The position numbers were made by a program, and so were the translations under genes. A stretch of DNA of 64,000 nucleotides from Octopus vulgaris (lineage: Eukaryota): positions 31,310,001 through 31,374,000 of the forward strand of contig OX597821.1 in the NCBI GenBank assembly GCA_951406725.2. The letters are read 5' to 3'. The notes under the pieces were generated by a model. That model was not told where the DNA came from. It saw only the letters and a program-made list of their open reading frames with translations, and ran no database searches. Numbering within the stretch: position 1 is the first letter of the stretch; each line of letters opens with the position of its first letter. Shown here piece by piece: positions 1-64,000 of this stretch.

Positions 1-230
1 TCACAGACGACAAATTTATCCATGGCTAATCACAACGAGGTGGGTCTCAATTCCTGCTTATTAGCATTACAGAGAGGGTGAATTAATCCTTTGTATAGAT
101 GCACATTTTCCAATGGTGTAGATGTAAATTTCCAGAGAAATGAAGAGGAATTTCATATTCACAGACGATAAATTTATCAATGGTTGAACACAATGAGGTA
201 GGTATCAATTCGTGCTATATGATTAGGTAT
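1..230. repeat. Diverged ~158-bp tandem repeat in PLE 3' UTR
   Basis: TCACAGACGA.AAATTTATC.ATGG at 1 and again at 159. Confidence 0.8.
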
Positions 231-1279
231 TTGCCACATTAATCACATTACTGCTATTTTCAAGAGACTGTAGCTATTTAACTTTTAAAGGCTGAAGGGC
301 TTTCTAGAGATGCAAAGAACAGAAAGGGAAGGAAAGAGAGGAAAAGAGAGAAAATAAAGGAGGAGGGAGCAAAAAAGGGGGGGACTAAAAGAGAAGAGAA
401 AAGGAAAAAGAAAAAAAGAAAAAAGAGAATAAGAAGAAGAAAAAGATAAAAGAGAAAAGAGAAAGAAAAGAAAAGAAAGAGGGAAAGAAGGGAGAAAAGA
501 AAAAGAAAAAGAGGGTTCTAGTTATACAGAAGAATTAGTAGACGGCAAGTCTGGTTTAAATTTGCATTTATCTAGGAACTAGAGGAGAATATTATTCCTT
601 GACCAGTAAAACAGCTAATTTGTTGCTGACGTGACGCCGTTGAAATCAGCTATGAATTTAAAGAGAATCTAAAGATATAACAAGGTCAGGGGTATAGGGG
701 TCAAAGGCTAAAATCAAAAGAAAATACATTAGGAAAATCTAAGTATAATCTTATCAAAAAGTCATTAAAATTTATTTATTTAATTTATTCGTTTTACTGT
801 CTTAAGGAGTTGCCGTTATTATTCATACATTGACGGACTACAGGTCAAATCTTAGAAGATCATTTACAAGGTGTTAGGGAATTGTCTATCATAATGAAGA
901 TATTCATACTATCATCGAGGGAGTAGCCTTATTTATTTAATTTTGAAATAGAATTATGAGGCTTTAGTAACTTATTTTATTTAATTAAAGTTATGTTACT
1001 TAAATTAGATTAAGTTAAGAATTAAAAATTAAAAATTATAATTCAGATTTAAAATCAAGATTTAAAATTATGAATTTGAAATTAAATATTTGAAATTAAA
1101 TAAAGCCTCAATTAAGCAGCGTATAAGTACTATTTATTTCCCTGTTCTCAAAAAACTGATGCAGATATAAGGAAAAAGATAACTGTAGTGTGAGAACTCT
1201 TAGTTATCTACTTAAAGCAGTGCTATACTAGTAAAAATCAAGTTATATCTATCTATCTATCTAGTTACGAATATTCTAA

Positions 1280-1892
1280 TCATTTAAAATATTTTAAAGT
1301 CTTCAATTTAGCGTGGACACAAACTTGACCTAGTTCTATATGGTTATTCAATAAGTTTCTATGTTTTCTATGCTTTAGAATTTCATACGTCTCCATGGAG
1401 CATAGTTGGCAACCAACCCTGCTATTTTTATACGGAATTGCTCTCCTAACTATTTCCCAATTAAGGTTATAATTATTGTTATTATTTTTGAGTTCCCAGA
1501 TTTTGTTTGAAAGTGTGGTGGTACCAGCTTTATGACGTAATTTAAAAGACGAGATGTGATTTCTAACTCTGGCTAGAAAATTAATTGTACATCCAATGTA
1601 AAAATATTTGTTATTCTCAGTGGATATGGTACATTTATAGATTACGTTATTTTCCCCGCATAGACCAGGTGCCGGGCATTTTGATTTTATTCTACACTTA
1701 CACACAGGAGGAACAACTACAGGTTTTGGATCATTCTTGGGTAGATGTCTTAGGTTCCTATTATTTTGATTATCATGAGTATAATTGTCCTTATTGTTAT
1801 TAATATTTTTATAGTTGGTGCTGATATCTAAAGTATTGCTATTATTTATTGATCCTTCTGTTTCATCTTTTAGGTCTAAAGTCCTACCATGA
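1280..1892 (-). CDS. GIY-YIG endonuclease with Cys-rich linker (C-terminal part of the same polyprotein, out of frame by one base)
   Basis: CKCRIKSKCPAPGLC, NVIYKC...YFYIGCT, F..R..NH..SF, WEI, CQLCSME, LLN...C.H. This frame is open from the T7 run at 1893-1899 down to the stop at 1280. Confidence 0.93.
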
Positions 1893-4154
1893 TTTTTTTA
1901 TATTATTGGTAATGTTACTATTATTGTTAGTCTTTTTATCCGACTGCATATTGTTGTTATAGATATCACTGATATTTTCATTCTCCGTATTTTCTCCATT
2001 AGCCTTATTTCTATTATTTCTATTATTAACATTATTACTTCTATTAATATCGGTATTGTTATTATTACTATTAATGTTAATGTTATTAGTCATTCTGTGG
2101 TTACTAATTTCACCCATGTTTTGATAGTTACTATTGCTGTTTTTATTGTTGGTAGTATTATTATAATTGCTATTGGTATTCATGCTGATATTATTATTTT
2201 TATTTCTATCTTTCCTGGCTAGTTTAATGTTGTTATTATTAATCTTAGCTATTAAAGTGGACATATTTGGGAGGGTTGAATAAGAAATCCTAACTGTTTT
2301 CCTAGAAATAATTCTATGATATCTATGAGAGATTGGGAAATTTTTTTCTAGAATTACTTTGAATTTGTTCTGTATATCCGATTGTATCGCACAGTTGAAA
2401 GGAATGTTCAGCCATATTATATCTTTTTTATTAAATTTAGGGTTCGTAGAATTATTACTATTCATCTCACCAGAGTTATTGTATTTATTACCATTATTTT
2501 TATTTTTATTTGTGTGCATCTTTGGTTTATCTACTTCGATATTATCCGAGTTACCTATGTTTTGGTCAATGCTTCTATTTGAATTGTTGGGCCTGTACGT
2601 TAGATTAGCGTTTACCGTTAATTTAATTCTACTTTTATTTCGGGCTTGGTCTGTATTGCTGCTTACGTGATTACTGATAACTTCTTTATTAGGAATACGT
2701 AAGTTCTCCTTATCAACGAATGTGATCTTTTGGTTGTATCCTGCCTTAGTTAACGCCGCATTATAATGTTCAGAATGGGAGTTAAATATATCCTTATTGG
2801 ATGATAATTTTGAAATTCTTAATGAAATATTTCTTACTAAAGATTCAATTATATTTGGGGGATGATTTGATAATTTATTTACGTAATTCGTGATTTCGCC
2901 TTCCTTTCTAAATGGGTAATGCAGCTTGGAGTTAAGGTCTAGCGTAATATCTAGGAAGTTAACTATTTTAGTGCCAGGTTCATACGTTATGCTGAGGTTG
3001 AAATCCTTAAAGAACTTATTAATTTTCTTTCTAATCCTTTCTATAATAGATTTATTATTACTAGGGATAACAAACAGAGCATCATCCCTATATAGACCCC
3101 CCTGTAGTTCCGGGATATCCTTGCTTATGCATTTTAATAGATATGCGCCTACTAGGTTGGTTACCTCAGCCGAATCACTGGAACCCATTGGTATATCAAA
3201 ATAATTAGGTGTATCTGCTCTAGTCCATAATTTATCTTCAAATTCTATAAATGTCTTCCTAGCTAGTAGCACAATATTGATTTCTTCTCTAGATATGAGG
3301 GAGCGATTCATGGCAAATATTAGTGATTTGTTGAGCAAGATAGGGGAAATACTGGAGTAATAACTATTAATATCGAACTGAATAAAGGACAGACTACTAG
3401 TATTAGTTAGAGAGTTAAACCATTTTAGAACTTCGTCTGTACTTAGCCATAGGTTTAAGGGGAGAAGAGGGGTTATTTGGGGTAGAACAGTATCCAGGAT
3501 AGATTTACTAAGTCGGCCAATGTCCGACTTAGTTGGACAGATCAGCCTTACCGAAGGGTTTTCCAAGAAATTCTTTTTGTGGTCTTTAAGGTTGATCCTG
3601 GGCTCACACGGTTTAAGCGGCTCTGTTCTATCCGTTAAATTTAGTTTCTCCATGATCTCTTTCATTTCCAGGTTTACTTTTTTCAAATTGTTCTTAGTCG
3701 TAATTTTATATTTGGAGTTTAGTTCCTTCCTAATTAATTTGCTATAAAGATCGTAATCAACTCTATACATATTACCAGTTTTATCTGCTGGTACTAAGAT
3801 TCCATGTTTGCACCGGGTTGACTGAATAAAGTTCCTAAGGTGTCTAAGGTGAGGGTTGTATCTCAACGGGTGTTCCTTGAAGCTAATATCATCTATAAGA
3901 CTCAGCAGGTTTTTCTCAAAGTTCTCCAGGAATGGGTTCTGAGGTGGACTTTTTCTACTTTTAAAAATTCTTCCAAAATTCTTTTCGGTATTCTTTTTCT
4001 GTGGTTTCTTCTTCTGTTTGATATCAAAATGGTACGTTTTCCACCTGATTCTTCTAATGAAGTCGTTAATCCTATGAATGAGAAGCCAATTATATTCATC
4101 TATACTATGTAAGGGGATGTCTTTAGGGGAGAACTCAATGTTTATTTTTTCCAT
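1884..4154 (-). CDS. PLE reverse transcriptase (N-terminal part of RT-EN polyprotein)
   Basis: Motifs ILVPADKTGNMY, PSVRLICP, FIQFDINSYYSSI, YFDIPMGSSDSAEVTNLVG, GGLYRDDAL, VNFLDITLDL, SNHPP. First ATG (MEKINIEF) at 4154. Asn-rich linkers follow the thumb. Confidence 0.95.
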   Translation of the reverse strand: MEKINIEFSPKDIPLHSIDEYNWLLIHRINDFIRRIRWKTYHFDIKQKKKPQKKNTEKNFGRIFKSRKSPPQNPFLENFEKNLLSLIDDISFKEHPLRYNPHLRHLRNFIQSTRCKHGILVPADKTGNMYRVDYDLYSKLIRKELNSKYKITTKNNLKKVNLEMKEIMEKLNLTDRTEPLKPCEPRINLKDHKKNFLENPSVRLICPTKSDIGRLSKSILDTVLPQITPLLPLNLWLSTDEVLKWFNSLTNTSSLSFIQFDINSYYSSISPILLNKSLIFAMNRSLISREEINIVLLARKTFIEFEDKLWTRADTPNYFDIPMGSSDSAEVTNLVGAYLLKCISKDIPELQGGLYRDDALFVIPSNNKSIIERIRKKINKFFKDFNLSITYEPGTKIVNFLDITLDLNSKLHYPFRKEGEITNYVNKLSNHPPNIIESLVRNISLRISKLSSNKDIFNSHSEHYNAALTKAGYNQKITFVDKENLRIPNKEVISNHVSSNTDQARNKSRIKLTVNANLTYRPNNSNRSIDQNIGNSDNIEVDKPKMHTNKNKNNGNKYNNSGEMNSNNSTNPKFNKKDIIWLNIPFNCAIQSDIQNKFKVILEKNFPISHRYHRIISRKTVRISYSTLPNMSTLIAKINNNNIKLARKDRNKNNNISMNTNSNYNNTTNNKNSNSNYQNMGEISNHRMTNNININSNNNNTDINRSNNVNNRNNRNKANGENTENENISDIYNNNMQSDKKTNNNSNITNNIKKSW

Positions 4155-4262
4155 TCTTGTTGAGAAATTAAGTACCAGAAAAACATACAGACTGTATGGG
4201 AATATATTCAAAAAGCAATAAAGATTCAAGTCAATTTTAATGAATTTACTTGAATATGGTAC

Positions 4263-4787
4263 CTAATAAGCAGGAATTGAGACCCACCTCGTTGTGATTA
4301 GCCATGGATAAATTTGTCGTCTGTGAGTATGTAATCCCTCCTCATATCTCTGGAAATTCATATGTACACTATGGATTAGGTCACCTTCTCTGTGATGCTA
4401 TTAAAACTTTTTTAAAAATCTGTGATAAGACTGTACATCATCTTTAAAGAACTTTAATGAACTTTGGAAATCTGTTTATGTTACTTAATTATCTACATTA
4501 CTTCATGAGTATAGCCTCAACCACTAAGATGTCTAGAGAACTCACATGTATTTTAGCTGATGAGTACGGGACACGTTTATATGCTGCAATTTTTGCAACC
4601 TTTTAATAAAGCCTGTCTTTGTATGAAACGATTGTACTAAAAACTTATCCATTCTTGTTGCTTCTTTCTCGCTTATAATCACCCCACATTACTGTATTGT
4701 TAAAACCGTATAGTTTTTTGGTGCATCTAAGTTAGGTACCATATTCAAGTAAATTCATTAAAATTGACTTGAATCTTTATTGCTTTT

Positions 4788-4789
<2 letters not shown>
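4263..4789 (+). repeat. Inverted pseudo-LTR (5'-truncated 3' end of the PLE plus ~57-bp tail copied from the element's 5' leader)
   Basis: Two reverse-complement matches (to 1-64 and to 4209-4266); CTAA microhomology at the inversion junction. Confidence 0.9.
4551..4642 (+). ncRNA. Type I hammerhead ribozyme in pLTR
   Basis: Stem I TTTTAG/CTAAAA; CTGATGA; stem II GTACGGGACA...TGTCTTTGTAT; GAAA; minimal stem III C-GATT-G; GUA cleavage triplet at 4634-4636. Confidence 0.88.
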
Positions 4790-4826
<37 letters not shown>

Positions 4827-4829
<3 letters not shown>

Positions 4830-5409
4830 ACTATGGTTGCAGAACAAACAAATACAAGGTCATCCACGTAACATTTCATATCTCGAACATTTAATCAGGT
4901 AATGCTTTTTCTTTCACATAGAATATGCACGTATAACATCACGGAAGATGAAACATAACTCATCAGTACAAACCTATAAGAAAATGCAAGAAAATGTGTG
5001 AATACCGTTCATCACGGTTAAAAGTTAATACTTTAGCGATTAATAAATATATATATTTTTTGAAAAACATTACAACACCTAGAATAATAAATACGTAAAA
5101 ATATAAAGTAATATATAAATATATAGATATATAGAAAATATATAAAAAATACATATATATAGGAAGCATATAAATAAGTAATATATAATATATAAGGTAA
5201 GATAAAAGTCCATCGTTTAGAAATTTTTTTCATTAAAAATTACTTTTCAGATAAGGGAAACCTATAGTTAAAAGCCAGTGTCCAAGCAAAAAAGAAGAAA
5301 CCATATTTACATTCCCTATGGCCATTTCAGAGGTACATCACTGTATTTAATGCACGAGGGTGTATCACAATGATTACTCTTTCGTCAGGGGAAAAAATTG
5401 AGAGACAGA

Positions 5410-5413
<4 letters not shown>
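4827..5413 (-). mobile_element. PLE-derived fragments inserted between (TA)n tracts
   Basis: Bounded by (TA)n on both sides; intact HHR at 5312-5393; decayed HHR-like CTGATTA...GAAATGTTA near 4868-4900; TFNRDE peptide resembling the PLE endonuclease C-terminus. Confidence 0.6.
5312..5393 (-). ncRNA. Type I hammerhead ribozyme
   Basis: Minus strand: TTCCC CTGACGA A AGAGTAATCATTGT...ACAGTGATGTACCTCT GAAA TGGCCA TA GGGAA; palindromic stem III. Confidence 0.88.
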
Positions 5414-5467
<54 letters not shown>

Positions 5468-5470
<3 letters not shown>

Positions 5471-5665
5471 GAGGCGGTGCTGAGAGGAAAGCTTCCTGGC
5501 CTTAAGGGTAACGAGACAGGCCTGCTTAGAGAACCAAACGACCAAGTTGTTTTACAGGACTTAAAGCAAGACACTGCGGAATATGCTGTGTAAAATGTAT
5601 ATTTAAATGATCCTCCTGTAATTTGTTTTAACCGAAAACCAGGAAACTCTCAGCACCCTCACGTA
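5468..5665. mobile_element. Mariner-type MITE
   Basis: Imperfect TIRs TACGAGGCGGTGCTGAGAG..TTCCTGG / CCAGGAAACTCTCAGCACCCTCACGTA with TA ends. Confidence 0.75.
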
Positions 5666-5684
5666 TATAAAAATATTTATATTT

Positions 5685-6080
5685 TATCTTTTGCTTGTTC
5701 ATTATACTGCCGCAATGCTGGGGCACAGCCTTGAAAAATTATTGACAACTAATCGAACCCACTACTTATTGCTTTGTTAAACCTGCTGCTCACAATACCT
5801 ATTTGCCGAACCGCTAAGTTACAGGACATAAATACCCAACACCTATTGTCAAGCAGTGAGGGTGGCAAACAGAGACACAAAAGACACACACACACACGCA
5901 CATACAAGCACACAAATAAACACGCACACACATATTTGTATATAGCCATATATACGACAGGCTTCTTTTAGTTTCCACTCACATGAATTTGATCGTCCAC
6001 AGGCTAAAGTACCTGTCCAAGAGGCCACGCAGTGGCACTGGACACGGAATTACGTCGTTTGGAAGTAAAGTTCTTAACAC
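5685..6080 (-). mobile_element. tRNA-derived SINE family A, diverged copy
   Basis: Similar to 40592-41023 (TTGCCGAACCGCTAAGT, GTCAAGC, TACGACAGGCTTCTTT, CCACGCAGTGG). Confidence 0.8.
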
Positions 6081-6861
6081 GTGTTTTTGTATAGATATAA
6101 ACTTTGGAAAATTAAGATAAAAACTTCATATGCTTGGTATAAATAAACTAGTAACATTACTAATTATAATGGTAAACTACCCACTGTACTTGTAGCCGAC
6201 TGGATGGTGTTAATCAATGTGGAGCTCTTACATATGTGCGGCCGTATGTGCGTGCACGTGTGTGTATACGTATGTAAGTGTGTGTGCGGTTGTCTACTTC
6301 TGTATGTATTTGTACTTAATAAGCATATACAGATGTAGCATTTGTTTTTTTCTTTTTAATTTAAGAGATATGTGTGAGTTCCATCCCAGTTATGGAATTA
6401 GTGTGCTGCAGAAGCTATTTAAAATTTACAATATATTTCTAATTACGCTTGTCTAAATCTATATATTAGTATGGACAAGATGTTTACTAAAAAAGGAAGC
6501 AGCAATTTAAAAAAAATATTAGATATTAAAGCCAGATATATTTACAAGAATAAGAATTCATTTGCATGAATATAATAACTGAACAGTTGGAGACGAACGT
6601 TTTGAATATAGACGTGTAACTAAACAACAAAAGCGATGACTTTTCAAAATATAAAGGTCAATATAATGTGTAGGTAAATCATAGATTCGAATTAAATGTA
6701 TGTTACATGCATGCTAAACAGAATTTATTTCTGATATTTATATTTAATAAGCAATTTATTTTGTTGTAGCTTTGCTATAGAATAATGGTAAACAAGCGAA
6801 AAACATTTGTGATCTGTGTAGAAATAGAATTTCTTCAAATAAAGTTTATGAATAAAATATA

Positions 6862-6893
<32 letters not shown>

Positions 6894-7799
6894 ACATACA
6901 TATATATGTGCGTGGGCGTTTCTGTGTGTAGTGTGTGTGTGCCTTTGTGTGTGGCGTGCGTGTGTGTGTATGTGTGCTTGTACTAATAACATGAAAATAA
7001 ACAAGACAAAATTCTCTAAGAGTAGTTTTGAGTATAAAGCAAAAGAATTCGAGTAGATTTAATTTTAATTTTTAAATTCTGCATGGATAATTGGAAAGAG
7101 AAAGATAAGAGAGGATATTATAAAGACATGAATAAAAATCAGATTAATGAAAAATACTTGTTACATTGAGAAATATTTCTCAATGTAACTAACTATCAGA
7201 AACTGCACAGAGAAGATTAAGCAACATTATTAATGACAAAATTTCCATATAACTGAAATAATTTTTAAAATATCTTAAATGTAAACCAATTTAAACCTCA
7301 ATATATAAAGCGATTAATCCTCCGTTTATGTTCACAATATTTTATGTACAATATATGACAACCTGTACTGATTTATTGATAATTATTATGCATATCAAGT
7401 TGCAACAAACTTCGAAATATATAAATATAGAAAATACGATTCTCTAACATGTAGTAGTAGCTATTACATAAATTAATTAGATAGAAAGAGATACACATTT
7501 ATAATTCGGTTATACTGTGTTAGACCATGATAAAACACAGAAAAAACCTTCGGGGTCAGAAATGATTAAAACAATTATATTGAAATTTAACTTGGAAAAC
7601 ATAGGGCGACAGATAAATTTAGATATATCTCGAAGATAAACAATTAGTTGATTACGAATAATATCAATACAATATAAAATAGGTGAGAGTCAACGAAAAC
7701 TCTCAATATAAATATGTAGGACAGTTATTTATGATTTGCCATGTTTTGCTTATGTGACACATACTTCGAAATTTGTTAAAGTATATGTTATAGTTAACA

Positions 7800-7960
7800 A
7801 TCCCTTCTGTGAAAGGCAGAAGGTTCGACATTTTTGGAAGATGGATAGTCAATTATATCAACCCTAGTATTCAACTGGTACTATATTTCGTTGACACCCA
7901 CAAGGATGAATTCAGAACGCAAAGACAGACAAAATGCTGGGATTCTGCGAGCTCACTGCA
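7800..7960 (-). mobile_element. SINE family B (Meta-domain), decayed
   Basis: AACTGGTAC...GACACCCACAAGGATGAA..CAGAACG matches the reverse complement of family B. Confidence 0.6.
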
Positions 7961-8379
7961 TTAATGATATACTTAATAACAGATATTTATTTTCATCTAT
8001 TCGTGAGTGATAAAGCCATAGAGCCAAATCTATGATGGGTACACTAAAATGCTTGAATATGCTATATACGTGATTTTAGACATTCTAAAGTACTATTAAA
8101 TTTCATTCAATTTTATAAAGGGTAAAATTGGTCAGAACTTATGGGATGACCTTATATATGTGCTCCTTTATTAAGAATCACTTTATCTGTTTGTATCGGT
8201 AAATGTATTTAAGAGTGCGAGCGCGCATGTGTGTGAGTATGTTATGCGTGTGTGCATGTATGCATCGTTTTGGTTAGGGAAGATCAACCAGAAATGGTTT
8301 CGTGTTACACAGCGTAAAATGTTTTCCTGCTAAAGAAATTGTACCTTGAATCGGTAAATGTCACGCAAATATTAATACA

Positions 8380-8655
8380 GGTGCTGGTGCATTTATCCAG
8401 CACGCGCACAAAAATACCTCATTTTGAAACACGATCTTGTCCCGTTTACAAATGCAGCAATGGCGGGGGGACACAGACACACAAACATATACACATACAT
8501 GTATACGACGGGCTGCTTTCAGTTTCTGTCTACCAAATCCACTCACAAGGCTTTGCTGGGCGCGAGGCTATAGTAGAAGACACTTGCCCTAGGTTCCGCG
8601 CAGTAGGAATGAACCCATCTGGTTGGTAAGCAACCTACTAACCACACAGCCACTT
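8380..8655 (-). mobile_element. SINE family A, 5' half
   Basis: TACGACGGGCTGCTTTCAGTTTCTGTCTACCAAATCCACTCACAAGGC...ACCACACAGCCAC. Confidence 0.85.
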
Positions 8656-8988
8656 CTGTAGTGAAGTTATTCTTAGTCAATAAAATTCAGATAATTTTAT
8701 AGGAAGTACAATGAAGTGAAGGCTGCCAAGATTACATCTTTCATAAATTCATATAAGTTAAGGTGTGTTCACTCATTTTCTATAATTAAAGGATTGATTG
8801 CTAGTCCAACTTAAAATTCTAACGGCATTTGGTATTATATATATACTCATACACATATATCATTGAATGCACCGATATTTATCTATACCTCTGTATATTA
8901 ATTTCCCGAGTATATATATCTGTGCATGTGGTGTACGTCTGTACATATGCACACAGATTTATGCAGTAGATACACAGACAAGTGAATA

Positions 8989-9023
<35 letters not shown>

Positions 9024-9069
9024 TGTGTGGGTATATATATATATATATAGATATAGATATTCCCCTGTG

Positions 9070-9142
<73 letters not shown>

Positions 9143-9597
9143 GCACTCACATACATACGTAGTCAATAGATATATACATTATCCTGATAGACAGGTGTAC
9201 CATAAACGTTCGTGGGTTGATTTGCGTAAAGGCAAACTTTCTAAATTAATTTCCAATCAAACAACTATTGAAGCATTATACAGAGAAAGAACTGAATATA
9301 CATAATATACATATTTATACAAATATATATTGGACTTTAACTTCGTTTACATACAAATGTGAATGTATTTACATAAGAATATATATCCAGAACAAAGATT
9401 GAGTTAATAGATTTAATTATTTGTACATTATGATAATTGTAAATATTTGTCCAGATATCCCTAGCTTGATTTAAATTTCTTGATTGCTTCCTTAAAGCTC
9501 TAGAGATTTATCTATTTTATATTAAGTTTCAATTTGAATGAAACTGCCTACACGAAGTAAATGATCTATAACCGAGAAGTTTTAGATGAGATATCAT

Positions 9598-9639
<42 letters not shown>

Positions 9640-9677
9640 GTGTGTGTGTGTTTGTGCGCGAGTGTGTGTATGTATAT

Positions 9678-9773
<96 letters not shown>

Positions 9774-10509
9774 GTTGCTATAGCGAAGGGTCTCACTTGC
9801 TGATCTCAAATTCTTCAAGCATTCAATATAAGATTAATTATTAATTGGAAACAAATTGTTGCCATTCATATTGGATTGTGTTTCAGACTTTTGCTGCGAG
9901 ATATTATTCCGTGTTTTGCATTCTTGAAATATCAATCTACATAGTCATTAATTTTCTTTCTTGAGTAAATGTGAACATTCAGTTGATTTATATACTATCA
10001 TTAACATGTCTCTCATGTATAACAAGTGTCATTCGTGCGTATATTATTTGAAAGCACACTCATTGTGTTCAGATAATTTCTGATAAATTCTACTGATCAG
10101 CAAAATTTTTCATTATAATTAGAAACAATATGACACACAAATCATAAAATATCCCAAGCAAGATTTATACATCAAAATTTATTCTATAGCTTAAAATTAT
10201 TCCGTTGTTTTAATCTTATAAAATAAGCACAGGCGTTAGATATATTTAGCGAGGATTTTTCAATTTCAAACACACAATATAATATGAAATGTAGGTATCA
10301 TTATCTTTCATAAAATCCCAATCGACTCTGCAAATATCTGTATGTATCAAGTGAAAATATCACTCCATGAGTTAATAATATTCATACACATTTACAAGCT
10401 GAAAAGTATAAACAAAACACAACAATAAACAAGATTATATAAACAGAGAGAAGTATACACATATTTACATTCTGAATCATACCGAAGTAAAAGATTAGTT
10501 AAATGTGTA

Positions 10510-10722
10510 TTCCCTTCTACCGCAGGCCTGGGATTTTGAGGAAGGGGTTTTAGTTGAAAACATCGACCCCCAGTGCCTGGCTGGTTACTTATTTTATCGA
10601 CCACGAAACGCTGAACGTTGAAGTTGCTCATAAGGGATTTTAAATTCAAAACGCAGAAACGGACGAAATGGTGTCAGGGATTTTGTCTCGCGTGCCGTTT
10701 ACACTGCCAGCTCGCAGTCCCT
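10510..10722 (-). mobile_element. SINE family B, diverged
   Basis: CATCGACCCCCAGTG..CTGGTTACTTATTTTATCGACC...GGACGAAAT...CTGCCAGCTCGC. Confidence 0.75.
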
Positions 10723-10905
10723 TAACGTAGGATTGGGTTTGTGTGAGCGTATACATATAAACGTATATGTGTGTCTGTGTGAGTGGGAGCGAGCATATGT
10801 GTGTGTATAGACGCTATGTACAACAATTTTGTTTACCAATAAGTGGTATATATATATTTATATACAAATTTATATATATATATACAAATATATATATATA
10901 TACAA

Positions 10906-10936
<31 letters not shown>

Positions 10937-10994
10937 TATATAGATATACATATATATATGTATATATATATTATATATATATACGTTTATATAT

Positions 10995-11930
10995 TTGTTG
11001 TGCAAGATTTTTTACGTGAAGTCGTGTGTTGAAACAGGTATTGTTATATTTCGGAATGGTTATTTTGCCAGGTTAGCCAATAAAAACACACGCATTATAT
11101 ATTTGGTGTTATGTTGCTTCAGTGTTATTTATTTTTTACATTAATCTTAATCTTATTTCGGCCAGAGTTCTTTCGTCACACTCCTGTGACCGTATCAGTG
11201 GTCCTTTGTTTTCTTCTTTGTTATTTGCGTCTCTACTTACTAACCGTCAGCCATGTTGCATTTCTATTGTATGTCTTCATTTGTACATGCTTATATCTCT
11301 ATGTGCGTCTATGTTTATTTTGTGTGGGGGGGGATGCCTGTAATACTTGTATCTTCTGTTTATATACGTTCGTGTAAACTGTTTTTGTTGTTGTTTTTGT
11401 TTATTCTTATTTTGTTCATGTGTTTACATTCACTTATTATTATTATCATTACGTATGCTTGTATGTATGTATGTATAACAACAATATAAGTAATAATAAT
11501 AATAAATCAAAAATATCTTTTAAATTAAACAAACAAAAAAACCTATATAGTTATTTATTTCTATTTGTTTATTGATCTGTGTGTTTTAATATGTTTTCGG
11601 TTTTGTTTATATTGCAGCCAGTTTATGGGGATCCTCTACCGTCATATATTGTGGTGTGTGGCAGTGCTCCATACCGGTTTCCTATTCAGGCTAGGTTTAT
11701 CTTCTATAAAATGGCTAACGGTTAGTACGAAGAGACACAAATAAGAATGAAGAAAACAAAGGACCACTGATGCGGTCACAGGAGTGTGACGAAAGAACTC
11801 TGGCCGAAATAAGATTAAGATTAATGTAAAAAATAAATAACACTGAAGCAAAATAACACCAAATATATAGTTCGTGTCTTTTTATTGGTTAAACTGGCAA
11901 AATGACCATTCCGAAATAGAACAATATTAA
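10995..11930. mobile_element. PLE remnant with ~215-bp inverted terminal repeats and a variant hammerhead motif
   Basis: 11038-11254 is a reverse-complement match of 11711-11926; flanked by (TA)n; FIEDKPSLNRK peptide (minus, ~11680-11712) resembles a PLE endonuclease end. Confidence 0.8.
11764..11803 (+). ncRNA. Minimal hammerhead-like motif with variant core (CUGAUGCG); second copy minus 11162-11201
   Basis: CCA CTGATGCG GTCACA GGAG TGTGAC GAAA GAAC TC TGG. Confidence 0.55.
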
Positions 11931-12138
11931 ATATATATATATATATAGCATTTTTTGTAAACAAAAAATGTTGTAATTAGCGTCACCTTAAATAAGTCGA
12001 AAACAATAAATTGCACAAACAAACGGGAAACAGGTAGAGATTGTCGTCAACTACTAATCAGTTATCGGACATTGTCAAACGCAATTTCGCTCATGTCTGT
12101 TTGCGTGTGTGTTATATAAATGTCATATTTATATGTGA

Positions 12139-12192
<54 letters not shown>

Positions 12193-12503
12193 CCATTTGT
12201 GCATATTTGATACACACACATACATGTATGTCTGTGAGTATATATAGATATATATCAATTAACTTGTGCAATTCTTAGTGCTTATTGTTGTCATATCCTA
12301 TTGTTTCACTGAGCCAACTGTAAGGTTGCTAGAAATCTTTGTTGAAATATTGCTTGCTATTATTAACAATCCTAAACCAATTTGTAAATAGTCAAGAATT
12401 ACGTTACGTAACATTACTTGATCACTAAAATAGGCTGGTTAAGTATACACACATATATACGTACTAATATCCTACATATATACATGCATACATACGCACA
12501 CAC

Positions 12504-12546
<43 letters not shown>

Positions 12547-12696
12547 TGTGTATGTATGTGTGTGTGTAGAGTGTTTGAATTGGCGTACAGATTTTGTACA
12601 TTGTGAAACAGGCGACAGTCGGAATTTTTGATAATTCCTTATTAGCTCTTTCGTTAGTTTATGAACTCGTCAAGACAGAATCAAAATTTTTTCTTA

Positions 12697-12745
<49 letters not shown>

Positions 12746-15700
12746 CATATACTTTGAATTAGAAAATATGACGAAGATTAAATTAGGCTTTGCGTGAAGT
12801 AACATATAACATCGAAATCACAGATATTTTCAATAATGCTGAAACAAATATCACCTCCATATTTGTTCTGCTTGTTATTTTGAAAATGTCTCACTGTATT
12901 TGGTGTTATCTCCTAAAATATTTGCCTCGATTGAGTCAATGAATTTATGCCATACTTTAAGATTAAAGTGGATATTATGCAGAAATGTTGGTGGTAATAG
13001 AAAATAATTTATGTGAAAAATTATTTTCATTAATATATATAATCATTTACCTCAAATCTGCAATATTCAATTAACCAACTTCGTAGCAGTCTCAAAATTT
13101 AACATCGAATACAGCGTAAAAAAATAAACAGGAAATATGTTCCTTTAATTAAGTGGTGAAAGACAATGTTGATGGATTCCAAGTAACGTATCTTATTCGT
13201 ATAATTCAGTGGTTAGATGCACGCCCATGTCTCTGAAATCTACATCAATATCTTGTTAGAATACACTGAATATGTCTCTTCTCTACCCTCGTTAACATCA
13301 TAAACAGAGGATAAGTTTCTCATTGGTGAAGCCAGAGATAAGGCAAAGAAGAACCACTAAAAAGCATATCCGGATTATCTGTTAAAGGAGAAAATAATTA
13401 ATAGCGTTATTCTTTAAATGCTGTCTACAGAAAGTGTTGTTCAACAATTTTATCAAAATTTTAACCTCAAGAGTATTTCAATATCCTGAAGTAATCTCAT
13501 TAAGGAAAACAATTAAAACACAATTAAAATATAAAGCCAATTCCACATAATCCACCTTGCAGCTGTTGATCCTGATAATTATATTGATGACTCACAAAAT
13601 GTTAATTCAGTCTCTTATCACTTATCTTAGATATCTGTGATTGGTAATACCCTAGCATAGTAACTCATAGTCTCAAGTTATAGCACATACATCTAACTCT
13701 CAGCCATTATATCAGGCTCATCTGCAACCTGTGAAAGTTATTTGAAATTAAAATCGTGTGCTAATAAGCGTTCCCGTGTTCACAAATAATACATTTGAAA
13801 ATTTGCCTGAGATAAATATATTTTTTTCTATAATTTATATAAGCATTTACAGTAATTTGGCTAATGCTATTTGATATTTTTGCTCACCACTGAGGTAACA
13901 AACACACACACACACACACACATACATACATACATATTTATATATTGCTGGTATCTCAGATATTTATCGTATATATATATATGTGTGTGTTAAAATTCCA
14001 AATAAAAGTTAATATTTTAATATGATCTATAATTATGCTTTCTGAGATAAACAGTAATTGTGTCATAAAACGTATCATGTGGAATGTCATTTTTAATAGA
14101 AATTAGCATTTGAAAACCCCTTGATAATTCAGATTTATAATTAAGAAGAAATCATAGTATCATAAATTAAGTAATTAGAACACAGAATCTGACGCTGGAT
14201 ATTCTATAGCCAGATAAAGTATTTCGCAACATAGAACTCGATGAACAAACATATCAAGCCTTTAAATCTATCATCTACTTTTCAAATCTATATAGAATGA
14301 ACACCGTAGAAAAAATAATTCTACCACGTAAAACACTCACACACACAAGAAAAATAGAGAGAATATCGCAAGAGTTCAATACTTATTTCAATACTAGAGA
14401 CCAAGGATCATGTACAAACTCTGTCCAACATGATTTTATTTTTGTTTCTCGGGAGTACAATGTACATTTTATTAAACCTATTCAACTTATAGACTAGTTA
14501 TTCACCAAATGCATACCCGACTCGTTTAAAATTTAGACTTAAACTTTTGCATAGTGACACTGCAATGACACCCTCAAAGTATACTTTAATAATACTATTA
14601 ATAATCAACACTCCAAATACATCTAGTTATCAGTATGAAAAGAGGTTCTCATAAAATACTCGCAGTTACAGTGTACTTTCGATTGTTTTCTGTCAGTGAA
14701 GAATTATGCTTATACGGTACCTAAATTAAGATATCAATGAAGAGTACAATCCACATAGCTGAGACGCACAGTAGAGTAAGCTTAAAGTATAGTTTACGTT
14801 ACGTTGATTTCGGATCCGAACGAGTGTGAACACATGATATCATTTGAGCCTCTAGATCATTTTAAATAAGATTATACGTTGTATTTATTCTTTTCCACAT
14901 TCTAAAATTTCTTGATTGTGAAGTAATAAATTAAACAATAAAGGGACCTTATACTTCTATATGAAATGCTTACCTTTGTATATGCAATAGGCGTTGGTTA
15001 TAGATGCAGAAACTGTAGTGCTTTTTTCGACGTTTTGTATTCTAAAACTGCCTGCGTTGATACATAGCGTCATAGCTCGTGAATAAAGGACGCATGGTAA
15101 CGAAAACTGGATATAGAAATTTTCTTCCTTACTTGTGTTCAGAGAGCTCATCCACTATTCATTGACTATGCATTATACAAAATTTGCAAAGAAATATTTT
15201 GGTTTATGGTGTGAATAACTTATTGGCTTTCAAAAACGTGTTTAAAACATTGTACAAAATATGTTAATTCTGACTTTTGTAGAAATAATACGTATACAGC
15301 TAAGCTGATTATAATATTCGAATATTTTACGAGCATTTTTAATGTTTCTAATATTTAAACAAGACGATTTAATTTGATATGAGGATTCGTAATCCAGGTG
15401 ATTTTCGTATTAGAAAACATGAACTCAATTTAAATACAATGGCACAACAGCCTGACGAAGTCGGAATACATCAAGTATTAAACAGAAATAGACTAAGTGC
15501 ACGCAACGTATTTTTTCTTACACGTCGACAGATGCAGCATATATAGTCCAAGATATGCAGATAACTTAACGTACTAGATTTCATCAGATATTTCGATAAA
15601 ACACATAGAAAGTGGGATTTTAAATTCTGGTGACGATTATTAACAAATATACCTTTATCCCCACTTAAAGATTTAAAGATATTTTTGCATGGATTAGAAA

Positions 15701-16883
15701 TAGAATTTCTTCTTAAATTTTATCATAATCTTTTATGTCTTTATAATGAGTCATAATTTACTTCACATTGTGAACATTTTTTCTTTTTAAGTTTATTTTT
15801 CTTTACAATAGAATTCTGATAATTTAGAAAAATTGGAGGATATTCCAGATTTGTGTCACCCATGTTGTTGACATATTATCTCGGTTTTTTTAATATTTTT
15901 TAATAATTTTCGTTGAGATGTTTTTAATATTATAAATAGTTTTAAAATTCACTTCATGCTGGCATCTATTTATTGTATAGGTATCATATGAAAAATAATG
16001 TTATATATGCCGTAGTTTATGAATGTCTAAACAGAAACATACGATAACTTATTGAATTTACTCATACGACTTTTTTATTGTTTAACATTCTGTTCATCAG
16101 ATGTCTTGCCTTCTTTTATCCTATATTCTATAAATGAGGCAATAATGACAAAGCAATACAAGAGATAGAAAAAAAACAGTACAGTTCACAGGATCATTTA
16201 CCTGAGCATTTTCTGAAGCATACTAAACCTGAAATATTCAAATATTAGGAAAACGTATTAAGCATCGACCTATAATATGTGTTATCACTTGGATTATTTT
16301 GGCCTTACAAAAGAAAAGAAACAATTAAAACCATTTATAAATCAGACAATACTACACAAAAACTATACTGAGGGTATATATAGCTTCATAAAATGGTATA
16401 TATGGAGGTCTGTGTCTTTCTGAGTCTGTCTACGTGTGCATATGTCCTTGCCTGCGTGTCTTAAATACTTTCTTTTCGTCGCTAAAATAGTCTAAACTGT
16501 ATTTCCTTTATTCCTTTCTGTGTATAATATTGATATTTACTTCATTAGATAATAGTGTGTACTTGCATTAAGTTTTCCATGGTGTTACACAACAAAATCA
16601 AGATTTCGTATAGAATTTTCTTTTCTATACTGATACAGATTTTCCCATATTATTCTAATGTTTCTATGGTATATACTGCATTGGAACATGGTAGCTTTCA
16701 CATATTGCTGAAATGCCGTCTGTTTTGTATACTGGGGCTAGTGCAGTTCCTGTCGTTGTTCACGAAATATTTCCTGTATGTTTCTGTATGTTCTTCAGCC
16801 AGTATTTTATTATGCCTTTACCGTATTAATGAGGTGGTTTATATGTACATTACAGCAGATGGTTTAATATTTAACAGATATTA

Positions 16884-17076
16884 AGGCGGCGAGTTGGCAG
16901 AAACATTTGCCCACCGGGCGAAATGATTAGTGGGATTTTGTCTGTCTTTACATTCTGAGATCAAATTTCACCAATGCTACTTTGCCTTTCATTCCTTCGG
17001 GGTCACTAAAATACGTACCACTTGCGTACTGGGGTATTCCTTCAAAATGTGCGGCCTTGTGCCCTGAACAGAAAAT
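16884..17076 (+). mobile_element. SINE family B with target-site duplication
   Basis: GGCGGCGAGTTGGCAGAAAC head; TTTGCCTTTCATTCCTTCGGGGTC; AATATTTAACAG on both flanks. Confidence 0.85.
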
Positions 17077-17944
17077 AATATTTAACAGCTATTGCTTACT
17101 TGGAAATTGGAATTCAATATAAATAGATCTAGATTAACTCTTACAAAAACTTTTAATCTTTTCGGAAAATGTGTTGTATCAGAAGTATAAAAACAAAACC
17201 CAGTCTGTCGGGGGCTTCAAATATTAGCCAGATACATATTTAAAAATAGATTTATGAAAAAATATTAATTCATATACATACATCGTATCTTAATATAAAC
17301 ATTGATGACAACCTATAGTAAGAGATATATTTCCCTTAAAATTAATTACATTCGCAGTCGGTAGAAGTTTATTAGGAAAGAAGATTATAAGAATATTCTA
17401 TTTGTTCTAGATTTCAATGCATTCATCAGGCATATTATCTTCTTTCGTAGATAGCAACCTGTATTTATAAAACTCAAAATCTCTCAGTGTATTCTCTCTC
17501 AATTCGATGGCTTCTTTAATTTTTAATTCCTTTTCATTTTGAGATTTAATTATGTTTTAGAACTATATATAATTACATTTTGAATTGATTATTTGTTTAT
17601 ATATGATTTTATATTGTGTATTAAAGAACTGATAAAGATAATGCAGTGATTTATTTTTACATCTTGGTACAAAACAGATACTTTCGTATGTAACAGAAAA
17701 TTCGCTGTCGGCCTTCTTTTCAAATTGTCTTATTACCAATTCCCCTACAATATTCAAATATTTTTTCATTTCATTATGATTAGATCTCCGACAGTTTTGG
17801 TCAAATCAGACTTTTCGCTAATATATCCATTTCAAGGGCTATTTAAAGTTTTTTTTCATAAGCTTATAACTACATTTATTTTCGATTTTGTTTCCCTTTT
17901 GTGGTGGATCGATTAGAATCAAGTGACATCTCCGATCCTTAGGA

Positions 17945-18245
17945 GGGGTCACCACCGCATCAGTGGTTCTTTGCTTTCTTATTTCTAATTTGTATGTCTC
18001 TCCTTACTAAGGGTCAGCTATTTTGTGTTTTGTATTTCTATTGTATGTGTCTTCATTTGCGCATGCGTATACCTCTACGTGTGTCTATGTTAGTTAGGAG
18101 TGTGAAGAAAGAACTCTGGCCGAAATAAGATTAAGATTAATGTAAAAAATAAACAACTCTGAAGCAAAGTAACAAACCATTCCTAAATACAACAATATAT
18201 GTTTCAACACATGATTTCACATCAAAAATCTTGCAAAACAAATAT
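17945..18245. mobile_element. Second, rearranged copy of the 11-kb PLE-derived family
   Basis: CCGCATCAGTGGTTCTTTG.. in one orientation, then GAAAGAACTCTGGCCGAAATAAGATTAAGATTAATG in the other; ends in (TA)n. Confidence 0.8.
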
Positions 18246-18424
18246 ATATATATATATATATATGTTTAGTGAAGGGAAGAAATGGAGCTTCACTAAATAT
18301 ATTGAACTTCAATTATCCGCGCTAAGGTCGTAACTTCAACCGTGTCTTTTCTGTTGTGATTTTTGCTACCCGGGATCGGTTAAATTTTGAATAATCTTTA
18401 ACAAGATAATTCATTTATCCATTT

Positions 18425-18508
<84 letters not shown>

Positions 18509-18605
18509 ATAGAAATATAAAAATTACTAAGTCTCTCTAAAAGAGATTACGGCAGCGTTACTGGAAATTAATTGTTATCGCCATATTAATATGGCAGTCT
18601 TATAC

Positions 18606-18653
<48 letters not shown>

Positions 18654-18689
18654 TTAACCTATATTTATGTATTTATTCTTTTATTCATT

Positions 18690-18875
18690 TACTGGTTTCG
18701 GTCATATACCTGAGGCTATGCTGGAGTACCATCTTTAGTCCAATGAATCGAGCCCATGACATATTCTTTATGAGCCTAGTACTTATTCTATCGGTTCTTT
18801 TTTTTTACCTAACCACTTAGTCACGCGGGGGTACACACAGCACCGTCGTTGTGACGAACAGACACACACAGATAC
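18690..18875 (-). mobile_element. SINE family A, 3' fragment
   Basis: GCTATGCTGGAGTACCA...AGTACTTATTCTATCGGT. Confidence 0.7.
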
Positions 18876-18919
18876 ATATAAATATATGCAAATATTAAAA
18901 TATATAAGTATGTATATAT

Positions 18920-18956
<37 letters not shown>

Positions 18957-18971
18957 AATGTATATATATAA

Positions 18972-19024
<53 letters not shown>

Positions 19025-19549
19025 CGCGCGCACACACATAAATATGTATTTATAGTTACACATTTGTGTGTATAGACGTATGAGTTTGCATGTCACTCTG
19101 TAGTTATACCTGCGTACGTGTGTGTATGTACCCGTTTCCTTAAAAAATATTTTGATGTCAGACATATCTCAAATATAATTGTAAAATCAATTCTGAATCT
19201 TTGTCATTAAAAAAGGAATTATAATGTGTAAGTATAATTTTTTAGTATTTCTTGCAAACTGATATTATACGCAGCTGGAAGTCATTATGCACTTTCTCTG
19301 TCATAAGTATAAACCATTGTTTCAAAACTTTTAATTAAAATCACTTACAATCATTTAATGTACAAAGCAACCAGTTAGTAAACGTGTGCGTGGGTAGCTC
19401 TCGATGACAAATTAACGGGTAAATATACATATATGTGTATGCGTGTATACATATATTTCTGTACGCGTCAGTGCGTATTTATGCATATAGAGGAGGAAAT
19501 AGTTATAGATAGAAGACAAATGAATAAATATATAACATAAATATATATA

Positions 19550-19775
19550 CTGTTGTGTCTGGGGAGAGTCATTCTTATTAGTGCCTTATGATTTAAGACA
19601 CTCACCGGTAAAATTACCGCTTAGTTCTTATTTCTATTTCCTGAAATTTTCGTTGCGTCTTGCAACCTTTTCAATAGTCTTGACTCTAAAAGAGAATGAC
19701 TCTCCCCATACACAACAGAATATGCGTCAACACACGAACTCATATTAAGGATCTTGCAAACCAAATACAAAAAGG

Positions 19776-19778
<3 letters not shown>
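19550..19778. mobile_element. Short inverted-repeat element in (TA)n with decayed hammerhead-like motif
   Basis: IR 19550-19575 / 19693-19718; minus strand TTGAAAAG GTTGC AAGAC GCAAC GAAA ATTTCA. Confidence 0.55.
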
Positions 19779-19869
<91 letters not shown>

Positions 19870-20208
19870 TGCAAGTTTTCATACTATATTTCCTGGTTAA
19901 AAAGAATCTTATGGTTCTGATTAGCTCGAATAAGAATTTGTGAAAACATCTGCAAATTTTCTCTTTAACAACATACGAAACTGCTCAGAAACTTTCTATT
20001 TGACGCATTCTAGCGATTTGGTGCGTTTAAGTCTTCACAGTTTACTGCACAATTAGCAATGCATTCTTGATGCTGTAATGCTGGAATTTTCAACCGAATA
20101 TACGTACAGAATCTGTTTCGTCTAGCCAAAATTTATGTATTTAAACTAGCAGAAACGTATTCTCTCAGTAGAAAATAGTCGTTGTCTTACACACACACAC
20201 ACACACAG

Positions 20209-20241
<33 letters not shown>

Positions 20242-20349
20242 TTATGATATGAGCATACAAATTATAATGAATGAGATTGATTTTGTAAAGGAAATTTTCC
20301 TTTCCATAATTATACAAAAGCATATAGCATGTCGCTAGCACGTCGGGCA

Positions 20350-21075
20350 GAATATCTAGTTTCATGCCGTCCATTTTTACGTTTCTGATCGCGATGAAGT
20401 CGTTGAAGGCATGTTTGATATCGTCTTGGTTTGTGAAGCATTTCTCACGCAGGAAGATGTCAAGACGCTTGAAAAAGAGGTAGACGGTAACCGAGAGTTC
20501 TGGTGAGTAATGCGGATGAGGCAGAGTTTCGTAGCGCAATTCGTTCAACTTCTGCAGGGTCAGTTGTGCGACGTGCGGCCGAGCGTTGTTCTGGAGAATT
20601 GGTATTTTCCTATTGACTAATGCTGTTGTTGTCGGAATCTTTATGCATTTCATACATTTGCTGACAGTAATTCGCCGCCGTAATGGTTTCGCCTGGTTCC
20701 AAATAGCTGGATGAGACCGGCTACAGACTACCAAACAGTCAGCATGTCCTTCTCTTGGTGCAACTTTGGATTCAGGAACTGCCGTGGGGCTTCGTCGGCA
20801 TCCAACCGCTGAGCTTAGCTTCGCCGGCTGTCGCAAAGAATTCACTTTTCATTGCAAGTCACAATCCGGTCGAGAGGCGGCTCGTTCTTTTTGCGTAAAA
20901 GAAGGGAAGACAACACTTCAAAACAGCGTTAATTTTAGTTGTCGTTCAATTCGTGCGGCACCCATTTCTCAAATACTTTTGTTTTTCCAATCTCTTTCAA
21001 GTGGTTAGAAAGTGGCGTAAACGCTACGTCTAATTGAGAAGCTAATTTTCGAAAAGTTGTGCGCGGATTAGCTTC
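20350..21075 (-). pseudogene. Mariner (DD34D) transposase remnant
   Basis: PILQNNARPHVAQLTLQKLNELRYETLPHPHYSPELSVTVYLFF matches HDNARPH...HPPYSPDL.P.D; frameshifted. Confidence 0.92.
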
Positions 21076-21099
21076 GATTAAGTCATGAAAGTAAAGAGA

Positions 21100-21830
21100 G
21101 CCTTAAAGAATTTCAAGCACTTATAAATGTACTTGACGTAAACATTCAATTCACAATGGAATATGGCCATAAGAAAAACTCCCTTTCCTTGCTTTGTTCA
21201 ATTCGAAATCTAACAACGAAATAGAAACAGATATATACTAAACGCCCACAGACACCAACCAATACTATTCAACTCCTGCCACTCCAAACACAGCAAAATG
21301 AATATCACTTTCAAACTAGCAAAAAGGATCTATACTATAGTTTCTGATACAAGTACCGGGGATACACGACTAAATTAACTGTAGGAAACACTTATCACCA
21401 GGAACTACTCAAAATCACTAATCTATATATGCTTTCAGCGTGGCCTATAACTCAACATCCACGAACTCAGGCATCCTAAATTCAAGACGAATTTATTACC
21501 AAAAGCCCAACCATACATCTCCACACACAACCCTCTTAACAAAGAAGTCTTCAACACCATCCTTCAAAACATCCCACTACTAAAATGGGGCCACATAATG
21601 AATTTAATCCTACAAACGTACACCATCATAAAGAGTGAAAGATAGCCCAAATCTATGAAAAGTCTCCTAACACAAGCCCGAATGCACTCAACAACCCTGA
21701 AGCCATTAGTAAAAAAGGACGAAAGACCTAACTGTAGTATGTGTTAACCTAACTGAGGCGATTTGGGTCCTCTTTCAAACAGGGTCAGCATTTTACATTA
21801 TGCGAACATATAGACAAATCTGGTTGTAAG
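21100..21830 (+). pseudogene. Degenerate Penelope-like RT thumb/linker remnant
   Basis: Across frameshifts reads NIQFTMEY, IETDIY*TPTDT.QY, FNSCHSKH, F.LAKRIYTIVSD, then PNCSMC. Confidence 0.8.
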
Positions 21831-21977
21831 TGACCATGGTGTATTTATATGTTTCTGTCTGAGACAGGAAACACATGAGTTTCACTTTTACGAAAATGTG
21901 TGATTGAGGGTGTGAGGGTGGCGGGGCTATTTTAGGTATGTGTGTGTATGAACACATGAACTTTGAAATGTATATGA

Positions 21978-22020
<43 letters not shown>

Positions 22021-22617
22021 TATATATATATATGTGAATATGTGAACAAAAACATGTATGTATATAGAATATATATGTGTATATATATATGGGTGTATAT
22101 TCATGCATACATGCACACATATATGTTTGTACGTATATATGTATATACAATTATGTCTTCTATTCGTACGAAATTTACTCAGTGACTTTTATATTTCAAA
22201 ATGTCAAGACATTCTTGATACACTTGTTACGGTAATATATTTGACGTCGACATGGCCCCATGTTGATTGGATTGTACATGACGGATATAAAAAACAACTT
22301 GGTTTCGAATCGTAAACAACAAGGTCAAGAGACGGACGTTATTTCACGAAGTCTTTTAAACTTAGCTTTTTCCTATACGTTTATTTCTGACATTTTACAC
22401 TACAAATATGCCGTTATGTTATATGATTTATATAATTGTTTACATTTATTATATCACGTACATAAATCGTCGCAGACACTCACGCACATCCATGCCACAC
22501 ACACATGTAAACATTCTAGACACACACACACACATATTTATATATATGCATACATGGACATATATATATATGTGTGTGTGTGTGTGCGTTTCCGTGTGTA
22601 TGCATGTATGCTATATC

Positions 22618-22674
<57 letters not shown>

Positions 22675-22764
22675 GTGTGTACAGATCTATGTATGTGTAT
22701 GTACATAGATGTATATGTAGATGTATATGTATAGATGCATATATGTTTGCATTTATATGCATAT

Positions 22765-22801
<37 letters not shown>

Positions 22802-22847
22802 CATATCTATATACATTTATATATACATATAGATGTATGCATACATG

Positions 22848-22879
<32 letters not shown>

Positions 22880-23118
22880 AGTGTGTGTGTATGTAAAATA
22901 TAGGGTAGTTAGTTTTTATCTAGACATTTTACTACCTGTGGCCTAGCATGTATGAAAATCAATAGACAACATATTCTCAATATAAAATAGTGTACACAAG
23001 AGAAAACTGCCTTCAGGAGGCAGTATGTACCCTGGAAGAAGTAGTCAAAACGACCAAAACCAAATTTAAGAGCAATCAGATTTAATTTTAATCAGATCAG
23101 GCCTAGATTTGAAAATTA

Positions 23119-23282
23119 TTTTAGCAAATAAAATAATTTGCTAGGCGAAATTTCTCAATCGTGACCGCGCCATAATACTAACACGATGAGAGACAAGTGT
23201 TATTCGTCTCTGAATTGTGTTAGTGTTATGGCGCGGTCGCGAATGAGAAATTTCGCCTACCAAAATATTTTATTTGCTAAAA
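23119..23282. repeat. Long near-perfect palindrome (~75-bp arms), foldback/MITE-like
   Basis: TTTTAGCAAATAAAATA...GGCGAAATTTCTCA.TCGTGACCGCGCCATAATACTAACAC paired with its reverse complement; ~11-nt loop. Confidence 0.9.
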
Positions 23283-24727
23283 ACAGGACAGACAAGGAGA
23301 TTAAGTCGATTACATCGAACCCAGTGTGAAACTGGTACAAATCTACCACGCAAGCGCAGCTACAATCGGCGGCAAATAAAAGTTACGTGCCAGCGTACTT
23401 CAACTTTACGAAAAATTTTACTATCAAAATATTTATGGTAGAAAATTTGGAGAAATATTCTACCAGTAGTCAGAATGCGTAATAGAGTCCACAGACAACA
23501 TATTTTTCATATAAATTAGAGTACATTTCAATACTCAAAGGAGGTGACCATAACAGGACACCTTACATACTGAAAAGGGCTGTTAAAACACGAACCATAT
23601 ATATATATATATATCATAATAATAATAATAATATATATAATAATAATAATAATATTTAGGTGTTATACTACATGAAACGTACGCAGTCTTTTTAATTATT
23701 TTAATTATTATATATCGTTCATTTTTGTACTGTTTGTGATCTAGTTATTTGTTTAAAAATATATTTTATTTTTTATTTATGATTTGATTTATGTCTATCA
23801 TTGTTTGAATTACATAATAGTGTTTTTCTCTAATTTATATATATATATATATATATATATTACATATGTGTGTGTGTTTGTGTATGTGTGTGTATGTATG
23901 TATGTATATGCACGCATGCACTCATATACATGAGTGTACATATATATTTACTTGTGTTTAGTGTATTTTGGTGCGTATTTCTGCATTCATATAAGCAAAT
24001 CCGATGTACATCATAACACTTATAAGTAAAGTACTGTGGAAGACGTAACTATCTGCTATTTTTTCAAAATATCTATGAAAGTTTTCTTCCCTCCAGGGAA
24101 AACATGTCAAGAATTTAACGGAAGGAATCATGATTTCAATTTATTTCATATTATCACAACTTTTGCTATGCACAATTACAGTCACATCTCTCATAGTTTC
24201 CTACATTTTGTCTGCAATAATTGGAATATAAGACTAACTTTTAGTTTTGACAGGAATTACGTGTTACAGATACACTACATTATATGGTAATACATTTACA
24301 TTTAATGTAAATATATGCGTGTTTGTATGTGTGTGTTTGTGTGTGTATGTGAGAGACATGGCGTCTGTTTGCGTTTGTGTGTATGTCTCTATACCTGTAT
24401 GCATGCATGTGTGTGCGTGGGTGTGTGTGAAGTTCCATATCTTTGTGTTTGTAGGTCATTTACATTGTCCCAATGAGTAGCAAAAATGCAGAAAATTGAA
24501 GTATTTAGAATCGGAGGTTATATTTGCGCTTTATTATGATTAGTAGTAGGTATATAGTAGCTAGGTTCAGATCTCTATTCATAGTTAGCATAAAATAACA
24601 AAGCAAAAGTCAATCTAATGTTTTCGTACAGACGGGTGACTGTGAGTCTTGTTATACCTACTAGTGTGTATAGTCTCATTAATATAGCATTTGATATATG
24701 CTTGAGTTGAGTATCTATATAGTAGTT

Positions 24728-25032
24728 GTGGAGGCACATGGCCTAGTGGTTAGAGCAGCGGACTCGCGGTCGAGGGATTGCAGGTTCGAATCTCAGACCG
24801 GACGATGTGTGTATTTATGAGCGAAACACCTAAGCTCCACGCGGCTCCGGCAGAGGGTAATGGCAAAACTTCTGACTCTTTCGCCACAACTTTCTCTCTC
24901 TCTTTCCTCCTGCATCTCGCAGCTCACCTGCGATAGACCGGCGTCCCATATACGTGGGGAACCTACATGCCAAGAAACCGAGAAACCGGTCCCTATGAGC
25001 CAGGCATGGCTCGAGAAGGAAGAAAAAAAACA
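24728..25032 (+). mobile_element. tRNA-derived SINE family C (V-domain-like)
   Basis: A box TGGCCTAGTGG, B box GGTTCGAATCT, CCTGCGATAGACCGGCGTCCC V-like core, A-rich tail; second copy at 50228-50541. Confidence 0.88.
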
Positions 25033-25939
25033 AAAATCTATATAGTAATAGGGATAATAAAAGACAGCTAACGACTTCCTTAATTTTGAAATCCTATGCA
25101 ATCTTAAACACCATTATATCATTAATATCACAAATTCAGCATTCCCAGGGAATTTCATAGTGTTGTGAAACACTGAGTTTCTCGATAAAATCACATGAAT
25201 TTTAGACAGAAGTATATTCATTGAAATATGCATTTATGTATATTAAATCTTTTATGTGTTTGCTGCATTATATTTAAAAGTTTTTATTTCCGTATTTTAT
25301 GAATGCTACAGTTACAAAATTTTGGATGCAAGATATAATGGATATTTTTAAAAGTAGCTGTTTGTACAAATAGTCATAATTGATAATGCTTCTGAATTAA
25401 TACACTGTTTAAGTATTTTACGTTGCACAACATAAAACGGGTCTTTTTGAAGGATCCGTTCTATTCACATCGCAACCAATTGAAAAGCAATAATAACCAG
25501 TCTTTTTAACATCTGTACATAGCAATAAATACCAGATGGAACCAAGGGTTAGTCGACATTTGAAAATTGGTGATAGCATATACTAATGTTTATTGTAGCA
25601 AATCATTTGTTCCAAATGATTCTATTAGTAACATTATTGACTGTAAAGGTATAATACCTATGCTTTTTCTTGCGGTGGAATTTTATAAATTCTTTCCGAA
25701 TATGCTTTAATTCATGAGTTGATATATCATTCTCGTGATAACCACATACACTTTACTTTCCAAATCTATTAGGATAGCCATGGTTGAAATTATATTTAGT
25801 TTGGGACATCTTATATGTTCTAAGGCATAGATATTGCAGGATTGGGTCTTATACCAGATAAGACCACATTCGCATAGACTCCAAAATGCACACGTTCAAA
25901 CACACAAGCATATATATATGTACGTATATATGTATATCA

Positions 25940-26775
25940 GAGACGAGACCAAATTGTAAGTACGCCACCATATTTTAAATATAAAAATATACAAAAATAG
26001 GACAAGATCGCAAAACATCCAGACTGTTAGGTGAAAAAAAAAAGGATAGCAAAATATACAGACATACGATACAAGGAAAAGAAGGACGGATCATTCGGAG
26101 TTTTCTATCCATATTCGAGTTCCAGATTTTCTCTGCAATTTCGGCTGGTTATACTCGAGATTGCTCCAATCTGGCCAGCCCCAGGAAACAAAAAGCAAAG
26201 AGCATTACATTCCTTGGGAACAAAAACGAAAATTGTTACACACATACAAATAACAGGGCATAACAACAGGTGTCTTTCGACTGAGTACGAATTACATTAA
26301 CCTGTCGTGCGTAGAAGTAAAGCCTTACGACAGGGACATAGGCTTTAAGAAGCACAGGAAGGAATATAAATGTTGCACGGACAGTAGTCCAACCAAGAAA
26401 TGTCTGGCCCGGCCAAACACCAGTCACGTGGGGAGAGAAGAGAAAGTAGTAGAGGGATAGAAGAATTAAGAAGGGACGACAGAAAAACGAATGAGACACG
26501 ATGAAGTGGAAGAGGAAAACTGAGCATGAAGAAAAGTCCTATTCTTTTATTCTTTCCCTCTTTCTATCAGCCCTTTCACATTCATTCTACTCTTCGTTCC
26601 TTCGTTCCCTTCTCTCACATTCCCTGGCCTTCTCTTCATGCTCACTTTCCCTCTTTCACTTCATTGTGTCTCTTTCACTTTTCCCCCGCCTCTTCTTAAT
26701 TCTTCTATTCCTCTACTTCTCTTGCTTCACTCCACATGTGACCGTTGTTTGGCCAGGCCTGACCTTTCTTTCTTG
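25940..26775. mobile_element. PLE-like non-coding remnant with internal inversion
   Basis: 26395-26537 is a diverged reverse complement of 26630-26770; TA-rich flanks; minus GGCTGG...CCAGCC GAAA stem resembling HHR stem II. Confidence 0.55.
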
Positions 26776-26789
26776 TATATATACTTCTA

Positions 26790-27125
26790 TTCGCTTACTT
26801 GTTTCCGACATTTGCCAGCAGCCATGCTGATGCGCTACTTTGATGGGTTTTCATCCAGCAAATCGACCTCAGGACTTATTTTTTATGCCCAGTACTTAGT
26901 CTATCCTTACACACACCGGTTGCCAAGCGATGATGCGAGAGACAAACACAGACACAAACACACACACATACACACACTTATATATACGAGGGGCTTTTTC
27001 ATATTCCTTATTACAAATCCACTCACAAAGTTTTGCTCAGCCACAGGCTGTTATATTAGAAGACGCTTGACTAAAATGTCACGCAGTGCGATTGAACCCG
27101 GAACCATCTCTTTGGGAAGCAGCTA
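26790..27125 (-). mobile_element. SINE family A, diverged
   Basis: GCCATGCTG, AAATCGACC, AAATCCACTCACAA, GAACCCGGAACCAT. Confidence 0.8.
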
Positions 27126-27639
27126 ACCAGTGTTTGGGCACAAGCGATCTTTAGGTGTAATAAGAAATGTGTGTGACATATTTCAACTGCTAAGGGCAAA
27201 TTCACTACAGATACCACGGAGAAGAAATACAACATATTTACCCAGTGCTATGCCATTATTGGACCCAAAGAAATCGTTTTAGCTGTTTAGCTGTTATCAA
27301 CTACATTATGAATAAAGACTGCTTCCCGCTGATACAGCTTAATATATTTTGCGTTGGCGGTCCCACGTCGCTTATAAGTCAATGTTCTTAAATTCCCTTT
27401 AGCTAAAGCAATGGCTTTAAAATCTGTTCTGTTTTACATTTCTACGATATTTCCCATTGCTCACGAGTAAGGAGATCGGAATGCGTTTGAGAAAACGAAG
27501 GGGGACACCACGGAGAAAATTATGCTGCTTTTACATTTTTTTTTTACCTTAAGACGATTTTTTTTTATTCATGGTAACTGCAGTGAATTTAACTTTAAAA
27601 ATTGAAGTAAGTCACAAACATACTTTAACTCACCAAAAA

Positions 27640-28155
27640 TTCATTTATGCCTACACAGATATGGAGAACATCTGGAAGAGTCGCGGCGTGTCAATAATGC
27701 TGAAAAACAAGGCTATTTCGCGCTGCCGCTTTTTCTATTGCGACGTACGGCTGCGAGTCGTGGACAATGTTGAAGGCAGACGAGAAAAGAGTGAGCGTTT
27801 TGAAATGTGGTGTTACCGCAGAATCCTTAGAGTGTCGTGGACAGAGAGAAGACAGGAACAACTGGACGAATAGCAAAGCTCGGTTGCGAGATGACGCTTC
27901 GGCGAAAAATCCTGAAGCGGAAGCTACGGTTCTTTGGCCACTTCATGCGCCGGGATGGACTTGGGCGAACCATCATAACTGGCAAGGTGAGCGGCAAACG
28001 TAAAAGAGGCAGACCACCCACGTCTTGGCTGAAAGACATCGCAACCACAGGATTGTCCTTATTCTCAGCTGTCGATGGGGTAGAGGACAGGGGAAGGTGC
28101 AAAGACATCGTGATGACCACAGCATCGCATAGTGCGACATCTGAATAGGATGATG

Positions 28156-28158
<3 letters not shown>
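27640..28158 (+). mobile_element. RTE-clade LINE, 5'-truncated 3' end
   Basis: YGCESWT, FEMWCYRRILRVSWTE, RKLRFFGHFMRRDGL...GKVSGKRKRGRP..SW; (GAT)n tail. Confidence 0.92.
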
Positions 28159-28253
<95 letters not shown>

Positions 28254-28315
28254 CATACATATCTATATGCATTCACACATATATATATATGATTGATTGA
28301 TTGATTTTATTTTCG

Positions 28316-28430
<115 letters not shown>

Positions 28431-29907
28431 TATATTAATTTACGTACTTGCATTTATGCGCACACAGACTTAAGCATGTATAAATTTACGTTATATGATT
28501 TCAATGTATATATGTGGAAACCAAGTACAAAATGTAAATGATGTCTCGAGCCTCCGTTGTAATTTCTCATAAATCAGTAATAATTGAAATCACTACTTTG
28601 TCAACCTAAGGAGCAGCTATATTGATTATTACAACATTTTACCAGTGTAGTGTTGATCTTGAAATAATTAAGTAGCTTGATCTGGTGAAAGTTGAATATA
28701 ATTTGTGCTATTTCTAGATAGTACAACAAGTAAGGGAAATATTCGGCGCTAGTAATATGCAGACACACAGTAAGACACGCGCGCGCGTGCACACACATGT
28801 GAATATGTATGCATGATGATATATATACATCTATGAAAACATATGTGTGTCTGGGGGTGTCTGGGGTGTTCTTTTGTTATATCATCTTTCATGCCTACCT
28901 CTGTGAGATATATATGCACACAGACATGCACACTTGCATAAACATACCTACTCATACGCACACACGAACATATATGTATATATACATATATATATGTATA
29001 TATATACATATATATTCTATTTTATGTATATATATATATTTGTATATATACATATCTATTCTATTTTATGCATATATATATATATGTGTGTGTGTGTGTG
29101 CGTGTGTGAGAGAGAATGTGTGTGTATAAATTGTAATAAGACTCAGTATATGTTGTTTTTGCTTAGCTATCACTTAATAGCGTTACAACCACACAAAAGT
29201 ATACTGAATGTTTATATACGCATATATATGTATAAGTATGCATGCACTTTTATATATACAAACACACATATACGTGCTCGTGCGTGTGTGCATGCATGTG
29301 TATATATACAAGACCAGCATGATATGTTATCCATCGTAGTGTCGCGCCGTTCTAATGAGCATGTGAACATGCCACTGGCAATTTTAACTACTGCGTTTAA
29401 AAGCGCAATCATGTTACATTTCAATAATTAGAAAAGATTTCAATTGAGAAATATATACAATTACATGATTTATAACTAATCATCGTGACTTCTCACTTTG
29501 AGATATATTAAAAGCTCACCATAGCCATTTGTCATCATTGCCTTTTACAAGTTTGATGAATGTCAAAATGTCATGTTACCTGATAAGATTTTAGTTTTCT
29601 GGTTTTATTATTGGCAGCGCAAACGCACATCCCTCCCCACTCTACACTATAACATTTCACACAATGAAGGAAACAAGAGTACAGACATAGGTACACACAT
29701 TCGCACACGCATACACACAAATAGATATATTTATAGGAGGTATATGTACATTCAGAGAAAGAGCAGTGGATGGATACGTAGGTAGATAATTAAGTAAGTA
29801 CCTGCAAGCACACAAAAGCATACATACATTTATAATCACACACGCACATGTAGATACACGGATATGTACCGATTGCATTATATGTGTATATATATACATA
29901 TATATTT

Positions 29908-30452
<545 letters not shown>

Positions 30453-31379
30453 ATATCTATTAAATACCAAGAATATGCCAGAATCGCCATTTCAATTACG
30501 TCCCATCTCTCATATATATTAACTTTCAAAATATCGAACTCAAATTCATAGTTAATGGAGCACACAAGTTTATTGATGGACGATTGACATGGATTGTCAT
30601 CATACCAAACGCTTCATAGCACATACGAGTGAAAGGTTCCTGCAATGTGATATTAATTCTGTGTACTGCAGTTTAATGCCTATACATGAAGCTGAGGTTT
30701 TTCTGAAGTATGGTACTTTCAAGGGAGTTGAAAGCAACATGCAAGAGAAAACCACGACAAAATAATCCATTGAAATGAAATATGTAGAAGGTTAAAATTG
30801 TTTACGTTATAATTATACTAACAAAAGGTCGAGTGTAAAATTTTCATTTGAAAGAGAAAGCAAAACAAGGAATGAGTTTGCATAAGTTAATTGGTACAGT
30901 AACCTTTAAAATATGACATAAGTGATAGCGATATGTGTCTGTGTATGTGTTTCTCTCTATATATAAACACATAAGTATACACACGTGGCCATCTATTAGG
31001 AATCTCAGACATCGAATTTTCGAATCTTTTTCTGTTACTCTTGTCATGGAGGTATACACAAGAGAGGTAACTGTAAACGAACTTAATAAAACTTCAGCTT
31101 AATATATAATTCAGTCAACGCGTCGTCTGATTTGAGCCCTCTTGGGTATATCTCATTGACAAGAGTCAAAAAACTTGAAACATCGATGTCTGAGATTCCT
31201 AACATATGGCGACACGGAACCAATTGGGTGTTTCAATGCCTTTTTAGCAAAAGAGATGTTATTTATCTACGGTAACCGCAGTGTATTTGCCTTTTAGGTT
31301 AGTAGAAATATGTTTGTCACCTATTTCAACTAACCTCATTTCTGCTCCTACCTAAACAGTGCTTTGCGCCAATGCTCCC

Positions 31380-31500
31380 TTATATATATATATATATATA
31401 TATATAGATAGATAGATTGATAGATTGATAGATAGATAGATAAATAGATAGATAGATAGAGAGAGAGAGAGATAAATAAATAGATAGTTAGATATCGATA
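31380..31500. repeat. (TA)n/(GATA)n microsatellite
   Basis: Direct inspection. Confidence 0.95.
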
Positions 31501-32069
31501 TATACATACGTACATATATACATACATACATACATAAATAATTAGACGCAATTATTCAGATAAAGAAATTAGATATATTAAAAAACAGTTTGTGTGTGAA
31601 ATAAAAAATGTCTATATATGTATAGTTTCGTGGCTAAGTGGCGCGCACTTCGAACATATAGTCATGCTGCAAATAACATTTTCAAAAAATACTACAATGG
31701 GTGTTTGATTCATGATTTTTTAAATTCTTTTATAGGAAATAAATCATATGTACTATGCCCTCATGTAACGTATAGCCATTCCAAGAATGCTAAGTGACAA
31801 AGAATATATTTATGAGTATTTGTTTTCATATTTTCATATATTGAAATTGCGACTATCAAATCAGCAGCTATGTAGGATCGACTATCTACAAAGTACTTGG
31901 AAAGATTTTCCTTTTTCTTGTATTGTGTTCATGCTCTATAGGGAATGTTTTAAATGCAGATTTATGTAAAAGAATATTAACAAAATATAAGCCTATATAT
32001 TTAACTACGCAATTTTGTATTCATTATGAAAGAACGTATGTAACAATATAGGGAGCTATATACCCTACA

Positions 32070-32163
<94 letters not shown>

Positions 32164-32179
32164 TGTATATCTATCTATA

Positions 32180-32218
<39 letters not shown>

Positions 32219-32509
32219 GCAATCTCACGCAGGCTCACACATAACACATAACATATACATATAAAATGTTTTCTCATATAAAGTAATAGCCTTATAACTT
32301 TTGCCTATTACATGCAGGAAATGACATCGTATGCATCGTATAGATTGCTTATTATGGGTGGAATTTTAAAGAATGACAATGTTTTCAAATTATGTATAAA
32401 ACCCTAGTGTAATTACAAATATTATTTAAAAATTGTAAAGCAAATAAATAACTTTACATTACTATATCAATTTCAGCGAGGGCAACACAAAATTAATATT
32501 TATTCTCAC

Positions 32510-32700
32510 TAAGGCACTGATCTGGTAGAATGATTAGCGGCATTTCATTCGTGTGTGAATCCTTAGTCTAAAATCTGCTGTGGTCGTATGACATTCCAGT
32601 CATCTGTTTTTGATAAAATTAATTATTTGATGAGCGGTAGGGTCGATATGACCGGCTCATCACCTCCGAAATTGATGGCCTTGTGCCAAAATTCGAAAGC
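32510..32700 (+). mobile_element. SINE family B, highly decayed
   Basis: CTGGTAGAAT..TTAGCGGCATTTC...GGGTCGAT...GGCCTTGTGCCAAAATT. Confidence 0.55.
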
Positions 32701-33279
32701 AACATTAATTCTCACTATTCTGCCTTGTGTTTGATAACAATTGATGAATACGTAATTTGCATTCGTTCATAAGTGTCGACGCTAATTCAGGATAAGAGAC
32801 GATATCAATTGAATTGCATTTCATAATTAGATTATGTTGCTCATAAATGCATAACTTCTAAATCGCTCTAAGCTATATAATCATTATAGACAAACACACA
32901 TGCATATTGACATAAATACATACATACATACACACATAATTACATACATACATATATACATACATAAATACATACACACCAATCTTGAGAAATTAGTCTT
33001 CTGAAATTCAAAATAGAGAAAGCTGATTCGAAAACTACAGATTTAAGCCACCACTGGAACTGTAAAATCTGTGAAGTTTATGATTTAAGCATATATGAGC
33101 ATGTGTAGATATGCTAGGATATGAATACAAACAATAATATCTTGTTGATGTTGTTGGAATTCCAGTGAAGGAGACTTGGATGTAGGTCAGAAAACGGCTC
33201 TGACTCTGCTGGGAAGAAAGTTTCAAAGAAAACTAAATAATGACATACATACATGTATACGCCCACATATAGATATATA

Positions 33280-33512
33280 GAGGCGGCGAGCTGGCAGAAA
33301 CGTTAGCACGCCGAGCGAAATGCGTAGCCGTATTTCGTCTGCCGTTACGTTCTGAGTTCAAATTCCGCCGAGGTCGACTTTGCCTTTCATCCTTTCGGGG
33401 TCGATAAATTAAGTACCAGTTACGCACTGGGGTCGATGTAATCTACTTAATCCGTTTGTCTGTCCTTGTTTGTCCCCTCTGTGTTTAACCCATTGTGGGT
33501 AGTAAAGAAATA
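33280..33512 (+). mobile_element. SINE family B (tRNA-like head, Meta-SINE-like core), young full-length
   Basis: GGCGGCGAGCTGGCAGAAACG, B box GAGTTCAAATTCC, GCCTTTCATCCTTTCGGGGTCGATAAA..AGTACC. Confidence 0.92.
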
Positions 33513-34143
33513 TATAGATATATAGATTAATAGACAGATAGATATAAATCACGAGCATGTGACTGTATAACGAAGTCAGGGCCTCTTGCAAGGAACCCGG
33601 CGTTTTAAGCAGTGCCGTTCTTTTTCTTCGACTCTATTCTTTGCAGATCACTCTCAGCCAGAACAGTAGCACCAGTTATTATAAATTAGCGACAGGACGA
33701 CAGTGCAGTTAGCCCACTGAGTCTCAGAGAGTCCCTGGTCTGTGTTGAGCTATCTGTCATGGAGAATATTATCTCCTATATAAAACCGGCGGCACTTCTA
33801 TGTTTTATATATTACAATTTGCATATTTCAGTACTTATTAGTATTGCAAGAGACAGATGTTGTGTTTGCATGTTGCACCTCTATCGAATCGTCTAAAGAG
33901 CTTTGTGTGAATGTATGTATGTAAATATATATATATATATGTATTGAATAGATAGAGAGGGACAATATCTCGAGGCGAGTACAGTAACGTTCAAGCACTG
34001 AATTATAATTCGAGTTTATTGCTCACGGTATCGAGTAGTAAGGGACATTAGGCTGTATAATGGATTGAAAGAAAAAATAAACAGTATGCAGATGTATTAT
34101 TCTCCGTATTTATTGTAATTGTCATACATACATACTTATATAC

Positions 34144-34182
<39 letters not shown>

Positions 34183-34225
34183 CACTACATACACACACAC
34201 ACAAACACAAACAAACACACACACG

Positions 34226-34299
<74 letters not shown>

Positions 34300-36756
34300 T
34301 ATATTATATTATATTTCAATATATATATATATATATATATATCACTTTCGCTCTGCACTGTTTCTGGAAGTACTCTACTCAATACACCTGGTCGATAATT
34401 TTGGCAGACTAGCTTGAGGATTAACAACTGGCTACCGCACAGGACTAGAACATATGCCTGTATTTAAGATTTCAGTCTTGACGTTTAGCATTGTTTTGCA
34501 ATACTTCTAGTCGTAACCTTACTTAACAAACAGGTGTTATATGCAAAATATGTTTGTGAATTTTGGTTCTGCTATCCCCAAAACTTGTGTTCATAATTAT
34601 TTAAGTAATTTACTACCATGTTAAACAAAGTTTTCAAGAATTTAATTACAAGTAGGAATTTATACATTTTTAAAATCCAATGCTCTGATTATTTCACTTT
34701 AAACAGTTCTCTCTGTAACGCAGCAATAAATCTGGTAAGGTGTGTCATCTTCAATATCATCAAGTATATTTACACTAAATAACCATACCGAACATTCTAA
34801 GTGTAATATATAAATTAGAAACTTGCAATTTATTTTCCGTACTTGTAATATATTTTACATTGGTTAGCGCCTATATCTTGAAGAAAGTGTCGTCAGAGTA
34901 TGCCAGTTGTTTTCGTTCTATAGATTATGTAGAGTATCTTTATCCATCTTTAGATTTTATACGTAGATAAATAGATTAACTGCGTTGCACACTACCTTGA
35001 AATTAATTTAGATAATCATAAGCCAATGAAAAGAAATAAAGCATTCTGTTTGGGGTTTTTTTGAAAGCTTATTCAAGGAATTACGTAAATACTTTCGTAG
35101 TGTTTTTTTTTCTCCTTCAACAGAATGTTACCTGAAAAGTAATCTTACTCATCCGCTGTGTTTCTGTTCTCATGTTAGAATGGCTTCACGTGAGATTTTG
35201 TCAGCAACTACTTTCCTATCCTCAAACAAATATTCAATTGTTTCCAGTACTCCGGAGAGTAATAATGATAAGATGTAATAATGATAATATGTTCTAACAT
35301 TTATCATACTTCACATCAATTTTGTTGATTCCTCCCATAGAGTAACATTAATTACGAACTGTTGTGTAACGTTGCTGTTTCTAGCCATATAGATATGCTT
35401 ATGGAACACCTTTGTTCGGTAAGCATTAATATACACTACAAAACACTCAGCCGGTTTCCCACTCAGGATAGATAATTTACATCTTACCTCTTAACAGCAG
35501 TGAAATACAAATTCAGTTTCACCACTGAGAAAATTACAGAGGAAAACAGTTGACGGCTTCAATATGCAGGATGTGCTTTTGCACGAAATTTTACTTGCAC
35601 TTTATCTAAATTGCGATACAAAAGCTAATCTCTCAATTTCCTGATGAATTGTAGTAATTATGAATGTAAATTTACTTCAATTTCAAAACCGTGTTTCATT
35701 TTTAATTAGACCTGACTAAGAATGGGCTAGAATTTCCAGGATTCCGAAATGTTTACTATTTTGAATGTCATTGATTAGCTGGGGATAAATCACGCAACAC
35801 AAGTCACATTTTCCCATTAAATATAAATCGAGTTTAATAATTGTTTAATAATTTCAGTCATGAATACTTTATGAGACATTAGAAGAATCCAACTATATCT
35901 TCTTAACCTCTTCTCCAACTTACACATGCTACATATCTGTTCATTCCTCCTGTGTTGATGTCATACACCAGAAACCTTTTCAAAGATTTTCGCCATCTCC
36001 CCTCATTGTGCAGACGTTGAGCCATTGTAATCAGAGAAATAATCAAAACAGAAGACATGCGTTACAGGGCTAACTACAGAGCGATTTTGGCTCCCTAATC
36101 CTTCATTCGTGATTCTGTCATTAACAATACATATTGTTGCTATGGGTATTCGTGTGCGGATGCGTATATATGTGTGTGCATGTGTATGTGTGTACATGCA
36201 TGTGTGTGTGTGTGTATACGTGCGTGTGTATTTGCATGGGTGCGTGAGTATTTGCGTGTTCGTGTACAGAGCTCCCGCCCAGCTAAAATGTCTGTGCTCT
36301 TTTCAGACTGGGGAATGTTGAGCAATTCACAATAGAGATACAATTTGTTATCAATTCGTTTTCTTATGAATCCTGTCTTGTACACTTCTGTTTTGTTTTA
36401 ATAACAGCTGCTTCTGTTTGTTTTCACTTCACTTGAAACTCGTATTGGAAAAATACTATCAGGTATGTAATTGTACGTAGTAAGGATATCACTTGAGACA
36501 TAATGTTTTTTTTGTGTGTTATATAGTCGGTTTATTTTTCTTTTTTCAAGTAATACATATATGTTAATCGTAGTAATTTATATATTTTCCCACCACTTTC
36601 GTTACGTTTAGTTTTTCTCACAATAGTCTCTAGTTAACCCTCTTCTCTAGTATAAACAGATGTATATTGACAGCCGTTTGAAAAGCATAAATAAGATAGG
36701 ATTGTCATTTGAACTGCGATCCCTGATATTAAAGTCTTTCACTCTTGCATTCTAAT

Positions 36757-38988
36757 AATTACCCCCGCCTTAGCGAGGGCGGATGCATTGTTGTTGAGTC
36801 GTGTTTCTGTGTTTGTTTGTTAGTCCGTCGACAGGATATCTCTAGACTCACTGGATGGATTCGGATGAAATTACCAGGGATGCTTGGTCTTGTGACTGGC
36901 ACAAACTGATTATATTTTGGGATCGATCCAGTACCCGACAAGGATTTCGGTTTTTTTTTTTATTTATTTTTGAGAGATACGGGTTCATTTTTAGTATACT
37001 CGTTTATGAGAGCATTCGAGTTAATTTAAGATATATTCATTTTAAAAAACAAACATCTCCGGCTAATCGATGAGAGTACGCCGGCGTTGTCGTTAGTGGT
37101 GCTTTTCGAATCATTTGATTCGGAGCTGTGTGAGAAGTGTGTTCACTCAATGTGGGTTTTGTTGTATTGTTAATTCACTGAATTGTTGAACTGGGTGAAG
37201 TTATGAGTAATACCCTCATGGAAAGTAAACCAGCGGGCAATTAACTTGCGGTGACTGTCAAGGGCGTGTCAGAAGATGTACAGCAGGTTCATGAAATCGA
37301 ATTAAGGGAGGAGAATTAAAATATATGTATATATATGTAATGGCTTGCTGAAGAGAGAGAGAGGGACAACCTGAGGTTGACGCCCCCTAAAGAAATATTT
37401 GGAAAAAAACTGAAAATAGGGCAATTATTTATAGAACGTTGAATGTGGTAACGAAAAAGTTGAAGTAGCAGCGGAGGAGGCGCTATAGGAATGTCTACGA
37501 GAGATAATGGATATAACGATATGTTGCACGAGAGGAAAGAAATACGGCTCAGTGGTGGTACGTTTCGTAAGCGAAGAAGAAGTGAGGAAATGGAAATGCT
37601 CCACAGTGCCTTTGGGATCAGACGAGTGGGCACTGCTACTTACCTACTGTGGAAAACGTGCAGCCAGAGTAAGAATAGCTAGGGTGCTCCCAGAAATTGA
37701 TGAGGCGTAGCTGGTGGCAGTCATCCTCTATAACACAGAGGAAGACAGGTATTGAAGATATCGAGAACGATGGAGGTGAACTGTTGGGGGTATGGACTGG
37801 AGGTGTCGGTCCATATAAGCCTGCCGGTACTCCACAAAATTGCGGATGAGCTTGTGCTACCAGACGAGGCAATATTATGAATTCTAGTGGAAGGGAGATA
37901 TCCGGTATGTTATTTATATGTAGTAAGGGGAGACATGAAAGTAAAGTGTTATCAGAAACACGAACAAGCGGAAGCGGAGAAGGAAAGTCAGGAAGAAGAG
38001 GGTGCAACAGCGGAGGAGGAGAATATTGGGAAAATAGGCAATGATAGAAACAAAGAGGAGTAATGTGGTATCCCCACATAAAATCCCGAAGAAGAAAAGA
38101 AGGGCAGAGGAAAACAAGAACGAGAAAAGAAGGAATGGGGAGCCAAGTGAGGAACGAACACATAGACAGTTGCCTTTAACTAGTAAGGAGGAAGAAGGAC
38201 GGAAGAAGAAGAGGCATAAAAGTGGGAAGAAAGGACGAACAGAGACAGGGATACCAGCAACAGAGGAAGAGAGTGGTGAGGAACAGCAGATAGTCGCCGA
38301 AGGGGAAATATGCAAGAACTATGAGAAGTTACAAAAATATTTTAGAGGAAGAAAAGAAAATTTCAAAAATGAAACATGTAATAAGGGTTAAAGAGGCTGA
38401 CAGTGAGTACAATTGAGATGAGAAAGCGGTGCTGTTGGAGGAAGAAACAGAAAGAAGGTTGCAGGAAATATTTGCCCACGGATGTGTAGTGAGAATGTGA
38501 AGGCCGTCGTGGTTTACAAGGACACCTACAATAGACTAAATGACGTGTGTGGAGAAGGGATTGACCCGCCAGAACTGATGGTAGAGTTCGATGAATTGGC
38601 ACCAGTAGTGAAGCTAAAAGATTTAAAACCTTTCATGAGATATTAAAAAGGTAAATAGTAAGTAAAATTGTTTTATTGAAAACAGAAGGAAAAAGTAAAA
38701 TTGTTTCATTTTAAAAAAGAGGAAAAAAACTAGATTAAGAAAAAGCCATTGCATAATAAAACCATTGTAAATAGTTTATATAAACATTCAAATGATACTA
38801 CATAGGACTGGGGCTCATGAAGCCATTTCATTTTTCATTTTTATATAACATCTCATTTACATTCGTTTTATGATTTTTGACCCCACTGTGGTATTGGCTG
38901 TTTTCGTAGTGTCTCCTCTGTGTTGTGGCCCTAGTGCCAAAATAAAGAAACATTGGTGGACGTTTGCACTCTATTAGTGCTCTTGTTA
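36757..38988. mobile_element. Non-autonomous DNA element (CryptonV- or Helentron/HINE-like) split by a nested insertion
   Basis: Left end ATTACCCCCGCC..(GTTT)n..GGATATCTC..GGATGGATTCGGATGAAATT; right end TTGGTGGACGTTTGCACTCT..AGTGCTCTTGTT. Confidence 0.6.
37110..38950 (+). mobile_element. Decayed ORF1/gag-like retroelement (L1/Tx1-like, apparently lacking RT)
   Basis: Higher-GC purine-rich segment with stop-ridden coding-like frames (CGKRAARVRIARVLPEIDEA; Lys/Glu-rich tract); 3' end TGTGGCCCTAGTGCCAAAATAAAGAAA. Confidence 0.45.
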
Positions 38989-40149
38989 CTTATATTACAC
39001 TACTGTTTGCAATATAGAACTTCTAAATATGGGGTTCTAACTTCTAGCATTAAATAATTAGAGATCTTTCAACGCTCTCCGAACCAATGGTATAACATTC
39101 AGATTTATCCTACATAAAATTCCGAGTCGTAAAATGCTCCTCGTATAACCGTCTGCTATGAAATAATATTTTACTTAAATATTTTATCGTAAAATATATA
39201 CCGTCGTATAATTTTCTAGATGCATGTGAAAACACATTTTAGATATATGATGCATGCGAAAATATATGCTGAAAATATATGATGCATGTCTAAGCATACC
39301 TTAAAAATATAAATATTTACCTTCTCCTTCACACTACCAAATACCAAATGTATTTTTATTAATTATACTTTACACTATAAGTATACGTGAATGTGTGTCT
39401 CAACACCATTTTACCTAAATATTTTTGCAGCTCTGTCATCAAGCTTAATTTGAGTTAAATTCTAAAATATAGACATTTGATTTTATCAGCCTTTAATAAT
39501 ATCTCCACAACTAGTCCATTAATTGACATAGAGGTTCTTTGTACTACCCATTATAAATTATTATTCTTTAGATGTATGTTTTAATTCAGATATATCAATT
39601 ACCATTTATGAATCATTAATTGTTAGATATATATATATGATAATTCCCTTTTTGACAAGGCAGCAATTATTCATATACTAGATCTTCCAAAATAAAAATA
39701 AATTACATTTTTATTGCATCTATTTCACAAGAATATTAACGATACGTATAAATAGATTCAACATTAACTTCCCTAAGTATTATAACTGATATCAATACTA
39801 GCTTAATTTTAATATAACACCTATCGATAGTCTTTTACATCGATCATCCTTAATCATCACGCTACAAGTGTTTAAATGCAATAAATTAATTTATACTCAT
39901 CTCCTCAAATACTTGAATTCTTGATTGTTGAAACTTTCAACAATCCGTGCTATATCAGGCCTGATACTACACCACAGGCTCATCTCCAAATGAACAGTGC
40001 TGAACGCAGGAATTTTGCTCACTTTACTTGTCTTGCTCTTACAATCATTCCTTTTCCCATTTCCGCTATTTAACAAGTTATTTCATTTTACTTCTGATAA
40101 GTGATCATCAGCTGCTGTTGTTACGAAGTTGTTTGTTTTCATATAACAA

Positions 40150-40400
40150 ATGTTATACAAATGCAGTCGTCCATGCTTTCCAGCCTATCTTCGCCACGCC
40201 ATGGATGTTACCCAAGGGAAAGGTAAACAACGATGCATTTTGCCTCAATTGGCATCGCACCTCACTTCTACAGACGAATGACCTGGAGGGACGTGAAATA
40301 AAGTATTTTGCTCAAGAACATAACACACATCCCTGTCCGATAATCGAACTCACTACCTCATGATTGTGAGCCCTACGGTCTAACTACTGAGCTATGCGCA
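40150..40400 (-). mobile_element. Old tRNA-derived SINE
   Basis: Minus strand GCGCATAGCTCAGTAGTTAGA...GAGTTCGATT...TTCTTGAGCAA. Confidence 0.7.
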
Positions 40401-40591
40401 TTATATTCGAATACGTCACCTTGTTAGCCTGTTGCTTAGTTATATTCGAGTTGTTCCTAAATTAGTTACCTGCCATGTAATGAAGACGTTGATGAAAGGA
40501 ACAAGGAATTCAGTTAACTGCAGCAATATGCACGGTTGTGTGTAATGAAGAGTGAAAAAGTCCTTTCAGCTCCAGAAACATAACCTTCATA

Positions 40592-40819
40592 TACTCTTTT
40601 TACTCTCTTTTACTCTTTTACTTGTTTCAGTCATTTGACTGCGGCCATGCTGGAGCACCACCTTTAGTCGAGCAAATCGACCCCGGGACTTATTCTTTGT
40701 AAGCCCAGTACTTATTCTATCGGTCTCTTTTGCCGAACCGCTAAGTGACGGGGACGTAAACACACCAGCATCGGTTGTCAAGCAATGCTAAGGGGACAAA
40801 CACAGACACACAAACACAT

Positions 40820-40850
<31 letters not shown>

Positions 40851-41023
40851 CATATATACGACAGGCTTCTTTCAGTTTCCGTCTACCAAATCCACTCACA
40901 AGGCATTGGTCAACCCGGGGCTATAGCAGAAGACACATGCCCAAGATGCCACGCAGTGGAACTGAACCCGGAACCATGTGGTTGGTTAGCAAGCTACTTA
41001 CCACACAGCCACTCCTGCGCCTA
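40592..41023 (-). mobile_element. SINE family A, full-length young copy
   Basis: Head GGCGCAGGAGTGGCTGTGTGGTAAG...GGTTCAGTTCC; internal microsatellite; tail GGTGCTCCAGCATGGCCGCAGTCAAATGACTGAAACAAG(TAAAAGAG)n. Confidence 0.93.
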
Positions 41024-41716
41024 TGTATATTATTTTAATAAGTGATTTAAAAATAAAGCTACAACGTTTCAATGAAGTGCATAAATAGTATAAAAAACGA
41101 GGCGGTAGCTGTACATAAGAGATGTAAATAGTAAGAGATAAGAAAGGACAATATTTACACTATTAGCCTAAGTGAAGTATTTTCATGTAACTAAATTGGA
41201 ACAGTGACAAATGTGTCCATGCTTATAGAACAATAACACTAATACACATTCATAAACGCATTCACATACACAAAGATATATTGAGGTTTAGACGATATAC
41301 AAATAGGTGATGTCCATGAACATACTGGTTATATATCTTAGCTGATTATTGTTTCAGTTATTCAAGTTAAATTAGCCATAAACATGCATTTCTCATACAA
41401 AATGCCTCATACAAAATGAGTCTATATCCTTAGTATTCAAATATCATCATCGGCACGACAAATGTGGTGTTGATTACGAAACAGTGACCATGAGTATGTA
41501 ATTACAAGTAGGACATAAGAAGATTATTTTAAGTACATGTACCTCACTTTCGAACAATTCTGGGTTCCTGTCATTATATTCCTCGTCCTATAGTACTAAT
41601 TCCAGTTGCCATTTCGTAATTGAAATGCATTGTCAAGGGAGGTTGTAAGGTATACCAGCTCTTCGTTTCTCTCTCCCCGTGATTTTCCATACATACATAC
41701 ATAAATATATATATAT

Positions 41717-41762
<46 letters not shown>

Positions 41763-41916
41763 AATAAATATAAGAGAGTGTTCACTATATTGATCACTCT
41801 AGCACCAGTTAATCCAAGAGGTTTCAACCACGAAAAATACATGTTTCCCATGAAAGCCGGTACGACTGTTAGCTCACACGGACAGGGCAAATAAAAAATA
41901 ACAAAATACAGATTAT

Positions 41917-41994
41917 CTTGGGACAATTGTTTCGCTATTAATGAATTAAATGTAATATTATTTACAGTAATCCATTTGTAGCTCTTCAGCCAAG
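41917..41994 (-). ncRNA. Type I hammerhead ribozyme, copy 1
   Basis: CTTGG CTGAAGA GCTA...TAGC GAAA C-AATT-G TC CCAAG. Confidence 0.93.
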
Positions 41995-42451
41995 GCTATC
42001 TTGATGAAATCCACTCAATCACACGCCAGATTTTACCATAACGATAATTACGCGTGCGGTTCAATTGATTACATCGGACGTTATAATTCAAATGCCCCAA
42101 CCAACAGCGCGCCAAACTCTCACGGAAAACAAAATACAGCATTTAGAAATAAATGCAGCATAATTATAATTAATTAATAAGGGTGAGAGAATTAGATACT
42201 AATTTAATAGTATATTTATTCCACACCAAGTGGCCTAGTGCTACGAGAAACCTGGATTATTATAATATTTTATAACATATTATAATATTTTCACAAAATA
42301 AATATAAGAGAGTGTTCACTATATTGATCACTCTAGCACCAGTTAATCCAAGAGGTTTCAACCACGAAAAATACATGTTTCCCATGAAAGCCGGTACGAC
42401 TGTTAGCTCACACGGACAGGGCAAATAAAAAATAACAAAAATACAGATTAT

Positions 42452-42529
42452 CTTGGGACAATTGTTTCGCTATTAATGAATTAAATGTAATATTACTTAC
42501 AGTAATCCATTTGTAGCTCTTCAGCCAAG
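42452..42529 (-). ncRNA. Type I hammerhead ribozyme, copy 2
   Basis: Same motif, 535 bp from copy 1. Confidence 0.93.
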
Positions 42530-42941
42530 GCTATCTTGATGAAATCCACTCAATCACACGCCAGATTTTACCATAACGATAATTACGCGTGCGGTTCAAT
42601 TGATTACATCGGACGTTATAATTCAAATGCCCCAACCAACAGCGCGCCAAACTCTCACGGAAAACAAAATACAGCATTTAGAAATAAATGCAGCATAATT
42701 ATAATTAATTAATAAGGGTGAGAGAATTAGATACTAATTTAATAGTATATTTATTCCACTAATTAATTATAATTATGCTGCATTTATTTCTAAATGCTGT
42801 ATTTTGTTTTCCGTGAGAGTTTGGCGCGCTGTTGGTTGGGGCATTTGAATTATAACGTCCGATGTAATCAATTGAACCGCACGCGTAATTATCGTTATGG
42901 TAAAATCTGGCGTGTGATTGAGTGGATTTCATCAAGATAGC

Positions 42942-43019
42942 CTTGGCTGAAGAGCTACAAATGGATTACTGTAAGTAATATTACATTTAATTCATTAATA
43001 GCGAAACAATTGTCCCAAG
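42942..43019 (+). ncRNA. Type I hammerhead ribozyme, copy 3 (inverted)
   Basis: CTTGG CTGAAGA GCTA...TAGC GAAA CAATTG TC CCAAG; GUC at 43012-43014. Confidence 0.93.
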
Positions 43020-43360
43020 ATAATCTGTATTTTTGTTATTTTTTATTTGCCCTGTCCGTGTGAGCTAACAGTCGTACCGGCTTTCATGGGAAACATGTAT
43101 TTTTCGTGGTTGAAACCTCTTGGATTAACTGGTGCTAGAGTGATCAATATAGTGAACACTCTCTTATATTTATTTTGTGAAAATATTATAATATGTTATA
43201 AAATATTATAATAATCCAGGTTTCTCGTAGCACTAGGCCACTTGGTGTGGAATAAATATACTATTAAATTAGTATCTAATTCTCTCACCCTTATTAATTA
43301 ATTATATATATATATGTATACGTATATATACACTATATGTATATTGTATATATATAAAGC

Positions 43361-43394
<34 letters not shown>

Positions 43395-43420
43395 TATATA
43401 TACACATACATGGACGTGCC

Positions 43421-43479
<59 letters not shown>

Positions 43480-43483
<4 letters not shown>

Positions 43484-43914
43484 ATATTAGGGAATAAATC
43501 CAAATTTACAGGGAAAAAATCAGATTTAGGATTAAATCCAATTTTATAGTAAAATATTATAAAATATTATTAGAGACAAAACCACTATTTTGCAAAACAA
43601 ACAAGGAAAGACTTAATCAATACATAAAATTTTAATAAATAGTCAATACACATTCATAAACGCATTCACATACACAAAGATATATTGAGGTTTAGACGAT
43701 ATACAAATAGGTGATGTCCATGAACATACTGGTTATATATCTTAGCTGATTATTGTTTCAGTTATTCAAGTTAAATTAGCCATAAACATGCATTTCTCAT
43801 ACAAAATGCCTCATACAAATGTGTATTGACTATTTATTAAAATTTTATGTATTGATTAAGTCTTTCCTTGTTTGTTTTGCAAAATAGTGGTTTTGTCTCT
43901 AATAATATTTTATA
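43480..43914. mobile_element. Inverted-repeat element in (TA)n enclosing a captured local segment
   Basis: 95-bp perfect IR 43558-43652 / 43820-43914; 43645-43819 identical to 41241-41415. Confidence 0.9.
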
Positions 43915-43932
43915 TATATATATATATATATA

Positions 43933-44163
43933 CTTTATTTAAAAGCAGCAGAAAATTCAACAAAACCTGTTAGTCTAGCACGTCGGACAGATTCTGTTAC
44001 GTCGGACAGATTCTAGTAAAAACTGTCCGACAAACAGGAACGTGAAACTCAGAGTAACAGGTTTTGTTGAATTTTCTGCTGCTTTTAAATAAAGCATATT
44101 ACTCTACCACTGGTATTTGAGTACTCTTTTTTCCACCTTGTTTCACATTTATGTGTTTACTCC

Positions 44164-44166
<3 letters not shown>
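43933..44166 (+). mobile_element. Short PLE-type terminal fragment with 40-bp IR and decayed HHR (44023-44060)
   Basis: IR 43933-43972 / 44055-44094; CTGT CCGACAA ACAGGAACGT GAAA CTCAGAG TA ACAG. Confidence 0.65.
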
Positions 44167-44216
<50 letters not shown>

Positions 44217-44355
44217 ATGTATGTATGTATGCATATATGGGAACAGGACGTCATAAAAAACGTGAACAAAATGAGAAGCGAGGCAGACAAAATAAAGAAC
44301 ATTTCCTTCACCAGTATCCCCTGTTTTATCTACTGTGCGTTTCGAATGTAGGGAT

Positions 44356-44503
<148 letters not shown>

Positions 44504-44656
44504 TATATATGTATGTACATATATGTATATCTATATATCTCTCTATCTATCAATCTATCTATATATATATGTATAGGAATAGGTAGATAGATAGATAGAG
44601 AAATAGATAGAGATGTAGATAATACTTAGACTGAGGGATATATATACATATATATG

Positions 44657-44696
<40 letters not shown>

Positions 44697-45219
44697 TATA
44701 TATATACATGTGTGTGTACACACTCGTGTATATACTTAAATATGCATCCGCTTATACACACACATGTATATAAATATAATAATAGATAACTCTTACGTTA
44801 ATTATTGTGCTGCGTTGTAGTTACAGAACCCCATTAAAGTTTGTGGTACAATTTAATGAATAAAATATTCTAACTGTTCAGAAGATTGTAGAAAATTGCT
44901 TTAAGCTTATTGTTAGAAGCTGTCAAATTATTAAAACTCCTGAATACTTTGCCAATCGTTGAAATATAACAGCTTTGACTTTTACAGGTTTAGTCCATTT
45001 ACGTGACACGACAGCATTTCCGCCGCTCAATTCTTAATCATGCAATTATGAAGGCAAATAAATGAGTACATGCAACCATGTATACGCACATATACAACGT
45101 ACATATCAAATCAGATGCATGTACACCTATATAAACAGATACACACATCTATACATTCATATATATGTACGCATGTATGTATGTATATATAGATATATAG
45201 ATATATATATATATATATG

Positions 45220-45258
<39 letters not shown>

Positions 45259-45270
45259 TTATATATATAT

Positions 45271-45322
<52 letters not shown>

Positions 45323-45858
45323 TTATATATATATACATGAAAATATGTATTTAACATATATATATATATGCTTATATATATATATACATGAAAATATGCA
45401 TTTAACTTATATATATATATAGATACAAATCTAAACGAATATATGTGTCCGACTTTTTGTGTGTTTCCCAGTGTGGGCGTGAGTTTGTGTGTCTGTGTGT
45501 ATATGTGAATATGAGTGAGATTGATTTTCGTAGACAAAATATATGTGTGGATATACACTTGAACGTCATCATAAACAGACGTAGTCTGTTGCTTACAAAA
45601 TTCCACATTTACCGACCTGGCTTCGCTGTTTTGTATATCACTGGGAGATACTTATATAATGTTTCAAATAAATTTACATTCCCACACGGACATACACATT
45701 CCGATAGACAGGCGGGCGCACACTAACACACAGTCACATACACACATATATATATATACTGGCCCATTGTGGAAGACATAAATATTTTACATATAAGTAA
45801 ATGTACATGTTTGAATATGTATATATATATATATATATACAAATATAGATGTGTGTGC

Positions 45859-45914
<56 letters not shown>

Positions 45915-46831
45915 GTATGTAAGTATGCATAGGTATATGTATTTTGTGCGTATAATTAAATCAAGGAACCTGCGCATATATGTGTGTATTTATGTATCTA
46001 TTTATATACATATATACATATATATATAGACGTTCATAAGTCTGCATGCGCGTTTGTGTGTATTTACGTGTTCGAGTGAATGAGTGAGTGTGTGTATGTG
46101 GGTGTGTGTTTGTGTGTGTGTTTGTGTGTGTGTATGTGTGTGTGTGTATGTGTGTGTCTTTGTGTGTGAGTAAAACTTCTCATACATATACTTCTTATTA
46201 ATGCTAATTTGATTTGCTTAATACTAGAAATATCGGAAGTCGTTATAATATGGCCCATGACGCAAAATTCTCGGCATTGAATTTTAATAATGTCTTGTTT
46301 CTAATTATAGTATATAATTTTATTAACACTGTAGAAAAAACATTAAAAATATAAATATATAATATGATTATTTCTCTGCTGCATAAAGAAGCAAGGAATG
46401 ATATAAACACAAGAATAAAATTCGTTTGCAATTTATTTTTTCTCAAATTAATTTAATATAATATTTTGAAAAGGAAAAAGCGTGCAAACGTTGATTGTAT
46501 TTATTATTTCTTACATTTTATACACACATCAGTCTTGAAATAAGGAAATGCCCTGAGCAAATATGGCCAACGCTAAAAGCCTATTACACATTTCGAGATA
46601 TGAATATTAATACTGGTATTTAAAATTTAGCATAAAGACAAAATCTATTACGGGTGGAGATGTATTGTTCAATATTTACTATGAGAACTAATTTAAGCAA
46701 ATTTCATTTGAAAATTAGTTGACTTGCTGTTATCGCTTCTTTTCTGCGAATGTTACTGCTTTCGTCAAAAGTTAAAACTTATACGGTCAGATCTCAAGTC
46801 TACTAATACTATATATATATATATATATATA

Positions 46832-47018
46832 TGGCCAGCAATTTTTTTCTTCTGTCTTCCCTTCTCGGGATCTTTCCTTCTCCTTTGTTTCCTTCGAAGA
46901 GCTCCGCTCGAAACGTTAAACCCTCCTTCCTTTCTTTCCTGAGCGTCCAATAATACTTTATTTGTTCCACGTCCTCACGTTGCTGTGTTTTTTTTGTGTG
47001 TTTTCTTGTTTGGATTAA

Positions 47019-47020
<2 letters not shown>
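46832..47020 (+). mobile_element. Short insert between microsatellites with decayed HHR-like motif
   Basis: TTCGAAGAG CTCCG CTC GAAA CGTTA; pyrimidine-rich; (TA)n flanks. Confidence 0.5.
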
Positions 47021-47087
<67 letters not shown>

Positions 47088-47837
47088 CATGTATGTATCA
47101 GAAAATGAGATGAGAAGGGAACCGGTGACTATCTTACTAACTTAATGAGCTCTCAGCTGTTTTTGGTATAATATATAGCGAAATCATAGTTAAGTGTCTA
47201 AGTAACACTTTGTAGCTTCATCACAGCCGCGTCGAATATGATGAAATCATGACCAATAAGCTTTCGTGAAGCAACATGATGTTGCATATTACAGAAGAAC
47301 GGGCTTGGAGTTTATGAAGTTAATAACATAATCGTTTATTCATTTGTGATCTTCTCCTATTGCACTCTATACTTGACTAACACTGCGTTCTGAGCTGAAA
47401 GTATATAGAATGTTATTTGTTCTGCAATTTCTTAGCAATGTAAATAATATAATATACTATAATATATAATGTAACTATTTTACGGGCAGGTAATGCTTTT
47501 AGACAAAGTGTTTTGTTTATCGCACTCCTGTTATTGTAGGAATAGAGACGAACAAAAAGAAAATTGTTTTCAGCATTGCATATTAAATCACTTTTTAGCA
47601 AATAGTATTAATAAAAATACAAGTAGGCTCACAATGCACACAAAAAAATGGAACACTAAACAGGAAAATCAAATGTCTTCATGAAAAATTAATATATTAA
47701 ACGACTAGCATCAAAACTATCCACAATCAAGAGAAAATATTATATTTTATTTGAAAAATATCTGTTGCATAGCATGAAAGTATGCATCATCACACAAAGT
47801 GCTGCACTGAAAGCTTCTTTTATTTCTAATAATTATA

Positions 47838-48247
47838 TACTCTTTACTCTCTCTTTTACTCTTTTACTTGTTTCAGTCATTTGACTGCGGCCATGCTGGA
47901 GCACCGCCTTTAATCGAGCAACTCGACCCCGGGTCTTATTCTTTGTAAGCCCAGTACTTATTCTATCGGTTTACTTTGCTGACCCGCTAAGTGACGGGAC
48001 ATAAACACACCAGCATCGGTTGTCAAGCAATGCTAAGGGGACAAACACAAACACACACGCACACATATATATATGCATATATACGACGGGCTTCTTTCAG
48101 TTTCCGTCTACCAAATCCACTCACAAGGCTTTGGTCGGCCCGAGGCTATAGCAGAAGTCACTTGCCCAAGGTGCCACGCAATGGGACTGAACCCGGAACC
48201 ATGTGGCTGGTATACAAGCTATTTACCACACAGTCACTCCTGTGTGC
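47838..48247 (-). mobile_element. SINE family A, full-length
   Basis: High similarity to 40592-41023. Confidence 0.93.
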
Positions 48248-48654
48248 AAATTTATAAATTTTGTTTCCAAAACAACACTGTTTCATTGCACCAACTAAAG
48301 AAATCAACAGTATACTTTGGTAGACTCTGATATATTCCTTGCTCGGTGACTGAACGAAAATGGACACCATCATCCATTTCGTCAAACTAAAATCTAAAGA
48401 CAATCGCTACACCTGATCTATATACTTCAATCTCTCATGTCCCAAATCGCAGGAAACAGATGACGTGAATTTAATTATAGCGTAATGTCACTTAACTCTC
48501 ATTTCATCAACGTATTTGTAAAGGGTGTGAGATCAAATATAACTGGTCTCTAAATTCCGAACATGATGATTTTATCGTGGTAGAATATGCATAACAAAAT
48601 CCCTTCATCAATTTGGTGACACCATTCAACACTGGTATAATATATAATATATTT

Positions 48655-48887
48655 AAGGCGGTGAGCTGGCAGAAACGTTAGCACGCCGGGCGAAATGCTA
48701 AGCGGTATTTCGTCTGCCGTTACGTTCTGAGTTCAAATCCCGCCGAGGTTGACATTGCCTTTCATCCTTGCAGGGTCGATTAAATAAGTACCAGTTACGC
48801 ACTGGGGTCGATGTAATCGACTTAATCCGTTTGTCTGTTCTTGTTTGTCCCCTCTGTGTTTAGCCCCTTGTGGGTAGTAAAGAAATA
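48655..48887 (+). mobile_element. SINE family B, full-length
   Basis: Near-identical to 33280-33512; GGTATAATATAT on both flanks. Confidence 0.93.
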
Positions 48888-49334
48888 GGTATAATATATC
48901 CTGCCTTTAGCAAATACTTCCACAAGGTTAGCAAAATTATGGGATTCATGCCATACATTCAAACCCAATAAAAGTAAAGATTGATGCTGTAAATGAGAAA
49001 TAAATTCATCTGCGGTAATTTGAACAAGAGAAATTGTTCAAAAAGCATACTCTCATCTTTCAGCAGAACCATTCATGGTATCCAACAATACGATTGATTT
49101 AAGAATAATCGTTGATAACCAGCTGCAGCGCTCACATCAATTATACAGTTGATATGGATTACAAATGAGTCATGGATCATCATGTATTCCCGGTTCAGAG
49201 CCACATATCATGATTTTCCGTTTTATACTTTGTTCTGTCATACATAGAGTCCTACTAACCGCTGTGGTTCCAAATGATATTCACATCAAGTTTACGTTTC
49301 CCTGAAGGACGGGACTAATGCATATAAATATATA

Positions 49335-49625
49335 TATATTCCCCAGAATCGCCCTTGCGACGTTTTCCTCTTTCTAAAAATCAAATCCTACTTGAAATTA
49401 ATACGATTTCAGGACGTCGAGGAAATCAAAGTGAATGGGAGAAGGCAGCGGCTGATTATCACAAAAATGGGTTCCAGAAATGCTTCCATTAATGAAAACA
49501 GCGCTGGATTAAGTGTGCCGTTTCCGAAGGGGACTCCTTCGATGGAGATTAAATGTTAAATTGGTAGGTGTTGTAGTTTTGTTGTTATAGCACCAGTCCG
49601 GATACTTATTGATCAGCCATCGTAT
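49335..49625 (+). pseudogene. Mariner transposase 3' remnant with right TIR
   Basis: PCDVFLFLKIKSYLK..RFQDVEEIK..FQKCFH*..RWIKCAVSEGDSFDGD*; end ACTTATTGATCAGCCATCGTA. Confidence 0.85.
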
Positions 49626-50227
49626 ATTGCTATGCGTTTTTAATTAAACAGACAAGTGCAACGTTAACCCAATTTTATTGAGTATTTTGTTTATTGCTTT
49701 CTATATATCAGACAATGAACTATATGGAACACTCATCACATGAATAGCTTTAATATTATATGACATTACTGAGCAATGGTTTACACCCCCAACAACTAGC
49801 TTTGTTTTATCACCGTTAGGATAAAGATACGTTTTCGCCCTTAAATTCAGCTTCTCATGCCTGAGGACAACCAGCTTGAAAGCGCTTAGGAGACAACATG
49901 GTCACGCAAATGAGAAAGTAATAATGAGGTAATTATTGGTTACAAGGCTGAGTGTATGACGAAAGCAAATAGTCAATAGGACAAACTTCAGAACTTTCAA
50001 TATACTTATTTAATCAGCATGGGGAAGATTAGAAACAGGTTTCATGAGACTTATATTTGAAATAAGAAATCTACACGACATAACTAACACATTAATCAGA
50101 TATACCAATTTCCATTCAGTAACATGTCATTGTGAAGGCTTAGCATATGACGACAGCAAATAGTCAATTCTATCAACTCCAGTACGTTCAAGACTCGTAT
50201 TTAATTAGCATGAGGAGAAGCAGGTTT

Positions 50228-50541
50228 TTGTTGTTGTTGTTTGTTCCTTCTCGAGCCTCGCCTGGCCCATAAGTGCCAGTTTCCCGGTTTATTGGCGTAT
50301 AGGCTCCCCGCCTGGACGGGACACCGGTCCATCGCAGGTGAGCTGCAAGATGCAGGAGGAAGGAGTGAGAGAAAGTTGCGACGAAAGAGTCAGCAGAAGT
50401 TCGCCATTACCTTCTGCCGGAGCCGCGTGGAGCTTAGATGTTTCGCTCATAAACACACACACATCGCACGGTCTGAGATTCGAACCTGCGATCCCTCGAC
50501 AGTGAGTCCGCTGCTCTAACCTCTAGGCCATGTGCATCCAC
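50228..50541 (-). mobile_element. SINE family C, full-length with (CAA)n tail
   Basis: Reverse complement of 24728-25032; AGCAGGTTT on both flanks. Confidence 0.9.
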
Positions 50542-52202
50542 AGGAGCAGGTTTCAACAGAAATCACACTGTCATAACTAATGTTATTAATCATATATATC
50601 GATTTCTATTCACTACCTTTTCATAGTCATCTTCTAAAACTGATTCAATGATTGATAAAAAAGTAACGCAATCCAATATATGTACTTATTGTGTCGGATG
50701 CAACACAAATTTCTGTGTGTGAAACGTTTTAAGAAATGCAGTAGGAAAAAATGTTTAACAACTAAAACATAATATAACTAAAAGTGTAAGCATTCGTTTA
50801 AAATTTGGAAATAAACGTTAACAGAACATATGAGGAGCTGTTCATCACCCATTCTGCAAGATATCATATACTTGTATGACAAAGGAGATTCAGATTATTG
50901 GATGCAACAACGTAAAGTGAACTGTCTTGCCCAATGGCTTCATCACTGCTATTGCCTGAATTGTATTATATTTCTGAATTATTACCAATTTTACCATATT
51001 TTCGCCTTGAAATGTTCATTTCCCATTCCCAGCAGAGAAAATTGGTAAAGTGATAAATGATTAACTCTCATAAATAACAGCAATTATTTAATGTAATTAA
51101 TCTCATTCAGCTTTTTCATTAGGACTTGAATAATATTTTGAATAAAATATCATCCTAAATTGTTGGACGATAATATTCAAATTAATGCAATGTTTTGTCA
51201 ATTCTTAATTATCAATTTCGTAATTACAAGTAAAGACTAATATTAATATATTTTAATGAACAATTTTCTTTTTCCGGTGATTAATAAGCTGGGGTAATTT
51301 CTCTTCAAAAATGTTGAAGATAATGTATTACATAGTCCTGTGGATATAAGAGATAAAATGCTACCCGCTTTAATTTACATTCATTCAAAAAATCTCCAGG
51401 TTTTTGAAAAGGTTTCGTCTCATGCGTATTACAAATTAATAGAAATGAAAGAAAAAAATTGCGGTAGGAATTTAAATCAATGAAGAATAAAAAAAAAAGC
51501 AATCCTGTTTAAATAAATACACACATATTAATGTAAAAATCTTAAAACCCATAAAGTAACCTGTGATTATACATGCCTTGCACAACCAGGCAACAAATGA
51601 GAACACTAGCAGGTTATTTAGTCATCCTTTGAATATTGAAGTGGTGTTCAAGAATACAAACGTTCTCGATTTGGTCATATAGAATATTATACATGGACTG
51701 TAAAAGAGAAAGTAAAACAGTAAAAGCGTTAAAATAATTTTTTAACTATTATGTTCCATTTCGACATTTTCTTCCTTAACTTATAAAAAAATCATAATTG
51801 AAGTAAAATGCATATAAACAATGCGGATTAAAAATGTTGAGACTAAATTTTAAAACTAGTTTTAAAATTTTAATTAATTAAATTATGGCTGGCACGGCAA
51901 GGTTCGGCGAATTTATTTGCACCCCCGCATGTTTGTTAGTTACATTCGTAACTGATAAAATACAAAAAAATATAGGAATAATTATAGAATTATAAATAAG
52001 TTGTGGAGCGTCCTGGTGATTGTGGTAGCAGTTAAGACAGATTTCTGAAAAAGATTAAGGGTCTCGGGAACATTAAACGCACCTCATGAAACACGTGTAG
52101 AAGTGAAATTTGGAACTGAAATAGTATTAAAATAAAATTCTGGGGTATGGTGTGGTGTACGTTAGGATTTGATAAATTGCATGGGGACTTCTATCTCTAA
52201 AT

Positions 52203-52302
<100 letters not shown>

Positions 52303-52994
52303 TGCGTGTGTAAGCGTGTATGTGTCAAGCGTTCAAAAGCCAAGGCCAGCGAAGGACAATCACATTTGCCATCAGTCGTGAAGAACAAATCAGCAGTACA
52401 AAAAAATAAAATGCTAATCCCTTTAAAACGGCCACCTCTTTAATAGTACCTGTTTCCGAATACCACTACATCTACACATTCAAAGCAGTTTGCCAACGAC
52501 TCTTCAGTATCAAAACGCTCTGATAAGCTCAATGCCTACTACTAAATTCAGGACACGACAGACAAATTTATGTTTTTGAAGCCGAGCATTTTAAACTTAC
52601 TGAAACATTATTTACATATCACCGGAGGAAACACAAGGTGATCTCATAATGCAGGTGAATGGTTGCATAATCAAGTACTTGCATACCTGGAGACGTACAC
52701 TGCTTCGAAACAATCGTAGTTATTAAAAAATAAATGTTTAAACATATCTTTCCTGTTGACTCCTTTTTTTTTCAGATTCCTATACCTATTCACACACGAG
52801 AAATTCCCAAACGCATACCTACAAGTACGTATGATGCTATTACTGGATAGCACTGGATAAATCTGAAGGTGGACAGGATTCATACTGTACTCTACTAGAA
52901 TGTTGGAATCCTTTTTGTCACGGGAGACAATGGAGTTGCGCATAAAATAGTCTAGTCCGGCTTTTACATTTCATGTCCTAATACATTTCCTGCT

Positions 52995-53450
52995 GTGGCT
53001 ATGAAGTCCTATCCTGGACAAACACTCCCTCTGGCAGGTGCCGCAAATGTAGCGAAGACTGTTCCTGGCTGGTTGTAATATCATAGTTTCTGTCACTCCT
53101 TTGTATTCCCTCTTTTACGGTACGTCGCCAATCTCCACGATTGCTGGCAGCTGATTCCCAGTTGCTAATATTGATGTTGTAGGCCTTCATGTCACTTTTG
53201 CAAACATCCTTGTAATGTAAGAACAGTCTTCCCACAGACCTAGTGCCCCTAGCAAGGTCTCCGTAGATTATGTCCTTGGGGATTCTGCCATCTTTCATAC
53301 GGCTAACATCTCCTACGTCTTTGTGTGAGTAGTGCAAATATGCTTGGTATTCCTGCTTGCTTCAGGACATCTTTGTCAGGGACATGGTTCTGCCATTTGA
53401 TGCGAAGGATTTTCCGGGGGCAGCGCAGGGGAAAGATGTTTAGGCGACTT
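52995..53450 (-). mobile_element. RTE/BovB-like LINE fragment
   Basis: RMKDGRIPKDIIYGDLARGTRSVGR...YKDVCKSDMK...WE..A.NR..WR..VK.G. Confidence 0.9.
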
Positions 53451-53975
53451 ACCAGAATATACCATAACTTATATATGTATATATATATTCCTCAACTATA
53501 TATAAAACAGTCATTTGTATTCTTGGTCTATTGTCCACCGTATATAGTTTGCTATTTTACGCTTTGTGTAGTTATTGATAATCAGATACTAATCATGTCC
53601 GTAATTTCATTTAAAATATAGAAAGTAGATGTAAACTAATGAATAGCTTCTAATCTTCTATTCTAGCATTTAAATCACCAATATTTCTTGGCATCAAGTT
53701 TAAATCAATGTTATCAGTCGATTTAACAACATCTCTCAAACCATATCCAACTTCTTGAAAATTACTTCAATAAATATATTCGTTCGGGTTGGGTTGACTT
53801 AAGTCTGAACACTACTTAAGCACGATTCAGAGTATCATGTTTTACTCTATCTATTCAATGCAATGGTGATTTTGACGCAGACATCGATTATCCGTGAGAA
53901 GTAATGTAAGACATACTGCATAAATATATTTCTGGGTAGCGTGTGGCTGACAAAAGTAATATCTATATAAGCATA

Positions 53976-54059
<84 letters not shown>

Positions 54060-54480
54060 TACGTTGACCTAGTTCCCTCATCATATAGTAGTAATTGGCA
54101 TGCATTCCTTTTATGGAGTTCTGAAACTCCCTTTACCCCATTTCTACAATTACAAAATCTTTATTGCTTCAACTTACTTCTCCCTCTCACAACCTTACAG
54201 CAGTCTGGAACAACCAAATCTTAGTCAGTCAGTGAAGGGACTCCAGTACTTCATATGTTCTTAACATTTAAATCCACATCTTTGTCTATATATCTACCTT
54301 CTCTATAATGTTGCCACTTGATTTGAAAAAAATTTGTATTAATGGAAAACCTCTATAATTGACTGATGAGTACTCAGCATCTTAAATCTGTTGTAATACT
54401 TACAACATTTAATAAAATGATGTAGTACGAAACGATCGTACCGAATTACCGGAGTCATTCTTGTTGCTTATTTTGAGTAT
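54060..54480 (+). mobile_element. Solo PLE pLTR fragment related to the 4263-4789 pLTR
   Basis: Shares CTGATGAGTAC...GAAACGAT.GTAC and downstream CATTCTTGTTGCTT; (TA)n flanks. Confidence 0.75.
54356..54448 (+). ncRNA. Type I hammerhead ribozyme
   Basis: TAATTGA CTGATGA GTACT..CATC...GATG.AGTAC GAAA C-GATC-G TA CCGAATTA; stem I imperfect. Confidence 0.85.
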
Positions 54481-54506
54481 ATATACATATATATATACAT
54501 ACAGGA

Positions 54507-56008
54507 TATCAAGTAGTGATACGACCGTTTCAAGGGGCTCCAGTTAATTGAACGATACAATCATTAGGTCAATTAAAATTTAGTGCCATCATCGACTGAA
54601 CAAACAAATAAATAGAATTTTAACCCGTATAAATTCTATTCGGTCTGAACACCTCTAACCTCCCTCACTACATCCATACCTACTACTTCCCCTTTTCGGA
54701 TTAACTCTATCTCTTCCCTACCTTAATTTTTAATCCCCTGCCGCTTTAAATGTTGGTTTACATGTATTTCTTATTGTTTTCTATATATTCTTATTATCTT
54801 TTCTTATTTTGATATCCTCATCTATTAACCTCTTATCCATTATATGTATTTATTGTTCTTAACTACAATTTTTTCCAGCTACTTCAGTCTATGCGAGATG
54901 GTTATACTATATCCATATAAAATTATAAATATTTGTGTATGTTTATATATATGCATATACGCGCATAACCTATTAATCTCTTATCCCTTTTAAATTATTT
55001 TTTCTTCTTCGTAAATGGCTACTTTTCAGTTACTTAAGATAGTTATTCTATATCCTTATAAAATATGAATATTTGTGTATGTCTATGTATGCATGTGTGC
55101 ACATATATAAGTATGTGTGTGTATCTGTACATACCTTTATTTTCTCTAATTCATGGCATATAATTAATCTATAAATAGCATGTTTATCTTTGCAGTATTC
55201 CATAAGTAAATGTCTCTGAGCAGTCTTTCTGGAAATCACCTAATAAGTAATTAATTAAGTATATAAATGAATATTAAATTGATTCTATGTAATATTTCCT
55301 TTTTAATATTTATATTTGATATATACATACATTTTATATATTTTGCTTATATCATGCTTGACAATCTTAAATTAATTTTTATACAACGTACAATATTGTT
55401 TATAAACACTCACCCATAGTCCCCTACGATAAAATTTTCTCTGTATTAACATCCTAGGTTTTATTAGCGTCTTGTCCCTTTAACTGGTAATTAACATTAT
55501 GATTTAGAGTTCTTCCCTACCCATCCTCCTTTTATAGACAGTTACCCTATATCCGGTTGACTATTTTTCTAACGTTTTCTTTCCTACCTGAGGAAAAGGG
55601 ATACGTATGACAATATTTCTGACCATACCTAGCCATGAGCTATCAACTCTCTCTTGCCCTTTATTTTAAACATACACATTCTTCTAGTCTTAGGTTTAGT
55701 AGGTGATAAAGAGATAATTAAATTTGAAATGAATCACAATCCTTTACAAGCTATGACCCCAATGGGCTTCATGGGATTCTTGGAAGTGTTGTCTATTCTT
55801 AGCTACAATCGCAAAAGCATGATTTCCTTCCATCTTCTTGATCTTTTAAAGTATTTGAGGAAACTTATATTAATGTGTCCCACTGGTTAAAATTTTATTT
55901 ACTTATTTTTGCAGCTGATGATAACACCGCATTTAAATCGACGTAATGATTGCATTGTTCAATTAAATCGTCACGCTTGAAACGGTCGTACTGCATCACT
56001 ACTTGATA
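54507..56008. mobile_element. Old PLE-like remnant with inverted pLTRs, each with an HHR-like motif
   Basis: 54507-54626 is a diverged reverse complement of 55884-56008; strand-skewed AT-rich interior. Confidence 0.7.
55910..55995 (+). ncRNA. Hammerhead ribozyme, partly decayed (base of stem II unpaired)
   Basis: TGCAG CTGATGA ... GAAA C-GGTC-G TA CTGCA. Confidence 0.65.
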
Positions 56009-56430
56009 GATTGTTGCGTATTTTGATTTTATTCAATGGATTGACTTGGTTTTTCAACTTAAGTCCCTAATTCAACTGAATCTCAGTAATAAATGAATAT
56101 ATGTGCGTGTGTGTGTGTGCGCGCGTGCGTGTGTGTGTATTTGAATGGATTGACATGAACTAGAATAATCATTAGTCAGGATTTACATAGTGTTTCGTGC
56201 AAATAAGCACCACATCCACGAGTAAGTGCGGTTTGGGTTCTCTATCACATCATCTTCATATGACCTTATACACGCTCAAAAATCTGACAGGAAACATCAG
56301 AAATCGGAAAATATAATTCTGAAATGAGAAGTATTGAGGATGGCAATGATGACATAGATGATGAGACAACGACGACGACGTCAATGGTAATGAAAAAGAT
56401 GAATCCAAATATAACATGGTTGTCCCATTT

Positions 56431-56728
56431 ATCATCATCATCATCATTTAGCGTCCGCTTTCCATGCTAGCATGGGTTTGACGGTTCAACTGGGGTCTGG
56501 GAAGCTAGAAGGCTGCACCAGGACCATTCTGGTCTGGCAATGTTTCTACGGCTGGATGCCCTTCCTAACGCCAACCACTCCGTGAGTGTGGTGCGTGCTT
56601 TTAACGTGCCACCGGCACAGACACCAGACGAGGCTGGCAAACGGCCACGATCGGATGGTGCTTTTTACGTGCCACCGGCACGGGGGACAGGCGAGGCTGG
56701 CAACGGCCACGATCGGATGGTGCTTTTG
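56431..56728 (-). mobile_element. Nin/Deu-domain-like SINE 3' part with (ATG)n tail and ~61-bp internal tandem duplication
   Basis: GGCTGGATGCCCTTCCTAACGCCAAC; duplicated ACGTGCCACCGGCAC..CGAGGCTGGCAACGGCCACGATCGGATGGTGCTTTT. Confidence 0.8.
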
Positions 56729-57353
56729 CCGATTCAAACATGGCGTAGAAGCTAAACAACTTCAAGTAGAATGAGAAATGTACGTTCCTGAAAGCAGTAA
56801 TTTATATTATGACAGCGCTTTAGATAGATCATGTTTTATTCGTCTTCTAATTAGGATCCGCCTTTCTCTATTGCTTTTAGAAACTTGAAAATGTGAAATA
56901 TGAAATACTGATACACATAGGATTTATGTGTTAAATGTTTAATGTGAAAATGTTAAATATGAAATACAGATATATATACTGAGACTAGTGTGTGCTTTGC
57001 TTCTTTAGTTTCTCTTTAGCTACTTAAAGAACTGTCCGAGGGATAGATATGTATGCACTTGAGTAAAAATCCAGTGAATTCAAATGGATATTTTAAGACA
57101 GTTCTTTTAAAAATGAAATGTAATGCTTTTCTCTATGCAATCCTGTCAACCAGAAAGCCAGTCCCTTCAGACGGGCGCTAGTTGATACTCTCTACAACTA
57201 CCTCCTAGAATGTTACATAAATATTCTGACTTATAAATCTGATAGACAGTGATCGATATCAAATTCACAGTACCCAGTTGCTAGGGCTATTGCAAGACTG
57301 GCTGATCTCCAGGTCTGCCTTCTCACTTTTACGATGTACATACGTGCAGTTAG

Positions 57354-57354
<1 letters not shown>

Positions 57355-57389
<35 letters not shown>

Positions 57390-57396
57390 CTCACTC

Positions 57397-57439
<43 letters not shown>

Positions 57440-57501
57440 TCATATAGATAGATATGGACATATAGATAGATAGATAGATAGATAGATAGATCGATAGATA
57501 T

Positions 57502-57588
<87 letters not shown>

Positions 57589-57590
57589 TT
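57355..57590. repeat. Compound (CA)n/(TA)n/(GATA)n microsatellite
   Basis: Direct inspection. Confidence 0.95.
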
Positions 57591-57974
57591 TACAAATATG
57601 AAACTACTGAACAAAGAATATCTTAGTGTTGGTTTTGACTACAGTTTTGGTAAGGAACACAACCAAGGGCTAACACATATCAGAAATATTGAAATACCGC
57701 GACAAATACACACTTATGATTGTGTGTTCGACAGAAAATTCATGATGTAAAATATATTTTATTTTCTGAAGTATTTGTGTATTTTGAGTGTTTTAAATTA
57801 CACAAATTATAATCAATATGACACAAACTGAAAATTTATATTCAGATATACACTTAGGTTAATCTAGCATTAATATCGCTAGAAATTTAAGGCCAAATTT
57901 TCCAATTTTCTTCGATTACAAGAAAAGCATAATGCAGTAAAGATGAATGGTAATATATACATACATGCATGCAT

Positions 57975-58290
57975 ACATCCATACATAAATATATAAATTT
58001 ATATATATGTGTATGTGTGAGTGTGTGTGTGTCAGCGTGTGTGTATGTATTTATGAGTGTGTGTGAGCGTGTGTGTAATTGTATGGTGTACTGTTTATGT
58101 ATTCGTGTGAATATAAATATCTATGTACATACAACCATACATAAATATATAAATTTACATATATATATATATATATTGTGTGTGTGTATGTGTGTATGTG
58201 TCAGTGTGTGTGTATGCATTTATGAGTGTGTGTGTAATTTTATGGTGTACTGTTTATGTATGTGTGTGAATATAAATATCTATGTACAAT
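57975..58290. repeat. Local ~155-bp tandem duplication
   Basis: CCATACATAAATATATAAATTTA and GTGTAATT.TATGGTGTACTGTTTATGTA..GTGTGAATATAAATATCTATGTACA each occur twice. Confidence 0.8.
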
Positions 58291-58768
58291 ATACACACTC
58301 TCATATGCGTACATATATAGGCAGCACATTGCTGTTTCTATTTTATTGTGCAATTCGCCTCTATTACATATTTATTTATTCATTGACATCGTCTTATGAA
58401 TAGTTTTACTCAAGCTTTCGGTTACCGCTGGGAAATAGCAAATTCCTAACGATTACTGCATTAATAGATTCTGTTAATCCCCAAGGTTTCAGTTAAATTG
58501 AAATATCGATTTAAACGGATTCAGCGATTGCATATATTGGATTAGATGCTTTTTTCATTGTTTATTTTTATAATTACTATTTTGCATTACCACCTTTGCC
58601 ACAATATCAGAACTAGTAAACCAAACCCGAAATTATTTAATGCCTCAGATTTATTGATCGCATGTCATTGTTCTCTACCAACGAAACCGAGGAGTATTCA
58701 TACGCAGAGGCGGCCATATACATGCAGATTAGCAGAATTAAAATCACCTTTACTCACACACACGCAGG

Positions 58769-58855
<87 letters not shown>

Positions 58856-59408
58856 GTATATATTTGCGCGCGCGCCTGTGTGTGTGTGTACTTAACTTGA
58901 GCATTATTTCTGAGAATTTCATGCTAATGAAGCACGCAACACACCTTATATGAAACATCGAGCTGATACGCTACACATCACGTATCTAGAAGTCAGTTAT
59001 CTTTATCTTAGTGATTAAAAGATCAGCTGGCTTTTGCGAATATATTGCCGTGCATCTGACAAGGATTTTACTCATTGTGGACCATTACCGTCTTTATTTT
59101 ACAAGCTCCATATTTTAAGAGCATGTTTGCTTTTAAACATCTGCTATAATGTACAACAAACTTAATTCGGATAATAGTACAATTTCTATAAGAACCACAG
59201 AAGTTTAAAATTACCCGTTTGGAAAAGGTTGCCGATGGAATACGAATTTTTATCTTAGTATTTCTTATCACTGCTTATAATTTATGACTATCGAACTAGT
59301 CTTGCTTGTACCAGTCAAAGACTAATACGTCCTTGCATTGATGGACAGTCGTCCCATATAGTTGGAGTATGCTAGCGTTGGTTTCACAGAATAACAACTA
59401 TTTGCAAT

Positions 59409-59666
59409 AGTTCTATATTTAAGAGACGAGGAATTATGTACGTTATTTACATTATTTACATTTGACGGATATTTGTCCTCATCTTGTTTGTTGTTAACAC
59501 AACATTTCGGCTGATATACCCTCCAGCCTTTATCAGGTGTCTTGGGGAAATTTCGAACCTGGGTTCTCATTCCTATGATTTTGTTGTTATTATTATTATT
59601 ATCGAACTCGGAATCTTGGGGTTATTAGCCTTCGCTCTTAACCACTACGCCATATGCCCGTGGGCA
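59409..59666 (-). mobile_element. tRNA-headed short element with hammerhead-like body
   Basis: Head GGGCATATGGCGTAGTGGTTAAGAGCG...GAGTTCGAT (A and B boxes), (AAT)n spacer, then ACAC CTGATAA AGGCTG..CAGCC GAAA TGTT GTGT at 59497-59540. Confidence 0.75.
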
Positions 59667-59699
59667 ATTTGGAGTGAATTTTAGGGCTTATAAATCTAA

Positions 59700-61381
59700 T
59701 ATTTTTCTATCCCTCAAGACTTATTCGACATCACCAGAGTCCACGCTGAATGGCTCAATGTTGTTGTGAATAGCTGTACCCCATCCACTTTGCAAGGGCA
59801 AAATGGGCTATTCCATACGTTAAGCAGCAACTAAGCAGACTCCACATCCTTCCAAGAGAAGAAGATGCCCTGATGGTGAAACTTCACGCTCTTTATCAAA
59901 ACCAGCTCCCCTGGGTACTGACAGAGACACATTTGGAGAAGAGATTGAGGAGTATAATTATGGTGAAGATGACGAACTTGATAAAAATGATAGTGATAAT
60001 GATGGTACTTATTCTTCCACAAGAAAGCACAACTAATCTGCGACTGGTATGAGACTTGTAACTGGAACAAACATCTCTACCAACAAAGCTGCGAAAATTT
60101 GCAAACAGTTCTCAGAGGAGAGCATTGATATCTAACTCCTTGTCAGAAACTAGTCAGCTGGTAATTTACAAGACACTCTTCAAGAAAGCTGTGTAATGAA
60201 GTGACTCTTGATCGATACGCTACACAATCGGAAATGGAGCCTGCATTTACATGATAATCATATTGACGGAAATGAATATCAAGCGCTAGTCATCAAGAAT
60301 GAAACAGGTGAAGCCAAACTGGCTGCTTTGAAGCTGTATAATGGTAAGACTGAGACCATTGCAGAAGGAATGAAAAGCGTATTGGACGAATTTCATTTGC
60401 GCAGCGCAATCTCAAAGATTATTGCTATTACGATGAGTTTGAATACAGGAGGAAAGAATGGGGTAGTGGTTAACCAGCAGAGAAGGTTCTTGGGATATAA
60501 CAAGCCACAATTCGTGAGCTGCTAATGTCGTGTCTTGGACAGAATCCTGCGCGTTGTTGTGGTTGAGGAGCTAGTAAACAGAAGCAACTTACCCCCAATA
60601 TCGAATAATCTTTTGTGAAAGAACTCATTTCAAATTAAGACCTCCACGGCTCTTGACAGGATGGAACTCATGGCATTGAATATCAAGCTGGCTGGAGAGA
60701 TGATAGGAAGTTGTTTCTGTTCCACTTAACCCGTGCCTCCAGGTTCTTCCATGAAAACGGAGACCTATCTTTCATCAGGTTTCAGAAAATTCCGAACATG
60801 AGTAATGCGAGATAGAGTGCGCGAACAATCTCAGACCTTCTTGCATTTTTCTTTATGCCACTTGTGAGAAGAAGATTCCACCTTGTCTGCCAATTCCTCT
60901 CATATGACTGGGTGAAGCTCTGATTCAGTGACCAAATATATAGATCTGAAGATTATGCAGAGCTATTGCAAGTCTTACTACCCTACACGACTGCTTTGAC
61001 ATGTTTGACAAATCACAGAAAACAAGAGCGAACAATTAGGGTCATGCAAAAAATACACGCCACATGCAAGAACAAAGCTAACATGCCATTCTCTCTAATG
61101 AATTGCCGCAACTTGACTATGGACTTCCTACGACATAAATTCTTTATATTGTTATGGAATGCAGAATACAGTTCTTTTTAACAGTTATGGATTAAACGTT
61201 TTGGATCTTTTTCCTATTTTTTTGTTTATTATTCAATCAGGGTTCTAGTTTTTGGAAATTCACCCAAATGCAAACGAGTATAAAAATATCGAAATCAGTT
61301 ATTGATTTTGATTGTTTTCTAGCAAAAGCTCATCAGAATATGGTACAGGAGTATGGAGTTGTAAAAATGTCGTATCCCTAA
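59700..61381 (+). pseudogene. DNA transposase remnant, hAT (hATm)-like
   Basis: WSLH, KLAALKL.NGK.ETIA, (DTT)..NTG.KNGVV, PQFVSC*CRVLDRILR (CxxH region); many stops; right end ...ATCCCTAA. Confidence 0.6.
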
Positions 61382-61689
61382 TGCACAAAAATAAAATCGG
61401 TGGCTATTTGATATGAAATACTTACAAATAACTACTAGTCAGAATGTGAACGAGAAAACCCCTTATTAGTATATTCCAGTATTTGGTATTTTTATCTTTT
61501 TCAATGGAAGGCTGAGCTTAGTACATATTTCAGTGTTTTGGAGACTTCTAGAAAGGAATGTTGAAAGTATCTTTTAATTGGACAAAATATTTTTGGGAAA
61601 ATTACCATTACAAAAAGGAAGCAAAAAGTGCGATGGATATCAGCCTACTACCCTTGTTGAGAATAGAAATCGAATGGCATATATAGAAA

Positions 61690-61895
61690 TATTCTTTTCT
61701 ACTCTAGGCACAAGGCCCGAATTTGGGGGGACGAAGCCAGTCGATTAAATCGACCCCAGTGCGTAACTGGTACTTGTTTAATCGACCCCGAAAGGATAAA
61801 AGGCAAAGTCGACCTCAGCGGAATTTGAACTCAGAACGTAGCGGCAGACGAAATACCGCTAAGCATTTCGCCCGACGTGCTAACGATTCTGCCAG
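61690..61895 (-). mobile_element. SINE family B
   Basis: Reverse complement of family B head and core, with an alternative tail. Confidence 0.9.
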
Positions 61896-62312
61896 ATTAC
61901 AATATAATCGATAACCTGTTGAAATGTTATGCGCTTTATACCTCAGAAGGAATAAGAACCACACTAGATCTTGTCCGAAATAGAAATCAGAGATCAGCGG
62001 TAGGTCTCTGTTGATAAAAAGAAGAGTGGTAAACATAATTTCATGGTATATACCTTATATTGCAGTAAACCACATTGATCACTCAAGTTATAGCGTCAAC
62101 AGGGATAGAATAAACTACAAATATCAACTGATGACACTTAAACAAACCATCTTAAATAAGGAAGAAACATATTTTAAAACAAATATGACATGCTTCCGTG
62201 TAAGAAATCCTGGGATCAGCGCTCGTGCGAAAGTGTTTGAGTGGCACTGGAAAATGACAATTACAATTATTTTACCATTACGAAGCGCGTTTTCATTATA
62301 GAATATGTTTAA

Positions 62313-62728
62313 GGTGGCGAGCTGGTAGCAATATTAGCCCATCGGGCGAAATACTTAGCGGTATTTCGCCTGCCGCTACGTTCTGAGTTCAAATTCCGCC
62401 GAGGTCGACTTTGCCTTTCATCATTTCGGGGTCGATTAAATAAGTACCAGTTACGCACTGGGGTCGATATAATCGGCTTAATACGTCTGTCTGTCCTTGT
62501 CTGTCGTCTCAGTGTTTAGCCCCATGTGGGTAGTAAAGAAATAGTTATTTCATCTTCCACTACGTTCTGAATTCAAATTCCACCGCGGTTGACTTTGCGT
62601 TTCATCCTTTCGGGATCGACTAAATAACTACCAGTTACGCACTGGAGTCGATGTAATCTACTTAATACTTTTCTCTGTCCTTGTTTATCCCTTTTATGTT
62701 TATTGCCCTTGTGGGCAATAAAGAAATG
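62313..62728 (+). mobile_element. SINE family B dimer (full-length plus 5'-truncated) within one TSD
   Basis: Units 62313-62543 and 62559-62728; AGAATATGTTTAA at 62300-62312 and 62729-62741. Confidence 0.9.
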
Positions 62729-63414
62729 AGAATATGTTTAACATTATTATGTAATTGCTTATTATCATTCGACTTTGAATACGTTAATATAACTGCAATA
62801 TTTTTTTTAGTATAACTGTATTTTGGAGAGTGCTGCAAAAATAATTAACGCTGTGAATTGCTCGTGCAAGCCTACATGTATATATATATATATATATATT
62901 ATATATTAGCAGGATTATAGAAAGAAATTTTATGTATACACACGCACACATACATGTATATATATATTTATATGTTTGCATGTATATATGTGCGTGTATG
63001 TATATTGCTAGAGATATGTATCATTTCATTCTATAGCATGTAACCTTCATAAAGTTGTTTGTAAAAAGTGATTACCTTATGATGATGTAAGTGTTTTCGA
63101 AGTGACATAAACATACACTTGACATGTCGTTAAAAGTTTCCATGCAAATACAAAGTCTTGAAATATATACTTTCCAGAAAATAGAAATAAAGATGCATAA
63201 GTTTATGGAGATGCACAGAGATAAAACGCGTGTGTCATATTCATGTTCTGCCACAATATTAATCATATAATGTCTGTAACGTAATGGAGCTGAAACATGA
63301 AATGATATCAAAATAAGAAGCTGTATATTTCTCACTGAAAATTGTTGCTATCTCTAACAAATCAGATGCGCATTTATATAATATTCAATTAATATATATA
63401 TATATATATACATA

Positions 63415-63455
<41 letters not shown>

Positions 63456-63458
<3 letters not shown>

Positions 63459-64000
63459 TTTGACTTTGATTTTGATTTTTCCAGTTTCAGCTAATGAGCT
63501 GTGGCCATGCTGGGGCACCGCCATTTGGTTTGCTACACGATTTTACCTCACGGATGCTTTTTAGCAAACGCCATCTGATGCATGAGAGAGTTCGATGCAG
63601 CTGCCCTCATCTGCACCTCCTGCCGTGAAGTTGGTTCATCCGGGACACCTGACAGGAAGAGATCCAGTCCTACTTTAAAGACATCCGCATCCACACCATG
63701 CAGGTCCCTCAGGTTCTTCGGGAGGATATTGAAGAGCTGTGGGCCTCTGAAGCCCAGGCTATCACAATAGCTTGTCCTACATCTTGATGGCAAATTTGGA
63801 GTCCTTGGTACTACGCAGAGGCGTCCGGTTCTGGCATTTGTGTGACTCTCGATGCCAAAGTCTGGGACAAGTCCTTCCATAATCTTCCAAATATATATTA
63901 TGGCATATCTTTCTCGCCTACGCTCCAGGGAATAGAGCTTTAATCTCTTGAGTCTTTCCCAGTAGCTCATATGTTGCACAGAGGCTATCTTCTTCGTGTA
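63456..64000 (-). mobile_element. CR1-group LINE 3' end (ORF2 C-terminus and 3' UTR), continues past window end
   Basis: MSYWERLKRLKLYSLERRRERYAIIYIWKI..GL.P, GPQLFN.LP..LR, FK..LD.FL..VPDEP; (AAAATC)-like tail. Confidence 0.92.

Follow-up and report, generated by a model that had tools for sequence, protein, structure and literature searches.

The locus considered here raises the question of whether a tandem and inverted hammerhead repeat in an octopus genome is a non-LTR retrozyme and, if so, how it was copied into place. It is located in the window, the whole 64,000-nucleotide stretch of Octopus vulgaris DNA that was analysed, and is one insertion of a young, ORF-less, hammerhead-bearing family of 535-nt repeats. 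Unit positions are counted from the base after the predicted cleavage site (42456 = 1). The left arm (41763..42759, minus strand, 998 nt) contains unit positions 233-535, 1-535 and 1-160, the right arm (42760..43306, plus strand, 547 nt) positions 281-535 and 1-292. Both arms are 5′-truncated where they meet head to head at 42759/42760 (junction region 42750..42770), and their outer ends adjoin (TA)n target tracts at 41689..41762 and 43307..43480, respectively. The 3′ end of the left arm is termed site A (41763..41785, minus strand, unit positions ~150-160) and that of the right arm, which carries a 132-nt tail, site B (43286..43306, plus strand, ~272-292). They are regarded as putative reverse transcriptase (RT) start sites 1 and 2. 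One complete unit, bounded by two predicted hammerhead cuts, lies at 41922..42456 on the minus strand.

An earlier note on this DNA had described two head-to-tail minus-strand monomers followed by an inverted one. The tandem arrangement was confirmed, but the minus part comprises 1.87 units instead of two whole monomers; the inverted copy is present as the plus arm. The near-identity of the copies between (TA)n tracts was also borne out: a single substitution and a single 1-nt indel separate the tandem copies over 463 nt, and the inverted arms are reported as 100% identical over 552 nt, a rounded value that is not letter-perfect. As had been stated, no recognisable ORF was found; in a natural six-unit array, the longest ATG ORF encodes 48 aa in sense and 57 aa in antisense orientation. 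The repeat thus combines features by which retrozymes are defined, namely two or more successive tandem units, each with a complete hammerhead, and the lack of protein-coding capacity at a G + C content below 45% (here 33%).

All three type I hammerheads that had been claimed (CUGAAGA...GAAA-CAAUUG-UC) could be located in the window, and the conserved elements CUGANGA, GAAA and NUH follow each other in the order that defines this type. Two are encoded on the minus strand at 41917..41994 (core start 41989, predicted cut 41922/41921) and 42452..42529 (core start 42524, predicted cut 42457/42456), which reproduces the reported spacing of 535 nt, and the third on the plus strand at 42942..43019 (core start 42947, predicted cut 43014/43015). 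The second hammerhead has a 5-bp stem I, a 4-bp stem II with a 41-nt insert and a 2-bp stem III over a palindromic hexamer. The suggested scan with hammerhead models failed: no Rfam hammerhead family matched, either at the gathering threshold or at E ≤ 10, a miss likely due to the insert in stem II. The hammerhead assignment therefore rests on the core motif and on covariation.

For the latter, 16 related copies were aligned, comprising the window copy, one family copy and 14 relatives from the wider clade with the same long stem II. The relatives were collected with a looser core pattern (of the first 100 matches listed, 20 were retrieved and 14 of these aligned). The copies were chosen on the core only, so that stems I and II were absent from the search pattern, whereas stem III is invariant through the selection of rows. 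In stems I and II, 93.3% of the cells are paired and double-sided changes occur in all nine base pairs. The covariation score was 0.525 as compared to 0.284 for shuffled alignments, the rows being related so that the shuffle count is not a probability, and slid controls reached at most 0.133. The hammerhead structure is under selection across the clade. Folded as a circle, the 535-nt unit has a predicted energy of -150.5 kcal/mol (z = -5.9 against 40 shuffles). Relative to the minimum, the predicted catalytic fold is less stable by 5.7 kcal/mol in the isolated domain and by 3.3 kcal/mol in the circle, tertiary contacts being outside the model, and self-cleavage of the unit may therefore be slow or need assistance.

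The exact hammerhead motif occurs 1,123 times in the genome and its reversed control not once, which excludes chance as its origin. A DNA search revealed at least 305 matches, obtained from 40 of the 724 candidate regions, and the search for tandem copies advised in the earlier note found the structure at many loci with locus-private variants. Site B is joined to TA 796 times genome-wide; for site A, the forward-strand count is 410 (overlaps inflate that of the reverse strand), so that A and B ends are present at about 1:1. Insertions number about 800 or more, at TA-repeat sites on many contigs, and the copies are thus dispersed and mobile as is required of a non-LTR retrozyme. Older subfamilies with units of 480-532 nt are 65-80% identical and are terminated by the same two sites. 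Across 12 subfamily copies, a conserved hairpin is found directly 5′ of each end site, and a long-range 7-bp stem enclosing site A (43129..43236, plus strand; unit positions 115-121 with 216-222) shows double-sided changes in four of its seven pairs, in a structure that was partly derived from the same alignment.

Pure long arrays were observed at C120:211-6095 and C11:8901801-8906615 (11 and 9 units listed), C120 being a small contig that begins inside the array. A hammerhead-bearing relative at L224:7202 (minus strand) is 68% identical over 234 nt to the subfamily at L182, has a different stem III and ends in (TA)n ~166 nt past its own cut. Furthermore, 4 of 22 sequencing runs were compared, all as assembled contigs. 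For two of them, the RNA nature of which is a guess (X1 and X2), 30 of 30 and 29 of 30 bins were covered and contigs crossed the predicted cut, a pattern in which circle and tandem, or RNA and DNA, are indistinguishable. In a large run (X15), nearly all depth over 42006-42540 belongs to alleles of an older subfamily and the youngest alleles of the window are almost absent. Summed contig depth is a poor measure, and the pattern is a hint that subfamilies were amplified separately in different populations or close species.

The architecture of the insertions was examined at 40 loci, comprising the locus in the window, 19 loci from among the best hits, which are biased to the youngest copies, and 20 loci taken in position order along contig 1. 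Two arms were found at 27 of these and one arm at 13. In 26 of the 27 two-armed loci, the arms terminate at unit positions ~160 and ~292, one at each; the pairs A+A and B+B do not occur, and the remaining locus (L048) is unclassed. Over 0-186 Mb of contig 1, 52 B and 53 A ends were listed, and all 25 outward pairs are A+B (p = 3e-8). Seven of these pairs are also among the 26 loci, giving 44 distinct loci on many contigs with this structure and with different junctions. Each such insertion consists of two divergent, 5′-truncated arms with 3′ ends in (TA)n at two sites 132 nt apart. An inverted 5′-truncated arm, a one-ended tail and a microsatellite target together characterise an element mobilised by a Penelope-like element (PLE). 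The inverted copy, the meaning of which the earlier note had missed, corresponds to the second arm of such a stereotyped insertion, whose two fixed 3′ ends differ from each other.

The 5′ ends of the arms vary freely among loci. Some lie near the predicted cut, at position 1 in L169 and at position 14 in L151, L165 and inside L031; by a rough hand estimate these are too few to exceed chance. At several loci, the central junctions contain short overlaps or short repeated pieces, which resemble products of microhomology repair.

The preferred reading, to which a probability of roughly 0.65 is assigned, is that of a non-LTR retrozyme whose monomer, as a circle or a nicked circle, would serve a PLE RT as template, with priming at both DNA ends. 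The earlier note had likewise proposed copying through a monomer template by a PLE RT, and this is the best-supported reading. An array would be transcribed and its transcript cleaved by the hammerheads to the 535-nt monomer, which would then be closed, either ligated or nicked and held together by stem I, and bound by a dimer of the PLE protein. The protein would cut both strands within (TA)n, and on the same template synthesis would be primed at site A by one DNA end and at site B by the other. Each RT would continue by rolling synthesis for a variable distance, up to 12 units, and the two cDNA ends would finally be joined head to head by microhomology repair. The full version, in which one PLE dimer uses one 535-nt circle with two priming sites 132 nt apart and both polymerases roll, is put forward tentatively, at slightly less than even odds. 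If it is true, the tail and the inverted arm of PLEs are an obligate product of twin priming, and the family, still amplifying, would be the first in which rolling-circle reverse transcription of an animal retrozyme can be traced directly.

The main alternative dispenses with the circle: a PLE would insert short arms from an uncleaved, linear read-through transcript, and the arrays would grow later by unequal crossover or slippage. It accounts equally well for the PLE signature, and hammerhead cleavage was found to be dispensable for a PLE in vitro (PMC11167929, as far as accessible); moreover, the catalytic fold is not the one of lowest energy, a point against which the selection on the hammerhead stems has to be set. 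The composition of the arrays speaks against it. Arms contain up to 12 full units, and unit junctions are exact in 212 of 214 cases. Counted on substitutions, with indels left out, 148 full units differ on average by 1.0 within an array, by 0.85 between the arms of a locus and by 10.1 between loci; assembly polishing could contribute to this homogeneity. Of the variants private to a locus, 14 are fixed throughout the units that cover them and 62 are single, whereas only four are at intermediate frequency. Arrays of six to ten units are free of substitutions (L039, L045 and L161, with ten full units in L161 and seven in L045), and divergence shows no significant trend with length over 29 arrays (rho = 0.23, p = 0.23). 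This pattern fits the repeated copying of one monomer at insertion, and the linear template is considered unlikely.

Mosaic arrays also occur (L031, L047, L048, L153, L157 and L164), as later growth of the arrays would allow; in some cases they represent template switching, conversion or assembly error. Four private variants are common to both arms of a locus and three multi-unit ones are restricted to one arm, and together with the mosaics the latter imply that one molecule per insertion is not universal. In L168, one private variant is fixed in the long arm and missing from the short arm. The 13 loci with a single arm likewise weigh against the preferred reading. Some variants recur in non-adjacent units, such as position 248 in L157 (4 of 13 units), position 363 in L153 (2 of 5) and position 489 in L031 (several); these could stem from a switch of template, from a miscoding base on a template that was read repeatedly, from conversion or from an error of assembly.

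Candidate helpers are encoded in the same genome, where intact PLE ORFs of 781-1090 aa belong to (TA)n insertions with inverted arms and paired short and long ends. A young Neptune-like family (L101-L113) has an ORF of 781 aa with RT and GIY-YIG domains, and in L106 and L108 one arm carries the long end and the other a short end with ~36 nt less. This family also has an open frame upstream, which reaches 479 aa, and a canonical hammerhead was not found in its pseudo-LTR (pLTR). Hydra-like families contain intact ORFs of 842, 981 and 1090 aa with a DKT motif and the RW[K/R/A] motif described in PMC8557442. Their hammerheads are of type I, stem II being long and the stem III hexamer palindromic or nearly so, and their paired ends lie 40/111, 43/114, 37/149 and 15/151 nt past the cut; two short ends are seen in L227 and L228.

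Local alignment of the unit to six PLE pLTRs, a sample of the PLE families of the genome, yielded no significant similarity (24 comparisons, best p = 0.06). With blastn against 51 GIY-YIG and PLE loci (50 of them PLE), AT-rich noise alone was obtained, and the comparison of seven young and old units to 100 PLE loci returned TA-rich matches and further retrozyme-like pieces among the matches listed. By eye, a hairpin followed by CUUAU before the ends was noticed as a lead, as was a GGUG/CACC stem before the long end in the 842-aa Hydra family. No sequence link having been found, the class of the helper is inferred from the PLE-type scar. The helper is probably a PLE of the Hydra clade, which is the weakest step of the mechanism.

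The hammerhead type and the end architecture, both the same as in PLE pLTRs of this genome, would also be expected if the units were pLTR pieces of an unfound autonomous PLE and the arrays its truncated partial tandems. The loci read for this purpose are 60 of about 800 or more. At none of them is the unit fused to an RT or endonuclease ORF, as an autonomous PLE would require, so that the RT linkage named in the earlier note as a reason to reject a retrozyme was not encountered; PLE pieces lie nearby at five loci, at a distance of 0.4-2.7 kb (the gap at L185 is unread). The arms run seamlessly through up to a dozen units, and the 5′ flanks of six one-armed loci show no common extension. On these grounds this origin is improbable.

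Further PLE-type insertions were observed in the window. At 43483-43919, a short two-armed insert with a tail of ~70 nt consists of the pLTR of a Hydra-like PLE; in L177 this pLTR is joined to an RT ORF. The long arm stops at one point, ~12 nt 3′ of its own hammerhead cut, in 18 of the 20 best-hit loci of this family and runs through in two; the fixed stop fits RT run-off on cut RNA, a stall at the folded ribozyme or a fixed transcription start. A 175-bp segment between the arms of this insert (43645-43819) is an exact copy of host DNA at 41241-41415, 2.4 kb away, captured as a templated insertion where the arms join. Another short insert with an inverted arm, the third, occupies 43928-44165 in (TA)n; it is extended on one side by ~65 nt and resembles a further PLE 3′ end. 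At 1280-4796 (minus strand) lies a Hydra-like PLE whose RT frame of 792 aa is asparagine-rich at its end, a frameshift placing GIY-YIG in a different frame; its inverted arm carries a hammerhead at 4557 (plus strand), and relatives of this PLE have open frames of 877-984 aa.

Copying by a PLE RT could also yield an inverted arm from a single primed cDNA that folds back and copies itself, a self-priming idea found in the accessible part of PMC3846280. One arm could lie within the other at 22 of 26 loci, a count that includes L031 and L165, the spans of which were mis-computed. At the other four loci (L033, L041, L046 and L162) each arm includes sequence that the other lacks, so that copying by fold-back is excluded at these loci, and the strict pairing of A with B would be left without a reason; this route is very improbable. 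Spread of the repeat as DNA, by extrachromosomal circles or rolling-circle DNA transposition with the ribozyme as a passenger, deserves still less credence. DNA circles also give rise to homogeneous tandem arrays, but the fixed 3′ and variable 5′ ends, the compensatory RNA stems beside both ends and the same pattern in the RT-coding PLEs of this genome largely refute it already. Assembly artefact, the other objection anticipated in the earlier note, is the least credible explanation: repeats embedded in (TA)n are hard to assemble and L047 and L048 contain many scattered differences, but the A+B structure recurs at 44 distinct loci, which are spread over many contigs and differ in their junctions and private variants.

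The element is real, young and mobile, and its value is mechanistic. It has the genomic features of a non-LTR retrozyme as set out in the accessible part of PMC7229834, cleavage and circle being predicted here. The inverted arm, the tail and the TA bias are already known as PLE features (PMC8557442, PMC3846280, both as far as accessible). In the open literature covered, no cephalopod retrozyme, no retrozyme with a PLE scar and no strict rule of one A and one B end were found; the family may already be catalogued in repeat databases or supplements. A PLE RT acting on a circle has been a hypothesis for the movement of animal retrozymes since 2020, and a preprint of 2026 discusses local expansion instead. 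The formation of PLE tails and inverted arms is still unsettled. With about 800 or more young insertions, two mapped putative RT start sites, intact candidate helper ORFs and a 535-nt substrate, both questions can be addressed experimentally in an in vitro system that already exists.

The comparison with known systems draws on the accessible parts of the sources cited. Metazoan non-LTR retrozymes (Cervera and de la Peña, 2020; PMC7229834) have units of ~170-400 nt, their circles have been demonstrated, and PLEs co-occur with them and were proposed as helpers. The octopus family resembles them in its tandem, low-GC, ORF-less units with type I hammerheads and in the strongly self-paired predicted circle; it differs in its unit of 535 nt and in that the circle is a prediction. 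The terms "inverted", "target site", "microsatellite" and "cephalopod" have no occurrence in the text of PMC7229834, which indicates that the two-armed, TA-targeted, two-ended form is not described there. Rolling reverse transcription of a retrozyme circle is a published model (PMC7761336), and 235 hammerhead hits are reported for a squid genome (PMC10886601, PMC6962438).

Vertebrate retrozymes, described as PLE derivatives of 51-972 bp (Li, Clavereau and Pollet, 2026; bioRxiv 10.64898/2026.07.22.740005; 35 genomes, no mollusc among them in the accessible part), share the link to PLEs. The earlier claim that the unit is longer than most animal retrozymes consequently holds against the metazoan range but not against this one, which covers 535 nt. 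In the preprint, the PLE link is drawn from co-occurrence and pLTR homology and local amplification by unequal crossover is discussed, whereas the octopus link is an insertion scar without pLTR homology; insertion ends are not analysed in the part accessible. MRC1-type Chlamys elements of Chlamydomonas (PMC8557442) are non-autonomous PLE dependants with multicopy head-to-tail insertions, but they have 3′ sequence in common with their helpers, and their clade is mostly devoid of canonical hammerheads.

The insertions themselves can be compared to those of EN+ PLEs of the Hydra and Neptune clades (Craig et al., 2021, PMC8557442; Arkhipova et al., 2013, PMC3846280), with which they share the inverted 5′-truncated arm, the one-ended tail, the targeting of (TA)n and the terminal-repeat hammerhead. 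In those elements, the tail measures 30-40 bp and is "often" or "optionally" one-ended, whereas the octopus units are ORF-less, the arms are pure multimers and the tail of 132 nt comes with strictly one end of each kind. With the purified protein of the PLE PAc Poseidon, both target strands were cut and extended in vitro (Frangieh et al., 2024, PMC11167929). Two internal RNA start sites bound the tail, the target is AT-rich and a dimer is predicted; uncleaved RNA was the main substrate, and the two strands showed no difference in start site. Two internal RT start sites bounding the tail, here putative, and an AT-rich target are common to both systems, but the octopus insertions use each site once and their arms cross many hammerhead sites.

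Follow-up and report, generated by a model that had tools for sequence, protein, structure and literature searches.

A base-exact copy of neighbouring DNA between unequal inverted arms of a probable PLE insertion in Octopus vulgaris

Introduction

Hydra-type Penelope-like elements (PLEs), among them Hydra-1_Obim of Octopus bimaculoides, form a clade for which the motifs RWK, DKT, CxCX5C, CxxC and CxH are given; almost all of its families insert in (TA)n, and its members carry an inverted, 5′-truncated copy, a hammerhead in the 3′ region and, optionally, a tail at one end, described as 30–40 bp (PMC8557442, 2021). The formation of PLE tandem and inverted structures is named as unexplained by Craig et al. 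(PMC8557442), and in the one in vitro PLE study what follows first-strand synthesis is left without validation (PMC11167929). PLEs account for 6.83% of O. vulgaris (PMC13282606).

Captures of foreign DNA by retroelements have been described in several systems. In rotifer Penelope elements, unrelated sequence lies between pLTRs, and template jumps and self-priming were proposed to explain it; these spacers measure 0.9–1.5 kb or hold a whole gene, are enclosed by direct pLTRs, in some cases with TSDs, and have no identified adjacent donor in the available text (Arkhipova et al. 2013, PMC3846280). At the snap-back 5′ junctions of R2, the 3′ end of the cDNA primes, before it is joined, on the strand to which it belongs or on target DNA close by, as seen for single snap-backs in human cells with an engineered R2 (Zhang et al. 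2024, PMC11371274). Complex L1 insertions in somatic cell clones contain genomic pieces, attributed to template switching or to joined RT products, and have poly-A and a TSD without a head-to-head pLTR layout (PMC11702581). Pol theta likewise copies DNA flanking a break, primed by minimal pairing, in templated insertions that are generally <25 bp (PMC12426944).

Here we describe an insertion in a stretch of 64,000 nucleotides of O. vulgaris DNA (64 kb, contig OX597821.1; hereafter the window) that encloses a copy of DNA from next door. The event is of a known kind, related captures having been published for R2, L1 and rotifer PLEs; what differs is an adjacent donor that is matched base for base. 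Compared with the Hydra-type elements described, the arms of this insertion lack both hammerhead and ORF (the hammerhead is found in its neighbours and, in part, in a relative), its tail is 77 nt long instead of 30–40 bp, and its spacer is local host DNA. The process that we propose combines a jump with a subsequent fold-back, in contrast to the single snap-backs of R2, and the copied segment measures 175 bp and comes from at least 0.5 kb away, in contrast to Pol theta insertions. Our search, made mostly in open-access literature, listed no publication on a PLE with an identified adjacent donor and fold-back.

Results

A segment of neighbouring DNA is copied into the insertion

Positions 41241–41415 and 43645–43819 of the window are identical at 175 of 175 nucleotides, in the same orientation and at an offset of 2404, and the match extends no further on either side; the identity and the distance of ~2.4 kb reported in the initial annotation are thereby confirmed. 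Given the base composition, a 175-nt match has a chance of ~1e-99 per site. The donor sequence has two copies in the 64-kb window and no third. After masking, the window contains 16 exact direct runs of at least 30 nt, and this pair alone lies outside simple repeats, a neighbouring tandem unit and a dispersed multi-copy family, presumably SINEs. The upstream copy is probably the original, because a 14-bp tandem unit is complete there and interrupted in the downstream copy (Table 1).

The interval between donor and insertion measures 2065 bp, of which 1549 bp belong to another young PLE-type insertion (41763–43311) and just 273 bp are non-repeat DNA. At the time of the event the donor would thus have lain 0.5–2.2 kb upstream, and ~0.5 kb if the intervening insertion came later. 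With a calibration of 0.0036 per site per My, derived from octopus data in PMC13282606, the absence of differences in 175 nt permits up to 1.7% divergence, or ~2.4 My, so that the event, first described as very recent, is bounded by its identity at less than ~2.4 My. For the intervening insertion, zero differences in 552 nt (with an exact run of 547) allow 0.5% divergence; these bounds suit either order of the two insertions.

Pfam searches for a host gene able to supply minus-strand RNA across the donor matched none of 74 ORFs chosen from 116, a search that short exons would escape. In a set of 12 ORFs, one matched, namely to GIY-YIG, and none represented a host exon.

The arms are unequal and share their inner end

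The insertion spans 43481–43914 and is flanked by (TA)n on both sides, in keeping with its first description as an element inserted into a microsatellite. It is asymmetric, with a left arm of 174 nt and a right arm of 97 nt that lies wholly within the left one, and the inner end of both arms is the same base. The inverted repeat (43558–43654 and 43818–43914) is perfect, as had been claimed, and is 97 nt rather than 95 nt long. It overlaps the copied segment by 10 nt on the left, where 8 bp had been given, and by 2 nt on the right (43818–43819). The right-junction homology, initially called AAATG-type, is exact over these 2 nt and reaches 4 nt only if one A was lost from a run of four; at the left junction, microhomology amounts to 0–10 nt depending on the family consensus. 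Beyond the inverted repeat the left arm continues for 77 nt, up to (TA)n, with sequence that is absent from the right arm. The right arm stops at the first TATA along the arm, where a diverged relative with 79% identity stops too. The window contains no N.

Table 1. Coordinates of the insertion, its donor and associated features in the window
Position	Strand	Feature	Remarks
1280–4262	-	Coding region of a Hydra-clade PLE, with RT in one frame and GIY-YIG in another	No match to the arms
23674–23835	+	Relative of the arm, diverged and running into (TA)n	Hammerhead-like motif at 23674, second half, with one mismatch
41241–41415	+	Donor, non-coding DNA copied into the insertion	175/175 identity with 43645–43819
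41392–41418	+	14-bp tandem duplication	Runs 3 nt past the donor end; incomplete in the copy
41763–43311	.	Intervening insertion: 534-bp hammerhead-bearing unit, present ~1.9 times in tandem and again as an exact inverted copy of 547 bp	
43303–43480	.	(TA)n array, at first degenerate and then pure	Left target flank
43481–43557	-	77-nt extension of the left arm only	3′ end resembling a PLE tail, joined to (TA)n
43558–43654	-	Perfect 97-nt inverted repeat, left arm	Probable distal 3′ part of a Hydra-type pLTR
43645–43654	.	10 nt common to arm and donor	Either genuine microhomology or donor bases that a fold-back copied
43645–43819	+	Templated copy of the donor	Unpaired loop 43655–43817, 163 nt
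43818–43914	+	Right arm, nested wholly in the left	Overlaps the copy by 2 nt
43915–43932	.	(TA)n	Right target flank
43933–44165	+	Adjacent insertion with mirror layout, having an inverted arm of 40 nt, a Hydra-type hammerhead (second half), a tail of 71 nt and a patchwork junction	Motif compared by eye with a table in PMC8557442

The insertion is probably a non-autonomous PLE

Judged from its sequence, 43481–43914 is probably a non-autonomous PLE insertion, likely of the Hydra clade. Membership is probable because of four features: the layout between (TA)n arrays, a relative of 79% identity that ends at the same site, neighbours that carry hammerheads, and a Hydra-clade PLE in the same window. 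On these grounds the retroelement origin and the PLE terminus that the initial annotation had predicted are upheld as probable. Each arm is probably a distal 3′ piece of a pLTR, the two being placed head to head with their 3′ ends outward and with a tail on one side, the polarity being taken from the relative. That relative aligns with the arm at 23776–23834 (79% identity, E 1e-7) and runs into (TA)n at 23835, and its hammerhead-like half lies ~80 nt upstream of the aligning part. The pattern used for this half has 6 matches in the window, three others of which are ribozyme halves, at 4625, 54429 and 55979. The tail of 77 nt compares with tails of 71 and 44 nt in neighbouring insertions.

The element at 1280–4262 suggests by its motifs that the Hydra clade is present in the window, since it carries all five of RWK, DKT, the CxCX5C linker, CxxC with CxH, and GIY-YIG at the C-terminus, the last with a Pfam E of 0.004, under the curated cut-off. 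The closest named relatives of its RT region (2700–4154) are from Octopus sinensis, with 87% identity over 34% of the query and 69% over 42%. In this PLE (1–4826), a long asparagine-rich stretch separates RT and endonuclease, which use different frames, and an inverted pLTR with a hammerhead (4557–4636) reaches (TA)n at 4790. N-rich inserts are known from rotifer PLEs (PMC3846280).

The arms themselves carry neither an ORF nor a hammerhead, and gave no significant match to the PLE at 1–4826. A hand-made descriptor found no hammerhead ribozyme in 43481–43914, and no hammerhead appeared among the 150 Rfam matches listed of 204, those listed being miRNA models that all fell under gathering scores. 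A 45-aa open antisense frame of the arm had no protein match of similar or greater length, a 33-aa frame spanning the right junction had one, to an unrelated repetitive protein, and the sense frame across the left junction is interrupted by stops. Three arm motifs had no hits in the available supplement of PMC8557442, nor were arm motifs found in the available parts of the Craig and Bonar supplements, where line breaks can mask a motif; six arm motifs did not occur in the literature text searched, and arm patterns had no hits in a prokaryote genome collection. None of these searches brought a second close copy of the arm to light.

MITEs and Pack-type DNA elements also hold host DNA between inverted repeats. 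We rejected such an origin, and the description as Pack-MITE-like with it, on account of the unequal arms (174 vs 97 nt) and the outward 3′ ends, as in PLEs; moreover, the whole unit has one copy in 64 kb and gives no sign of having moved. The insertion is probably a one-off, and sterile.

A single growing strand as the preferred mechanism

In our estimate the chances are about even that the insertion was made by one growing strand, reverse-transcribed from the left (TA)n, diverted onto neighbouring DNA, folded back and joined to the right (TA)n. To give the observed layout from 43481 to ~43645, the enzyme would have cut (TA)n and the RNA's 3′ end would have been reverse-transcribed from the left flank. 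The end of the cDNA would next have switched to the bottom strand of the donor, or to its minus-strand transcript, copying the 175 nt that are now present. The new 3′ end may then have folded back on its own strand, held by exact pairing of 2 nt and by loose pairing between the two ends of the donor, and from within the first 10 donor bases 97 nt would have been copied back. Joining to the right (TA)n would have followed at the first TATA encountered, where the arm is seen to end. Under such a fold-back, most of the apparent 10-nt microhomology would be donor sequence duplicated by the return copying. As a speculation, read-through RNA could have served as template, since the minus-strand arm of the neighbouring insertion (41763–42759) faces the donor.

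Fold-back would explain the nested right arm, the equal inner ends and the 10-nt overlap with one positional coincidence and no sequence coincidence. R2, whose cDNA ends prime on themselves or on target DNA close by, offers a precedent (PMC11371274). Copying could have run only from left to right, because the tail is on the left arm alone: the left arm could have served as template for the right, and not the reverse. A start of synthesis at the right end was therefore rejected; fold-back cannot make the tail, and a chance 10-mer would be needed in the copying path. Of 34 possible sites, the proposed landing site comes third by two crude pairing scores (a post hoc comparison, with ~1 in 10 expected by chance), a rank helped by pairing inside the donor segment, which fold-back alone could use; with the natural end of the donor as primer, it ranks 3 and 6 of 25. 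Octopus copies of the arm's family may continue differently at the junction of arm and donor. The jump and the return of the strand onto its own complement, as first envisaged, thus survive as the best model; the role first given to microhomology in the jump is only a possibility, because the 10 nt may equally be donor bases copied by fold-back.

Several observations tell against this one-strand model. The landing site is not top-ranked. The inverted arm of the full-length PLE (4263–4789) does not lie within what is visible of its partner arm. Furthermore, resection of the left end would destroy the bottom strand of the donor, so that strand invasion or an RNA template must be assumed.

Alternative explanations

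The alternative to which we grant the most, though we hold it to be unlikely, is that both cut ends were extended separately on element RNA, from the tail site on the left and an inner site on the right, up to the same stop position in the RNA; the left cDNA would then have copied the donor as filler through a 10-nt microhomology and been joined to the right cDNA by 2 nt. In vitro, a PLE protein cleaves both strands of its target, extends them, and begins at two neighbouring RNA sites to produce the tail (PMC11167929), which supports two separate cDNAs against a single strand, and joining of two RT products has been inferred for L1 (PMC11702581). The outer end of the right arm equals the end of the 79% relative, which agrees equally with independent priming there and with a TATA met by chance. 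Genuine microhomology of 10 nt can be had, though not often, 12 of the 155 10-mers of the arm being matched exactly within 2.5 kb. Such a history nevertheless calls for two coincidences, in that the inner ends are equal and 10 nt match (4e-6 per site), where fold-back needs one. Nor would the ribozyme readily supply the common stop: in the relative its site lies ~70–80 nt upstream of where the arm stops, so a ribozyme-cut RNA end is probably not the cause of the equal ends, and a stop point so defined was rejected. The local alignment of the relative also ends before the 10 nt, although the relative is too diverged for this to be a real test. Distinctly improbable, in our view, is a later origin, in which a perfect or near-perfect palindrome broke at its centre and host repair copied the donor through the 10-nt microhomology, the capture being separate from retrotransposition. 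Palindromes undergo revision by breakage at the centre, and the equal inner ends would be directly accounted for; palindromes at inverted PLE junctions are also reported to be abundant (PMC3846280). Yet all other head-to-head elements aligned in the window retain a spacer, the 10-nt match is still required, and 175 nt is long for Pol theta filler. Indeed, Pol theta-type repair, which the initial annotation had admitted as one route, fits poorly when taken alone, such insertions being generally <25 bp; of its proposal of a local templated capture, the part that stands is the capture itself, with the upstream DNA as its likely donor (175/175, with the 14-bp unit complete upstream).

We consider it very improbable that nothing was captured and that the 175 bp are a repeat or part of an element, the upstream copy being a second insertion. 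About 66% of O. vulgaris consists of repeats (PMC13282606), and our copy number is that of the window; against this, there are two copies only in 64 kb, the 14-bp tandem unit is complete in the upstream copy and incomplete in the other, the upstream copy has neither flanking (TA)n nor arm sequence, and the sequence at the upstream position in the relative is not the donor. We give even less credence to a library or assembly artefact, whether a fold-back chimera or a template switch during amplification. In favour of an artefact are the perfect identity and the perfect inverted repeats, with long (TA)n to either side, and PLE structures are said to trouble assemblies (PMC8557442); but the window is free of N, the untailed arm ends at the end site of a diverged relative, and older elements of 77–93% identity share the layout.

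What the captured segment may reveal

A foreign segment marks the order of synthesis: if donor bases are present in the inverted arm, that arm was copied from a chimeric strand. That the right arm does contain the reverse complement of donor-derived bases we hold to have a somewhat less than even chance. If it does, these bases would be direct fossil proof that the inverted terminal copy of a PLE came from DNA-templated fold-back of one chimeric strand, and a second reverse transcription would not be its source. Insertions tagged locally in this way across the octopus genome would then be natural labels for the origin of PLE tandem and inverted repeats, and might bring out a route used regularly by PLEs to copy the DNA beside them, possibly via read-through RNA of an adjacent element. 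A single locus is an anecdote, and this one shows no sign of function or further movement.

Neighbouring PLE-type elements

The insertions at 41763, 43933 and 10995 have one arm nested in the other, as does 43481–43914, an arrangement that speaks for fold-back. In the first of these (41763–43311), three intact Hydra-type hammerheads lie at 41989 (-), 42524 (-) and 42947 (+), the inverted copy is arranged around a 48-nt loop, and both ends adjoin (TA)n. Two sites distinguish its outer unit from the inner one, to which the inverted copy is equal; that copy comprises one unit plus 13–18 nt, as though the RNA template had been circular or tandem. The 534-bp unit, which we take to be retrozyme-like, had no Pfam match in the frames tested. 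In 43933–44165, the short arm ends within 2 nt of the predicted hammerhead cut site, and the junction (43973–44022) is a patchwork in which 16 nt of the element are duplicated directly and 9 nt are copied in inverted orientation. This junction looks templated on a small scale, and fits Pol theta better than the 175-bp copy does.

The element at 10995–11926 has 219-nt arms, a 44-nt tail and a head-to-head layout. It belongs, with 18038–18241, 23119–23282, 26395–26770, 30985–31378 and 54507–56097, to a set of older head-to-head inverted elements or pieces of them, whose arms are ~77–93% alike; several adjoin (TA)n and two have hammerhead halves. The initial annotation had suggested that other spacers be surveyed for nearby sequence: in tests for exact matches of at least 10–15 nt, none of 6 other spacers matched unique DNA of the window beyond 16 nt. 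By self-BLAST alone, the 1.25-kb spacer at 54629–55881 contains internal repeats. Further hammerhead-like motifs, full or half, are found at 5317–5388 (-), 38371 (+), 52088 (+), 54429 (+) and 56196 (-), with a hand-made descriptor used without a chance control, so that some may be false.

Other repeats in the window

Four frames, at 20165–20848 (-), 27553–28145 (+), 52999–53361 (-) and 60205–60525 (+), resemble by eye decayed mariner-type transposase, LINE and other transposon proteins; they had no Pfam match. Two dispersed families of short repeats, presumably octopus SINEs, are represented at 40589–41017, 47835–48243, 8506–8659, 16878–17035, 33281–33509, 48653–48892 and 61739–62727, with copies 73–94% alike.
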